Source: Xylographa opegraphella
Taxonomy: Eukaryota
Length of the DNA stretch: 64,000 nt
Direction of reading: 5' to 3'
Assembly: GCA_022813865.1 (NCBI GenBank)
Contig: JALDZX010000022.1
Span: forward strand, 1-64,000
The position numbers and the translations under genes are program-made. Within the stretch, counting starts at the first letter, position 1. The number at the start of each line of letters is the position of its first letter. The notes beneath the pieces are model-generated. The model made no database searches and was not told the origin of the DNA. It saw only the letters and a list, made by a program, of their open reading frames with translations. This document shows, piece after piece, positions 1 through 64,000 of the stretch.

Positions 1-1536
1 TATTTTAATATTGATTCAATCTATCTACTGTATGAATTTGAGCTCCATATATGCATTGGTTGTGGTGTGATTCGAAATTTGGTGTGGTGGTGGATTTTCG
101 ATGGGGGGCGTGCATTGAGTGGGACCGTGCACGGACCGAGGAACTCTTCTATCTTAGCGTTAAGATTTGCTTTCATCGCCCGCGAAACGACGAGCTGCTT
201 ATGCATGGCGTATCTCGGACTGAAAGCCATTCTGACACACAACAGCATTGGCAACTCGTCCAGACTATACGATTCAATGGTCTACGCTGTCAACTCAACG
301 TATCTCTCAAGGATTTTCCTATGTTTATTCTGCATCAATCATCTGCCTGCAATCATTCGTATGCATCTCGGCTTGGTGCTCTATACATTAACAGGCTCAC
401 TCCTATTTGAGATGTTCTCCAGAAGCTTCTTGTCTCTTCTCTATCTCCCTAAACCTATGACCTTCCTGCAGCCTGTTTCATTCTGTTGTGATCGAGATCC
501 TGAAGTCATTGTTCGTCCCTGCAAGACACAGAAGGCGACCAATCGAATACTTTCAGGAGCCTGTAAGCCAGTAAACAGGATACATTTCTAGAACTAACAT
601 CACTTCTCAGATCTGATCACACAATAGCAGGGCCGACTCTAAAATCTCTCAGCAGGCTCGATACTACGCCTACATTCTGCAGTAACGCATGACAATTGAG
701 CTTTAGGCATGGACGCCGATGTCGGCGCCTCGATAGTTAAAGCCGAACCACCACATTCGCCCTTTGCTGTGCAGCATGATCCTGCGAGATAGCTGACTCT
801 GCAGAAAAGACGGCATTAGCAGCACGACAGAAAACCGGGAAATCATCTCGGACGAGCACTCGGCAATGCAGCCAGGAGATCCACAGCAGCAAGCATACTG
901 CAGACGGTATTGCATCTATCGCGAAGCAGGGCGCGACCATACTGTACCAATCAGATGTGGAGAAGTGTTGTGCCTCCGCGTCGATTGACTTCGTCACCAC
1001 ATCCTGGTCGTCTGTCGTCAGTGGAGGCGGAGCCTGGGATTTGATAGCGCTTGTATGTAGTGTAGATCATGTGACATCGAGAACCATGATCTACAGTTAT
1101 ACATTCCTCTCAAATGTACCGAGCATACTCCGCAAGGCGGATCGTCTGACGAAACTGCAAGGCGCAAGCTGATCATCGATTCTATCGCCTATCATCTGAT
1201 GTCCACGCGAACCTTCACAGATATGTGCAGAAACTAGCTCTTGGATGCACTAAGGTAGGACCATACCGCCGATCTATTCCATGCAACTCTCTCCATGCCA
1301 GGCCCCCGCTACTGCTCTGCGTCTGCGTGCCTCTACCCCATAGACGCCGATCAATGCGTGCATCAGTTCGACCTCGCACCTCTAAACGTATGTCCACGGC
1401 GCACATTCTCCAGCGCCCCAAAATAAATGTATATTTACAAACGACACATGAAATTGCCACAGCCACAGTCCAGCTCCTCTTGCTACAGAAGTAGAAAGGA
1501 TACAGTGTCCAGGCATACTCCATAATCAAAATTTCT

Positions 1537-2810
1537 TCAGACAACCTCAGCGAGCCCCGAGCTCGAGCCAGGACGCACTCTCTTCGCGTCACGGTCAGCA
1601 CCAACAGATTCACTGGCCCGTCGTTTCGCCTTCTCACGATCATACTCTTCTTGTCGGACTGCCCGCCGCGCCTCCTTGTCTTTGCGTTCGTTTTCACGGC
1701 GGAGGGCTTTCGATTCGAACTCGTGCCAATCGCCTTGTAGATCCTTAAGTCTAGGACTTGTTAGCAAAGATGCCGGGAGTAATTGAGCATAGCTGTGGGG
1801 TAACTTACTCAACAGCCTGCACTGGCGCTGGCTCCTCCGTAGTGAAATACGGATGCTCTAGCACGTCCCCTGCCGTTGGTCGCTTCGCCGGATCGTATAA
1901 TAGCATGGCTTGCATCAGCTCAAAAGCCTGAGGTGTCAGACGGTCCCGATACTTCTCAGCGAAGACATTTGGCTTCTTTTCGGTCGGTCGTAGCAGTTCA
2001 AACCAAGCCATATCCACCAAGCCCGGCCATTCTGCCCTTGTCGGTGTCCCAAGTATATTATAGACTTTTTCGAGCTGGTTGATCTCACCTCCATCTCCCG
2101 GAAATATTGCATGCTTCGTAAATATTTCAATCATGACACAGGCTGCACTCCAGATATCCACCGCAGGTCCGTATTGTGTTTCTCCCAATAACAGTTCTGG
2201 AGGTCGGTACCATATTGTGATGACCCGATTCGTATAATCAAGCTGCCGCCGTTTAGCGTAGAAGCGCGCAAGACCGAAATCTGCTAGCTTGAGCTGACCA
2301 GTGTTGCTGACAAGGATATTAGCAGCCTTAATATCCCTATGCAGCACGCCCCGTCGGTGCAAGTAGTCGAGTCCTTCGAATAATTGCTTGGCCAAATGCT
2401 TCTTGTGCGATTGCTCAAGCTTGAAAGTTGGATGATTCAGAAGTCCAGTGAGATCGTGGGATAAGTATTCGAATACCATAAAGCAATCGTTCTTTTCCAC
2501 CATGACTTCTTGTAAGCTGACGATGTTGTCGTGCTTCAAGGATTGGAGGAGTTTGATCTCCCGGACCGCCGTGACGGGAAACCCGTCCTTTTCTCCTTCC
2601 ATCCTAATTTTCTTGAGGGCTACTAAGCTCTTCGTATATACGTGTATCGCTTTGAAAACTTTGCCATAAGTACCTGAACCGACGACCGACTCGTTACCAG
2701 GCTTTCTGTAGTATACGGAATCAGAGGCCGCAAAATCGGGCGGTAATGTAGGCCTTGGCTTCATGCGCTTCATAATCTTCTTTATTTTTTTCAGCTCTGG
2801 TGACTTTTCC

Positions 2811-2843
<33 letters not shown>

Positions 2844-5149
2844 TCCCTCTCCTTCTCCCTCTCCTTCTCCTTCTCCTTCTCTTTGTCAGGCCGTCTTTCT
2901 GTATAATGCTCACTCCTCCGATCCTCACGATGTTCTCTATCATTCCAACGTTCATCTCTGTAGCGATAATCATCCCGGTATTCACGATCTCGTCTATCAT
3001 CTCTCCGATCAATGCGAGTTTCCGTACGACGTTCAGGGCGTGATCTTGGTGCTATAGCTTCCCTCGAAGATGCAATAAATCCACCCCTGCCCTTGGTATG
3101 TTCTACTTGCGTCTCTTTTCGTGGTGGCGGAGGTTCTTTCATTTTCTGCGCAAGATCGGGGACAGGTTTTGCTGCGGGTGGAGGGGCAGCCTTAGCTTTA
3201 AAAGCGAAGCTGAATTTTGAGCCTTCTTTTGATCGTTGCGAGTTTTCAGAAGTGTGTCTCAAGGGTGGTGCCATCTGAGTTCCTTCCACAGGTTTTTCCT
3301 CCCCTGTTTCAATATCTTTAGCGCTCTGATCTTCAACTTGGAGGTCTTTCGACGGGCGGAAAGGGTTGTCGTCGTCCGGAGGTAATGGAGCAAGTCGCTC
3401 TGTGTGATGCTGCTGTTGAACCGGAGGTGGGCTCTGCGAGTGACCACTCTGCTGATGTGGGGTGCCATGGCTCTGGTCACTTTGCCCTCGGCCACGAGTG
3501 CCTCCATTAGCTGTCCATTGTAGATTTTGGAAATGTCCGCCACGGCCTCGTGGTGCCTGCACAGTGTAATTAGCAGGACCCGAGGCAGAGAACCTTCGAT
3601 CCTGCCCTTGGCCAAAATGCCCACCCCGCATTCCATTATGTCCTCCTCGATAAGAAGGACTTTGAAAACCGGGTTGCATCTGCTGAGGAGCAGGAGTGTA
3701 TGGAGAATGTTGAGGATTGGGGTAGTATTGTCCATGAGCACCATTTGGAGGATAGCTGTTTTGACGGAAAGGAGGCGAATACGCATTTATAGGTTGCCTG
3801 GGTTGATAGTCAGCAGACTGCTGACAGCTACAGAATAGACATGCTACTTACGCTGGTTGTCCATGATATTGTTGCTGCTGTTGGCCAGCCCATCCTCCTC
3901 GGCCATGGTTGTAAGGTGATGCCGATTGTGGAGATCCATGATGAGACGATGTAGGGGTCATGTATTGTGGGGAAGCAGCATACTGTTGACGAGTATCGAT
4001 ATGCGATGGGATTCGCCTTTGCGTTTGATGCATGTCACTTGCTTTCATGCCATGCATCGGGAAAGCATCCCGGATATGGGAATCTGCTGATCCATTACTA
4101 TCGTCAAAGCTAGGGATAGGTCGAGGTGGTGACAGTTGGCGGGGTTGTTCATCAAGAATCGACTGGATTGGACGTGTAGACGACTGCATCCTCCTATCGT
4201 CTGTGCTTGTTCGTTTTTGTGAAGGAGATGAGTCTCGGGTGGATTTGAAGTTTATTGGCTTCGTCACCAGGTGCTTCAGAGTGCGCAGTTTCTGCTTCTC
4301 AGATCGCTTTGATGATTTAGTCTCCTTTGCCGGATAATTAGATCTCTCTGGAGAACGGTCGCGGCGGCTAGTGTCAACAGGAGACAGTTTTCTAGACCTA
4401 CGAGGTGAATCCCGTCTGGTTTCCCGTGACCTTCGATGATGCTCTTCCCGTTGTTCGTGCCTAGATCGCGAAGGTGAAGACCTTTTCGATACCTCAGGGC
4501 GATAGTTATCCCGTAGTTCTGGTGACCTTGAGCGTCCCCGCCGAGATTGCGGCACGTAAGAATCGCGTGTGGACCGATCCTGGGATGTTGATACACGTTC
4601 GTAGGATCCTAACCGTTTATCTCTTCGGGGCGAGTGATAAGGAGAATAGGCTCTCTCCCAACGTCTGCCACCCGAGTCTACTCCTCTATCGGTATGACCT
4701 GGACTTCGAGCTCTCCTGCGCTCGGGACTGTAGTGACGTTGTCGAAGCTCGGGAGTGGGACTACGTGATCTCCTGTGGGATTTGGTGGAAGGAGACGGTT
4801 CTCGAGGTCGATTTCGCTTCGGGAGCCTCTCTCTGCTCAATTCCCTTGCGCGGTGTGACCCCTCACCGTCGTCTCTGGCTTGCGGTGAATGAGGCAAGAC
4901 CTTGTGCTCAACCCGGTGCGAGCGCTGTGTTGGCTCCCTCTGCCTCGATGTAGCCCGTCTGCTACTTTCAGCTGTAGCTCTGCCCTTGATCTTCAAACCC
5001 TCGCCAGTTTTTTCAGAGCGTCGGGCTGGAATGGGCGAAAAATCTCGTGGCACTGTCCTTTCCCTCTCTGTATGGTTGCGAGAATGCCTGTAATGGTCTT
5101 CTGCTCTCCACGGATCTCTCATCAACGGGCTCCGTCGCGACGCAGCCAT
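1537..5149 (-). CDS. CTK1: CTD kinase I catalytic subunit (CDK12/13-like); exons 5149-3852, 3797-1809, 1750-1537
   Basis: Kinase motifs GSGTYGKV, GFPVTAVREIKLL, HRDIKAAN, DFGLAR, YTNRVITIWYRPPE. RS-rich N-terminus. Two GTAAGT...YAG introns with GCTGAC/GCTAAC branch sites join three ORFs in frame. Confidence 0.93.
2806..2883 (-). repeat. Coding (GA)n/GAGAAG microsatellite encoding an E/K/R low-complexity tract in CTK1
   Basis: Visible (CT)n and CTCCTT repeats on the + strand; translates as KEKEKEKEREKERERERE. Confidence 0.9.
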
Positions 5150-6771
5150 GTAATCGCTGCAGTCATTGCATCAGTTGGTGAGAGTCAGTTTTGATCGACA
5201 TCGGTGTTCTTCCATTCGCCAAATCGTGCCAAGGTGAGCAAGGATCAGAGGTAGATATTTTGGGAGACGCTAAGAAATGGTGGAGACGACGTACCTTGCT
5301 GAAGCCCACTGTCCGTATTGGTCCATCGATGTGTCGAGAGCCTGCTCCGTAGAGATCGTACTGTCAGGAGATTCGCTCCCAGCCGTACCTACAGATTTGT
5401 TGTTGTGTATTCGCAATTTACGTGATTTGTAGTTTTGCTGGCCAACGTGCAGCGTGCAAGCAACGAGCCGGCTTGCGGTGCATCTAGTCCACCGAGAGGG
5501 TGCCTCTAATCGCCTGGCTCATATCACGGCATCTCAAGTCAAAGCATATCTATCTACGGAAGACCAAGTGTATCCACGGGAGAGCACGCAGACGTTCAAC
5601 CGCTCTAGCCCGGATATCGTGAGCACGCAGAAGCCACCTTGTCCAGCTCCTTTCCACCTTGTTCATCTTCTTCTAGCTTGTGCTTTGACCACAAACTGCT
5701 GCTCAATATCGGAGCAGCATGGGTTTCATAAGAAGTGCCACTTCTGACTCCTGTAAAGTCGTAACACAAGATACCCGGCCGCAACATTCGAAAAGATCTA
5801 TGGTCACCGCACTCAATGTGAGGAAATGATGAGGCTTCGCGGAGAGCCAGACTGTACTTAATTCCCAGGAGGAGATTCGAATGCAAGTGTCTGAATTGGG
5901 GTGGGCGATCCATTCTCAACTGGACGATAATCTCACGTAGTCATAAGGAGAAGCCTGATAGTGGATGCCACCTCGACCAGAATATCCTCACCAGCGATTT
6001 TTTCTCCGGTCAGACGTTAGGTAGCTCTTATGCAGCTCGTCTATAGCTCGCTGAGCCTGCCGCTCGTTTCGGCATAGACATAGATTACTGAGTTGGTTTC
6101 TGTCGAGATCAGATTCGTGATGCTCAACGCCGTAACATCGTTTCAGAAGTCTAAAGCCGCATAGGAAATCTCTCGGGCTGTTAAGTTATCCGCACGGTAT
6201 GTTTGGTGCTTTCCTTCGATTGAAGAGACACCGGAGCAAGTCTCACGTTCAAGGAGTCCACGCCGTAGTTCTTGATCTTGGGCCCCACCATATTTCACCG
6301 GTCGCATTGACCTCGCGTACCACTCTCAACCACGGACCAAATCGCTACCATGGAAATCCGATCGTTGTGGATCGTGGCAATACTACAGACTGATGGTTAT
6401 ATGATTTGTGAGCAGCAACAAAGGCAAATTGTGTCGTGTTTCATCTACAACAAACAGAAGAATTTACTCTGGAGACATCACGTTGAGCGAGGAATCGGCA
6501 AATTATACACTAGTCAATTTGCAGACTAGACTAGCACTATTCGGTTCGAGCTCCTGTCGACAGCTGCATGACATCCTCATCCAGCATGACATCCTCATCC
6601 AGTATGACAGTGATCATTGCACCGAAGCGTATGAACTCAAAAGTGTGCCCAGAAAGTTATCTCCAGAACAATTTGGCCAGACCGAAGAACGCAGACCTGG
6701 AGTGATTCCACGTTATCCCAGTTCAACACTTCTCTGAAGAAGCACATGAAGAATTGTGTTTCCTTCTTCTT

Positions 6772-8145
6772 TTAGCCTCTCAATTCCAAATCATCCGGAT
6801 CCACCACGTCTTCGTCCTCAGTTTCGTCGTCGTCCGAAGAATCATCCGTATCACTCCATGCTTCTTCCTCTTCGTCGTCAAGAGGCTGCCCCGGCCAGAT
6901 ATCCCTAAACGACTTGCTATGTATGTTACCAAATAGCAGCATATCCACCAGCCTATCGTGCATAGGTAGTTTTCTCCGCATCGCTTCTCTCAATATAAGA
7001 GTGTCGGGAGGGATGATCTTCTGTACGCCTTTGCCATAACCCTCGTATTGTAACGCCCCAATGTGTTCCGGCGGAAGGCCGCAGATTGATAGATGACGAT
7101 GCTCCGGAAGAGGTCGCCATTTCCAGTTCACGTACATCCGCATCATATCAAACTGGTTGCATAATTCCTCTCTCTTCAAGACTTGCCAAAGTGTGGTGAA
7201 ACCGGGTTGAGTCATGAGTATCCTCAGCATCAATGTCTCCCCTTTACCGCTCACAGGGTCGGTGAGATGCATGTCCAGCTTTGGAAGAAACCATGTTGCG
7301 TAGACAAGGTCTCTATTCGTCCAAAAGTTCTTGTTGTGCATCAATCCTACGCGTCTACCATTGTCGGGGATACCCATAACTACCCATAATTTTTTCATTA
7401 CAACACTGCAGCGGCTTGGAAGATGATGGCCTTCGCTCTTCAATATACAGAGTATTTCGTCCACGACACGTTCGCGGTGTAGAACCATGGCCAGCAACTT
7501 GAACGTCGGAACATCGCGAGCCGGTTTTCCAATTTGTCCGTTCTGGAGTAGTCTAGGCCTGGCTTCTTCATTGCGTCTCTCAGCAGGATCGTCTTGACAC
7601 AGATTTTTGTACATCTTCCACTTGAATATCTCCGTCGATTCTTTGGCCTTGCTGAGAGATTGACCAAGGATCATTGCGGTGAAGTTACGGTCGCAGAATT
7701 CGTGGAAATCTTTACTGATAGCGTACAATGACAGGAGTTCCTCGACCTCAAGATTTGCGGAAAACACTTGCAGAATTTCTGAATGGTTAAAGAAGGCTTT
7801 GAAGATGTTGAACTTATTGAAGTCGAATTCATGCTCAGGTGGCTCGTCGGAGTCTACTTCAGATTCCAAATCACTATCGGGTATTTCTGAGGTCCTCTGT
7901 CGCTTGTACTGGTGCTGAGGCGAGCGACTCGTTCGACGATGGTATAAGCTTCCCCGCATTTGAGACAAAGTAATAACTGGAAGGTCACCATAATGCGCAG
8001 TTTTGCTTGCACCGGCGGCAGTCGCTGGATGACTGAAAGTTTCGCCCGCGCCCGCTGCGAGACCATTCAGAGGCAGGCCTGGATTCCTTGATTGTCTGGG
8101 TGACACATCCTGTGCATTAAGTATCTTGCTGAGCGGCAAAGCCAT
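6772..8145 (-). CDS. Hypothetical protein, 457 aa, with a possible F-box-like segment and an acidic C-terminus
   Basis: Long ATG-initiated ORF with protein-like composition. The segment EILQVFSANLEVEELLSLYAISKDFHE resembles an F-box (inference). Confidence 0.75.
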   Translation of the reverse strand: MALPLSKILNAQDVSPRQSRNPGLPLNGLAAGAGETFSHPATAAGASKTAHYGDLPVITLSQMRGSLYHRRTSRSPQHQYKRQRTSEIPDSDLESEVDSDEPPEHEFDFNKFNIFKAFFNHSEILQVFSANLEVEELLSLYAISKDFHEFCDRNFTAMILGQSLSKAKESTEIFKWKMYKNLCQDDPAERRNEEARPRLLQNGQIGKPARDVPTFKLLAMVLHRERVVDEILCILKSEGHHLPSRCSVVMKKLWVVMGIPDNGRRVGLMHNKNFWTNRDLVYATWFLPKLDMHLTDPVSGKGETLMLRILMTQPGFTTLWQVLKREELCNQFDMMRMYVNWKWRPLPEHRHLSICGLPPEHIGALQYEGYGKGVQKIIPPDTLILREAMRRKLPMHDRLVDMLLFGNIHSKSFRDIWPGQPLDDEEEEAWSDTDDSSDDDETEDEDVVDPDDLELRG

Positions 8146-8767
8146 TGCTGATGGACACCAGCGTGCGTTTCAGAACGATATAAAACGATTTTTTGAATTT
8201 TAGTGATGGTTTACAGGATGAAGAAGCTGAAGTAGCAGAACTGTTGAGATAAAGGGATGCTGAAGACATGGCCAGGTTAAATAAAGAGTGTGGCTGGACA
8301 CTTTCGTGCTAACAGACGCGTAGACTGGATCTGCTGCTTATTATATTCAAAAGCGATCGACTTGTTAGGGATAGCGTTTTATTCACGGTTGTCGTAATTT
8401 GTTGATGGCGTATTATGGGATTGAAGCACAGTGAAACACAATTTCATTAGAACAAGCTGGAAGTGTTGAGGCGTAAGATCTAAGACACCGCAGTGTCTAT
8501 CAAAAAAAGTCTCAAACAATCATTATCAAACGCAGCCGGCACGTTAGTAGTACAAGTGAACATTCTTTCGTGCCCTGGGCCATTACATTCCAGCACGGCC
8601 GTTGAGGGCACACAATCTAGGACCACCTCTATTTTTTCATCATCGTCCAGCCAGCACTTGGCTTCGGTACAGTGGATGAACACCGCAAACTCCACGAAAA
8701 GAACTCCACGAAAAGTTAGATTTCCTGTTCCGCCAAGAACGTTATCGAGATCGGCAAATAGAGTGGT

Positions 8768-9848
8768 TTATCGTCTGTTCAGGAGGCTCAGAAATTCCTC
8801 GCGAGTCTTTGCACTTGACCGCATACAACCTAACATGCAGCTTGTGGTTGTCGTTGCCCCAGTTTTCTGGACGCCTCGCATGACCATGCACAGGTGAGAC
8901 GACTCCATGACTACAGCAACCCCCAACGGTTTTAGAACCTCAGCAATAGCAAGCGCAACCTGTTTTGTTAGACGTTCCTGAACCTGCAGCCGTCGGGAGA
9001 ACATCTCCGCTAGGCGAGCGAGCTTGGATAAGCCTAAGACGCGTCTATTTGGAATATATCCAATATGCATCTAGATTTACTATATCAGTATGATCCAATA
9101 TATTTGAGATTTGCCGTACACACTTTGCCTGTAAATGGTACCATATGATGCTCACACAAAGAAAATACCTCAATATCTTTCACTATTACAAGCTCATCAT
9201 GATCCTCATGAAAGACCGCACCATTGACTAAATCCCGTACATTCTCTTCATATCCTTTGGTGAAGAAGAGCATAGCTTTAGCGTAGCGCTCAGGTGTTCC
9301 TCTTAAACCTTCCCTTCCTGGATCCTCACCTATGCATTCGAGTATTGTCTTGACAGCTCCCTCAAGCTTTGCTAGTCGTTCTGCAGCTTGTTCGGGGGTA
9401 GAATCGAGGCGTTCTCGTGTGCCAAGGCCTAGATAAACGAGCTTAGCCTCCACAATGCCCGGGGTTCTCAATGCTTACTAGGCCAGCTGAGCCCGTCAAA
9501 ATCAATGGGCGGGTTCAGAGTATAGGGGCTGGCCGGAAGGCTTGCAATCTGCGACGATGTTGACTGAATCTCATCTCTAGGATCTCTAGCAGCTTCACTA
9601 AGACTCAAGGGTATCCTTGGTCGTGTTGAATGTGTATGCGGTCTTGCATATTGTTCATCGGCATTGACATGCCCGTCTTGTATGTGATCCAAATATATAG
9701 GCTGTCGCTCATAACTAGATGATTCGATTGACGCTGCAAGTCGTTGCCGCTCTTTCGACCCTATCGAGTTGTGTAGCGGCGAATTACCGTTCATAAGATG
9801 CGATGGTAAGCTAGATTTCGGCATTGGTAGTGGACGAGTCAAGTCCAT
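8768..9848 (-). CDS. FOL2: GTP cyclohydrolase I; exons 9848-9479, 9428-9124, 9070-8768
   Basis: Motifs [63 protein letters not shown]. Two GT-AG introns keep the frame. Confidence 0.96.
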
Positions 9849-10803
9849 TTGACTAAATTTCTGGTTCTGATAGTATAAGCTACTGCTCCATCCCGGAGAA
9901 GGTGAAGAGATCAGCTACGATATAAATACATAGTAGGGGAAGAAAGTTTGCTGGAACAATCAGCTGAACAGTGGTGTCAGGATTCCGACTGTCCCGCATG
10001 GCTGGGTAAGCTAATAATATTTCCCTTGGCAGTCAGAACTTCTAGCGCGCTGGTAAGCGCATCAAGCGCGGTACGGGAAAATTAAATCCAAAGAAAGTGA
10101 GCACCCACGGCAAAGGTAGGTGGTTACCAGTAATCTCTTGCTGTCAATCGCTGTAAAAAGCACGTCGGCGAGTGCCTGGTTCTATTATAGATTATAATTA
10201 GAATGTTCTCAAAGACAAAACACCAGGATCAAGGCCCCTGTATCTCTGGAAGCGGTAAATGTCTTCAGTCAATACAATCATATCCCAGAATTCATGGAAT
10301 TGAGAAAAACACTCGTTCTCAAGCGATCAGCAACGTTAGAAGATATTTGACCGATGTATGATTTTGCTGCAAGTCTTGCAGACCCTTTTGCGCTCAATGA
10401 TCTTAATATCTGGACGGAACTTCCAGTCGCAGCCAAGATAATCACCTTTGTTAATGCAAAGCTCTAGAGCGGCAGTTGCATGTCTACAGCCATTACGTCG
10501 GCCACTTTCGCATTCCGTTTCTGCTCAGCTCTTTTTTTATGCTCAATTCTGAAATTATTTTCTAATGTTTGGAAACAGGTATGTACAAGGTCAGGGCCTA
10601 GTTGAGGAATTATTTACGGCGCAGTTCAATGCAAAGTGGCGTCCGCCTTCTCGAGCTGTCCCACTTCCCGAGCTGTCCCACTTCCTTACCATCTATAGCC
10701 CATCATCAAGAAGCAAAATCTCGCACTCTAATCGAATGCGTGTACGCAAGGCTGTTGTCCAGTTTGCTATCCTGTATAGAGCACCATAGCCAAGTATCCT
10801 TCC

Positions 10804-11392
10804 TTGTTTCCGATCAGCATTGCCACTTCCCATGCCCCGTTCCCGCACGCCCTTTCTTGCCATTGCTCCACCGTCCGCCTCACGGTTCTTATGCCTCCTC
10901 TTGCACCCAGAGGAATCAGCACCTGCTCCTGTAGTATCTGCACGTGCAATGGCTACGCACTTGTATACCAGCCACTAGTGCCCTAACGTGGTTGTCTGGA
11001 GAGGAAACCCTGGCAACATACCAGTTCGGGCCAAACCATAATGACCACTTGTTCTGCAGAACATGTGGGAGCAGCATACTTTGTGATCCGCGAGCGAGAT
11101 ATCGAGCAGTGAAGGCGTTCAGGAAGGTGGAAGACATGGTGGGTGTGAACGTGAGTGTACTTCCATAGGGTGTTTGTTCGCAGGAGGAGGCAAGCCGTGT
11201 CTGGAGAATCAAGAGAAGGCTTCGTGTATCAAACAACTGACAGGTGGACGTTGGTAGGTGAGAATGATTGATGGGGTGGAAATGGGGAGCTTGCAGTTCA
11301 CGGACTTAGGATCTGATCTAAAGGCTGCGGCGGAGGAGGCGAGCGGCAAGTTTGCTGGAGATATGAACAATCGGGATTTGATTCATGGCTGA
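10804..11392 (+). pseudogene. GFA/CENP-V (Mss4-like) zinc-binding protein with a -1 frameshift at about 10968; intron 11151-11257; start codon uncertain
   Basis: SCHC...CSCSIC.NGY in one frame and YQFG...HLFCRTCGS...VGVN|VRMIDGV in another. The two frames overlap by one C at 10968. Confidence 0.7.
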
Positions 11393-12067
11393 TCACACGA
11401 TCATGACATCGTCTGAAATGTCTAGCTGAAGAAAAAGGCTATGCAGAATCTTGAGGGATCCCTCGATGAGGTCACGGCAGGCTCCTGGCTTCTTGGCGAT
11501 GAAAGCAATCCAATATCTGCAACCAGCTTTCTGTGTAATTGGGGTGGCTACCGTTTCACGAGTAAGCTCGCCGGCCTCAAAGCTGGGTACGGAGCTTCAA
11601 TGCCCAAGGACTTTGAGCGGAACGAGCAACACGATATGGAAAGATCTTTCATGTGAGAAAAGTGTGTGAATCATGGGTGCTTGTAACTTCGTCACATACC
11701 ATCCAACAGTTCTCTGTTTTTTCGCCCCATGAGCAGTCCGTAGGGCTCAGTAATTCCGTCACATTGTTTGTTCTTGATACAAGAACAAATCACTGACTCA
11801 AGTCCGCATCCCACTCAGTCTGCAGATCGAAACCTTACTTGTTCCGTAGACTGGGTCCCGAATAGACGTCCTTGGTAGGACAGTTTTTTGTACTTGGCAA
11901 GCAATGCTTCATTGAGGAGGAGGCCTCGAACGGCAAGCCACTGCCACCTTGATCATAGCGGCAGGTTTTTATCCATTCAGCAATTGCCTCCTCGATCGTA
12001 TAAAGTTCCAATATGCCGTGGCTCTCTCCCTCCCGCCTTGAAGCTGTTGTACTGTCTCTTATCTCTT

Positions 12068-12826
12068 TCAGGGTTTCTCCGCAATATTCAGGCCTTCCAT
12101 CCCACTTCCCACCTCGAGGCCTGCTTCTTTTCCCTCTCTCATCTCCTCTTCCTCACTTTCCTCGTCTGCCGAATTTCTATCAATCCCACTCCCCACCACC
12201 TTTTCCAGCCCCTTCCCTTCCATCAGTACCCATCGGCTCACCTCCTCCTTCCCGTTAGCTTCCGCCTCGTATATCGCATCATGTCCGGCGTTATTGATAA
12301 TAGTCGGGTCCGCTCCAGCCGCGAGGAGTACCTTCGCAGCCTCGAGATGGCCGTTCAGACAAGCGTAATGGAGAGCCGTGTTGCCTGCCAGGTTGCGGAC
12401 GGAGATGAGTGAGCTAGGTGCTGTTACGGAAGAAGACGGGTGATTAGAAGGTGCTATAGGCTCGTTGCTTGGCAGTAAAAGCTCAAAGGAGAGGAGATGG
12501 TGGATAACTCCTAAAAGGGGTGATCAGCGGCTGGAGTTGTGGTAATGCCCATGGAGTGGTGGAAGGGCAAGCTGGTGGAATCGGACTGGATGTTGATGAC
12601 TGGCGCGATCTGTACCTGTATGTCCGTTTGCGGCGGCCATATGAAGCGGGCCATTATGAGTATCGGGGTCGTAGGCATTGACGAGGATTGTAGAGGGGGT
12701 GGTATTGTAGGTGATTGCAGTAGAGTGCAGGAGATCCGAGAGGTCGGAGACTGAGTTCGTGCGGGCGAAATACAAAACGTCGTCGATGGTGTCGGGAGAA
12801 AGGTTCAAGTCACTAGATAAGGCCAT
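12068..12826 (-). CDS. YAR1: Ankyrin-repeat protein, Yar1-like (Rps3 chaperone); exons 12826-12616, 12510-12068
   Basis: DDVLYFAR, NGPLHMAAANGH, GNTALHYACLNGHLEAAKVLLAAGADP and an acidic tail. Intron GTACAG...GCTGAT...TTTTAG. Confidence 0.85.
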
Positions 12827-13126
12827 CGTGAATTGAAACTACCAATTCGAAGTGGTAAAAAAAAGTACAAGATTTGGGAATGACGGGTGCCAGAATCTCC
12901 ACGATATCGACGAACTTCGAGCATTAAGGTACTGTCACAGCTAATATGCTTAAACATAAAGTGGCAGCTGCTGCCCTTGTGGAAATACGATATTCTACGT
13001 AAGGCCTTGGGAGCGCATTTCGGAATGCTGCCTCATTCTTAGAGTAAAACGCCATTTCAAATGATACACTTATGATATCCGACGGACATCAAATCATCAT
13101 TTCTGCTAACACAAAGAAAACTACAT

Positions 13127-13952
13127 TCAATCCCTAAGCCATGCCCGTCTCTTCTCCTCTTTCTTCTCCTTTCTCTTTTCCTTAAATGCCTTCAGCTCTT
13201 GTTTAGTCAACTTCTTCCCACTCCGTTCTGCCTTCAGACTCTTCCCATTATGGCTGTTGGCTGCGGCATCAACATCAAAGAAAGCACTCATCTGTCGCTT
13301 ACTCTTATTCTCGTCATTGAAGTTCTCCGGGGTAAGGGCGGCAGCCTGCCACTTTCCAGTAAACCGATTGAAAGCGCCTGTCGCAGCGTAAATAGCGGAG
13401 GGATCGTCTGCCGGAATAGCTCCTTCTTCAGGAACTTGAGACTCTTGCGCATAAGGGGCCGTGGGATCGTAGTCACCATGTATCGATGGATCATATCCGC
13501 CGTATGGCCGCCGTATCGGAGGGTCCTCGGTCCCTGGGGCTTTATTGGGTATTCTGTCGTAGTTGCCAACACCCGGTGGACCTGGCTGTGGTATCTCATC
13601 GGGCACTCGAGGATTCATCCATTGAGATACGCCTGTAAAGCGATTATGAAAATAGAAGGCCTGTGCGTTCTCGTCCCAAACAGGTGCCCATCCATCATCT
13701 GGGATGGCGGCTGGCGGTGGTTCCTCCGGCAATGGTGGTGGTGCATTTTCTTGAGGTACCGGCGGTCGACCGGAACCCACTGATTTCTCTGTACTCGAGT
13801 CTTCCTCTACTACCTGCTCAGAGTCTTTGACTCGGTTAGCAGTGGGTGATGCTGCATCTGAAGCGCTTCTCACCATGACCACGCTTAAGGGCAAGCGTAG
13901 CCTCCGTCTCGTTCACAGGTGAAGCGCTTTTGCTGTCGCGTTCTATTGCCAT
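13127..13952 (-). CDS. WW-domain protein; exons 13952-13874, 13824-13127
   Basis: WW motif DDGWAPVWDENAQAFYFHNRFTGVSQWMNP and a basic C-terminus (KKEEKRRAWLRD). Intron GTGAGA...GCTAAC...AAG. Confidence 0.85.
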
Positions 13953-14451
13953 AGCTCTACTTTGTCCACGCCTGCAAAAACTCCTCTGGAATGATGAGGA
14001 TCGTGGTAGAAAGTAACGAAAAGATTTCTCAGAACGTCGAAGCGTGGACAGGAATGAAAGGATCTTGAGATAAGCGCTAAGCGCGCGCGCGCGATTCAAC
14101 AGCCCGATCCGGTCCAGGGACAGAAGTGTCGCCAAGCAATTCAACCCTGGTTCAGATCGCGGTTTCGTGCATTTTCCCGGCTTTAGATGCCCCGCGATGA
14201 TGGCATGCATTTGCCCCACGTGAGCCTCTTCCGAATTTTAGATTGACAACTTTTCACCGCCATGGACTGCGCGCTCCCTTTCGTTGGAAACAATCGTTCA
14301 CCACAAGAGTTCTCGAGCTAATATATGGTAACTTATAGATTGGCCCTCTCGTATCTCACTCGGCTGTGGTTTCCGTTCACATCACAGCCTTACTGAGGTT
14401 TGCATACGAATATACACGCAACACCGAGTTTGCACAGTGTGCACAGTCACG

Positions 14452-16119
14452 ATGTCGTGGTTAAAAAGCGCAATAATGGATAAGAAGACGGAAATCGTCG
14501 TTTTTTCCTCTACTGCGATTGCCCTTTATGGCTATGATCAGGGCATGATGTCCCTGATCAATACCAATCACGACTATCTCAGAACTATGGGTATTGGAGA
14601 GGAGGATCCCCTTGTGGGAGTTATCGTCTCCGTCTACTACCTTGGTACCGCCCTCGGGGCTATTCTGGCTTCATATCTTGCAGACGTGCGAGGTCGTAAG
14701 CCCAGTATATTCGTATGTCTAGCTACAACCTCTCTTGGGAATCTGATCATGTTCCTATCTGGTCTTGGATTCAGCAAGGGTGCCATGCCTATGATGTTTC
14801 TCGGAAGGATTATAATGGGTTTAGGCGTGGGTGGTATCGATGCAGTCATCCCCGTCTACTCCAGTGAGCTGAACTCGGATGGTGGAAGAGGGAAAGCCTT
14901 AGCGCAGGAGTTTCAGTCGAATATATTTGGCCTTAACATGGCATTTGCCATCAATCTTTTCATTACAATCGCGCTCGGGAAGTCGAACCAGTGGGGTAAG
15001 TGTGCTACTCTCTATAGCATGATATATTGTACTGATAAACATCAGCTTGGCGCATACCCATCGCGGTCATGCAGGTTTATCCAGTATTGCTACTTGCCTT
15101 TATTTACCGCTTGCCAGAAACACCTCGGTGGTTTATATCGAAACAGAAGGAGGAAGACGCCCACGAGGCTCTTGTCGATATCTACGGTGAGGACGATGCC
15201 AAGGAGAAATTTGATGGTCTCAAGTCGGCCTATCAGGAGGAGTCTGGCAAGCCCGTTGGCTATGGTGATATGCTCTCTCCAAAGGGCTCTCAGTTCCATC
15301 CTACTGTTGTTACCATTATGGGTCAAGTCAACCAAGCCTTAACAGGGTACGGGGCGGTCAGTGTCTATGGGCCTCAGATCTTCGAGCTTTTGGGCTTCCC
15401 AGTCAGGACTTCGGAGTACCTCACGTTGGGCAATTATGTGTCATATTTCTTCTTGATGACTTTCGCCTGGATGTACATAGATGTGGTAGGGCGACGTGTA
15501 CTCATGGTGGGAGGGGCCTTCAGCATATCCATATGCTTTGCAATTTTGACAATCCTTGGCGGTCTTGCTGCCAATACCGAAAGTCTTGGCATACCGAATC
15601 TTGCAGTTTCTATCCCCGGAACGGTTGTCCTCTACATTGCCACTGGGGCCTTTGGCATCGGATGGTTATCCGAAGTTTGGCTTATTCCGACGGAGATTTT
15701 CCCGTCTACTGCACGAGCTCAGGGAGCTGCGGTATCCGTAGTGATTTGGGGCTTCGCAAATTTCGCGGTCACACTGTTCACGCCGATCGGATTCAACAAT
15801 TTGAACTACTGGCTGTTCCTGGTCTTTGCTGCCACCAATCTCTTTGCAGGCCTATGGACTTGGGTAAGTCTTCCGACAACTTGTAGGATATCCCGTTTTG
15901 CATCCGTCACTGACCCGATGACAATAGCTGTACTCGCCAGAAACCGGCGGCCGATCGTTCGAGGAGAATCAAAGCTTCTTCGAGGACGCCAAAGACCATA
16001 ATAGCTGGCGCGTCAGCAAAATCAACAAAGGCGAGTTCAAGCATATGCCGAAGGGCGAGAAGGATGGCGAGGAGGGTGAATCGACTCCCCTGTTGAGTGG
16101 CTTGCTCAGCAGTTCTTGA
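14452..16119 (+). CDS. MFS sugar porter family transporter; exons 14452-14995, 15046-15863, 15928-16119
   Basis: YGYDQG, GRKPSI, GRIIMGLG, LPETPRW, DVVGRR, PTEIFP, PETGGRSFEE. Two GTAAGT introns. Confidence 0.93.
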
Positions 16120-17251
16120 TAAGCACACGTTGCAAAATCGCTGTGTAGAGCGGGCTTGTGGGATTTTTGTGCTCATCGACGGTATTGTCAGCGTAAGCAA
16201 TTGGCACTTTTACGATTTTTCTTGGATCAAAAGCGGTGTATCGAGTAGAATGTACAGACTATCTATGCCTGAGATTATTGACTGGCTCCGCGGAGGCGAG
16301 GGACGATACGATGCGGAGGCCGCAATTCCGAACAATTTCTTATATTTTCCGCATATTATCTGGGCCATTTATCAATACATGGGGGCTCGTCCCCAAAGAA
16401 AGTTCATAGAAGAAAATATAAAGGCAAACCATTCAGACTATCATCCTGACCACCATTGATAGATAGGCTCAAGGCACAAACCCCAACTTGGCCATCACCA
16501 CTATTAGTTGCGCCCACGAGAACATCTCCATCGCGGATCGTCTTCTATCCCATGATTTCTTTTCCCAGCAATACCACCGCCCCCCCCTCCCGACCTGTGA
16601 CGTATAATTCAAAGACCTATTGCCATATTCCCATCCATTGGTTACTCAAGCGACATAACAGACAACCTAGTGGGACATAACCAAAGTATGCGATTGTGGA
16701 ATCGGCCCGTACGTGCAGGCCTCCTGCGTAAGCAAAAGACGTCGCAAGCCATGTGCAAGCGTGGTAGTATAGACGTTGCATTTGTCCTTACTTGGGAGCG
16801 AGAACGATTCGCTCGGGGTGACGGTCTTGGCCTTCATGAAGTGGTCTCAGGGATGCAATCTGGAAGGCAAATGTAAGTGCGTTCCGCCGTTGTCGGTGAA
16901 GCTGTACCCTCATTGGTAGAAAGACTAGCTTATACTTGGCCACGGCTCCCCCCTACCTCGATGTTCTGTGTGCCAACAGCAGACCAGGCTCGTGCGGAGA
17001 CGCTGCTGAAAATCCAAACTCTCCTGGATTTGCGACAAGTACCGCTTTTCTGAATCGCATGCTGGCTTTTAGTCCAGACCACAACAATGCAGAATGTATA
17101 CGCTGCAAAATGCCTTCCCATGATAGCGCTACGCAACCTGTAACGTCGATAACACCAATCCCTCATACCAAAATTTTCGCTTTTGTCTCCAGTCCCAATG
17201 TGAGGATCCATGAATCAAGCACAATGGTGTACGTCGCCTGTTCGACTCTGT

Positions 17252-18397
17252 CTATTCCTCGACTCTGGTCGCTTCTCGTCCCCTGTAGACCCAGAACTGC
17301 GCAAAGATTCCCAAGTCCAGTAAGAGCGTGCCAGCACTACCAATCAGCCAGCTCGCGTTGACAAGAATGTAGCGTCCGTATTCTGCACCCCACTCGCCCT
17401 GTCTGCAATCTCCGCTTGTCATGCCACTATTATGCGAGCCCACCCCTTGCGCTCTTGCGCATCCTGGCTCGTATGCTAGAATTGACATCACATACGTAAG
17501 GTTGCCGACACACGCAAAAAGGAAGAACAGCATGCTGACGCCCTCCGTTGATTTTCGGCGGTAGTTCAGAAGTAGTTGTGGAACGCGAGACCCTAAGTAG
17601 AGCACCGCACAAAGATAGCCAAAGACTTGGCCCCAAATATCAAAATATATTTCTTCTGAGGAGTTACTGTGATCAGTGCTGGTGAAGGCTGTCAGGAGTG
17701 AGCCGAAGGGACTGGTATCTTCATGACGGTGATTATGACGGTGCGATCCAGACGTGGACAGCCACCAACCAAAGATACCCGCTGTACAAACGAGAAGAAG
17801 AGCTCCCAGATTGAAGAAAGTAGTTTGCAGCGAAGACTGCGACTTCAACGTAATTGGCGGGTCGGAAGGTCGTGGTGGTGGGAGCAGTGGGGTGGCTGGT
17901 GATAGATGTGTGCCGTCCACTGCCATGAGATGGGAATTGAAAGAGGAGATCGAGCTCTTGCGTGGCCGATTAACATCCGCCGGGGTCAGCCGAGCTGAAC
18001 TATTCACTCGATGGTGGCTTGACAGTAGTGGAGATTCCTCAGTCGCTTCCTCATCGGCCTGATGCGATGGCGCCGGTTTAGTCGTAGGGTCCGAGAGAGT
18101 AAACCCACGGTAGTAGAAACATTGGCCGAGGAGAACGATATCCGCAAGCGTATAATAGACGGCCAGAATGGTCATTGTAGGTAGAACGCCCTGGAGAACG
18201 GCGCCGAGGATATTGAAGACATCACCCAGAAGCCAGACAACGATAAATATGAGAGACAAGCCATCAGCTGAACCACGCCGGAAGTTTTCGATTATTTGAG
18301 GAGAAAAAACAACTATCCAGCAGGCGATTGAGATGGAGCCTGCGATTCCTGATATTGCCTCGACGTCGAGGTGGAGTCCTTGCGAAACAGGATACAT
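17252..18397 (-). CDS. PQ-loop vacuolar cationic amino-acid transporter (Ypq1/PQLC2-like)
   Basis: Two PQ loops (FSPQIIENFRRGSADGLS; SRVPQLLLNYRRKSTEGVS) and multiple hydrophobic segments. Confidence 0.9.
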   Translation of the reverse strand: MYPVSQGLHLDVEAISGIAGSISIACWIVVFSPQIIENFRRGSADGLSLIFIVVWLLGDVFNILGAVLQGVLPTMTILAVYYTLADIVLLGQCFYYRGFTLSDPTTKPAPSHQADEEATEESPLLSSHHRVNSSARLTPADVNRPRKSSISSFNSHLMAVDGTHLSPATPLLPPPRPSDPPITLKSQSSLQTTFFNLGALLLVCTAGIFGWWLSTSGSHRHNHRHEDTSPFGSLLTAFTSTDHSNSSEEIYFDIWGQVFGYLCAVLYLGSRVPQLLLNYRRKSTEGVSMLFFLFACVGNLTYVMSILAYEPGCARAQGVGSHNSGMTSGDCRQGEWGAEYGRYILVNASWLIGSAGTLLLDLGIFAQFWVYRGREATRVEE

Positions 18398-18882
18398 GAT
18401 GCAAAGGAAGATTCACTTTTGCTTACAGCAGTGCACTTGTGAGGATGTTTATATATTGCGAAAACTGATGCCCATATATTCTAAACGTGAAACCAGAAGC
18501 AATGGCTCAGCAACTGTGAAAAAATCCGATGCCGAATGTGACGTGTGAAGATCTCGATTTTTTGTTGGCGCTAAAACGCAGATCCGGGGTAAAACCCCTG
18601 GATCTTAAATCGTCATTCAGATTAGGCAGGTCTACGCGGTCAAGCTTGTTGAAGATACTGTAAGGTACACAGTAATAAAGGTTCATCCAGTTCAAATCAC
18701 ACCCAGATCTAGCTATTGCACTGATAATGTTTTATATAGGGCATATTGTGTCATTGTCCACCACAAGAACAGTTGGGTATCATGTCGCCAAATCTGCCCC
18801 TAACGCCTGATTGAAATTTATATGTGCAGATAGCCGCATATATTCAACCATCTTCCTCGCAAATTCTCCAGCTCGCACCTTT

Positions 18883-19970
18883 TCAACGGCTCTTGTCTCC
18901 AGTGGTATCCAATTTCATAAATTCATCTCTAGCTGTAGCGATATTAATCCTCGTACAATTCAGCCCGGCATCACCAGGAGGGAGTACCGCCAGCACAAAA
19001 GTGTTGTTGGTGAACTTGTCGATGATTACGTTGAATCGTGGTGTCTGGATGTGAAAGTCATGGAATTGGTGCGACGACGTAGAGGAGGAGGTGAAAATTC
19101 TGGACGAAGAGTAATCAGCATTAGTACAATTGTTACCCACATCATACCGATCGCGGTCGTTGGACGTACGCTAATGAGTGCTTGAATGTTTTAATGATGT
19201 TTGATAATCGCTCTTGTCTATCAATGTAGGGGTTTTGCTCCCCGATCTTCGACGTCACGGACATCACCGTGAGGAAAGTGGTCCGCTCAAACAGTATAAC
19301 CTCTTCCGCTTCAATGGCCTCGGCCAATTGACCCAAGTAGTTCTCAATCACATCCAAGTTCGGTATCAAGCTGTGCACAATATTTCCCCAGGCCTTATAG
19401 AGCGATTGATCCCAGATCGTTGTCGGGTATGAGATCACCACTCTAGCGAACCGTCCAGACTTTGTCTTTATGGCACCCTCGCGTTCTTCAAAAAGACTTT
19501 CGCGGAAGTCCATCTGAACAAGATCCATCTTGTGCACAAGGCAGAAAACATGCGCTCGTGGTGAATATTCTTCCAAAGCCTTGATGACAGCACTGTAGGT
19601 CGTAAGATCTTGCTCGAACTCCCGCGACTCGATATCGAAAACATAGATAAGAACTCCGACATCTGAGAACACGTACGACTTCTGTGTTGTGAGGTAATTT
19701 TCTGTGAAAGCATCTTGTCTGAAATGTTAGTTAGCAGATTGGCGCGTCCCGGCAAGAGCGTACATACCCGCCGCAGTCCCACAGATTTAGTATCAGGTTA
19801 CCTAGAAACTTCACACGGCTGTGCTCGACGTCGATGGTAGCTCCCAAGCGTCTAACATCCTTCGCAACATAGTTGCTGAATATGATATTTCGCATTGACG
19901 ATTTACCGGAGCCACTCTTACCCATGAGCAAGACCTTCTGCTTCTGTGTCTTGAGCTTAGATGTGTCCAT
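18883..19970 (-). CDS. GTR1: Rag A/B GTPase; exons 19970-19768, 19718-19170, 19099-18883
   Basis: [51 protein letters not shown]. Two GT-AG introns keep the frame. Confidence 0.95.
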
Positions 19971-20635
19971 GGTGCTACTGTGCTCTTCGAATCTAGATCG
20001 GTGCATGGTTACCACAGAGCCGGTCGCAGCTCATTCGACGGTCAGGCATCTGTGATCATCGGTACTCAGAACTATGCAAGTGGAATTGCGTGCACCTGCA
20101 CTGCGCTCTCCACAACTCCTGGTGGGGCCGAGGGCACAAGAGCATCAAAGCTCGAAGCCGGGCCGCTTTTTGCCGGGCTCCACGGTATTTGTTCCAATCT
20201 AACCTTTTTTAGGAAATACCACTAATACCCTTGCAATTCATGATACTGTGGTACATTCTCTATATGTCAGTAGCACATGAGTGATGTGATGTTGCAATCG
20301 CGTGTATCCTGTCATCTTTGGACTCTTAGCAAGGTTTTACAGCAGAGATACAATCACACTATCAAATTCCAGACACAGGAACAACCTGCTACCGAGTGGT
20401 GTCCCTTAGACTAGCATCCTATCATTACTGGGTAAGTTAGTACGAGAAGTTTATGAATAGAACTCATTCTTTGTGTCTCCGAACGCTGATGAATTATCCA
20501 AAACTTTCCATAATGTCTAGGTCGGCAGTTTACCATAATCGCAAACCTGAGCTAGATGTGTGAACCTGTCGATGGCATTCAAAAGGTGTGACATGCAAGT
20601 ACCTTTTTTCAAGACGAGAACTGTTGAATAAGGCC

Positions 20636-21486
20636 TCAAGCTTCTTGCTGCAAGACGGAAGCGTCTCCACACGGAATCGCTCTTTCACCATCTATAGTAT
20701 TTCCTCCAATCGCCCTCCACATAGCATGAACTACCATCGGCAGGCGCAGTTCCTTGGCGAGCGCCCTCCGCTGCTCACTCGGCTCATCTACTTTCTTCGC
20801 ATCCAGTACAATGGGGTTCGTATAATGAAACCCGTGCCTGGCGTACAAGGGTCTTCCATCATCCGTTGCCTCCACAAACGCTTCCACGTGCATCTCATCG
20901 GCCTTCTTCGTGCCCCACTGCACCAGCATGTTCCCCACTCCCCGACGGCGATATCCCGGACGCACGAAGCAATTCTCCAGCACTTTCGGTAATTAGCACT
21001 TAGGGCGCTCGGCAAGATTCACCTAATATAAAGGACTTACAAAGACAAGGCCTCCGCATGATCGTTCGCCGAGGCCCATAGAACTGCTCGAAGAGCATAT
21101 TGACCAGCTTTCTTTGATCGCCTCGAGTCTGTCAGCCGTAACTCGGTCTCTCATGAACGGCTTCATTCACCTTCAGGCCACCAAACAGCATCCAGAGGCT
21201 CCTGCGCACCCGTAAACGGATCCGTTTCATAGATATGCCATAGCGCGGCCCCGGCGACTATGCCCGTCTCGGGATCTACAACCTTCAGCCAGTGACCCCC
21301 AGGTTCAGTCATATGCTGGTCCCATTGGTTCTGGATCATCGCGTTACGAGTAGCGGTAGGAGCAAGTCCTTGGGGCGTGTACATCGTGGCGAAAGCATTG
21401 TAGGGAATTCTATATGCTTCGTTCTGGCAATCAATCACGGCCGGAAATTCATCGGACGAGACGACTTCATGCAGTGTAAAATCCAT
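20636..21486 (-). CDS. GNAT family N-acetyltransferase; exons 21486-21171, 21121-21041, 20982-20636
   Basis: Motif A VRPGYRRRGVGNMLVQWG and EATDDGRPLYARHGF. N-terminal WLKVVDPETGIVAGAALW. Intron 1 needs a GAG acceptor. Confidence 0.85.
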
Positions 21487-22219
21487 GATGGATATACAAA
21501 GAAAGAATGAGAAATTGAGGAGAACAGACGAGCAAAAGATCTTGAAGCGTTCGACAATTCCCAACAGAAAATAATACAAAATCAGCGAAAACTTAGAGAA
21601 CTAATGCAAGTTTTCGATTGAAGAAAAGATGGGTCGTGCTCACGTTCTTCATTTCTAAAATTCGCGTGCTGACCATCAATCTCACGTACAGATAAGCTCT
21701 AATGGCTGATGCAAACTGCGCTACTTACACCAGGTCTAGGACCTGTGGGAGTCTGACGAATGGAGATGCACTTGGATCTCTATTGGCAAAGTGTCAGAAA
21801 AAGTAGCAACGCTTGCCGAAGCCTGAGGTGACCAACAAAGCATCGCGCGAGCTTTGTACTCTATCTGACGTGAGCATTTGGGAAACGAGTTTACTGGAAG
21901 TTGCCTCGGCTGCCTATGAACCCTAAATTCTTGGCGTCTTCGCTTCGGATAAGGTAAACATCCAAGATCTACGCGAATCCTGACGGCTCTTCATTTGATC
22001 TGATTACGGACAGTCTGTCAGACAATAAGCGGCTACCAAGCATAGATGACCCTACTTAGGCCACTAATGGTCTGTCCTTGAACATGGCTTCGATGTCCCT
22101 CTTGCCTCATTTATCGTGATGATCAGAATAATGTCAAGAGCTTTAATCTCCACTTTTTATCTCGAGCAACAATAATTATCCATAATTAACGACACTTCAT
22201 ACTGCCCTCATCCCAGCAG

Positions 22220-22921
22220 TCATTTCACAACCGCCATCAAAAAACCATCATAATCCTTCACCGACACCGTCTGCAAAACGACCGCATCCACCCTCGCATC
22301 TTTACCCACCCTCTCCACCAAATCAACCACCCCTTCCTCCCTCTTCTCCGGCCCCACAATCCCACTCTCCAACAGATGCCGCACCACATTATCCACATAC
22401 ACCACACTACCCCTTCCCTTACACAACCTGACCCCCCAGTCAAAATACTGCCACTGATTCTCCCAGTCCGCATCCACGAACACGAAATCGAACCGCTCCC
22501 GACTCCCCGCCTCGATCTCCTCCTCCAGCCGCGGCAGCACGTCCAACCCAGCGCCCAGCACCACCTCCGCTTCCTGCGGCACGCTCACGCCCGCGTGCAG
22601 CAGGTTCGCAATCGAGACGTCCCGGTGCGCAGGATCGATCTCGATGCTCGTGACCTTGCCGCCCCCGTTGCGCTTCAGCGCTTGTGCGAACCAGATGCTC
22701 GAGTACCCGCCCAGGGTACCGAGCTCGAGCACGTGCCGCGCTCCGGACATGCTGGTCAGGAGGGAGAGGAATTTCCCTTGGGAGGGCGAGATGGCGATCA
22801 TGGGGATGCCGTGAGCTTCGGTGTTGTCGTGCGCGTACGTCAGGGCGGCGGTCGGTGGGATGAGGTGTTTCTCGGTGTGGCTTTCCAATTCCGCCGCGTA
22901 TATGGCGTTACTGACGGACAT
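22220..22921 (-). CDS. SAM-dependent O-methyltransferase (family 3, COMT/CCoAOMT-like), intronless
   Basis: ISPSQGKFL, VLELGTLGGYSSIW, FDFVFVDADW, YVDNVV. Confidence 0.93.
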   Translation of the reverse strand: MSVSNAIYAAELESHTEKHLIPPTAALTYAHDNTEAHGIPMIAISPSQGKFLSLLTSMSGARHVLELGTLGGYSSIWFAQALKRNGGGKVTSIEIDPAHRDVSIANLLHAGVSVPQEAEVVLGAGLDVLPRLEEEIEAGSRERFDFVFVDADWENQWQYFDWGVRLCKGRGSVVYVDNVVRHLLESGIVGPEKREEGVVDLVERVGKDARVDAVVLQTVSVKDYDGFLMAVVK

Positions 22922-24159
22922 GGTTGTTGAGCGTGGGCTGGGGATGGCAAGGCCGAGGGTAAGCTAGTCAGGTGGGGTAGTGTAAATGGAATGGACTGTG
23001 AGGAGACGATGTCGTAACTGCAAGCAGGGAAGCCGAGGAAGGTTGGAGATATGGGATGGTAAGATACTAGAGAGTGGTAGGTGGGTGACTGGTTGAGATA
23101 TTGGCGTCGGAAGGGTCGTATTTATACATAATGCTGGAGGGACTTTGCTGCCCGAAGCTCTGCTCCGAAGATAACTATCCTCAGACTATTCCGCGACAAA
23201 TCTGTCAATGATAGCGTTGATACACGCGAGGTGTCGTGGTCAAGCCCGATAAAGCCAACCAGCCGCGTATGTGGCCGCATGAGCTTGCGACTGCTCTAGA
23301 GACAGGCTTTGAGGTATTTACTCCACCAACGGTGGATGTAGATTAGTCGTTCATCCGCTTTGAAGGGTAATCCATGACTGATAATAATTCCGAACCAGCA
23401 TTCTGCCACGAGTGCACTAACGTATAAAGAAGAGATGTTGTAAGAAGGAGATAGTCTATGTTTAAATCACCGCGCGTGTTTCCGACGGATTAATATATCC
23501 AGGAGATCCACCTCTCTGGTAAAACCAGTCCAAAGCTTTGCTAGGAGGATCAATTGGGACTCCTTCCCCAGAACAACTCAGCTATGCAAACGGTAGCAGT
23601 ATCTGCAAGCTCATACGCTCTCACGCCAAAGGTTTACCCATGACGAATAGGTTTTGCTGCAATAGGCCACGATTCTCGCGCCTGAGGTCGTCATGGTGGC
23701 TTCTCGGCCCCTAGAGTAACGCGTCATCAACTGCTCTGTACAGTTGCGGCTTTTTGTCTATACTAGACTGATCCGATGGATTTGAAAGTGGTATGAGAAT
23801 GAGGACCTCTTGCAGCAAGACGCGTCATCCTGCTCCATACCGTTCTATTCACCCTAAAATCATGCACGATTATAGCCGTTCTGGCGCCAGAGACGAAGCC
23901 GCTGTTCCGATACTAGCAGCTCAAACATCTAGATCTACGGCTATGAGAGGTACACTTTAGCCTATGGGGCTGGGTTGTCTCATCGGGTGTCTGACTGAGC
24001 GCCCGTGGACTATCTACCGCACGCATGGTGCTCACTTTTTCATTAACTTTTTTACACTACGCCTTCAGGACACCCATTTAAGCAGACGCAGTCAGCCTGT
24101 GTTCTCCCGGACAGGTGACAAGCACTGACGCGAGAAGAATATCCAAACTAGTGGTCCTC

Positions 24160-26001
24160 TCAGCTGAGGTAGACACCATCCCATCCCTTGCCACCAGCTA
24201 CATTGCCCCCAACTGCTTCGCCGTGCATGATACCCTCAACATATGCGTATCCGATCAGCCAGTGGAGGACATGTGGACGATCTCGGTCGAAGAACAATTT
24301 GTTGTTCAGTCGCAGGATAAATGGTGTACGTCCACCCGCTAGGATGGCTACTTTGTCGCCTGCCAGGGTTTGAAGAGGGCCCAGGCCGATAAAGCCACTC
24401 CTTGTGCGGAAGAAAATGCGGGTTGTGACAAAGGGGAGCAGATGTTCCAAAGCCTGAGCGGTGTTCTTGTTCCGGAACTCGTCAGGAGTGTAGCCGCCAG
24501 CCTTCGTGACCCACTTATGCCACTTTTGGAAGAAGTCGGATCTTGTCGAGTCGGGATTTGTAGCGTTATGATGGTGAGACCTTTGTTTGGGGACCTTAGC
24601 TGGTCCCCAGATAGTATTCTGCGTAGCTGAAGATGAAACAGGAGATCGATGATGTGTTCCAGCGATCCGCTCCCACTCGAGGAAACAGGCGTTGAAAGCC
24701 TCGGCAAGTTTTTCTATAGACTTCACGCTCTTTAGTAAAACTTGGCTGGTGCTCAACAGCACAATCTCGTCGATATGATAGGCCCCTATAGCTAGCACGG
24801 ACCTTCCTAGAATAAGACGAGGGTTCGGTTTCATGTATCCGCATGAATTATATTCGAGTGTGCTTTTGAGAAGCGTACCATGTCCCCGCAGGTCTTTCCT
24901 CCAGTCGGGCACCCACGAAGGTAATCCAGGTCCTTGCTTCTTGAACGTGGAGTATAGAAAGATATCGAGATTTTGTTCGGATTCAATGATGGCCCGCGTG
25001 GTCTGCTGGTAAACATCGGAAACAGGCAGTGTGTAATCGGGCCGCAAGTTCATCTCCACCTCTGCCAAAGCCAAGAGACCATAGACCTTATCCCTTTCAT
25101 CCGAACACAAACCATTGGAAAAGGACCTTGTGGCCCATAAGAGGCTCCTCTTTTCGATCGCTCTCGTTCTGTTATCGATAAGCTTATACATGTTGTGTAT
25201 TGTATTCTCATGTGTTGACCCCAAGGATGCCTGCAAATCTTTTCTACTGCAGCATACGAGATGTTTCTTGAAGCTGTCAGCAAAGGAGCGGAAGACACTC
25301 CAGGGTAGCGTCGTTCTGCCGCACACAATATCCGCCTCCTTGCAGAGGGCGATCTCCTGAACGCACCATATTCTCAACCACCAAGGTCGGTTCATCAGCT
25401 TCTTCACAGCTTTGAAGCGCTTAGCAACTTGCATCTGCCAGGCGTGTCCATTCCATCTGGGCGCGAAGAAGATATCTGATTGCTTGAAATGTATATCCGT
25501 ACTTAATGCAAGCATGGTATGCAGAGCTAGATCGCTGTCATCCGATGCTTCACCCAACCAGGCCAGAACACGAGTAGCGGACCGGTATATCGATCCCATC
25601 TGTTGTACTTGGTGGGACCGCTCCTGCAAATTCGCTTGATCTATAGAGAGTGCATCAACCCAGAGCCAACGCGGATCATATCTATCCCGGAGGTATCGTA
25701 GAGCATCCCAAAGGTTGGATCCAATGCAGATCTCATGCCCGTCTAGTAAGATTCGCTGGCCGGAATGATTGGTTCCCCACGCATAGGACAATGCTTCATA
25801 CGGGGGACGGTCATCCAAAGAGATCTTGTTCAACTCGCAGACAATAGGTGCCGAACCAGTACCAGGATATAGACAGATCAGACGAATCTCGTGATCTGCT
25901 GGATCCAGTCGATGTTTCGAATAGATTGCAGAATACTCCGGGGACTTCGAGCCGGAGTATAGATTTTGAAGCTGGTTCTGAAGCCAGGTATTCGATTGCA
26001 T
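24160..26001 (-). CDS. HET-domain (HET-6-like) heterokaryon incompatibility protein
   Basis: YEALSYAWG, LWVDALSIDQ, QVQQMGSIYRSATRVLAWLG, WWLRIWCVQE, DERDKVYGLL, LPSWVPDW, LIGYAYVEGIMHGE. Confidence 0.95.
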   Translation of the reverse strand: MQSNTWLQNQLQNLYSGSKSPEYSAIYSKHRLDPADHEIRLICLYPGTGSAPIVCELNKISLDDRPPYEALSYAWGTNHSGQRILLDGHEICIGSNLWDALRYLRDRYDPRWLWVDALSIDQANLQERSHQVQQMGSIYRSATRVLAWLGEASDDSDLALHTMLALSTDIHFKQSDIFFAPRWNGHAWQMQVAKRFKAVKKLMNRPWWLRIWCVQEIALCKEADIVCGRTTLPWSVFRSFADSFKKHLVCCSRKDLQASLGSTHENTIHNMYKLIDNRTRAIEKRSLLWATRSFSNGLCSDERDKVYGLLALAEVEMNLRPDYTLPVSDVYQQTTRAIIESEQNLDIFLYSTFKKQGPGLPSWVPDWRKDLRGHGTLLKSTLEYNSCGYMKPNPRLILGRSVLAIGAYHIDEIVLLSTSQVLLKSVKSIEKLAEAFNACFLEWERIAGTHHRSPVSSSATQNTIWGPAKVPKQRSHHHNATNPDSTRSDFFQKWHKWVTKAGGYTPDEFRNKNTAQALEHLLPFVTTRIFFRTRSGFIGLGPLQTLAGDKVAILAGGRTPFILRLNNKLFFDRDRPHVLHWLIGYAYVEGIMHGEAVGGNVAGGKGWDGVYLS

Positions 26002-28398
26002 CGTGACGGGTGGTCACTGGCGGACTACTGTTTGCGTAGCTTAGCCTGGCATAGTGACCACGATCGGTAGCTGCTTCGCTTCTGGGGGATTTCCTCACAG
26101 GTCCGACAAAGGAAGCGAGTCTTACGATGGCACACTCTTGTCGCCTCCTGTAAGAATCAGGCTGGGGATATTTCCAGAGCTGAGGCTTGAGCTCAAATAG
26201 CAATGCACTCATGTGCGAGTGAGGAATAACGCAGCAGACAGAATCAAGTCGTGTAACCAGGAAGGGGAACAACAAAAGAAAATCATGTGTAAAATGTATC
26301 AAGCTTTCCTCAAGATTGGCATTGCTATCAAACGACAGCCGGCATCGTCCGAGACTATGCGTGTCTGAGGCACGGCCTGTGATCAAGAGTCATCTCATTA
26401 TCATTGATGAGGAATTCGGGGAAGCCCAAAGTCAGGGGCGCGAGGCAGACTGCTGAATCTGGGCTGAAAGTGTCTGGCGCTTGACAGTCTAGAACAGCCT
26501 CCGAGCGCTTGGCGCAAGCCATCTGGCGTCTCCGCCAAACGTGCCTCTGTATAAGTGGTGGATCGAGAGATGCTCTGGCAACCGTAATAGAGAAATACAG
26601 CTGGCCACAGCTGGCCGCAGTCGTGAGGGTGAGAAACAAGAAGTGTCCGGCTCGATCACGATGACCCAGGATCGAGAGAGGTCGTGAAAGGATTATTTGA
26701 CGTTTGGTTAGGCTCGTCCTAGTGGGGCCGACCTCCAAAACTTCGTAGTAACCGGCTAATATTGGGGACCGAGCCGCCTACCTAGCCTGGAGACTTAAGA
26801 GCCTCCTCCCCTGACACAATATTCCCGACACAATACTAATGTCCGAACTCCTATTTCTTTCGCCATCCGTGTGTCCAAATTTACGTAGTACTTTCGGATT
26901 TCAGTAGTCTCAACGTCTACTTAGTACCAAGGCACTAAGTTATCATTGCTAGCTCGAGCCTTTGAGCGACAGAGAAACCTGAAAAGCTACATAAAAGTGA
27001 CTTTTTGGGGAGTTGCATTGTATCACCGCGAGCCGAGCTACCTCGCTGACAGGTACCTTACTTTACTGCTCAAGTCGCGAAAAAAAAAATATGGATAGTT
27101 GGAAACTGATCAGCAGGAAGAGGACATGAACTGCGAGTTGTCCACTGAGCTCACCTCGCTGTTCCACATTACTGAACAGAAGTCACTGGAATTTTTTCAA
27201 ATGGAAGGGTCTCCTGTCACAGATACAGTATTGAAAGTTGAGGAGCAACTGTCAGGTCTTCAGCCGCCGAGTATACCTCGGTGCTACTCAACGACGAGGA
27301 AAAGCAATATTTCAGGCAGTTGGACACCGAAGATATGATACACCATTGGGATTCTGTAGCAAGATTTATCACCATCGGTAAGCTTTTTACGGCAGAGAAT
27401 GTTTGAACCAGCTCCGGTTTTGGAGATATCAAGTTGAAGTTGCAAGCGGATCGAGAATGAGTTATAGAACAAGGGCCTGTGCTTTAACATCTGCCCCCGT
27501 CGCAAGATGAACCAATCAAAATGCATTTCTGCAATAGCTAAGGCCAGAGCATAATGGACAGGTAGGTATCCGGAGGAGCACCTTACGTTTGAAAGATGCT
27601 CTCAATACTCCCCTATCATCAGCTTTAAGGCGGGGACTTTGGAGGCGGCCTTGATCCAACTATATTGGATGCACGCAGAGAAGCGGTGGTTCTAGTGGCA
27701 GTGCTCCGTGAGCTTGGGTGCGCAAAGTTAGTGACAGATCTGCGTTGGAGAGCGCATTGGCAAAGCGAGAAGGGTGTCTATTCAGATAACTTGGCATCTT
27801 GAGCAACTTCCAAGGGAAACGTGCAACACCCTCTAGCAAGCTTGTCGATGTTGAGTATGAAGCTTGCGATTCAGCAGGAAATGAAGGAGTAAACTTCTAG
27901 GAGAAGGGCTTGAAAAAGAACTTAAGGGGTCAGGGCCTCACGGATAAGAATCACTGGTAGTGGGTCATGGGTTTCGTAGGATGTGCGTTCAGAGGTGGCC
28001 ATTGTGACTGACTCTCTGTAAGATCCTGGAAACCAGCGGATGACCCTACCATACCCTGTAGATCTTCGGTTGGTGGAAGTTCAAGCAAGCTTCTTACATA
28101 TGGTCCTTCAACTCCAGATATGCGCTCATAAAGTGTGCCTCACGCTCGATATCTATTACATCTGCCCTCACACATACAACTCTCTTTCTGTAGAAGAAAA
28201 AACGATTCCTGCGTACGGAAGTCATCGAGACAAAATCGAGCCACAGTGGAAGTCGCGATACAATCAATGTACTGTTATGTAAGATACTACACGCTCCTTT
28301 GAACGGAGAAAGCATATCGATGGCGGAGCGGAAACCATGACCGGCATATCGGATGTTCCGACGAGGCTTGGCATTAGCTCCTAACCACTCTCGCGGTT

Positions 28399-28460
28399 AA
28401 AAAAAAGCGAGACGTACTAACCACATTAGAACACTAATGCAGCAACGCAATATCGATTAT
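28399..28460 (+). mobile_element. Left end of a second copy of the TIR element, cut off by the assembly gap
   Basis: 28400-28460 is identical to 30287-30347 (A7-GCGAGACGTACTAACCACATTAGAACACTAATGCAGCAACGCAATATCGATTAT). Confidence 0.8.
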
Positions 28461-28462
28461 TT

Positions 28463-28512
28463 NNNNNNNNNNNNNNNNNNNNNNNNNNNNNNNNNNNNNN
28501 NNNNNNNNNNNN
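28463..28512. other. Assembly gap (N run)
   Basis: Run of n characters. Confidence 1.
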
Positions 28513-28795
28513 CTGGGTTGAAATCGTCCACCTAAAGCTTACGTTCTAGGCGTGCTTGTGTGATGAGTTGATGAGCTGTAACAAAAATGTTGAAATATTT
28601 TCAACTTTATGAACATTAAAATTCAATTCTGTGAGTTTTATATAATAAATTTGCGTTTTCAAAGTATAAATTTATTTTATATTTCAATTAAAATATTATA
28701 TATGCAAGGTTAATTAAACTTCCATTCTCCGTCCTTTGTATTTACATACAAAATAATTTAAACATTTTTGGCTAAAGCTAACAAACTCATTGATT

Positions 28796-30135
28796 TCAAG
28801 TTTTAACAATTGAAGCCGGCTGTGCTTGTGTTTGAAATACTGCTTTCGATGCAGCTTTCGCGGCCTTGATATTCTTCACTATTTGTTCGTATCGTGCCCA
28901 TTCCTCTTTCTCATCATCGTTGAGCATGCCGCCAGGAAAAAATGTTTCTCGCATACTAAAGCCGAGCCCAGGGTGCGCCTTCTCGACCTCATATAGTGTA
29001 TTCATCACCTTGGGCATCCCAATGACGCCCTGGTAGTGGAGTGGCAAGCCAAAAGCTTCGGGTTTCCGGTGCCAGCCCGCAACGAAGATGTTTTGAACTA
29101 TGCCAATACCTCCGACGCCAAGAAGAAACCAGGTGTTTTTCTTAATGCCTGATGCAGATATAAGCAGCAAAACCCAGAACACTGCAAGTACTCCAATGAG
29201 GATGCGGGAAGAACACGAAGTATAGACATCGACATTGTCCTGGCCTACTGCTAGAGTTTCTAGATCAAGACCTATCCCGTCGGAGTTGCTGATAACGATG
29301 GCATGCTGGGCACCGTTCCCGCGCGTCAATACCACGGTCTTACCATGGTCAGTTCGACATGCCCACTTTTCCTTCCGCCATTGAGAGAGCGAGCCAGATA
29401 CGAACGCCAGTCCAATGCCAGCGGCAGTGATGAGCAGGATCGACCAGTCTCCCCATATTCCACATGGAGCAGCCGCAATGCCAAGCTGAAGCAGAGCAAC
29501 AAAGAAGCCGCTGAGATACACCTTATCAGGGTAGATTGCGCCCTTGTTAGCCTGCCCGGCGCGATAGAAGGACACACAGAGCCCTGCCTGTGTGCGACGA
29601 GTTATGTTTACTTCTGAACCAGGCCTTTTCTTCTTGGCGCGTTCAAAGTCTGCTTGGTACCTCTCCTCAATCATCTCCTTGACTCGCACGCGTATCGCAT
29701 CATCCATCCAGTTCTCGTAATCTCTCATGATGCGTCCCAGTATCCAACTAGTATTGTCACGCACATAACTCGACTCGCCGTTGATGACCTTGCACGTGCA
29801 ATCCGGCAGCGGCATGAGTTTGTTCTCTCCAACGGCAGAGACGACGGCAGTGACGGCGAAGGCGACCCATCCTGTTATAATTCTGTCAGCGCACAATTTA
29901 GGAGCAACTGCCATTAGGGATTGAAATACAGACCAAATGAAAAAGTTACTGGCGTCAAGCCAGTGCCCGCCAGCTGGGCAAGCGCCTTTCTCACAACATC
30001 GCCTCCAAGAATCAGAAGAACTGAAAAAACATCACCTGGATACGTCCATTGCTCGAAAAACTCGCCAGACGGTATGCCTGGGTCAAACGACTCTCGACGG
30101 AGGAGCGTCTTAATTGTTGTCAATAGTGGAGCCAT
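28796..30135 (-). CDS. Uncharacterised fungal multi-pass membrane protein; exons 30135-29934, 29871-28796
   Basis: Two ORFs joined in frame by intron GTCTGT...GCTGAC...ACAG (FSFG|WVAFA). Several hydrophobic helices. Confidence 0.85.
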
Positions 30136-30280
30136 TTGGATTCAACACAGTTAGTGCTGTTATCAAAACGATCATATTTTGACGGGGGCTGCAGTAGCAG
30201 TAATGAAAATTACAGAAGTCGTGAGGGTATTGTTCTCCCTGCCTGATATATCAAGTTTTATTTTCGCAACAAGTCTGGCG

Positions 30281-30715
30281 GGGGGGAAAAAAAGCGAGAC
30301 GTACTAACCACATTAGAACACTAATGCAGCAACGCAATATCGATTATGTACATATTATCTGCCCATATACCCTCTATTTATTATATTTTGAAGATGTTTA
30401 GGCTATTCTAGAATCTTTTTATTAATGTTTCTGGTTTCTGATAATTAAATGTGCGCGGACTGCATAATTTAAGCATGCGATATCCTGAAGCTCTGGAAAC
30501 CCCGGCCTCGCGAAAAAGGGATGTTTTGGAACGTAGAAAAGGGCATTTTTGTTATTATCAATTAGGGCAAGAACCCGCGCCTTTATAAGTGTATTAGAGT
30601 ATTGATATAAAGTCATTGGGAGGTAATTATAATGATTAAAGAATAATAAAGATAACGCGTTTGTATTATTATTGTGTTCTAATGTGGTTAGTACGTCTCG
30701 CTTTTTTTTTCCCCC
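30281..30715. mobile_element. Non-autonomous TIR element (MITE-like), about 435 bp
   Basis: Perfect 28-bp inverted core GCGAGACGTACTAACCACATTAGAACAC (30294-30321 / 30674-30701), extended by G5-6 A7-9 termini. AT-rich non-coding interior. GCG on both flanks. Confidence 0.85.
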
Positions 30716-31469
30716 GCGAGCAAGTGTATAAGTAGCGAAGCTAGCCCACCTCCCGAATATAAACTCGAGTATTTGACCGCAAATTTATACTGGGCCATAT
30801 ATTACGTGCTATATTTCACCGAGTCATTATGGAATAAATTCAACCCAAAAATAACCCAATCTAGAATGGATTGAGTTATTCACCCCAAATCTTAGTCCAA
30901 CTTAGCCCATATCGTAGTATTTTACGAATTGTTTTAATTGATAAAGATATCGTACCGGTAAAATATTGTCCAGCAAGAGGTTACTTTTAATTTTAATGAA
31001 CAGGGGACCTGTAAAATATTTTCAGTTAAACATAAAATATTAAAAAAACGAGAAGCTATTCTAGTGCGATAAACTCGAGATTACCCCGTCTTCTATCATT
31101 CAATATTAATTAATTTTAAATAACAATTTTGTATTTACAGTCGGCAATCGCTTTAAAGCGACCGTAATATTGTAAAGTAAATGCGTCGGGGTGTCGGATC
31201 ACCCCCGGTCAGGCGAGCTCGGGCACAGCGCAAGCTGAGCCCGTCGCGGTTGTCCACCCTTCCTTCTTTGCCATGACTCAACGACTCTCCTACCATCCTT
31301 GACCTCTCCCCATCACTTCCTTTGCGTCTTTCCTTTGTCTCCTGGGCGGCCCTCCGTGTCGAGCTCCTTTTCAATCCCATTCCGTAAACCTTCCTCCTTT
31401 CGCCTCGTTATCCTCGTCGTTCAACTCCACCATCCTTCCAGCCCCCCTATCGCCCCAGCACCTTTCGCA

Positions 31470-32733
31470 ATGGCAATCTACCCAAGCCGAAGCACCGGTC
31501 CTCGCGGCCCCAGCGCCCCTTCCCAAGAAACGCAGCCCATCAACATCGAGACCTGGACCGCAGAAGCAGCCCCTTCTCTGCGAGTCGTTAGTCTGGTGGA
31601 CCCGGCCAGCGTGCTCGGAGCCTCCGCGCCGCTCGCCATCCCCTTGGACGAGCATGCCAAAGCGTCCCATCGCTCCTCCGCCGTAGCAGGAGTCGACAAA
31701 AACAGTAACGAAGACGCCGATGGCTTGCCCACCACCCCCCACCGCAAGCTCCTCCGCCGCGACAGCCTCGACCGGCGCAACGCGCTCCTCAAGGGCAAAG
31801 AAGGCAGCCGCCGGCGTCAGAGATGGGAGAACGGTGCGTAGGCCCCTCTCCCACAGCACTCGATTGACGCCAGCTGCGCGACGGCCCCTTGCCCTACCAG
31901 CCCTTGCTTTCTTCATCGGAGCGACCCACGCGCTGCTAACACCGCCCTCCCTAAACAGACCACCTGCTCTCGAACCCGCACGCCGTCCCGCCCCTCCCCT
32001 TGGACTTCTCCCCGCACCCCACGCACCCCCACCGCTCCGTGCCCTACTTCCTCGCGCCCCTTTGGGACGTCTCGCGCGCCCAAGCCCCAGCCTCTAAGCC
32101 GACCACGCCCCACGACCCCAAAGCCCACATCCCCAGCACCCTCCGTGCGACGCTCAAGCGCGCCAAAGCCGCCAAGGGCCTCCTGCAAGACCTCGAGGAG
32201 TCCGTCCGCCACTTCGTCGCGGGCTGGGAGCGCAAGCAGGCCATCCTCAAGGCGCAGGGCCTCCACGACGTCGGCGACGACAGCGAGGACGAGGAGATCG
32301 TCTTCGTCGGCCGCGGCGGCGCCATGCTGGACGTGCCGGACTCGCCTCCGCGCGGCCGCAAGGGGCGGGAGGACGATGCGGAGAAGGAGGAGGAAGAGGA
32401 AGAAGAAGAGGTCCGGCGGGAGAAACTGGTGTTCGAGAGCGCGGCGGAGGACCGGGGCGCCAGTTTCGGGTGCGTGCTGCCCCTCCCGTCCGCTGTGCGC
32501 TTTCTACGATACGGAGGGAATTTGAGATGTACTGACCCGAGGGCAACAGGCGCTGGCTGGTGCATTCGATCGCGACGTACTACGATCTCAAGACGTGGTC
32601 CGTCACCGTGGGCGATCCGGCCCGGCGCGAGGCCTACGTCGGCATCAAGCTGCAGAGTGGCGGCCTGCCAGTGGGCGAGGGGAAGGCGATGGGCGAGGAG
32701 GGGCTGCCGAGGCCGCTGTGGGGGATGGTTTGA
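31470..32733 (+). CDS. R3H-associated N-terminal domain protein; exons 31470-31833, 31959-32469, 32550-32733
   Basis: LLRRDSLDRRNALLKGKEGSRRRQRWEN|DHLLSNPHA; C-terminal FG|RWLVHSIATYYDLKTWSVTVGDPARREAYVG. Two GTGCGT...CAG introns. Confidence 0.85.
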
Positions 32734-33482
32734 GACACGGGGTTGGGCTTTTCGCGTGAGGGAGGGGGGGGCGGGGGGGGGTCGGAGATCCGCTCGCTCG
32801 CTCTACCTTGGATACCGCTTCTCTCTCGTTTTCTCTTCGCTTTCGATTTCCGTTTTCCTCGTCCTTCCTTCGTTTGGCGGGCGCACCTGCGGGTGGGGGT
32901 AATGTGGTGGCAGGATGGGAGGCAGCATGACAGATAGCAGAAGTGCGATATTTGGGTGGTACATTCCTTTCCGTACAAAGCACATAGAGGAGACGAAGAG
33001 TCACGAGACATTTCATCACTGGGATTCGGATTATATAAACCACAACTTTGGATTGGTGATTGCTATGTAGCTATCAATGAACCAGCTCCTTCCCCTTACA
33101 TCCTATGCACAATCCTGTCCCGTCGCTTAGGACGCTCTCGCAGACGAACGGAAACAGTTAAAAAAGATGACGGCGATATGGTATCTATACTAGCAGCCGC
33201 GCGCATGTTTGCGCTCAAACAGGATAAGAAAACAAAAAAAAAACACAATGAAAATCTAGTGTACCCATCCTCCACGCAGCAGGACTGGAGGGCGGCGTGC
33301 CTTTGTCCTCTTTAAATGCCCGCTAATATGTGGCAGAGATGTCTCGTATGGCCGGGAAGCGCCCCGATGCACTCGTCGTAGCCTCTTGCTTGTGGTTCAT
33401 TAACTCACAAGCCCTTTTTCAGCAAATCCAAATGCCACCCATGCGTATGTTACAAGCAGAATATCACCGACTCGTCAATTAC

Positions 33483-36400
33483 TCAATTCCAACCTAGAGA
33501 GTTTTCTGCCATTACTGGAGCGCTGATGTTTTGTCGTCCAGAGCTGCCGCCGCTTCGACCGCTGCCTCTCGAGTCGCGCCCGCTGTAGCCATATGTGTCA
33601 TAATCGCCGCCGCTGTAGCCTCTTGCTCCACTCATTAGTGCCGTACCGGCACCGCTCCTGATCTCTCCATGGCTTTGCGACATACTCGATGTGTCAATCA
33701 GAGAGGGCGATCTGCGGTGAATTGAATTCCTCTTCCGGTATCTCTTGGCAACGAAGAACATTGCGGCACCGTAGAGCGCAGCGCCAGCAACAACCCCAAC
33801 ACCAATACCAACAGAAGCAGCTTTCACAGAACTCGAGTTGTCAGTACCCGCTCCTATTGGCGCGCCCTCGGTAACGACGGCACTGGCGGCGGATGTGGGC
33901 GAGCCAGTATTGCTTCCAGGATTAGCACCACCGAGATCACCACCAGCAAGAATCGGGAAGGAAGGATTGATCATGCTGACGAGAGTATTGACACTGTCGT
34001 TAGGGTTGTCGTACAGTGCACTGGTAGGCGTATGGATGTCAAGACTCAGATCATTGACGAAACTGGAAGGAATATATGCCATAGCTAGAGTCGTGACATA
34101 ACCTAGTGTAGCCGTTGTATCATATGGTTGAAGAGTCTGCATCGTGATGCTTGATACGTCGAGGCCAAGACCATATGCTAATCCCATGGGTAGATACGTG
34201 AACAGCTGATCTATTGATTTATAGTTTGAAACCACAAACTCGTAATTCAAGGGGAACAGAAAGCCGACCTGGACGAGAGTCGTGTTGTCCGGCTGTTGTG
34301 GGATTATACCACTAGGTGGGGCGACGACACGGGGCAACGCTGATGGAATCCCAGTAGGAGCGTTGGAAGCCGTGGAAGGCACGGGACTCGAGGCGGTCGG
34401 ATCGATAAATATGCTGGTAGGTAAGTACTGCGATGTAAGAGCATCTGATCCAGTAGGCACAAGGCTTGTTGGACCAGTAGTAGCAAATGAGACAACAGGA
34501 CTGATAGTGCTTGGGGCTGCGCTCTCAGATGCACTGCCGGAGACGACAGGCAATGCAGTGCCTGTGAGGGAACTCGTAAAAGTTGTCCCTGAGGCAGTGA
34601 TCACGGTTACATCAGATAAAGCTGATACAGATTCAGACGGAGACGAGCCGTTTGTGGTACTTGTCGCACTTGGCGGCACTCCGGTATCAGTGAGTGTACC
34701 AGAAATCTGTGAACCAGAGACCGTCGATGCTTGAGACACACTGCTTATAGCAGTCCCTCCAGAGATAGATCCCGAAGCGGTTGAAACCGGAACAGATACA
34801 ACTCCTGAGCTCAACGAGCTACTCCCACCAGTTATAGAAGCTCCCGGCAGGGTAGATCCGAAAGTATTGGTAGTAGAGGCGGGTAGGGCACTTATTAATG
34901 AAGAGCCAGTGACCCCACTAACGGTGCCGGTAGTGGCTGTTACGGAACCGGTGGGTGAGACTCCGATCGTGGAGATAGATGCACTCGCAGAAAGTATGAA
35001 GGACAGACTCACTGCAGTATCTGTCGATACAAGAGTGCCAGTCAGGAGGGTTCCAGAGGTCGTGATTGGTGGTATCACTACAGGGAGCGATACAGTTGAA
35101 CTTGCCACAAACGTGTCGGTAGGTATCGAGATCAGGGTCTCTGTTGGAGAAGATGTAGAAATTGGGATAATTTCAGTACCTGTATTAGTTGGCGACGATA
35201 CAGGAACAGGAAGTACCGAAACAGTTGTCGGCGCTGAACTCGGGATAGAAATTGTTTCTGTCCCAGTAGAAATATCAGTCGGCGTGAGAGTTGGAACTAT
35301 TGGTATCACGGTGGTGTCTGTTGGTGTAGGTAGTGGGAGTGACACAACAGGGGATGTTCCAGTCGGAGCAGAGATTGGCAGTGATACTATTATAGAGGTA
35401 TCTGTCGGGGCCGAAAGTGGGAGAGACACAACCACCGAAGTGTCGGTCGGGGCAGAGATAGGTAGTGATAAAACCACAGAAGTATCAGTCGGTGCGGAAA
35501 CTGGAGATATCACCACAGAAGTCCCAGTCGGTGCGGAAACCGGAAGGGATACTACTATAGAAGTTCCAGTGGGAGCAGAGACAGGAAGCGATATGACCAC
35601 AGACGTGTCAGTCGGAGCGGAGATTGGAAGCGATAGGACCACAGAAGTGTCCGTCGGAGCGGAGATCGGAAGCGAAAGGACCACGGAAGTGCCAGTTGGA
35701 GCTGAGATTGGAAGTGATATAACTAATGAGGTATCTGTAGACGCAGAACTTGGAGGTGGTATTAACGTGTCAGTTGGCGAAGAGCTTGGAATAGGTGCAG
35801 CTGTGGTGTCAGTCGGTGCAGAAATCGGAACCGGCACGACCGTATCTGTCTCCGTGGCAGTTGGGATGGGACTCGGTACCGGCGAGAGTGGAGTGTTAGT
35901 AGGCGCAGAAGTTGGGCTTGGTGTAGCCGTCTCCGTCGGAGCAGAGATTGGAACGGGCACCACAGTATCTGTTTCTGTGAGCGTTGGTAATGGCGCAGAA
36001 ACAGGAGCTGTTCCAGTAGGAAGCGGAGCAACAATGGACGACAATATCGACTGGATTATTGATGATAGTACCGAAGGAACTGCAGTTGGAAGATCCGTTG
36101 ACAAAGGAACCACCGAGGATATAGGCAGCGGTAATACTGTGTCGGTTTGCTGAGCACTCGTTGCATCGGAAGAAGCAGAGACAGGGACTACAGTCGGGAC
36201 AGAGCCTAGAGTTACCGAATCTGTGGTTGGAATACTCGCGGGAACCACTGAGGGGAAGATTGTCCCTGTAGATGTTCCACTAGGCGCAGCTGAAGCTGGC
36301 ACAGTGGGCGGGACACTTTGAGAAACCGATACACTATTCGATGGTTGAGACGAAGGAACAGCAGTATCAGTCGGGGGAGGCGGGGTAGGCGTATCTGGAG

Positions 36401-37196
36401 GTGTGTCCGAGGGTAATACTGTAGGTGTGGGTGTGTCCGAAGGGAGTACTGTAGGTGTTGGAGTGTCCGACGGGAGTACTGTAGGTATCACTGTGTCTGA
36501 GGATATTACTGTAGGTATCGCTGTGTCTGAGGGTAGTACTGAAGGTGTCGCTGTGTCTGAGGTTAGTACTGTAGGTATTGATGTATCCGTAGGTGTATCT
36601 GTTGGTAAAGGAGGAGCTACTGTAGGAGTCTCCGAAGGTTGAGCCGTGGGTGTAGGTGTAGATGTATCCGTAGGAGTGTCTGTTGGCAAAACTGTAGGTG
36701 TAGGACTGTCGGTCGATACATCTGTAGGCGTAGGTGTGTCCGTAGGGGTCTCCGTTGGCGGGGGAGGAGGAGAAATGGTTGGAGTGTCCGTTGGTACATC
36801 TGTAGGAAGACCTGGCGAGGAAAGCGGACTGGAAGTCGGTAATATATCTGAAGATTGCAAGGACTCCGTCGTATCGGAGATACTTGATACCAAACTGCTG
36901 AAGAGACTTTCGAGAGATGATGTATCTCGCCGCGAAGCCAGTGATGAATCTGGTTGATCTGCGGTTGTCACCGTATCAGGCAATGTTGCGGGAACGGAAG
37001 TCGGTGTCTCTGCAGGCGTTGATGCTGGTGTCGTAGTGTTTGAGAACACTTGACGCTTGACATGCCGGGGGAAGTAGTGCCTACGCTCCAGAGCCGTTTC
37101 CCGTGGTTGCGGAGGTACATTGAAACCGCATACTGGACCAAGGACAGACACAAACGCAAACGACGCCACGAGAGCATTTGGAGTGGTTCGGACCAT
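33483..37196 (-). CDS. MSB2: Signalling mucin, Msb2/Hkr1 type
   Basis: Signal peptide, long S/T/P-rich repeats, juxtamembrane VQVGFLFPLNYEFVV domain, one TM helix, and cytoplasmic tail ending ISAPVMAENSLGWN. Confidence 0.92.
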   Translation of the reverse strand: MVRTTPNALVASFAFVSVLGPVCGFNVPPQPRETALERRHYFPRHVKRQVFSNTTTPASTPAETPTSVPATLPDTVTTADQPDSSLASRRDTSSLESLFSSLVSSISDTTESLQSSDILPTSSPLSSPGLPTDVPTDTPTISPPPPPTETPTDTPTPTDVSTDSPTPTVLPTDTPTDTSTPTPTAQPSETPTVAPPLPTDTPTDTSIPTVLTSDTATPSVLPSDTAIPTVISSDTVIPTVLPSDTPTPTVLPSDTPTPTVLPSDTPPDTPTPPPPTDTAVPSSQPSNSVSVSQSVPPTVPASAAPSGTSTGTIFPSVVPASIPTTDSVTLGSVPTVVPVSASSDATSAQQTDTVLPLPISSVVPLSTDLPTAVPSVLSSIIQSILSSIVAPLPTGTAPVSAPLPTLTETDTVVPVPISAPTETATPSPTSAPTNTPLSPVPSPIPTATETDTVVPVPISAPTDTTAAPIPSSSPTDTLIPPPSSASTDTSLVISLPISAPTGTSVVLSLPISAPTDTSVVLSLPISAPTDTSVVISLPVSAPTGTSIVVSLPVSAPTGTSVVISPVSAPTDTSVVLSLPISAPTDTSVVVSLPLSAPTDTSIIVSLPISAPTGTSPVVSLPLPTPTDTTVIPIVPTLTPTDISTGTETISIPSSAPTTVSVLPVPVSSPTNTGTEIIPISTSSPTETLISIPTDTFVASSTVSLPVVIPPITTSGTLLTGTLVSTDTAVSLSFILSASASISTIGVSPTGSVTATTGTVSGVTGSSLISALPASTTNTFGSTLPGASITGGSSSLSSGVVSVPVSTASGSISGGTAISSVSQASTVSGSQISGTLTDTGVPPSATSTTNGSSPSESVSALSDVTVITASGTTFTSSLTGTALPVVSGSASESAAPSTISPVVSFATTGPTSLVPTGSDALTSQYLPTSIFIDPTASSPVPSTASNAPTGIPSALPRVVAPPSGIIPQQPDNTTLVQVGFLFPLNYEFVVSNYKSIDQLFTYLPMGLAYGLGLDVSSITMQTLQPYDTTATLGYVTTLAMAYIPSSFVNDLSLDIHTPTSALYDNPNDSVNTLVSMINPSFPILAGGDLGGANPGSNTGSPTSAASAVVTEGAPIGAGTDNSSSVKAASVGIGVGVVAGAALYGAAMFFVAKRYRKRNSIHRRSPSLIDTSSMSQSHGEIRSGAGTALMSGARGYSGGDYDTYGYSGRDSRGSGRSGGSSGRQNISAPVMAENSLGWN
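35330..35730 (-). repeat. Degenerate 39-bp (13-aa, SLPISAPTDTSVV-like) coding tandem repeats in MSB2
   Basis: About ten copies visible in the translation; synonymous positions have diverged. Confidence 0.85.
36380..36600 (-). repeat. 30-bp (10-aa, PTVLPSDTPT-like) coding tandem repeats in MSB2
   Basis: Repeating gtgtc(c/t)ga...tactgtaggt units on the + strand. Confidence 0.85.
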
Positions 37197-37267
37197 TTCG
37201 GAAGACTTTGTATATATATGGATACAGTAATTAAAGATAGTTGGTTTTGTAGAACGAGCGGTTCAAC

Positions 37268-37325
37268 CTAAGTGCAATCAATCAGCTTAAGATCTTGAAA
37301 ATGCGGACTAACCCATTATACTTAC
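37268..37325 (-). other. Probable 5'-UTR intron of MSB2 (58 nt)
   Basis: Minus strand GTAAGT...GCTGAT...TTAG, ending about 70 nt upstream of the ATG. Confidence 0.6.
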
Positions 37326-40300
37326 AGTCAGGGTCAGGATAGAACGAGTGAATCTGACGATTTATGGACTTGGTAAAGACCGTAGCTGCAGTGATCAGTC
37401 AGTCAAGGATTCTGAGAAACAATCTGCAATGCATAATCCTTCCGTCCAAGTTGGAATCAAGGATAGAGAGGCAGTTATGGAACGGATGCTTGCTTACTGC
37501 TTATACGCTGCGGCTCCGAGAGAAAAGGCCGTCTATAAATGAGTGTGAAGGACGACAAGGTCCGTGAGGGGGGGAGTATTGGAAATTCGCGAGATTTTGT
37601 CCCAGAGTTATGATAAGAAATGAAGATCGAAGATGAGATAGATCGTAGCGGATATTGTAGCAGTCGTGAAAGAAACCTAAAGCACGCGACGAAGAAGTCC
37701 CAGCTCTTTGTTCAGAACTTCCGAAAATACCTCGATTGTCCGCGCCACGTTGATTCGAGTCGACCACAAAGGCAAAGCCGAGCCTATGCCGCTGGAGAAC
37801 TCAACAAAGAACTTTCAGTATAGCTCTCTGTTGGCTTCGAGCGACGTTTAATATCGAATACTTTGTCGAATGCTCCGGTGAAATCGTTTGTGCGGCCGTT
37901 AAGACGTTGACAGGTCGACTCCGTTGAGGCTTGATGCAAGGGCACGTAATGTTGCAAATTGGAAATGTATTTCCCAGTCGATCGACCTCTCGAGAGTGAC
38001 GATACAATCTCAATCCTTCTGTATTTTCACCGAAAAAAGAACGAAGATTCTAACGAATGTGTCGGGCGAAGCGCCAAAATTGAGGTCGTGCAGATCGAAG
38101 TAGAGAGAAAGAATAGAATAGCGAGTCTTGTGTATTCTGTCGTGAAGGCTTATGCGACGACAACGATAACGTTCATGTGCGATGCTCAGAATGCGCCCAC
38201 CTGCCTGCCGCTCATCATGTCGATCGTGGGGAGAGCGGACGAGGCATGATCGGTGTCGTGCAGGTTCGGCGGTGGAAGGGGTGGAGGACGGTGAGGGTTT
38301 GGAAGGGCGAAATGAAGCTGAGAGGGCTAGTGTGGTAGGCAGGAGGAGCGCCGCACCGCCAGAAAGCCGTCGAGGTACCAGCCAGCACCCACGAGGCCTA
38401 GTTTGGGCTAATCCAACACGGCGCCGCTTTTGAGCTGCTCCGGCAAGCGTGTACCTTACTAAACTGCTCTCTCTCGGCTCCCTGGGGTCCTTTTGCGGCG
38501 TTGGCTGAGGCGTCAATTCAGGTCGTGGCCAATCGAATGGCCCGTTTCGAGCATTGTGTAGAAAGCGTTGGGCTAAGCGGCACTGGGGCTAAAGCCCTGA
38601 AGACTCTAGCATGTGTGGTTGAAGGGGCAGAATTAGCGCCTCTGCGCACCCTTTTTCTCACTAACAAGTCACGCAAAAGGGCCAGGCAATAATGTTGCCA
38701 AATGATGCTATTCCTGGTTGCAACCTCACGCCCGCTGTGTAATCAACAGGATCACGGGGATACCCTACCAGTATATGTGATTCCCATTATTTGATGCCAT
38801 CTTTTCTTATACGCCGTGGGCCGTGTCCTGATTAGGTGCGCTCTTGACCTACATTTCGCAAGCCTCGTAGCATGAATGACCCCCAAGAATGTCCGAATGC
38901 TCCGACGATCCCGTCGCCGTCGCAAAACCCGACAGGGCCATGTCAGGTACAATTCCTGACGGTCATCAGGCGCATAATGGGGCCGGTGCGGGAGGTGAGA
39001 ATGATCTGTGGAGAGTGGACACAGCGCGTTGTGCCTCCACTGGCTTTCTGCTAACACCCGCCGTCTGGTCCCACGAGTAGCGAGATTAGTCCAACACCAA
39101 GTCTTCCACGGTTCCACTGGAGCACGCAGCCTTCCAACACCAAACAGCAACGACTTTGCTCTTCAACATCGTCGCCGGCCACAGCTTGCTCCAGGTGTGG
39201 GAAATACGTGACCGAGTGGCAGATAGCATATATCAGATCGTCACCTTGCTTGAAGGAGTCAGCCTTCCATGCCGTGTGCAGGGCGGGGCAGAAATGCACA
39301 GTTGAGCGAATGCGAACAACGTGGGAGACCGTCGTATCACGCAACGGGGGAGGAGTGGGTCCCCTCGCAACGGTCTCCCGCGCTGTCCAATGGGAGCGAG
39401 GCCCCAAGCTGGACTCTCGTCAGCTTCGATCGACCACTGGCTGGAACTGTTGAAAGGAGCGGGAGAGTATGTAAGCCTCTGCATGGACTTAATCTTAAAT
39501 CGGTCCAGGGCCCGCCAAATCGGTGAATCTGAGACGAGGAGGGTTTTTTCATTTCTTGGTACTTGTCGGGCGCAGTCATGCCTTCGAGGGCTGTGGCTGT
39601 CCTCGTCAAGTCGTGCTGATGCTATCAAACAAGAATAGGGAAATACCACTGTTGTCATGCAATCCTTGTTTGTTTGTTTGCTATTTGCTCTTCTAAGTTC
39701 AGAAACATGTCCTTTGACAGAAATCTTCCACATAGTACCTGAACTCTTGAAGTCGTTAACCTTGTCGCCAAGGGTGCGGATAACGCCTTCAATGAAGGAG
39801 TCGGCGAGACTCCCTCGTGGATGGACGCCAATGACTCCTGGAAATGCGCATGAATGTGCTTCGGGCTGCCGGCCTTGCACAAAGAGGAGACGGCTGCAGC
39901 TTTTCTACTCCGGAACGAGAATTGCGCCAGATTTGTCCATGCGGAAGAAGGCCAGGATGGTGGATACGTGCTGAAGCGTAGATCTCGGTACCATCCCTTC
40001 CCAATTGTTTTAGTCGCTTGGCATGCGGCCCGTAACTAGCAGGACATCTAGGATTAGGTACCTTTACCTTAAGATGGTGCCTTTTAATATTAAGGTATGG
40101 TATCGTCGCTCATTCAGCTATTCGAGCTATTAGCATATTACAGAGATTATCTCTTCGTTGGTCTGTTCCCGACCACTTGGCTTTTGATCTCGACTATGCT
40201 TAATCTACTCCGCACTGCATTCCCTAGAAGTCTCTCGTGTGAGGTTCACCACTGGCACTCCGCATCTCGTACGTCTGTCTTCAAGTAACACAGCAGCATA

Positions 40301-40810
40301 GCTGAAGCACGTTCGGAGTTTGCTTTCTCGGCACAGCAGATTTGACCTTACGTTCACAGTACTCAAATGGAAGGCCAGGCAAACACGATCATTGCTGAAC
40401 TGTTGAGAACAATGCCTATCTTGCTCCTTGAAGGAAGCCACCGGAACCAAGTCGAGAGGCGTTCATGAAACACAGGACACATTGGACACGTGGAAATTTT
40501 CGGAAGTAGATTAGAGGGAATCGTCAAGTATTCGTAGTAGATGCTTCCTGGAGGCCAGAAAGAGCAGGACGGACGGTGCTGGCGACAGTCAATTTCTGTT
40601 GAGGTATCAACAAGAAACCACCAAATCTGTTCCAATGGTCGCTAAGATATGTCCTCCAACATTCATCGACAGACTTGGAAGCGTGATAATCTTCAGTAAC
40701 CATATTCTGTGTCCAGGCTTCAGAGTCCAGGCTATCTAGGCGGGGCATCGCCGTTAATCCAGTCGTGTAGCTATGAAGCCCAATACTATAGTAGAGCCGT
40801 GGCATGCTAG

Positions 40811-41607
40811 TTATTCAACTGCTTCTCCAAAGCCTCGATCACCCCATTGTGGCTCATGCAATGGGTCTCCATCTCCAAAATCGGCAAGTGGCTCAAGAAC
40901 CTCTTCGATTTCCTCGTCCAAAGCTAGACATACAGCAGTTGCATACTCTCCATCATGGCTGATGCTTACATCTGCAAGCCGTTTGTCCTCCTCTTTGATC
41001 ATTACTTGCCGTAGGAACAATGGCTCTTCAATCCGAAATCCAAGGTTTTGAGCAAGTGTTCTTATTCTCAAAGGTACTTCGGTCAAAGCGCGCGAAGATG
41101 CTGCTTGGTTGCGCTCTGATGCCACATCTTTCAATCCTCTCTTTTCAGCGGTGAGGGTGTTCATGATGACGAGACGAGTTGGAGGACTTATAAGGACTAT
41201 AGGTTTGATGGTACCTCTGTATTCACCATCAGGTTCGACAGGAGGAACAACAATAGAAACATGAGGCCGTAACAATCGCCTTTTCGTGTGAGCTTTGATT
41301 GCAGCTTCTTTAGCTGCGAACCTACCGTGGAGAGTCTTAGCTTGTGAGATTGCACCACGAGACGGGCATAGATCCATTACCTGCCGGCCATCCATTGGGC
41401 AATCGCAGCAGAGCGACTTCCATACCGGTCCCGTTGATACTGTTCAGCCTTGGAGAGAAATATTGGCCATTCAAGCCCATTGAAAATTTTGCTTCCCCAT
41501 TTGTGCAACGAGTCACCAGTGCTAGACCGTAAGATGTTCTCGAACCGCGCAATCTCACATATGTCAGTGCCAACACGTAACTGTGACGGGAAGGGTCTCG
41601 GAGGCAT
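40811..41607 (-). CDS. PPT2: AcpS-type 4'-phosphopantetheinyl transferase (mitochondrial ACP synthase); exons 41607-41381, 41321-40811
   Basis: VGTDIC, AGR|FAAKEAAIKA, VSISHDGEYATAVC. Intron GTAATG...GCTAAG...TAG. Confidence 0.85.
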
Positions 41608-42343
41608 TTGATGTTCAGAGGCGAGAACGAGTTCAATCAGCGGGCTGAGGCCAATCGTATCAGAACAATTCGATGCATCTATCCTTAACTCAGGAGATCT
41701 TTCAACTGGCAAAACACCCCACTAGAAATGCCCATACTTTAATATCAAATCTTTAGGAAGACGTAGGTACGTAGTACCTACACCTACTTATCCCCAAGGT
41801 CCTCTAAAGTGGTTCTTCATATTATCGCCCAATGAGACCCTTGGAGGTCCTTGGCCCAGAGAGCTGTTGGCGGCCCCGCCTACGTCATTGTGCACCTGTA
41901 TCCTAGCTTACCCTACCGAGCCTACCTACCACCTAACGCAGGTAGGTACCTTATCTACCTACCTACCTTGGGTATGCGACAACCGGAACAATCAACAAGT
42001 CAGGCGCGGTACAAGGGTAGGTAGTGAGTCGTGTCCAAGGGTCGGAGCTTCCGACTTCGTGACTGTGTCCATAGGTCTGGTGAAACACATTATTATCCAG
42101 TCTATCGTCTAGCTGGTCTCGAAAGTGATTCCTTCCAGAACTTGATTTCCAGCCACCTCAGCCCCCTCGTGATCCTTTTCCTAACGTTCAGAACTCCGCT
42201 TCAGCTTCTCGCATTTTGTTTCATTCCTCTCTCATCTTCTTCTACTTGATCGCAGGCTTTGATTCTGCCATTCTACCGATCGCTTGAGGAATTCCACCGC
42301 CTCAGAATTATTGGATGAACCATCGAGCTTGATCGCAGCTACA

Positions 42344-43376
42344 ATGGAAGCTTGTGAGTTCTTTAGGTGCTACATACCGTCACGTTTTCATACCGCTAAC
42401 GACTGTTGCGGTATAGATAATCCGTTCGCAAAACGGGAGTCGCACTCTCAACGCTCTCTGCTTGCTTACAAACTTCTTACCGTTGCATCGTGGTTCCTCG
42501 TCCACGTAGTGGACATTCACTTTGGCTTCAATGCGCCGGTCGGGGATACATCCGGGAGGTCCATATGGGGACAGAATAAAGCTCATCCCACGCCGTTCTC
42601 ACTAAATCCACAGATTGTTGATATTTACTGGTAAGAAGCTCAGACTGGCTAAGACGTAACAAGTACACTAAGCAGAATTTAGGATTGTTATCCTAATACT
42701 TCAGATCTACTACCTCTTCATCCTGTGGTCCAGTAATGCCGACGATGTGACTCCAGTTGCAAATATCGGGTCACACTTTATCATCAACAATCTTCTACAA
42801 TTCGCATTTGTCATGATCTGGGTACATTACTTTCCGGGACACTTCTGGATTGCAGAGATCATGCTTCTCCTCAACTTCTTCAATCTATCTTCCCTCTACT
42901 TTCGTCATTCGAGAATGCCTCGTGTGATACATATTGCTGTCGTGAGCGGTCCGCTAGCGTGGAACTTTGTGGCCATCTTTTGGTGCGGTGCAGCTATGGT
43001 GAATGCGCAGAACTTGGCTGCAAGGATTTTGGCCAACATCGCGATTTGGGGCATACTCGGGTACGGACTGTTTATGCTGGCTGCGTTCAAGGACTATACC
43101 ATGGGATTCGAGCTGAGTATACTTGCCGCATGTAAGTAGCTCCTGCTCGCCTCTGGAAATTTATTGACGATTTTTGTAGCTCTCGGGGCTCATCAGTTCT
43201 TCATCAAGACTTTTGCCTTTCAGTGGATCTTCGCATTCACCATTATGTCGGTCCTCTTTCTTGCCACCCTTGCTATTGCAATTCCCGGCTTTTTTGGCAA
43301 AGAATTGAGCTTCCGGAGAGAGGGGGATATCGTAGATGCGGATCGCGAAAGACAGCCGCTCTTGAATGATGCTTGA
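42344..43376 (+). CDS. Fungal membrane protein (DUF1774-like); exons 42344-42353, 42417-42630, 42683-43131, 43180-43376
   Basis: NPFAKRESH, VGSHF-like IGSHFIINNLLQFAFVM, VVSGPLAW, QWIFAF, ERQPLL. Three GT-AG introns keep the frame. Confidence 0.8.
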
Positions 43377-43823
43377 AATAGTTGCCAAGGATGGCAAAGC
43401 GAGCGTATGGAAAGGTAGATGAGCATAGGTCAATAAAAATTGCAATGAGAGACGTATGAGGTAGAGGACGATATTGTCCATAGGGGGACGGACCTATTCT
43501 AGGAAGCATTGCAAGGAGTTTTCTCTACTTCTAGTAGCCGTAGAAGTTCCAGGAGTGATGTACTCCTATTGAGGGGTCGAGAAGACCTTGCAGAATATCA
43601 GTATCACCATTAGTACATTAGATAATGAGCAGCAGTGTTTGAAAGCACAACAACGGTTGTATTGTTCCATGTCTAGGCTGAGCCGTGCTCCTGCCCCAAC
43701 ACTTATGTTAGCCAATGTCTTCCACAATGTCCATTTCTGGTAAGTTGAAAATCGTCTTCCCCGCTCAGTTGTTTGATGCATACAGAAATATATATCTATA
43801 AGATTTTGCTCGAACAAAACCAC

Positions 43824-43973
43824 GGGGAATTAGCGCAATGGTAGCGCGTGGCTCTCCTAGTACTCGGACGAAAGTCGTAGTCAAGCCAAGGTTGAGGGTG
43901 TAGGTCTTTCCTCAACTTTGATTTTACATTCCCCAGTATACTGATTTCCTACAGTCGAGTCCCTTGTTCCTCG
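43824..43973 (+). tRNA. tRNA-Arg(CCT) with a canonical intron (43860-43882) and a spliceosomal-type intron (43900-43954)
   Basis: Acceptor stem GGGGAAT/GTTCCTC, D-arm GCGC-AATGGTA-GCGC, anticodon stem TGGCT/AGCCA with CCT at 43856-43858, T-arm GAGGG-T|TCGAGT-CCCTT, discriminator G. Mature length 72 nt. T5 run at 43987. Confidence 0.9.
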
Positions 43974-44317
43974 ATATGTTGTCTTGTTTTTGCAGTTTTT
44001 GGGACTATTTGGCCTGCGTTGTGGGCGGAACACGGACCGCCAAAAACCTCGCTCGCTTGGATCGTCAGTTGATTGATGTCTGTCTCGTCAGTTTCTTTTA
44101 GCTCTCTTCGAGTTGCACTTTCGGATCAGATTATCGTTCCAGCATGCTGCGTGTGCTTAAGAATTTCACTTTGTAATGGTCACACAGTTGATCACGGGCA
44201 TACACATTCATGGTATACGTTGAAGCTACTGGAAGACTATTGAACAATAAATTGGCGCTAGCTTTTGTCCCAGGCATATTCTTATCTCCTCAATAAACTT
44301 GAGCATACCCCCGAACG

Positions 44318-45368
44318 ATGCCTTTCTCCCACCACAGTCATTCGGGTCAATTCTGCCTTCATGCGAAAGACGACCTGGAAGCCATTGTCCAAACGGCCAT
44401 CAGTAAAGGGATGGGGACTCTGGTCCTGACCGAGCACATGCCTCGGGACCAGGAGACGGACCTGTACCCAGAAGAGGTTGGTTCCTCGCCCACCATGAGC
44501 TCCGCACGCTGAGTGGGGTTTAGATCGAAGCTGGCAGCACGACGGACAGCCTGTTCAAGACATTCGACGACTACTACATCGAAGCAAAACGACTGCAGTC
44601 GTCATACTCGCTACAGATAGACATCCTGGTTGGCGTGGAAACAGACTGGATACGCCCATCTTCTGAGCAGCTTATAGGAAACCTCATAGAAAAATACAGC
44701 TTCGACACCCTGATCGGCTCCGTGCACCATGTCCATGGTATTCCCACGGACTTTGACCGGGAAACATACGAACGGGCTCGGGCGGTATCTGGAGGCACGG
44801 ATGAGATGCTCTACGCGGATTACTACGATGCGCAGCTGAAGATGCTGGAGGCAGTGAAGCCACCGATTGTGGGCCATTTCGATGTCATCAGACTTCTGAG
44901 CGATGACCCGAATGCGAGCATGAAGAAGCACGACGTGGTGTGGAATAGAATCTTCAGGAATCTATCCTTCATATCAAGCTACGGTGGTATGCTCGAAATC
45001 AACACGGCGGCACTCCGGAAAGGGATGGATGAGCCGTACCCGCAAGGCGAGGTCTGCCAGGTTCGTTGCCGATACGCTGTCGGGTGATTTGGATGGCTAA
45101 TGAAGCCCAGGAGTTTTTGAAGATGAACGGAGCGTTCGTCCTGTCGGATGACAGTCACGGCGTTGGTCAAGTGGGATTCGGCTTCACGAGGGCGGTGGAG
45201 TTCATGGAAGGTATAGGTGTCCGGACGTTGATCGTCCTGCAGCGGGGACTGATGACACGAGACGCTCGCTTCCGAGGAGTGTTCGGACGGCCGGTGCGTG
45301 TCCCAGACCTTCAGAAGAAGCATACGTTCTTCCAGGCTCCAGGCACTGCAGCAAACAGCCGGCCATGA
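44318..45368 (+). CDS. HIS2: Histidinol-phosphatase (PHP family); exons 44318-44476, 44524-45060, 45111-45368
   Basis: MPFSHHSHSGQFC, LTEHMPR, GSVHHV, VGHFDVIRL, EINTAALRKG, LSDDSHG. Confidence 0.94.
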
Positions 45369-47474
45369 GAGCCACATACCAGGATCATTATCAGTGGCCA
45401 GAACTTCCTTGCGATTGATGTGACGAGACTAAGACCAGCTATCCAGCGACGCGTTTCGGCAGATCCATTGTCGGAGCATTGTACCCAATCAACACGGTCT
45501 CGCGGTCGGTCTGGCTCAGTTGGCATGTGAGGTAAGTTGCTTGCAGCTTGGTAAGGTAGCGTATACCTCTTTCCAGCAGTCCCACAAGAGAAGGCCTAGA
45601 ACTCTGCGCGACGTCTGGGCAAAGAGGGGCAGAGAATAGAGGGGCCGAGTCCGAGAATAGCACCCCGCTTTTGCGACTCAGGTACCTGGAGAACGGGCCT
45701 TCGGAGGGACCGCCGCTAGCTTTCAGCAAAGTTGAATGAAAACCGAGACTGCGTCGATAACGACATCGGAGAAGGCGGCGGAGGTATCTTTGCTCGTCCT
45801 TTCGACGCTTCCTCTTTACGTGATCTGGTCATGAATCCTTACTGGACTAGCACCACGGGTTACAGCTGCCAGCACACAAAGACATGGCCATCGGTATCTA
45901 AGGTACTGGGATGAATTGATTGCGCACCATTCTTGCAGAGCTATCTACCACGATGACGAACTGCTCCCGTTGGATAGGGGATGAGCGTGGCCTTGGATGA
46001 TTGTCCGTAGCAGTTCCTCTCTCCGGATGTACCAGGGACCCAGTACGGCTGTCGTGTCACGGCCGGCGACGGGAGGATGCCGCATACTCAACCGCATACG
46101 CATTGCCGCTTCGGATGGAGGCGCATATGCATCTCCTACCTGAGCTACGGAAGGGGCAGTCGGGAGCAGAGCCTGATGGTCTCTACACCGAAGCCGGGTC
46201 AAGAGAGGCAGCCCCGTTGACGTTGATGACGGTCGGTCCCTCGAGATGCTCGCAGTGATCGGGGGCTCTGCGCATGCATCGTGACTGCTCTGGGGGCGTC
46301 GGTTCACAGCAGATCGAAGAACGGGCTGAAGATTGCTGTTGAGATTTCGTGTGGCGGCTGCAGGGACCAAAGTATCGACCTTCTACGATGGGCAAACCGA
46401 ACCTGGATCCTGTAATCCGGTAAGGTATCCTGTACGGAGGACTCCGTGGACCGTATCCTGTATCCTGTATTATTCAATCTAATGTACCACGTACAGTAGA
46501 TACATTAGGTACCTTCTGCTTCATCCTTCGCCCCTCTCCCGTCCGCCTTCCCGCCGCAGGTCAGTTCCTCCGACGCGGGCCCTGCCACCCGACTGATACA
46601 GCACCCCGGGAATGGATTATTCCATTTCGTAATATGAATGCCCTTGACCACGCCTCCACGCCAAGCGACGAAAGCTCTGCCTACTCGCTTCTGCTGATGT
46701 GCGTCTCGCTTGTGGTGGATCGAGCAGTGGAGCCAAGTGGGATGTGGCCCGCCCGAATCACCACTGGGTGCGTTTGCGGACTTCCATCATCCGTCCTCCG
46801 CAATCATCCTCCCCCCCCAAAAAAGAACACTACCCTCACACCAGCGAAGCAGTCTGAGCAACCAACATCCTAGACGGCATCCACTTCCTCTGCCCGCGTC
46901 CAGCGACCCCCCTCCTTCGTCCCACACGCCTCCCAAGGTCCCCAAAACCCACTGACTGTGGTCGTTGCATTGGCCACCTTCGCAGCCGGCTCACGGGAGT
47001 TGGCAGCCATCGCTGACAGGACCCCGTCGAGGACAGGCCTCAGACAGGCCTCAGTCAAGCTGAACGGCCGGCCTCTGCTCTGACACCACAATGGCGCACT
47101 CGTGCTCCACCGGGGGGAATAGGTCCCCATATTACCAATGTGACCTAGCTACCCACCATCACAAACATAAAGGTACATTCCTCCGAAGCTTGCCCCTCCT
47201 TCTCCACCCCTTGCTCGGAGCTGCAGTGAATTGACTTTGGCCTCCCCATTCACTTCGGCCGACTAACTGAAAAGACCTTAAAGATTCCCGGTCCTGCCGT
47301 ACATTGGCTTCGAAGTTTATTCGGCGACGAAGTCTCTTCCATAGCTGACATACCGACAACGTCGTCCTGCCTCGTACCAGGACCACCTTCACTTGAATCC
47401 ATACTCTCTGAGCTTGTTACCTTCGAGCTTCCTCTCCCGTTACTCAACGGGTATCACCTCGACACTTTTCCACA

Positions 47475-48368
47475 ATGGGTGTCACTCGGAAGGTTGTGAA
47501 ACCGGGCAATGGTGTGGACAGGCCGAAACCGGGAGACGAAGTCACTATCGAATATACGGGCAATCTCTACGACGAGTCAAAAGGCGCGAGTAACGACTAT
47601 CGGGGCAAACAGTGAGTCGTTCCCCCAGCACCGTTAATACGGATACTGGAGCAAACGAACAGGTTCGACTCTTCCGTCGGCCGCGGAGACTTCAAGACGG
47701 CTATTGGCGTTGGAAAGGTGATCAAAGGTAGCGATCTCCTCACCGGGTCCCGGGACATTGAAGCTGGTCTGACATGTGCAACACCAGGATGGGACGAGGG
47801 CGTTACGGATATGACTCTGGGTGAGAAGAGCGTCTTGACAATCTCAGGGTGAGTGCTCTCCGCCCACTGCTATTCCCGAATATTCTGCCACATGCTTGTT
47901 ATCTTTTGAAGTCGATTTGCTGATTGTTCTTATGTACTAGCGATTATGCATATGGCGACCGGTAAGCCACCCCCACGCCAGTTGCTGTTGGTTCTCCCAC
48001 GCAGCTCGTTCCCTCTTCCATATCACCTGCCGGAGTTAGGCGTCAAAGCACAAACCACTAACAGGGGTCAACCCGTTCCATAGTGGCTTCCCGGGTCTCA
48101 TTCCGCCGAACTCGACCCTAGTCTTGTAAGTGCTACCACGTCCTCACCGATCTTTCTACCAGGCCACAAGAGACCGAGGCTGTCTTCGGCGAAAATTCTT
48201 TACAGTTATGTTGTTGTGGCCTTGTCCTGCTAGCCAGCACGTGTGTGTCTCTGTCTTGTTTATTATCGTACAATTCTATTGCATTGAGCTATTTATGACC
48301 GAGGCTTGACTGACATTCATTCTCTTAGCGTGGTTGAGTTGAAAGGAATCGGCAAGAAGATGGCTTAG
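47475..48368 (+). CDS. FPR1: FKBP12 peptidyl-prolyl isomerase, 121 aa; exons 47475-47611, 47663-47727, 47788-47848, 47941-47961, 48084-48125, 48329-48368
   Basis: Spliced product MGVTRKVVKPGNG...YTGNL...QFDSSVGRGDF...GKVIKGWDEGV...[28 protein letters not shown]. Five GT-AG introns. Not in the ORF track because the exons are short. Confidence 0.93.
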
Positions 48369-51300
48369 ACTCACCGTCTCTCATGTGTGACTCGACCAAC
48401 GAACACGTGGGGCGGTCGGGACTACTTGCTGTACGTACGGCGTTGGGAGCCGCTGCCGGTAAAGCTTTACGACTTTCCTCACGCACACCTTTCAAGTTAT
48501 GACGACTCTCCTTTTGAATCAATCAGAAGAATAGACTGCTTGAGGTTTCCACATCGATGGATGACTAATGCAATCTTTCTTTCTCGCTGCACGTGAAGGA
48601 CTGGTAAACTCATATAACTTCGATGTTCACGGTTCACTATCTGCTTGAAGCAATCATACACGCAGATTGTTGTCGTGTGTCCTCTGCCATCTGCCCAACT
48701 GCGCCAAATTCATTCATCTTTCGAAGCAAACGTGATCTTTATGATCATGTGCATGGCTCTTCTCGGTTATTGTAATGACCGACTCACGAATCTTCTGCAT
48801 AATATCACCAATGCTCTCTTGTTCATTCTTGTCGTCTTCTTCCACTGTCTAAGTACCCATAATCATCACCGCCGCCATTCTGTCGTCTGTACAGCCGTTT
48901 CTGACTCCTAACTGCCTCTCAATCGTTGCAGCATTTGCCCTGCCAAGTATATCGGAAAGCTTGGTTCTCTCCGTGGGATACGCTCGCATAGTCAATGTCG
49001 ACCGGATTGAGCTGGGTTACGATTTCTTGTGTGAGGCGCGCTGATCACTCCGAAACGCTCCGTCTCTCGATGTGTCTTTTACACACTTCCAGATCATCAT
49101 TCCCATGCTTGCTTACTGTATTTTTCGTTTCCTCTCCGTTCACGGTGGTTCCGTCCGTGGTTTTCGAAGTGCTTGTCTCTTTCATGTGTGGGTTGCAAGA
49201 TTGCTTGTTTCATGGTATATATGAGTGTGGCAATTTGTATGGATGATATTGGCTTTTGGGCGTGGCGAGTAGCACCACCGAGCCGAAGGCAGAAGCGGGA
49301 TGGGATTTGCTCACCGTCATTGCGGCAGAACCACTAGCGCACCTTAGAAGTCTTCGCCGTATCAATTAGATCTTCCTGACGAAACAGTCGGCGGGGACTT
49401 CAACGCTGTTTTGTCCTGCGCGAGCGACCGGTCGAGACTTCCTTATCTCCGTGGCTTACGTTCCGTCTGTCGGCAAAGTCTACAGAACCAGAACCTTCTC
49501 GTGGATTATTGATACCACTTCATGCACTTGCGGCCCTTTACCGCAGCTGGAGGTAGGCAGCCGAGCACTACAAGGAAGCATCACCGGTATCTGCCGGCAC
49601 AACACTAGTGGAAGGAGGCAGGTGTTCGCGGGTAGCGCGTAGGTGAATGGGTACGATGGGGTGCTGTCTTTTATATGGTAGTCTGCCACGATTGCAGAGA
49701 AATACTGCTGTGGATGGGGGGCATGTGCTGAGGTTGGTTGTTGTACTAACCGGGTGGAAGTTGCATTGCAGTTGTGTGATTGGGGTTATACGATTTGCTA
49801 CGAAATGTGCTACGAGATCCAGCGCTTAGGGGAGTATATGTTGGGAGAATTGTTGCCGAACCTATTCACTCTGTCTGCTGCCGGACGGAGTGGCGTCCTT
49901 CCGTCAAATGCCGTGAACGCGAATCCGGGAGCGAAAGGTTTGGACAATGGCTATATAGAGAAAGGATCCCGAAGGCCTTGGAGAAGAGAAAGACAAAGAT
50001 TATCGGCCTGCGCAGGGGATTGCAGAGGAAGAGGAAGTGCTCGAATGAGGCCGAGATCACAAGGGCGGTACGTGGTCCGCAACTGGACCTTCGCAAATGT
50101 TATCGGACGCTGGCTCGACGATCCTCTGGCACACTATTTATCTTGGGGGTGTTACGTTTTGCACCTTGGTAATGGATTGTGATGGTGGTGATGAGCTTGG
50201 GGACCCTTTAGCAAGCAAGATATATCACCGCTCCTGGATGGCTTGCGCGACCTGGGTAGGTAAGTAGCGACAAGCGTACTGTCGTATAGTACGGACGTTG
50301 CGCTGGTGCGCTGGCCGCCAACCCGTTGCTAGAACAGCTTTCGATCACACAGAGCTGAAAACGCACCAGGGCGTGTGAGCCCAGAGGTCCAGTCTCGCTT
50401 TGTCGTGAGGACTTGATACCGATGGATGCGGCGAGGTTCTGATTACTTCAGCATGATCGTGTTTCTGCTCGAGCTAAGGAAGGATACAGAAGACTAGGTC
50501 GCTTTGCGTACGATTACCTAAACGTCGAAACGCGTCTCGGGTAGTATTTCTGGTGAGATGTGCCTGGATAGGAACGACGTCGTGGAGTGTTTTTATACCA
50601 GCTTTGGCTTGCGTGGGCTATCGAGCTTATCGAAGGACCGAGGAAAAATCCTGACGGAGAGGCGGTGTGTATAACGCGAACAAGGGAACAGTCGGCCATT
50701 TCTATTCATTTTATTGCTTTGGGGATTTGGGACTTATATCGGGGATGAAAATTTCTGGAGAACAACCGAACTCCCTGGGATGGGCATTGGCTCGCCGCTC
50801 ATGCCGAAAGAGATCTACCTACGTTGGATAGGATGCTCATACGCCTTTCTCGCCATTGCCAGGCTCAGGTGCTTTGCGGGTCTCGTGCAATGGATTACTT
50901 ATGACTTGGTAGTCGTTGGGTGGCCTACCTTACCTCGCGGATGGATTTCTCAGATGATAACGTGGTCGACTAGCATTGCTCGCTTTATCTTACTGGTATA
51001 TTAAGACTATAAAATGCTGAAGGAGTTTGATCTTCGTTCATGGCGAGGGATGCGGAGAAATGAGTGGCCCAGCAGCAGAAGATGGCTAATAGCGAGTTTG
51101 ATATGTATCGTCACCACATGCGATTCCCGCTGAATAAGCCCTTTACAAAGTACTGGCGCCGGTGGTTTCCTCCGGCTGGTGAAAAGAGAGCTATTTGGAT
51201 GTGGGCTTCGAACATGCGGCTGATGCGCGTATCAGTCGTGGATCTTGAACGCAGAACTTCTCGTGGATCTTTGAATGCAGAACTTCTTCTTTGCCGAGAC

Positions 51301-54300
51301 TCGAATCTCTCGGGTGCGCTTTTCTACCATACAGGATTGTCACTTTACCAATATATTCAAAAACGGCGCGGGGACTGCAAGTCACGGGTGAACGCTCAAT
51401 GCGCCAAAGCCAACGCACGTGTGCCCAGCTCAAACGGCAGAAACAACCGCCGCTGGAATCCCGTAAAAAAGATACATCACGTACCGAGCAATCTTTCTCG
51501 TCGGAAGATCTAGCGGGGTAGAAGCTCAGGAGAGCTTCGAACGCTGTCTTGTTCCTTCGCCAATGCCTTATTGTGTAGGCTGCATCAGTCTCGCACATAC
51601 AGGATTTTCAGCACGTATCATGAGACTGATAACGGCGAATATTTACTGCGCTGTGGAAACGACACGGTTGAGTCTCACGCCTTGGGCTCCGTCGTCTGGG
51701 CTGCGTTGACATTTTGGTAGCATTGTTGTACCCACCAGATTCATAACCATTGGAATTTTTCTTGATTCGCTAGGCTTCAACAACCAGGTATAAATATCGG
51801 ATCTGCTACTTTTCTCTATCCAAGTTGACCTCACCGGCTCTCTCGCCTTTAACTGTTTGGAATAACCTCATCTGTCCTTTTGCTTTTCACTTGTTACTTG
51901 GCCTTGTTCTCCAGACGGTCGGAAGGATCTTCTTACTCGGTATATAGCTACTCATGGTCGGCAAAGTTTTCGCTACAGCTTGTTGTATCGAAGATGCTCA
52001 CATGATATTACTTGGCTGGATACGATCGAGCAGGAGGGGCATCATATGACAGCTGTCTATATCAGAAGCCCCAATCAAAAAGTCAGCAACCCGGTGACAG
52101 CAGTTTCTTTCGTCACATTGACCTGAATATCCCACTAGTCATTTGCCGACTCCAGAAGGGAAAATCTGATTCAGGGCTCTGTCTCGGCCGATCGTCAGGT
52201 CATTCGGATCGATAACAAGCTCTGGACCCCGGCAGATGCGAAGAAGTACCGCTTGAGCTTTCGCACCTAGGTATGTTCGGTTGGTCAGGTACGAATTTCA
52301 CTCGTCCGTTTACCTATGGAGCCAAAGGTCCCAGTTACCCGTGTTCGACAGACTGTTTTGCCTTGGTACGTAGGAATTCAGGAGGACCATGAGCAAGTTA
52401 CATCCATCGTACATGATGGCGCGGCCTCAAGACGATGGAAGTCGCCCTCGCAGACTACAGCCTTATATTTGAGTATCATTACAGGTTCGCGTCAGTGCAC
52501 TTTTCAACTTATTTTTACGGCTGTTCATTCCAAGCAACAGTATATACATGTATATCATCATATGTTTCGTCATCAGACCAAGTGTAGACTATGGTTCATC
52601 CTTTATTTTGTCCGCTTGTGGATTGTCGTTGGAACTATTGAAAGCCTACCTTGACGCTGGTCTCTTTCTCTCGATGATATCGCTATATTTGCACCGGATA
52701 TAGTGCAGGTCAATCTATGTCGCAGAACACCAATTGCTCTCAACGAGACCATGCCAGGAGCGGATCTGATTCACGTTAGCAGAATAGATGCATTCATCGA
52801 ACAGCAGAAGTCGGTGGGTTTTCTAAGCCTGGCGATTAGCAAAACACTCGAATTCCTATAAAAAGCAGATCGTCTGGCCATAGCGTTCAGCCGTGCTATA
52901 AATTCCTTGGTAGTATCCAATAACTACAGTTTCATCAAACAGCGTCGAGGTTACGATACCTTCAACACCGTGGTGGAATATTTCAAAAAGCATAAATGTG
53001 CATCGCTACTAAGATCTTGCAGAGCACAATGAACTGGTAAAAAATTTAAAACGAATCGAAAGCAATCTCCGCAGGACACCGTGGGCAGTGAGAGTTAGGA
53101 TGGATGGGCAGTTGAGATCCATCAAGTCAACCATGAAGACCTACCAGACAACCGAGACTTCTCACAAGCCATTAAGGCCAACGTTTCCGAAAACCTAAGC
53201 TCAGCTCAGCTACTTACTGCCGTTCGACGACCCCACCTATCGGGTACCCTCTCCTCGGAGTCGCCACCGGGATGTACCCGACCAGCACGGTAAGCTTTGA
53301 CTGTACGCGGCGCATCAGACGATGTGTAGACCTCCACCGCACTGGGAACTTATCAATTGGACGTATGTTACCAGCAGGCTGTACACTGCTAACGACGAAC
53401 GGCTCTTTCTCATGAAGCACGAGACGGGTAGAGCTTGACTACACCCGTTGAGAGTCGAGGCTGTAAGGATATCTCCATTCGAAACCACTGCTTTAACCCG
53501 GGGGTAGATGTATAAGCCAGAGCACGATCAATGCAAAACAAGAAGGAGACAGCAGTGTTGGAACGGATCATAGAAGAGCGTGTACCTCGTTTTGAGCAAG
53601 CTGATGAGTTCACAGGAGACTGCCACTTGTAAAGATACAGGCGGATATGTTTTTCGCAACTGGCATTATGCCACAGCATTGGTACGACTATCAGGTTAAA
53701 GGAGACAACGAATCAACTGCCGAAGAAGACATTGAATCCGAAGCCGGGCAGGAAGCCACCAACTACAATGAAAACGGCATATGGGCTCAGTATAGATATA
53801 ACGTGGATTACTACGAGCCATACATCGACCATGGAAATGAAGCTACAGCAAACTTCACCGTCCCTAATTAAAATTATAGAGTTATTAAGTGCGGACTATG
53901 CAAGCGCAACTTTACCATTAAGAATGAACTTTACAGATATTCTCGCGAGGAAATATGGTCCAAGCCTTCAGTAATAATACCATCCAATCCTGCGGAAGTT
54001 ATCAAAATTTTGTTTTACCTCATCTAAGGATCAGGTCTTTTCATCTCATTGAAATCCCGACACAGTGCTACCATTTGTTGCGAAAATGCATACGTGGCAG
54101 ATCAGGAGCTCCATCGACTATTGAAACATACACGTGGACAATATGTCTCGGCAAGTGAATAGCAAATTCAAACAGAAAATGTGTTGGCGGGAAAACTTCA
54201 GCATATCGAGTTGAGACCGAGGAAACAATGGAGAAGCCACTGTTGTATATGCTACGAGCAATTTGAAGGCAATGAGTTGGAAACGGTGCACCTCAATAAT

Positions 54301-56496
54301 GGAGACAATACAGAAATGGTAAAAGACTCAAAAGAATGCTCCTCACTTAGCCTGGCGCCATGACGGAGGTCGGCCTGCTTGTCCTCGACGAGCTTCAGGA
54401 AGTACGAGGTGTCATGTCTGGTATGTTTTCTGTCTTGATGCATTTGATTGCCTGGTCTCGGTGACATGTCTTCACCGGTGCTACGGAGAAGCACTCGCAC
54501 AGCAGCAGAATCGTGTTCTTATCCACTATTGGAATCTTTAATACATACACAGATCGATTGGTTTGGGTGAAGCGATAAAAGCTTCGGTGAGGTTGCGAAG
54601 GGCAAGAAGGCCTACCAGAGCTTGCTGTTACTGTTGTCGAAGGGAAATTATATGTGCACAGGCTTTACCAGTCTTTTCTATATATATATGACTTTGTATG
54701 GCTTCTGATGGATAAGATCAATGTCTTTATTACTCAGCTACTCATTTTGAATCTACAGCTAGATGTGGGTTGACGCGGGTGCTGTCGATATCGATGGGAC
54801 CCCATTGCAGGCAAAGGAGTGGACTTGCCCCTTATGTATTCATGCTTCAAGTTGGTAGCCTATTGTATTTCCATGTGTTCATATTCAAGTGGGTGATCTT
54901 TTACATTTTCATATATACCATTCTGCGCTCATATGTCCATGCCTTTGAATCTTGATGTCACTTGTGATTATTCTGTCGTTCTTTAGAAGCACTCATATCT
55001 CCTGCACTCTTTATGTTGGATCTTATCTGGACCCTGGAAATCAATCCTACAACTATCTCAACCTCACCAGGCCCACGCGCTTTTCAAACTCGCCGAGCAA
55101 GTCCATAAGAAAATACACTTCATGACAACATCGTCATCATCCTATTAGGCTCAGTCAATAGAGACCGTGCTGTTCAGATGTGCCCAAGCAGCGTCCTGGG
55201 AACTCGTACTCGCTCTGTACACATACGCTCAATGAATACAACGATCTCAATGACCCGATCAAGATATCAACTTCCGCTTCGCAGCAGTCATATCCAGAGC
55301 TGTCAATAATACCATACGCTACAGACTATCAGCTTTTGTCGGCTTCGACAGACGCTTCCGACATCTGGGACGGGATGGACCGCCGTATCGGGCGGCTGTT
55401 CGGCGACACGTCCAGCGGAACACACACACGGCTGTATATAGCGCACGTCGCAAAGCATGGGCGCCTCCCCACGAGGAAGCTGGCGATAAAAATCGCCGAG
55501 AGCCCAGAAGAAGTAGTGCGACTTATGGAGGAAGCCCGGTTGGCAACCCACCATCCATACGTGCTCGACTGTGCTCCAGACAGCCAGAATCGCACTATCT
55601 CTCAGTTTAAAACCCTCATTCGGCTTCGTTCCAATGGTAGATTGGAGCAGGACACTGCGAGAATGCAGAAACCATGGCAGAGCGTGGCCAGACGCACAAT
55701 GTCACCGGTGGTCCGCCTACAAGAGTACACGAATCAAGTCTGGCATTGAACGGGGAGGACGACGGACTGCAAGCCGAGCAGAGTGGGATGTTCGCTTTGC
55801 AGAAGCAATTGGCCGAAACGTGTCGTGGAGACTTTCGCTGCAGCGCCGTGGCTTCCACGGGAGCGAGCGGTAAGGGCTCGGGGAGCTGCTGTGGGTACTG
55901 TAGATATACGTTTGAAGTGCTGGATCCATCTGCCGTACCGACTGAAGCGGTAGTGGCATCGTGAGCAGAAGCACAGGATGCTGAAGAAGCACAGAACGCT
56001 GAAGAAGACGACAACTTGGAGAAGGGGCGGATGAACATGAATGAAGCTACATATTCATAGGCGATCATGCCATGCAACGCTTCATCATCTTCTTGAACGG
56101 TTAGCTAAGACCAAAACTAGCAAGATAGACAGACACCTGGCACGACCAGATCAACGACCACGGCTTAACCCTCATATTTACAGTGTAGATTCGCAATGGC
56201 ATTACAAGTGCAACTGAACTTTCCGTCCAGTCAAAGCGCTACTTCATCACTGGGCGACTCGTGCTGCTTCAGAACAACAATAATGATTTCCATGAGATGC
56301 GTGATGTTCCAAACGCTTGAGTCGCCAATATGCCGACTGTTCAAATTCCAGGTCCACATCCGCTAACCCTCCTTGACAAGCAAAACGTCCGATGCCAAGT
56401 CACACTCCTCGCTAATATCAATACCCCAAGACAGCTGTATTCAACAAGCCACGAACCCAAGTCAAATCCAGCCCAAGAACATCGCGCCGCTGGCCG

Positions 56497-58569
56497 TCAA
56501 CATTTTAGTACCATCCCAACCCACCAGTCCACAAACTCTTGCAAGCCCAATTGCCTCGACGGCGTCCCTCCGATCCCAACGACCTCTTTCCCCAGGCCCT
56601 CTCTTTCCCTCCACTCCTTCTCCGCTTTCTCCCCAGCTCGCCGCACAATCTCATCCTCATTCTCCGCCCGATACAGATCGCACCTGTCGCACTCCCCACA
56701 CGTCCCGCCGGCCGGTCGGAAATGCTGGCAGAAATGGCGGTAACCCTCGCCTTCGCCATCACCGCCGCCTTCCTGGGCCTGCGCTCGAAGTATGATGTTC
56801 ATTTCGTCAGCTGGCTGTCGAATGACGTTTTGCGCGGCTGACGTCTTACGCCCGAGGCCTTGACGGCATATATAGCACATAGTGTACCCACAGACGCAAA
56901 CCATCTTGTTGCAGCCACTGTCTTTGACAAAGCCGAGGCCGCATCTGGGGCAGGTGCGTTTGAGTGCAGCGGTCCTAGCGGCTTCAACGGTCGTTCGAAG
57001 GGAGAGTGTTGCAGATTCATGGCACATGTGCGGATCCTGCCAAGGCTTGTGGCATTGAAGACACGAGGTACGAAGACAGGATGGTGAACGGCATTTGAAG
57101 CGAGAAGACAGGTAGGTCTTACGAGTTAGCTTGTCGCAGGAGTGATTAAGCAGCACCGAAGGCGCAGGGAGAGCAAACAGCCGTGCAAGAATGGCATATA
57201 GACAAAGCAATCCAAGGAAGTTGAAAGACACGGCAAGTAGAAGCAGTGTACGAACAGGCCGCGAGGTATTGAGACCCCAGCCAAGACTGTTAGAGAGATA
57301 GAGCTCATCAGCCTCGGCGTAGTTGCAAAACGGGCACCGCACGAGAGGAACTTGTGCTTTGATAAGCGCTTGATCGGCTAGACGTGACTCCAGCTTCTTC
57401 CACATCTGCACTCCCCCTTTGGCGCTATGACCGATCGCTCGGTAGGCGAGTTCGTGGGGTATGCAGCCGTTGCAAGGTATGGGATCTGTTGGAGCTAAAC
57501 AAGCTATCTGACCTCGGGTATGATCAATATTGAGACCCCATGATTGGCCGTAGAGTGCCTCTGAAACTGCATGCTGTATACAGTTGAAGCAAATTATATG
57601 GGTACCCGTCGTGCAAGTCGCCATATGCTCAAATGTCGTCTCTGAAAAGCAGCACTCGCACTCGTAAAGAGCACTGGCTTCTTCTGCCTCTTGCTCGTTG
57701 AGGAGGGTTGCAAGCTCAACATTGATGGCCTCTTGTGCTTGATGGCGCTTCTCAAGTAAAGGTTTCAAGATTGTCCTGTAAAGCTCAGAGTCAAGTTCCT
57801 TGTTTCCGCTTTCTCGTAGACTGGGGATCGGAACTGACCCCCCTTCTGCAGTTTTCGTCCAAATGAGCATAAAGTGTTTGTCTGATACTTCTTGCGCAGG
57901 CTTTCGCCACTTGAGCAAAAACGTAGAGAAGCTACTCCTCCAACTCTTGCTTGCTAGCCCTAGCAGCACCGGCCTCGAAGAAGTGTAGTAATGATTTTGC
58001 TCGGCCAAAACTCCGTCTACTGTACTTCGATTTAGGGCTTTAAACTCTTGATACAACACAGTCCTCACTGCTTGCTTGTAGTTTTCTGAGCGGAACAGTT
58101 CGTGTACAGGCACTTGTATCCTATCTCGGCCATCACCCACATCTCCTAGAAGCTGCCGGATCTCGGAGTACTGCTGCGGAGCGTCCGATCGAGTGTCCAG
58201 TCTATTGATGCGCCATCGGCTATTGACCCACTTGGCCTGGTGTTTGATCAACTGCTCCGCTACTATGTGCAGTCGGCTGTCTCCACTAAATGTACCAAGC
58301 ATCTCTCGAAAGACCTCAGGACGAACATTCGGAAAAATGTCGGCAAGCACGAGAAGGGCGTTGTTGAGGTCCGCAAGACTGGCGAATTTCCTGGGAGCCT
58401 GAGTGAAGACATCCCCGGCAGATGCCAGGACGGTCGAGAGCTCAGTACTGGCTGATCGGATGGTCTTAGGGACGGATGTACTCGAAGATGGGGAACGGAA
58501 TTGTCGTCGGCGGCTTTCAGACGGTAACTGCTCGTCTGAGCGAGAGGAGCGAAATGCGGCGAAGACCAT
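56497..58569 (-). CDS. RBR (RING-IBR-RING) E3 ubiquitin ligase with a CUE-like N-terminus (RNF216/TRIAD3-like)
   Basis: LADIFPNV (CUE-like), ECECCF...HIICFNC, RCPFCNY, SCLQCHKPW..HMC, CPRCGLGFVKDSGCNKMVCVCGYTMCYICR. First in-frame ATG at 58569. Confidence 0.9.
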   Translation of the reverse strand: MVFAAFRSSRSDEQLPSESRRRQFRSPSSSTSVPKTIRSASTELSTVLASAGDVFTQAPRKFASLADLNNALLVLADIFPNVRPEVFREMLGTFSGDSRLHIVAEQLIKHQAKWVNSRWRINRLDTRSDAPQQYSEIRQLLGDVGDGRDRIQVPVHELFRSENYKQAVRTVLYQEFKALNRSTVDGVLAEQNHYYTSSRPVLLGLASKSWRSSFSTFLLKWRKPAQEVSDKHFMLIWTKTAEGGSVPIPSLRESGNKELDSELYRTILKPLLEKRHQAQEAINVELATLLNEQEAEEASALYECECCFSETTFEHMATCTTGTHIICFNCIQHAVSEALYGQSWGLNIDHTRGQIACLAPTDPIPCNGCIPHELAYRAIGHSAKGGVQMWKKLESRLADQALIKAQVPLVRCPFCNYAEADELYLSNSLGWGLNTSRPVRTLLLLAVSFNFLGLLCLYAILARLFALPAPSVLLNHSCDKLTRKTYLSSRFKCRSPSCLRTSCLQCHKPWQDPHMCHESATLSLRTTVEAARTAALKRTCPRCGLGFVKDSGCNKMVCVCGYTMCYICRQGLGRKTSAAQNVIRQPADEMNIILRAQAQEGGGDGEGEGYRHFCQHFRPAGGTCGECDRCDLYRAENEDEIVRRAGEKAEKEWREREGLGKEVVGIGGTPSRQLGLQEFVDWWVGMVLKC

Positions 58570-58735
58570 CTTCTTAAGGATGGCTGGCGTGTGGGCCCTA
58601 CATGCTGCTGGGAGTGAAAGACAGCTCTGTCCTTTCAGTCGAGAAGAGTGTGTAGGTGCAAAGACCAAGCTATCAAACAAGCCTCAGTCAAATTTGTAAT
58701 AATATTGTAAAATAAGAACTCTCTCGCTTAAAACA

Positions 58736-58890
58736 GGCCTGATGGTACGAAAATACGAAATCGAGTTGAGTTTGTCTCTTTGCTGACAATTTGCACAGGT
58801 CTAGTGGTATGATTGTCGCTTCGGGTTCGCCTGAGTATCTTAGATACTTAGATTTGTGACAGGCCCCGGGTTCAAATCCCGGTCAGGCCC
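58736..58890 (+). tRNA. tRNA-Pro(CGG) with a spliceosomal-type intron (58745-58798) and a canonical intron (58826-58854)
   Basis: Acceptor stem GGCCTGA/TCAGGCC (perfect), TG|GTCTAGTGGTATGAT, anticodon stem GTCGC/GTGAC with CGG at 58822-58824, T-arm CCGGG-TTCAAAT-CCCGG, discriminator C. Mature length 72 nt. T5 run at 58897. Confidence 0.92.
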
Positions 58891-59398
58891 TGAATATTTT
58901 TGTCGTCATTCTCGATCGCGGTACGACGGCGGTACATGGGCACTATCGTCTTTATTCACTGTTGAGAACAATGTATGCACTCACTATAGCCAGACAATCG
59001 GTAACTTTTTGCCAACCTAAACCAAGCGACAGTCCTTCTTTGGGTAGAAATGCCTGGGCGTCTTGACGATACAGATTATTTACGATCCATCGAGCTTGTG
59101 GAAACATCAATCGATTACGCTCTATTGGTCGTTGTGAATAACATCTATTTGAACGTGCGAAATGTGCAGCGCAGAGACGTAGTTTCATACTAGATACCTA
59201 TCATAAGCTCCATACGCGACGTTAAGGAAATGGGGTATTTTAGCAATAGCAACACCAGGAAATGCCATATCAATACAGTGATGATTTCCGTAAGCCATAG
59301 TCCTTCCGTGAAGCACAATATCATCTGCGAGATTCAGCAATAGTCCTCTAAACCATGACACCGTAGCTCCAGTCTTCAATAATATCAACATGCTGTAA

Positions 59399-61339
59399 TT
59401 AAGCTCCTGAGCCCTTAAGCAGATCACTCCCAGCTTGTCGAATCCTTTTCATTTCCTTGTCGACTCGTAGCGATGCCCCGCCGACTGTCTGTTCGCGGTG
59501 GGATATCTCTTCCTCATACTTCGTTGCAATCTTCCTCTTTTCTTGTCTAGCGTCTTTGTACTTGGTCAGGATGTCTGAAAACAGCCCCAATACCATATCG
59601 CCACATTCCTCATATTTGTCCATCGTCAACGACGAAAAGAAAGAGTATAGCTTTTCTGATCGCTGTTCATCTGTGAGATCTTTCAAGTCCTTAACAAATT
59701 CAAATTGCTTGATTAGCGGCCCGGAGCGAACTTCTTCAGGAAATATTTGGACAGAACCTGTAGGGTCGAAGTCGAAACTCTCAGACCTGAGCTGATCGTA
59801 AGTTGTCTTGGACAACTGATCTTCGGTGTAGTCTAGATCAATGATACGCTTCTGACCACGTGCTGATATCACTTCAGACTGGTGAGGTAGTTGGCCGACA
59901 GTTGGGTTCTTACGAAGGGGCAGTACTTTTTCATCGACCCTCACCTCATACGGCGGCGAGTATAACAAATTCTCGTTCAAGTCTACGCCAGATACGGGAG
60001 GTTCAGGTGTTCTGCCATTGCTCCATTCCTGGGAAATATAATGGATTTTCTGAAGCTGTACCGACCGCTGTTGATCTTCTCCTGCTAAAGTTTGATCGTG
60101 TACGGTGTCATGATGATGCTGTCGGGAGGTATTAGCTGGTTGTCGAGCCACTTCCATCGAATGGTGGTGTTGCAGCGGTCTTGAAGGTCTTGCCTGGGCA
60201 GATGTGGTGTTTTTAGTCAACACTGAAACACACAGACTTTCACCTGTAGGTCTCACAGAAGTCTGACTTCGTGGGTTTGACTGTAACACATCCATACCTG
60301 AAGGGGATCGGAAGTTTGCTGCATACGCATTTCTACCTTGCTGATGTGTAATCGCCAGACTTTCGGAGCCTTTTGCCGATGGAATATGAAAAAAGCCAGG
60401 ACTGCTTGACCTACCGCGATACACTACTTCGCGGCATGGGAGGTGGCCCGGGAGATCCAAATCCTCGGCCTCATGGTCGGAAGTTGGTGGAAATCTAAGG
60501 TTTCCAAGTGAACCTCCGGGAACCTGTTGATTGGGATGAATTGTATTCTGCATTGCATCGAGTTCTCTTTCTAGTGCTTGTGCCGTAGCTGGTGGTATCA
60601 AAGCACTCATACTGGAAATATCGAGGGTGGGATCATCTTCAGCTCCCTCACCCTCCCTAGTGCTATCGGACTCGCTGTCATCTTCGTCTTCGGCGTAATC
60701 GGCGCCCTCCCATACATTATAGCGTCCATGAGATCGAGCAGCCATATAACCGGCGTGATCCATTCCAAAGGACTCAACATGCGTAGATATACCACGTACA
60801 TTGTCACTGTCAACTGGCTCCTGTGTGTTACCGCCTTCATCATAAGTCGCTACAGATTGGTTGTGATGAGTCTGGCTGTCTCCTACCTGGACGCCATCAC
60901 TTATCGTCGTGGTATCATCGAAATCGTCGCCAATATCAGTATCAAACCCATCGCGATTATTGTTCTGATGCTGCAAAGGATCTGCTTCGACTATATGAGC
61001 GACCAAGTCCTTGGAGTCCTTGGAGGGCCATGGTAGTTCGGCATCTGGATGAGATGCAACCTCTGACAAGTTCACAGGATCTGGGGCTGCAAACAAAGGC
61101 CTAGAATGCTCTAATCTCGTCGGCTGCTGCTGAATGCGAGCATTTTGGCCTGCTAGCTGCCGTCGCGAGTTGATGGCTGGAGTTAATGGGTAATTTGTCC
61201 TGTTAACCTTGTATTGACGGGATAGCCCATTCTGCGGGTTGATATTTCTGACATCGGGCAAAGCATGACGCTTTAAGGCATCATCGTGAGAAGGACTTTT
61301 TACATAATCAAACAGCGGTTTCTGTTGAGGAATAGTCAT
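59399..61339 (-). CDS. ECM11 C-terminal domain protein
   Basis: Disordered N-terminus, then LDYTEDQLSKTTYDQLRSESFDFDP...FFSSLTMDKYEECGD... and a coiled-coil C-terminus. Confidence 0.8.
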   Translation of the reverse strand: MTIPQQKPLFDYVKSPSHDDALKRHALPDVRNINPQNGLSRQYKVNRTNYPLTPAINSRRQLAGQNARIQQQPTRLEHSRPLFAAPDPVNLSEVASHPDAELPWPSKDSKDLVAHIVEADPLQHQNNNRDGFDTDIGDDFDDTTTISDGVQVGDSQTHHNQSVATYDEGGNTQEPVDSDNVRGISTHVESFGMDHAGYMAARSHGRYNVWEGADYAEDEDDSESDSTREGEGAEDDPTLDISSMSALIPPATAQALERELDAMQNTIHPNQQVPGGSLGNLRFPPTSDHEAEDLDLPGHLPCREVVYRGRSSSPGFFHIPSAKGSESLAITHQQGRNAYAANFRSPSGMDVLQSNPRSQTSVRPTGESLCVSVLTKNTTSAQARPSRPLQHHHSMEVARQPANTSRQHHHDTVHDQTLAGEDQQRSVQLQKIHYISQEWSNGRTPEPPVSGVDLNENLLYSPPYEVRVDEKVLPLRKNPTVGQLPHQSEVISARGQKRIIDLDYTEDQLSKTTYDQLRSESFDFDPTGSVQIFPEEVRSGPLIKQFEFVKDLKDLTDEQRSEKLYSFFSSLTMDKYEECGDMVLGLFSDILTKYKDARQEKRKIATKYEEEISHREQTVGGASLRVDKEMKRIRQAGSDLLKGSGA

Positions 61340-61777
61340 ATGGAAGTGCCTTAAATGGCCGATCGAACGTATTGTCTAAAAGAGACTACGAAGAGCCGAC
61401 GTACACTTCCCTATGTACCTAGCTTGATCTTCGCTCACAATCTGAAGAGGAGCTTGAGTGAATAAAACAGAAGAGTTTGGAAAGGTCCCAGGTGATGAAC
61501 AGCAATAAATAGTGACATTGATAGAATAACGAAGTCATCGGCAGCTTGACAGACAGGTTGAATACCTCCTGAGAACACTAGTATCCATAAGGCTGCGGTT
61601 CTGGGGCTAGCTCAACTCCCGCGCCTTGCTGAATGGAGACAGCTCACGCTCCACGTTTCCATAATTCTTCAAGAACTTTGACGCACACGAGAGCTTCTAC
61701 CAAACACATAACTATAAGGGTTTTTCCAAAGAGATTGCTGTCTCAATAATGACCTCTCTATAAGAAAAACTTCAGCA

Positions 61778-62830
61778 ATGGCCATGATGGCAAGTGGGCC
61801 ATCAGGGAATTCCTATGAGCAATTCGGGAACGACACGATAGAGCAGGATCTGATCGACCCCGACGATGGTAATTTAGCCGTTCCTGCGTTCTATTCATAA
61901 GCTAAACTTCCATTATAAGCCACCATTGACGACCTTGATGATCCGCTGCAATCAGATCGGGCGCCACTGACTGGCAATATTCAATCATCATCACGAAATG
62001 ACACCTCGCAATCATATCTCAATTCAGCAATACAAGGAGAAGACCGGCGCGCCCCGATTAACACGATTGATGAATCCGTATGGGATACGTTGTCGAGAGA
62101 TCTGAGAGCGTCTTGGGGAAAATTGCGATTAGTCTTGTGGCCAAAATACCTTTTGGGCGGTTTACTTCAGCGTGAAGGTGGTCTAGGGGGATTAGAAAGA
62201 GGCGAAGGGGGTTCTCTGGCTGGGGGCTTGAGAGGAATTGCGGGCAGAATTCCCGATGCCGATATGTTGCTTGAGGGCGGGATGAGCGAAGGATTGCGAG
62301 ACTGGGATCTCTGGTATCTATTGCTCTTTGCGAGCTTTAAGAGTTCGAGTCTTATAGATCCGGAACTGACGACGTTGCTCAGGGGCCCACTCGTGTTCTC
62401 ACTCCTATTAAGCCTGTTGTTGTCAAGTACGGCTGCGAAGAAGGATGTTGCCTTCACTGGTGTATTTGCTTTGGTCTGGATTGGGTCAGTGGCAGTAACA
62501 TTCCAGATACGGCTGTTGGGAGGAAAGATGTGAGCGAAGCGCACTCTTCGGTCGAAGGACCATGCTGACCTGCATCGTAGTGCCTTCTTCCAGACCATTT
62601 GTATTATTGGTTACACACTGTTTCCACTTGTCATTTCGGCGTTCTTGAGTGCGATTGGTCTCAAACTCATCCCTCGAATACCAATATATCTTGTTTTACT
62701 AACTTGGTCACTGGCAGCTGGAGTCAGTATTCTAGGGGGTTCAGGGGTGGTTAGGAATCGTGTCGGACTGGCAGTATACCCACTATTTGTATTCTACCTG
62801 GGGCTGGGCTGTCTTTGTTTCATCAGTTAG
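61778..62830 (+). CDS. Yip1-domain protein (Yip4/YIPF6-like); exons 61778-61868, 61920-62313, 62383-62529, 62581-62830
   Basis: NTIDESVWDTLSRDL, LRDWDLW|GPLVFSLLLS, LLGGKI|AFFQTICIIGYTLFPL, LAVYPLFVFY. Confidence 0.88.
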
Positions 62831-63630
62831 CTGTACTATTTAGCGCTCCGCTATCTGGCTGGAAATATCTCGAATACCAATCACTCCCCGGTGGCTGATG
62901 GTACCGTTCATACTGTCTCAATTTCATTGATTTTGACATTGACGACCGTCATGCGTCGTATATCACTGGACAATCTTGGCTGTCTTCCGACGCACTTCTT
63001 TGACTCTTATGCTCCAGATTAGAATTAATGGCAGACTAATCTCCGCCCACAATTATTACACATTGTACCTAATCGTGGGCTGGGAAAGATCTGGTGGACC
63101 GAGCTGCGGGGCAAATAGGACCTAGGATGACACCACTAATTTCAGCACCATCGCCCTATGATCGCCGTGCGTTCTTGGATGATTTCACGTAGACGACTCG
63201 TGCCACGTCCTTGTACCGTTGTTGATGTACTTGTATATGACGCCCTCCCCTGCATACATCTCATCCCAGTCCTGACAAACCTTGACGAGATATCCGGTTT
63301 GTAGCAGAAGCGGACAGTCACTTTATCGCTCAACTCAATCGGTAATCTGAGACTGCAGAATGATTCGATGCCAAACTGACATTGTAATGAGATAGGCGCT
63401 TCTAATCACCTACCACGAGCAGCTTTTCCCTGTCTCGGAGCCTGTTAACCGAATACTTCGGAGCAATCTACTACTCTTTGTGAGTTACCACATGACTTTT
63501 TGGCACGAGTTAGTCACATCGCACGCAAAGAACGGCACACTCGATCTCCGCAATTTCTGCGCTTTTAGCACCTTAGAGGCTTTCTTTCCTTCTGCTACTC
63601 AACACCCTGGGTCTTGGATATATGTCGGGT

Positions 63631-64000
63631 ATGACGCGAACGGCACAACGTCAAAGCCCCCCACGGGACAGCGGGCTTGGGCGCTCTCCAGAATTACCAG
63701 AGACAAGGAAGCCCCACCCAACACATCTTGCCCCGTCTGGCGATTCTGCTAGCGACGGTGATGCTGGAGAGCGGCCTATACGCGAGAAACTAAAGAAGAC
63801 GTCTATCGCATCTATACCAAAGTATGGCATTGCGGAAGCCAATGCCTCTCTTGACGAAAATGAAGAACACTCTGATACGATCATGGCATCCCAGGAGGCT
63901 ACGGAAGAGACACCCCCGGAGGTACAGCAGGTGGCTGTCGAAGTCATAGAAAGAGGCAGGCCTCATAAAAAACGTTCTTTTGACGATATCGATGTGGTCG
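63631..64000 (+). CDS. 5' part of a gene running off the window; possibly a RanBD/Nup56-Yrb2-like protein
   Basis: Open frame from ATG 63631 to the window end with SDGDAGERPIREKLKKTSIA and NLS-like RGRPHKKRSFDD. Family assignment is from memory of similar N-termini. Confidence 0.6.
   Translation, partial: MTRTAQRQSPPRDSGLGRSPELPETRKPHPTHLAPSGDSASDGDAGERPIREKLKKTSIASIPKYGIAEANASLDENEEHSDTIMASQEATEETPPEVQQVAVEVIERGRPHKKRSFDDIDVV

Follow-up and report, generated by a model that had tools for sequence, protein, structure and literature searches.

A tRNA-Pro(CGG) gene with an mRNA-type intron after its ninth nucleotide in Xylographa opegraphella

The window analysed here, a stretch of 64,000 nucleotides from Xylographa opegraphella, contains a tRNA gene with an mRNA-type intron: the first nine nucleotides of a tRNA-Pro(CGG) gene are separated from the rest by a 54-nt GT-AG intron (58745..58798, + strand) that lies between tRNA nucleotides 9 and 10. 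The anatomy of the gene, the splice signals of the insert, and the conservation of exons and signals beside drifting introns were observed directly. With a short mRNA-type intron after its ninth base, the tRNA very probably depends on the mRNA-splicing machinery for its maturation. Judged from the sequence, removal of the 54-nt intron by the spliceosome is very likely, whichever polymerase makes the precursor; it is likely, at a somewhat lower level of confidence, that the gene works with a U2-type spliceosomal intron at 9/10 and a normal tRNA intron, both carried in a Pol III precursor.

Anatomy of the gene and signals of the insert

ARAGORN with default settings found 0 tRNA genes in the raw 64-kb window, and Rfam at gathering scores had no match in it either. 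When positions 58745-58798 were deleted, ARAGORN reported a tRNA-Pro(cgg) of 72 nt with an anticodon of the NGG class and a complete cloverleaf. The acceptor stem has 7 Watson-Crick pairs, the D loop and the T arm are normal, and G37 is followed by a canonical intron of 29 nt. An initial annotation of this DNA had proposed a GT-AG intron after nucleotide 9 of tRNA-Pro(CGG); this detection upon removal of the insert, together with the anatomy, the controls and the conservation described below, backs the proposal.

Exon 1 is formed by GGCCTGATG at 58736-58744 (+ strand; letters checked), directly 5' of the 54-nt insert, and comprises the acceptor 5' strand (nt 1-7), T8 and G9. As had been claimed, its displaced 7-mer is the partner of the 3' acceptor strand TCAGGCC at 58883-58889, with 7/7 pairs and with T8 and G9 next in line, and the letters directly before the D arm, which starts at 58799, fail as an acceptor strand, with 1/7 pairs. 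All letters quoted in the initial annotation were found in place, including GGT on both sides of the insert. Its description of a 9-nt first exon holds for the mature tRNA; in the primary transcript, the first exon would include the 5' leader as well. Exon 2 (58799..58825, +), delimited by ARAGORN, holds the D arm, the anticodon stem 5' strand, the anticodon CGG (58822-58824) and G37, and shows no difference in two related contigs treated below (X2 record 2 and X3 record 8). It is followed at 37/38 by the canonical tRNA intron of 29 nt (58826..58854, +; ARAGORN), a second intron absent from the initial annotation, and then by exon 3 (58855..58890, +; ARAGORN) with the anticodon stem 3' strand, the T arm, the acceptor 3' strand and the discriminator C, the tRNA body ending at 58890. 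RNAfold predicts a hairpin of ~9 bp within the canonical intron (58829-58850). In the anticodon stem, G30 pairs with T40, and the pair at 58815/58860 is G27-C43, as opposed to C27-G43 in the tRNA-Pro(AGG) genes of metagenome loci L004 and L006, both sides having changed.

The A box is a consensus that covers nt 8-19, and in this gene it is not contiguous, being split after nt 9 by 54 nt. The downstream elements of a type 2 Pol III gene are present, namely an intact B box at 58869-58879, which is the sole B-box pattern match in the window, and a T5 run at 58897..58901 (+), a candidate Pol III terminator and the only run of at least 4 T within 58600-59000. Upstream lies an A+T-rich, TATA-like stretch (58690..58717, +) with 80-90% A+T in three 10-nt steps, situated 46 to 19 nt before mature base 1, which is a candidate upstream promoter element. 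TATATAA is found at the same distance upstream in an orthologous contig, at a loose end of that contig. No RNA data set was listed over 58200-59600, a blank that carries no information about expression.

Several other folds of the locus were considered and rejected. Relaxed ARAGORN settings gave a tRNA-Ser(ACT) with the same acceptor and T arm, but with a 3-bp D stem and no GG loop; a Ser(GCT) fold obtained by deleting 58804-58851 likewise has a 3-bp D stem and no GG loop, and it lacks a branch site. A mascRNA match in Rfam (E 0.57) covers the T arm only. The gene next door, on the opposite strand, encodes a RING-between-RING protein. It shares 87% identity with a protein of Xylographa pallens and 82-85% with proteins of three further Xylographa species, which points to a lichen-forming fungus of the Xylographaceae, or close to them, as the host. 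Elsewhere in the window, an ORF of 1,259 aa at 33483-37262 (-) is Ser/Thr/Pro-rich and repetitive with a C-terminal hydrophobic segment, and presumably resembles a signalling mucin, and a 617-aa ORF at 24160-26013 (-) looks HET-domain-like by eye.

The insert carries a full set of splice signals. Its 5' splice site, GTACGA (58745..58750, +), has G at +5 and a non-consensus A at +6, as judged against mRNA introns of the window; its branch site, GCTGAC (58782..58787, +), places the branch A at 58786 (-13) and reads CTAAC in an orthologue through a G>A change at 58785; after 8 further nt it ends with the 3' splice site CAG (58796..58798, +), which is kept in X2 record 2 and X3 record 8. It thus combines the features of a U2-type intron, that is, GT with G at +5, CTRAC near the 3' end, YAG and a length typical of the genome. 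Eight mRNA introns picked from the window range in length from 47 to 58 nt and in branch A position from -9 to -15, with G at +5 in 8/8 and T at +6 in 7/8. The tRNA insert falls within both ranges and departs from the set in its A at +6; this comparison is partly circular, because the intron boundaries were chosen among candidates, partly by consensus. Five of the 8 junctions are backed by Pfam continuity and 3 by joined reading frames alone, and a loose de novo intron list was too noisy to be used by itself. Owing to the GGT at both junctions, the insert can be cut in 4 equivalent registers, of which one has GT..AG ends. The insert at 9/10 does not occupy the endonuclease-type position 37/38, which is taken by the separate 29-nt intron.

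Controls, a second split gene and relatives

At the composition of the window, chance alone should produce an exact acceptor partner with T8 behind it 0.003 times in every 150 nt. The combination of GT-purine-N-G, branch motif and YAG occurred in 5 of 300,000 random 54-mers, the patterns having been set after the site was seen. We then deleted GT..AG stretches of 40-100 nt one at a time throughout the window and ran ARAGORN on each product: 3 of 29,192 deletions yielded a tRNA, and these correspond to tRNA-Pro(CGG), to a tRNA-Arg(CCT), and to a poor overlapping fold of the Pro locus. The same single-deletion test in 10 resampled windows gave 0/288,246. Paired deletions (2,599 pairs of introns in the window) revealed no additional tRNA gene. 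As a control of layout, 36 matches to the Pro D arm from the window and 32 loci were examined, the fungal origin of these controls not being established; the 3' acceptor strand could be scored in 27, and in 25/27 of these a 5' acceptor strand with 6-7 pairs stands directly before the D arm, the exceptions being L003 and the window. The nine unscored matches were three genes with a split T loop (L002, L004 and L006) and six that were cut off or off-pattern.

The tRNA-Arg(CCT) gene (43824..43973, +), uncovered by the deletion test, is likewise missed by ARAGORN and Rfam. It has a canonical intron of 23 nt (43860..43882, +), which ARAGORN recognised after the deletion, and a GT-AG intron of 55 nt (43900..43954, +; deletion test) in the T loop between nt 54 and 55, where it splits the B box. 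The signals of the latter are GTAGGT, ACTGAT with A at -11, and CAG, and its 54/55 junction is that of the second intron of L002, L004 and L006. A GT-AG intron is therefore present in 2/2 tRNA genes found in the window; between the Pro and Arg GT-AG introns there is a short weak match only. TATA-like letters occur at 43789-43802, and a T5 run stands at 43987, 13 nt behind the gene.

Related contigs came from three DNA runs of a single study, referred to as X1, X2 and X3. One contig of X1 spans the locus unchanged, and X1 is possibly this DNA's own source, hence not independent; on 58500-59100, X1 gave 1 record at 80% likeness and no joint in a filtered listing. More informative is X2 record 2, from a minor organism of that run, which spans 58727-58890 with 21 differences and 2 gaps. 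Of these differences, 16 could be placed, and they fall on 9/41 positions of the GT-AG intron, 7/29 of the canonical intron and 0/32 of the exons; the contrast between exons and introns (0/32 versus 16/70 listed positions) gives a Fisher p of 0.002. The contig has a depth of 4.5, at which an individual difference may be an error. Another five differences, close to the ends of the contig, are unplaced, which leaves the 5' splice site, exon 1 and the greater part of exon 3 outside this comparison. The record keeps CAG, and its branch site has changed from CTGAC to CTAAC. In X3 record 8, CAG and exon 2 are unchanged behind an unrelated intron end that, in the 30 letters shown, has CTGAC at the same -13 spacing. 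Past 58826 this record continues with T and then GTACTC, which may reflect either a canonical intron of another sequence or an additional GT-AG intron, at 38/39.

X2 record 3, from the run's main organism (on 58798-58877), is a tRNA-Pro without an insert at 9/10; it breaks off after T60 into GTAGGG..., possibly an intron at 60/61. X2 record 4 (on 58806-58881, depth 3.4) is tRNA-Pro-like, and in the 30 letters of its loose 5' end TTAAC and TAG just before G19 suggest a D-loop intron at 18/19.

A metagenome scan for YAG directly before a Pro D arm, in which a branch site was not required, gave 6 loci. L002, L004 and L006 are tRNA-Pro(AGG) genes. In each, the first exon has 9 nt, an intron of 53 nt with GT, branch site and CAG lies at 9/10, and a canonical intron and a GT-AG intron at 54/55 come after it; L002 equals L004 over the gene and is counted once. 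ARAGORN finds these genes only when both GT-AG introns are deleted. Between L004 and L006 the exons are identical (72/72), as is the canonical intron (21/21), whereas the GT-AG introns agree at 83% and 64% and the flanks at 73-75%. In L004 (2942-3140), L002 and L006, both the A and the B box are split by GT-AG introns. A protein search placed L004 no more closely than as a distant ascomycete, the sole organism-named match among the 120 matches listed being 53% identical, and the host of L004 seems to be distant from that of the window. The 9/10 intron of the window aligns with those of L004 and L006 at 47-49%, versus 48 +/- 3% for shuffles.

The scan also returned contiguous genes. L001 (266-274) and L005 are contiguous tRNA-Pro genes and not intron cases; in both, A replaces the nearly invariant T8. 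L003 was set aside as well, since 400 nt of its sequence contained no 5' strand that matches. Among further metagenome loci, of which 26/27 were read and none is shown to be fungal, no displaced acceptor strand with a GT-AG insert was seen. A further locus, L012, carries tandem tRNA-Pro copies (TGG, CGG, AGG) at ~155-nt spacing on a short contig filed under a bacterial genome; the array is probably eukaryotic DNA.

Maturation, rival explanations and origin of the insert

From these data a pathway of maturation may be proposed. A Pol III precursor of ~170 nt would start shortly before 58736 and extend through the T5 run at 58897; no run of at least 4 T was found in the precursor before this terminator. 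Because the intron splits the A-box region, TFIIIC would not place the start site as usual, and the start would probably be set by the A+T-rich stretch at 58690-58717 acting with the intact B box. The spliceosome would excise the 54-nt intron as a lariat with its branch at A58786. The resulting junction of G9 with G10 would restore the D arm and the core. The tRNA endonuclease and ligase would next remove the 29-nt intron, and the ends would be processed as usual. This order is suggested by the way the eukaryotic endonuclease reads the mature tRNA body, the yeast enzyme making contact with both D arm and acceptor stem (accessible part of PMC3978253). End trimming need not await splicing, since the acceptor stem and the T arm are already able to pair in the unspliced RNA.

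The strongest competitor concerns the polymerase. The precursor could be a Pol II transcript, capped and spliced co-transcriptionally by the spliceosome, from which RNase P and RNase Z would cut out the tRNA. Introns that interrupt internal promoter elements (in tRNA-Pro the A-box region, in tRNA-Arg the B box, in L002, L004 and L006 both) speak for such a transcript, as do TATA-like stretches 20-45 nt upstream of both window tRNA genes and a divergent protein gene that starts ~170 nt away. However, a T5 run stands 6 nt behind the Pro gene and 13 nt behind the Arg gene, the B box of the Pro gene is intact, and every GT-AG intron examined is free of 5-T runs, as Pol III read-through needs. Moreover, U6 provides a Pol III product that gets spliced, as stated in the available text of PMC5855946. 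We consider a Pol II precursor unlikely and prefer a Pol III precursor that is spliced.

Less probable still is that the gene is dead or truncated: the insert may have killed it, or Pol III may start inside the insert and produce an RNA without the acceptor 5' strand, with the splice signals being leftovers. The AG of the insert followed by exon 2 differs from the A-box consensus at one position (T8), which would allow a start inside the insert. Loss of the gene may also be tolerable: since a UGG tRNA could in principle decode CCG, tRNA-Pro(CGG) need not be essential and may be dispensable. Yet every stem pairs once the insert is deleted, both window tRNA genes have the split build, and exons and splice signals are kept while introns change, both in the X2 orthologue (p 0.002) and in L004/L006. 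These observations argue for a working gene with a spliced intron.

Removal of the insert by the tRNA endonuclease at a BHB motif, in the style of archaea or Cyanidioschyzon, or by self-splicing is very improbable. Precedents exist, as non-canonical introns are found in the D and T arms and in the acceptor stem of Crenarchaeota tRNAs, and C. merolae has disrupted tRNA genes (PMC3978253, in the part available). In the present insert, however, no register fits a 4-bp helix with two 3-nt bulges (the central helix has 0-2/4 pairs and the inner helix 1/3), and conservation between species concerns the branch site and YAG rather than a helix. A group I intron is contradicted by the length of 54 nt, by the lack of a register with U before the intron and G at its end, and by the lack of an Rfam match at the gathering score. 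An assembly artefact that joined an mRNA intron into a tRNA gene has next to no probability. The window is indeed a scaffold, as seen from a 50-N run at 28463-28512, but this gap is far from the tRNA-Pro locus, the arrangement recurs, with 21 differences, in a contig from the run of another organism, and metagenome contigs share the junction.

As to the origin of the insert, the initial annotation had taken the GGT repeat as fitting reverse splicing or an insertion with duplication. GGT is present at both junctions but proves neither, since a 3-nt GGT repeat needs no duplication and arises wherever a GT..AG intron occupies a G|GT site. The insert has a terminal inverted repeat of 0 nt and a direct repeat of 3 nt, the latter explained by the splice signals alone, and thus lacks transposon-type ends (terminal inverted repeat plus target duplication). 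The 54/55 introns of tRNA-Arg, L002, L004 and L006 sit at T|TC, and that of tRNA-Arg has a single register and no junction repeat. A search of the window and 32 loci for copies of the intron, suggested earlier as a check for an introner-like family, found none. Reverse splicing, Introner-like insertion and transfer between isoacceptor genes are possible origins of the 9/10 intron.

Implications and comparison with known systems

We incline, by a modest margin over even odds, to the view that in this and other filamentous ascomycetes a sizeable share of tRNAs is split by spliceosomal introns at recurring sites (9/10 and 54/55, and probably also 18/19 and 60/61), some of them within the A and B boxes. 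If this is true, the split tRNA genes would rely mainly on upstream elements for their expression, the spliceosome would become a requirement of translation, and the tRNA sets annotated for these fungi would be systematically incomplete. Both tRNA genes of the window are invisible to ARAGORN and Rfam defaults, so tRNA counts and codon-decoding inferences for such fungi may be wrong. The tRNA-Pro gene could serve as a short substrate for asking by what means the spliceosome is recruited to a Pol III transcript that has no cap, and as a model of tRNA gene function when the internal promoter is split.

Koehrer, Vogel and Domdey are said to have engineered, in 1990, a yeast Pol III pre-tRNA with a pre-mRNA intron that was spliced by the pre-mRNA pathway. 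By that account, the construct shares with the present gene the combination of a Pol III pre-tRNA and pre-mRNA splicing; it differs in being artificial, with the intron at the anticodon, whereas the genes of the window are natural, conserved and interrupted at other sites. Natural eukaryotic tRNA introns are described, in the accessible parts of two reviews (PMC10275265, PMC13149111), as lying at 37/38 and being removed independently of the spliceosome and of GT-AG motifs. The Pro gene and the Arg gene each have one intron of this canonical kind, of 29 nt and 23 nt respectively, from which the 54-nt insert at 9/10 differs by its position and its GT, branch and AG signals, and a natural tRNA that needs both splicing systems would break the rule given in these reviews. 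The BHB introns of Crenarchaeota and Cyanidioschyzon merolae (PMC3978253, in part) resemble the insert in lying outside the anticodon loop and in hiding tRNAs from gene finders, but no register of the Pro insert forms a BHB. In our survey of the literature by titles and the starts of abstracts, largely outside subscription journals, there was no natural tRNA with a spliceosomal intron, and the available text of PMC12530127 and PMC13130702 has nothing on such a tRNA.

Spliceosomal introns themselves are known from other fungal non-coding RNA genes. They are abundant in the rDNA of lichen fungi. The part of PMC5855946 that was accessible lists them in Rhodotorula U1, U2 and U5 and in ascomycete rDNA (Takahashi 1993, 1996; Bhattacharya 2000) and names no tRNA among their hosts. 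Those cases share with the present one an mRNA-type intron in the gene of an abundant fungal non-coding RNA, and they differ in host RNA and polymerase. The closest counterpart is U6, a Pol III product (10.1101/2023.01.27.525755, in part), which carries spliceosomal introns in S. pombe and many other fungi (Tani and Ohshima 1989, 1991; Canzler et al. 2016; all in PMC5855946, in part). Like the tRNA, fungal U6 is a short, structured, non-coding Pol III RNA whose introns have a canonical 5' site, branch site and 3' site, with the rest of the intron sequence not conserved and several introns possible per gene. Unlike U6, the tRNA is no part of the spliceosome, so that the proximity argument for reverse splicing does not apply to it; its precursor also needs the tRNA endonuclease, and its intron lies in the internal promoter region. 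For S. pombe U6, splicing is proven; for tRNA-Pro, it is deduced from the sequence. By extending the U6 precedent to an RNA outside the spliceosome, the present gene bears on how new introns arise, and it adds tRNA, as a new class, to the hosts of an intron type already known.

What the first reader, a model, noticed from the sequence alone, without database searches (positions are those of the whole stretch)
58745..58798. tRNA-Pro(CGG): GT-AG intron after nucleotide 9, leaving a 9-nt first exon
Seen: GGCCTGATG|GTACGA...TTTGCTGAC AATTTGCACAG|GTCTAGTGG. The orphan GGCCTGA 54 nt upstream of the tRNA body is the perfect partner of the 3' TCAGGCC. The sequence directly before GTCTAG cannot form the acceptor stem. 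The site is a G|GT proto-splice context with GGT on both sides. Inference: this fits reverse splicing or an insertion with a short duplication.
Basis: seen in the sequence. Interest (0 to 1): 0.92.

Follow-up and report, generated by a model that had tools for sequence, protein, structure and literature searches.

The report
mRNA-type intron inside a tRNA gene
A proline tRNA gene of a lichen-forming fungus is interrupted nine bases in by a 54-base insert that looks like the introns of the fungus's own protein genes, which would be a first for tRNAs if the cell really splices it out.

Summary
58736-58744 (GGCCTGATG) supplies tRNA nucleotides 1-9. 58745-58798 is a 54-nt insert, and 58799-58890 is the rest of a tRNA-Pro(CGG) that also has an ordinary 29-nt anticodon-loop intron. 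ARAGORN and Rfam find nothing until the insert is removed in silico; a clean 72-nt cloverleaf then appears. The insert has no bulge-helix-bulge motif in any of its four equivalent registers, no terminal inverted repeats and no structure of its own. It matches four homology-verified mRNA introns of the same window in length, +5 G, branch motif, branch distance and YAG; only +6 (A, not T) deviates. Only 3 of 127,686 54-mers in the window carry that signal set. Named relatives place the host in or near Xylographa. Lichen fungi are the group known for spliceosomal introns in rDNA, and fungal U6 genes (Pol III) carry them too. In 7 literature searches I found no report of one in a tRNA gene. Whether it is spliced or the gene is dead cannot be decided here: no RNA data, and no related fungal genomes in reach. 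Best reading: a spliceosomal-type intron in a tRNA gene.

The parts
58690..58716 (+). AT-rich, TATA-like block, -46 to -20 from tRNA nucleotide 1. It could be the TFIIIB/TBP site for a transcript that includes exon 1, or it could belong to the divergent RBR E3 ligase gene.
   Evidence: 24 of 27 bases are A/T. Windows this AT-rich (23 or more of 27) are 140 of 63,897 positions, in 14 clusters of the window. Function is inferred only.
58736..58744 (+). Exon 1: tRNA nucleotides 1-9 (5' acceptor strand GGCCTGA plus U8 and G9).
   Evidence: 7/7 complementarity to 58883-58889 (I2). Paired in the MFE and centroid folds.
58745..58798 (+). 54-nt spliceosomal-type insert between tRNA nucleotides 9 and 10. 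5' site GTACGA is at 58745-58750. Branch motif CTGAC is at 58783-58787, with the branch A at 58786, 12 nt before the 3' end. 3' site CAG is at 58796-58798.
   Evidence: Signals read and compared there with 4 verified introns. Unique in the window. No own structure (z +0.93). No BHB. No T run of 4 or more.
58799..58825 (+). Exon 2: tRNA nucleotides 10-37, covering the D arm (A-box remainder GTCTAGTGG at 58799-58807), the 5' anticodon stem and anticodon CGG at 58822-58824.
   Evidence: ARAGORN cloverleaf after in-silico removal of the insert.
58826..58854 (+). Canonical 29-nt tRNA intron after position 37, with an internal hairpin (58831-58840 / 58842-58851). The register can slide by one T.
   Evidence: ARAGORN intron call. 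Inverted repeat I1.
58855..58890 (+). Exon 3: tRNA nucleotides 38-73, covering the 3' anticodon stem, variable loop, T arm (B box GGTTCAAATCC at 58869-58879), 3' acceptor strand and discriminator C.
58897..58901 (+). T5 run, a Pol III terminator-like site 6 nt after the discriminator.
   Evidence: It is the only run of 4 or more T between 58720 and 58905.

Best explanation
This is a nuclear tRNA-Pro(CGG) gene of a Xylographa-like lichen-forming ascomycete that carries two different kinds of intervening sequence.

The 29-nt one after position 37 is an ordinary tRNA intron, to be cut out by the tRNA splicing endonuclease and ligase.

The 54-nt one between nucleotides 9 and 10 is an mRNA-type (U2-type, GT-AG) spliceosomal intron that has landed in a tRNA gene. 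[quoted passage not shown] A DNA-level intron transposition using GGT microhomology is the alternative route.

Proposed maturation has three steps. Transcription starts upstream of exon 1, positioned by the AT-rich block at about -30 to -45, and runs to the T5 terminator. The spliceosome joins G9 to G10. The endonuclease pathway then removes the anticodon-loop intron, and RNase P and RNase Z trim the ends.

Shown: the anatomy, the intact cloverleaf after removal, the spliceosomal-type signals, the absence of a BHB motif, and the lichen-fungus host.

Inferred: the mode of origin, the transcription start, and that splicing happens at all.
For: - Removing 58745-58798 turns a locus that ARAGORN and Rfam cannot see into a clean 72-nt tRNA-Pro(CGG) with a canonical 29-nt intron.
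- The insert is 54 nt with ATG|GTACGA, CTGAC with the branch A 12 nt from the end, and CAG|GTC. Four introns of the same window, verified by gap-free or gap-exact alignment to homologues, are 47, 50, 54 and 58 nt. They have GTNNGT, CTRAN 10-12 nt from the end, and YAG. One of them, 3851..3798, has the same length, the same CTGAC, the same 12-nt distance and the same CAG.
- A full signal set is found in only 3 of 127,686 54-mers.
- Other intron types are not supported. There is no BHB in 0 of 4 registers, no own structure, and none of the 13 inverted-repeat pairs sits at the insert ends.
- All stems of the tRNA are intact, the A-box remainder, B box and T5 terminator are present, and there is no T4+ run inside the precursor.
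- A rare AT-rich block sits at -46..-20 of exon 1. The equivalent stretch upstream of the displaced A box is only 16 of 27 A/T.
- The host is a lichen-forming fungus. The top named hits are Xylographa spp. at 82-91% identity.
- There is precedent. Lichen fungi carry spliceosomal introns in Pol I rDNA that are removed, and a 57-bp one is removed even from yeast rRNA (PMC8527467, passages). The S. pombe U6 gene, a Pol III gene, has an intron removed by the spliceosome and attributed to reverse splicing; fungal U6 genes have up to four, and U1, U2, U5 and rRNA genes have them too (PMC5855946, section 14 read in full).
Against: - There is no RNA evidence and no comparative evidence of any kind. 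The collections in reach hold no fungal genomes.
- The 5' site has A at +6, where 4 of 4 verified introns have T. It is the weakest match to the usual consensus among the five sites (my reading).
- The insert leaves an almost intact A box (only T8 becomes A) directly after the intron. Standard TFIIIC-directed placement of TFIIIB would then start transcription inside the insert and lose exon 1. This follows from the textbook model as summarised in PMC3978253 (passages) and is my inference.
- A review states that insertions in D or T arms of eukaryotic tRNA genes are usually taken as pseudogenes (PMC4090602, section 5 read in full).
- tRNA-Pro(CGG) may be redundant in this genome. The copy number is unknown.
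- The AT-rich block may simply be the promoter of the divergent RBR gene, whose ATG is 167 nt away.
- My loose and strict intron motifs are not enriched in the window over shuffles (88 vs 78.6 +/- 10.2; 12 vs 11.4 +/- 3.6). Such signal sets also arise by chance somewhere in 64 kb. The argument rests on the position being fixed by the tRNA, not on the motif alone.
Confidence: 0.5

Rival explanations
1. Dead or dying gene. The same intron-like sequence was inserted into a redundant tRNA-Pro(CGG) copy, but the gene no longer makes tRNA. Pol III starts inside the insert as directed by the displaced A box, or the Pol III transcript is never seen by the spliceosome. The intact look reflects a very recent insertion.
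For: - Insertion-bearing eukaryotic tRNA genes are generally regarded as pseudogenes (PMC4090602, section 5).
- The A box is essentially intact downstream of the insert, so the canonical start site would fall within it (inference from PMC3978253 passages).
- The 5' site is suboptimal at +6.
- There is no second copy and no conservation data to show selection.
Against: - Every stem of the cloverleaf, the 9-nt exon, both intron signal sets, the B box and the terminator are undamaged. Without selection this is expected only for a very young insertion.
- Spliceosomes do remove introns from Pol I and Pol III transcripts in fungi (PMC8527467; PMC5855946).
- An upstream TATA-like block is in place for a start before exon 1.
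Confidence: 0.35
2. Transposon-derived intron (introner or MITE-like), or filler DNA captured at a double-strand break. On this reading the GGT at both ends is a 3-bp target-site duplication that supplies part of the splice sites. This rival concerns origin, not function.
For: - There is a GGT direct repeat at both junctions.
- Micromonas introners make 3-nt duplications in which one splice site comes from the duplicated target (PMC11282704, passages).
- Introner-like elements exist in fungi (same review).
Against: - None of the 13 inverted-repeat pairs found in 58700-58900 sits at the insert ends.
- The 51-nt core is very short for a transposon.
- There is no other copy in the window at up to 3 mismatches (1 match, itself) or by blastn-short (best non-self hit 11 nt, E 0.53).
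- G|GT is also what a proto-splice site would give without any duplication.
Confidence: 0.1
3. Non-canonical tRNA intron of the archaeal, red-algal or nucleomorph kind, removed by the tRNA splicing endonuclease through a bulge-helix-bulge motif. On this reading GT-AG is a coincidence.
For: - Non-canonical positions and multiple introns per tRNA gene are known in Archaea, Cyanidioschyzon merolae and nucleomorphs (PMC4090602, section 5).
- This gene does have a second, canonical intron.
Against: - No register gives the 4-bp central helix: the best is 2 of 4 pairs, in 0 of 4 registers.
- The one 4/4 helix in the relaxed scan has the wrong bulge geometry.
- The insert alone folds no better than shuffles; 159 of 200 shuffles fold at least as well.
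- The fungal endonuclease measures from the mature domain to position 37/38 (review).
- The full spliceosomal signal set is very unlikely by chance.
Confidence: 0.03
4. Chance resemblance or assembly artefact. The upstream 9-mer and the GT-AG frame are coincidental, and the tRNA body is a 5'-truncated fragment.
For: The 9-mer does occur once more in the window, at 18056. Intron-like signal sets are not rarer in the window than in shuffles.
Against: The joint requirement is far below one expected event per genome region. It needs the 9-mer within about 150 nt upstream (roughly 7e-4), flush with a gap that carries the full signal set (3 of 127,686 54-mers). The nearest N run is at 28463-28512, far from the locus.
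Confidence: 0.02

Closest known systems
Spliceosomal introns in the nuclear rDNA of lichen-forming ascomycetes (Bhattacharya et al. 2000, known to me only through citing papers; Cladonia grayi 57-bp intron, PMC8527467)
   Same: The host group is the same (Lecanoromycetes-type lichen fungi). They are short, about 50-60 nt, with canonical 5' site, branch and 3' site. They sit in a structural RNA gene that Pol II does not transcribe, and they are thought to depend on the spliceosome.
   Different: Those are in Pol I rRNA genes present in many identical copies, and their removal from rRNA has been shown. This one is in a single Pol III-type tRNA gene, 9 nt from the 5' end, splits the A-box region, and its removal is not shown.
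mRNA-type introns of fungal U6 snRNA genes (S. pombe and others; also U1, U2 and U5), reviewed in PMC5855946
   Same: A spliceosomal intron in a Pol III-transcribed small RNA gene. It has canonical signals but is otherwise unconserved. Reverse splicing followed by reverse transcription is the accepted origin hypothesis.
   Different: U6 sits in the spliceosome's active site, which explains both insertion and removal. A tRNA has no such proximity. U6 has an upstream TATA and a different promoter layout.
Non-canonical (BHB) tRNA introns of Archaea, Cyanidioschyzon merolae and nucleomorphs (PMC4090602, PMC3978253)
   Same: An intervening sequence at a non-37/38 position. There is more than one intron in one tRNA gene, and the internal promoter is interrupted, with an upstream TATA-like block.
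   Different: Those rely on a bulge-helix-bulge motif and the tRNA endonuclease. Here the motif is absent and the signals are spliceosomal.
Introners / introner-like elements (PMC11282704)
   Same: A short direct repeat at the junctions that could contribute to the splice sites, and recent intron gain.
   Different: There are no terminal inverted repeats and no other copies in the 64 kb. The target is a tRNA gene rather than a protein gene.

Membership tests
U2-type spliceosomal (GT-AG) intron | GT at the 5' end and AG at the 3' end | tested here: met
   58745-58746 is GT and 58797-58798 is AG. This holds in one of four equivalent registers.
U2-type spliceosomal (GT-AG) intron | Extended 5' site like the host's own introns (GTNNGT) | tested here: inconclusive
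   The site is GTACGA. +5 G matches 4 of 4 verified window introns. +6 is A where 4 of 4 have T.
U2-type spliceosomal (GT-AG) intron | Branch motif CTRAY at the host's usual distance from the 3' site, followed by YAG | tested here: met
   CTGAC with its A 12 nt from the end, then CAG. The verified introns have 10, 10, 11 and 12 nt.
U2-type spliceosomal (GT-AG) intron | Length within the host's intron range | tested here: met
   54 nt, against 47, 50, 54 and 58 nt.
U2-type spliceosomal (GT-AG) intron | Removed by the spliceosome through a lariat, giving joined exons | not testable with these tools
   No RNA data.
BHB-type non-canonical tRNA intron | Two 3-nt bulges holding the cut sites, around a 4-bp helix | tested here: not met
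   0 of 4 registers qualify, the best having 2 of 4 central pairs. The relaxed scan gave one helix with the wrong geometry.
Canonical eukaryotic tRNA intron | Position 37/38 in the anticodon loop | tested here: not met
   The 54-nt insert is at 9/10. The separate 29-nt intron at 58826-58854 does meet this.
Introner / MITE-derived intron | Terminal inverted repeats next to a target-site duplication | tested here: not met
   The GGT repeat is present, but none of the 13 inverted pairs lies at the insert ends.
Introner / MITE-derived intron | Many similar copies in the genome | tested here: inconclusive
   There are none in the 64-kb window. The rest of the genome is not available.
Degenerate small group I intron | 5' exon ends in U and the intron ends in G | tested here: not met
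   By reading the four registers: the exon ends in U only after nt 8 or 11, and the intron then ends in A or T. The rule itself is recalled.
tRNA pseudogene | Damaged cloverleaf or lost promoter/terminator elements beyond the insertion | tested here: not met
   ARAGORN gives a normal cloverleaf once the insert is removed. The B box and T5 are present.
tRNA pseudogene | No mature RNA product; intact paralogue elsewhere | not testable with these tools
   No RNA data, and no genome beyond the window.
Ectopic spliceosomal introns of fungal non-mRNA genes (lichen rDNA, U6) | Canonical splice signals inside a gene for a structural RNA not made by Pol II, in a fungus | tested here: met
   Signals. 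tRNA gene. Host close to Xylographa.
Ectopic spliceosomal introns of fungal non-mRNA genes (lichen rDNA, U6) | Absent from the mature RNA | not testable with these tools
   No RNA data.

The most novel reading that the evidence does not exclude
This is the first tRNA whose maturation needs both splicing systems of the eukaryotic nucleus. The spliceosome joins a 9-nt first exon to the body, and the tRNA endonuclease then removes the anticodon-loop intron. It would be one visible case of a wider colonisation of non-mRNA genes (rRNA and now tRNA) by spliceosomal introns in lichen-forming fungi. It might be exploited, as has been proposed for rDNA introns, to tie the supply of translation components to spliceosome capacity.
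Probability: 0.3. Interest if true: 0.9.

Novelty: new variant of a known kind. Interest (0 to 1): 0.7.

Why it matters
Reviews of tRNA processing treat spliceosomal and tRNA introns as separate worlds (PMC12530127 and PMC10275265, passages). A tRNA gene carrying both kinds would break that separation.

It would also give a natural substrate for several open questions:
- Can spliceosomes act on Pol III transcripts other than U6?
- How is the transcription start chosen when the A box is pushed 54 bp downstream?
- Does reverse splicing into abundant RNAs still create introns today?

There is a practical point as well. Standard tRNA finders miss such genes completely, so tRNA sets of lichen fungi, and perhaps of other fungi, may be under-counted. 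Even if this copy is dead, it records a very recent intron-transposition event whose target site is known exactly.

Tried and rejected
- BHB-type intron: rejected.
- Structured or self-splicing element: the insert folds no better than shuffles. The group I end rule fails in all four registers (my reading).
- Transposon with terminal repeats: none found.
- Second copy or donor intron in the window: none. The only notable 13-nt hit is the branch region of the kinase intron at 1758-1770.
- Ab initio intron calling by bridging open frames: too noisy to use. It gave 1,771 candidates in 147 clusters, and 8 of 360 passed the filters.
- Window-wide enrichment of intron motifs over shuffles: none. I replaced this with four homology-verified introns.
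- Rfam at permissive threshold on 58600-59000: no tRNA hit, only weak tmRNA-like and mascRNA-like matches to the T arm.
- The bacterial-type promoter and terminator scan is not applicable and found nothing.
- Relatives: two scans of genome contigs, which holds bacteria and archaea only, gave 0 hits and 1 chance hit at the end of a bacterial aspartyl-tRNA synthetase-like reading frame (my reading).
- Bhattacharya et al. 2000 is not held. I know it only from citing passages.
- Literature: seven searches were judged from listings and abstract starts, plus passages of nine papers. They turned up no spliceosomal intron in a tRNA gene. Subscription journals are mostly outside the library.

Full report
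WHAT IS THERE

On the + strand the sequence reads as follows:
- GGCCTGATG at 58736-58744.
- A 54-nt stretch at 58745-58798: GTACGAAAATACG...CTTTGCTGACAATTTGCACAG.
- Then GTCTAGTGGTATGATTGTCGCTTCGGG, 29 further nt, TGTGACAGGCCCCGGGTTCAAATCCCGGTCAGGCCC ending at 58890, and a T5 run at 58897-58901.

ARAGORN finds no tRNA in the window, with or without intron search. Rfam finds nothing at gathering thresholds. A permissive Rfam scan of 58600-59000 gives no tRNA hit.

I deleted 58745-58798 in a script. ARAGORN then reports a 72-nt tRNA-Pro(CGG) with a normal cloverleaf and a 29-nt intron after position 37. The intact locus gives nothing in standard mode. At lowered thresholds it gives only a spurious 'tRNA-Ser(ACT)' with an 81-nt intron.

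So the gene has three exons: 58736-58744, 58799-58825 and 58855-58890.

The 7-nt acceptor pairing between 58736-58742 and 58883-58889 is perfect (I2). It forms in both the MFE and the centroid fold of the 155-nt precursor (-52.1 kcal/mol, z -2.58, 2 of 200 shuffles as good). The 9 nt directly before G10 cannot replace it: they give 0 Watson-Crick pairs and 1 G-U (my reading).

GGT occurs at both junctions. Excision after nt 8, 9, 10 or 11 therefore gives the same product, and only the register after nt 9 is GT-AG.

IS IT MORE THAN CHANCE?

The 9-mer occurs twice in the window, the other copy at 18056. The shuffle mean is 0.58, and 7 of 100 shuffles have two or more. A copy within about 150 nt upstream on the right strand therefore has a probability of roughly 7e-4.

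I counted all 127,686 54-mers of the window on both strands:
- 476 are GT..AG.
- 25 also have CTRAY 8-30 nt from the 3' end.
- 3, the insert included, also have +3 R, +5 G and YAG.

Allowing for four registers, a random filler would look like this about once in 10,000.

One result goes the other way. My loose and strict intron patterns are not enriched in the window over dinucleotide shuffles (88 vs 78.6 +/- 10.2; 12 vs 11.4 +/- 3.6). Such patterns do arise by chance somewhere in 64 kb. The force of the argument is that the tRNA structure fixes the boundaries here, independently of the splice signals.

WHAT KIND OF INTRON?

I tested the known kinds.

(a) Bulge-helix-bulge, as in Archaea, Cyanidioschyzon and nucleomorphs. 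None of the 4 registers gives the 4-bp central helix, and the best has 2 of 4 pairs. A relaxed scan found one 4/4 helix with the wrong bulge geometry.

(b) Structured or self-splicing. The insert folds at -6.1 kcal/mol, z +0.93, and 159 of 200 shuffles fold at least as well. The group I end rule (exon ends in U, intron ends in G; recalled) fails in all four registers.

(c) Transposon. None of the 13 inverted-repeat pairs in 58700-58900 lies at the insert ends. No second copy exists in the window (1 match, itself, at up to 3 mismatches; best non-self hit 11 nt, E 0.53).

(d) Spliceosomal. I established four real introns of this genome from homologues.
- In the CTD-kinase gene (- strand), removing 3851..3798 and 1808..1751 removes an 18-residue gap and a frame break against Xylographa and other homologues.
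- In the histidinol-phosphatase gene (+ strand), removing 44477-44523 and 45061-45110 gives a protein that aligns to the X. soralifera orthologue over 315 residues with 0 gaps.

The four introns compare with the tRNA insert as follows:

| Intron | Length | 5' site | Branch motif (nt from A to 3' end) | 3' site |
|---|---|---|---|---|
| Histidinol phosphatase 44477-44523 | 47 | GTTGGT | CTGAG (11) | TAG |
| Histidinol phosphatase 45061-45110 | 50 | GTTCGT | CTAAT (10) | CAG |
| Kinase 3851..3798 | 54 | GTAAGT | CTGAC (12) | CAG |
| Kinase 1808..1751 | 58 | GTAAGT | CTAAC (10) | TAG |
| tRNA insert 58745-58798 | 54 | GTACGA | CTGAC (12) | CAG |

The insert is inside the host range on every count except +6, where it has A and all four verified introns have T. 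Even the context TTTGCTRACAA is shared with the 1808..1751 intron.

THE HOST

Pfam shows HET and ECM11 domains, typical of filamentous ascomycetes. The best named relatives of three window proteins are Xylographa species:
- Kinase: 90-91% identity to X. vitiligo and X. soralifera.
- RBR ligase: 82-87% to X. pallens, X. carneopallida, X. bjoerkii and X. trunciseda.
- Histidinol phosphatase: 85% to X. soralifera.
Other lichen-forming fungi follow. The window therefore comes from a Xylographa-like lichen-forming fungus.

CONTEXT AND TRANSCRIPTION

The tRNA gene lies between two genes on the - strand:
- An intronless RBR-type E3 ligase, CDS 58569..56500, confirmed against 3 homologues.
- An ECM11-domain ORF at 59399-61339.

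Exon 1 starts 167 nt from the ligase ATG, in divergent orientation.

An AT-rich block (24 of 27 A/T) sits at 58690-58716, which is -46..-20 of exon 1. Windows that AT-rich make up 140 of 63,897 positions, in 14 clusters. The only T run of 4 or more between 58720 and 58905 is the terminal T5.

The insert leaves the A box almost whole right after the intron, with only T8 replaced by A. Under the standard model TFIIIC binds the A box (positions 8-19) and the B box (52-62) and places TFIIIB upstream (PMC3978253, passages). The start would then fall inside the insert and exon 1 would be lost. The stretch where TFIIIB would sit in that case is only 16 of 27 A/T.

[quoted passage not shown] A TATA-directed start before exon 1 is therefore possible but not shown. 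The AT block may equally serve the ligase gene. Pol II transcription from a bidirectional promoter is a further possibility that I cannot test.

WHAT IS KNOWN

A review of tRNA introns says that insertions in the D or T arms of eukaryotic tRNA genes are mostly taken as pseudogenes. It says real non-canonical introns are confined to nucleomorphs and C. merolae, where BHB motifs matter (PMC4090602, section 5 read in full).

Spliceosomal introns do occur in non-mRNA genes of fungi:
- The single S. pombe U6 gene, transcribed by Pol III, has one that the spliceosome removes. It is ascribed to reverse splicing plus reverse transcription.
- Fungal U6 genes carry up to four.
- U1, U2, U5 and rRNA genes have them too (PMC5855946, section 14 read in full).

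The rRNA cases are from ascomycetes, and lichen fungi are singled out. Their rDNA holds 'a few ectopic spliceosomal introns'. [quoted passage not shown] The original report, Bhattacharya et al. 2000, is not held.

Two recent tRNA papers describe spliceosomal and tRNA introns as unrelated classes, and I saw no exception in them (PMC12530127 and PMC10275265, passages only). Seven full-text searches were judged from listings. They gave no report of a spliceosomal intron in a tRNA gene. The library lacks most subscription journals, so this is not proof of absence.

VERDICT

The insert is, with high confidence (about 0.85), a spliceosomal-type intron sequence sitting in an otherwise intact tRNA-Pro(CGG) gene.

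I commit to the reading that it is a genuine ectopic spliceosomal intron, acquired by intron transposition into a G|GT site and still removed, so that the gene needs both splicing systems (0.5). The main rival is the same insertion having killed a redundant gene copy very recently (0.35).

What favours function:
- Every tRNA element and both intron signal sets are undamaged.
- The upstream AT block is in place.
- There is precedent in this very group of fungi.

What favours death:
- The displaced but intact A box.
- The weak +6 position of the 5' site.
- The general experience with insertion-bearing tRNA genes.
- The complete lack of RNA or comparative data.

The origin is open. Reverse splicing and a DNA-level insertion with a 3-bp duplication are both compatible with the GGT repeat. 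A classical introner is not supported within the window.

I rate it a new variant of a known kind, namely ectopic spliceosomal introns of fungal structural-RNA genes, here in a tRNA gene. Interest is 0.7.

Noticed in passing
window 58829-58834 (inside the canonical 29-nt intron): GCCTGA, a 6-nt copy of the 5' acceptor strand, lies in the anticodon-loop intron and can pair with the 3' acceptor strand (D8 and I10). The weak mascRNA-like Rfam hit uses this pairing plus the T arm (18.5 bits, E 0.33). It may be chance, or it may be an alternative minihelix fold of the precursor.
   Followed up: partly
window 58746-58760: The 5' part of the insert holds a tandem 8-nt duplication, TACGAAA(A)TACGAAA (D4), so the 5' splice-site region is partly repeated.
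   Followed up: no
window 58709-58721 and 58750-58762: A 13-nt stretch of the upstream AT-rich block (AAAATAAGAACTC) recurs at 85% identity inside the insert (AAAATACGAAATC) (D2). It is A-rich and possibly chance.
   Followed up: no
window 58852 and 58820: In the 29-nt intron, the base 3 nt before the 3' cut (A58852) can pair with position 32 (T58820). As I recall, the anticodon-intron pair rule expects this of a normal endonuclease substrate. This is a by-eye reading and the rule is recalled.
   Followed up: no
window 33483-37262 (- strand): A 1237-1259 aa open frame has no Pfam match, lies in a region of strong GC skew (+0.25 at 34-38 kb) and has a 428-aa open frame on the opposite strand. 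It is probably a low-complexity protein.
   Followed up: no
window 24160-26001 (- strand): An ORF with a HET (heterokaryon incompatibility) domain, E 3e-32.
   Followed up: no
window 28463-28512: A run of 50 N (assembly gap), flanked by several very AT-rich stretches at 28583-28750 and 30373-31115.
   Followed up: no
window 1540-5149 (- strand): Annotated homologues of the CTD-kinase differ widely in their N-terminal extent: 596 to 1072 aa among close relatives. Part of the region upstream of 4189 aligns only to the 1072-aa X. soralifera model. Gene models in this group look inconsistent.
   Followed up: partly
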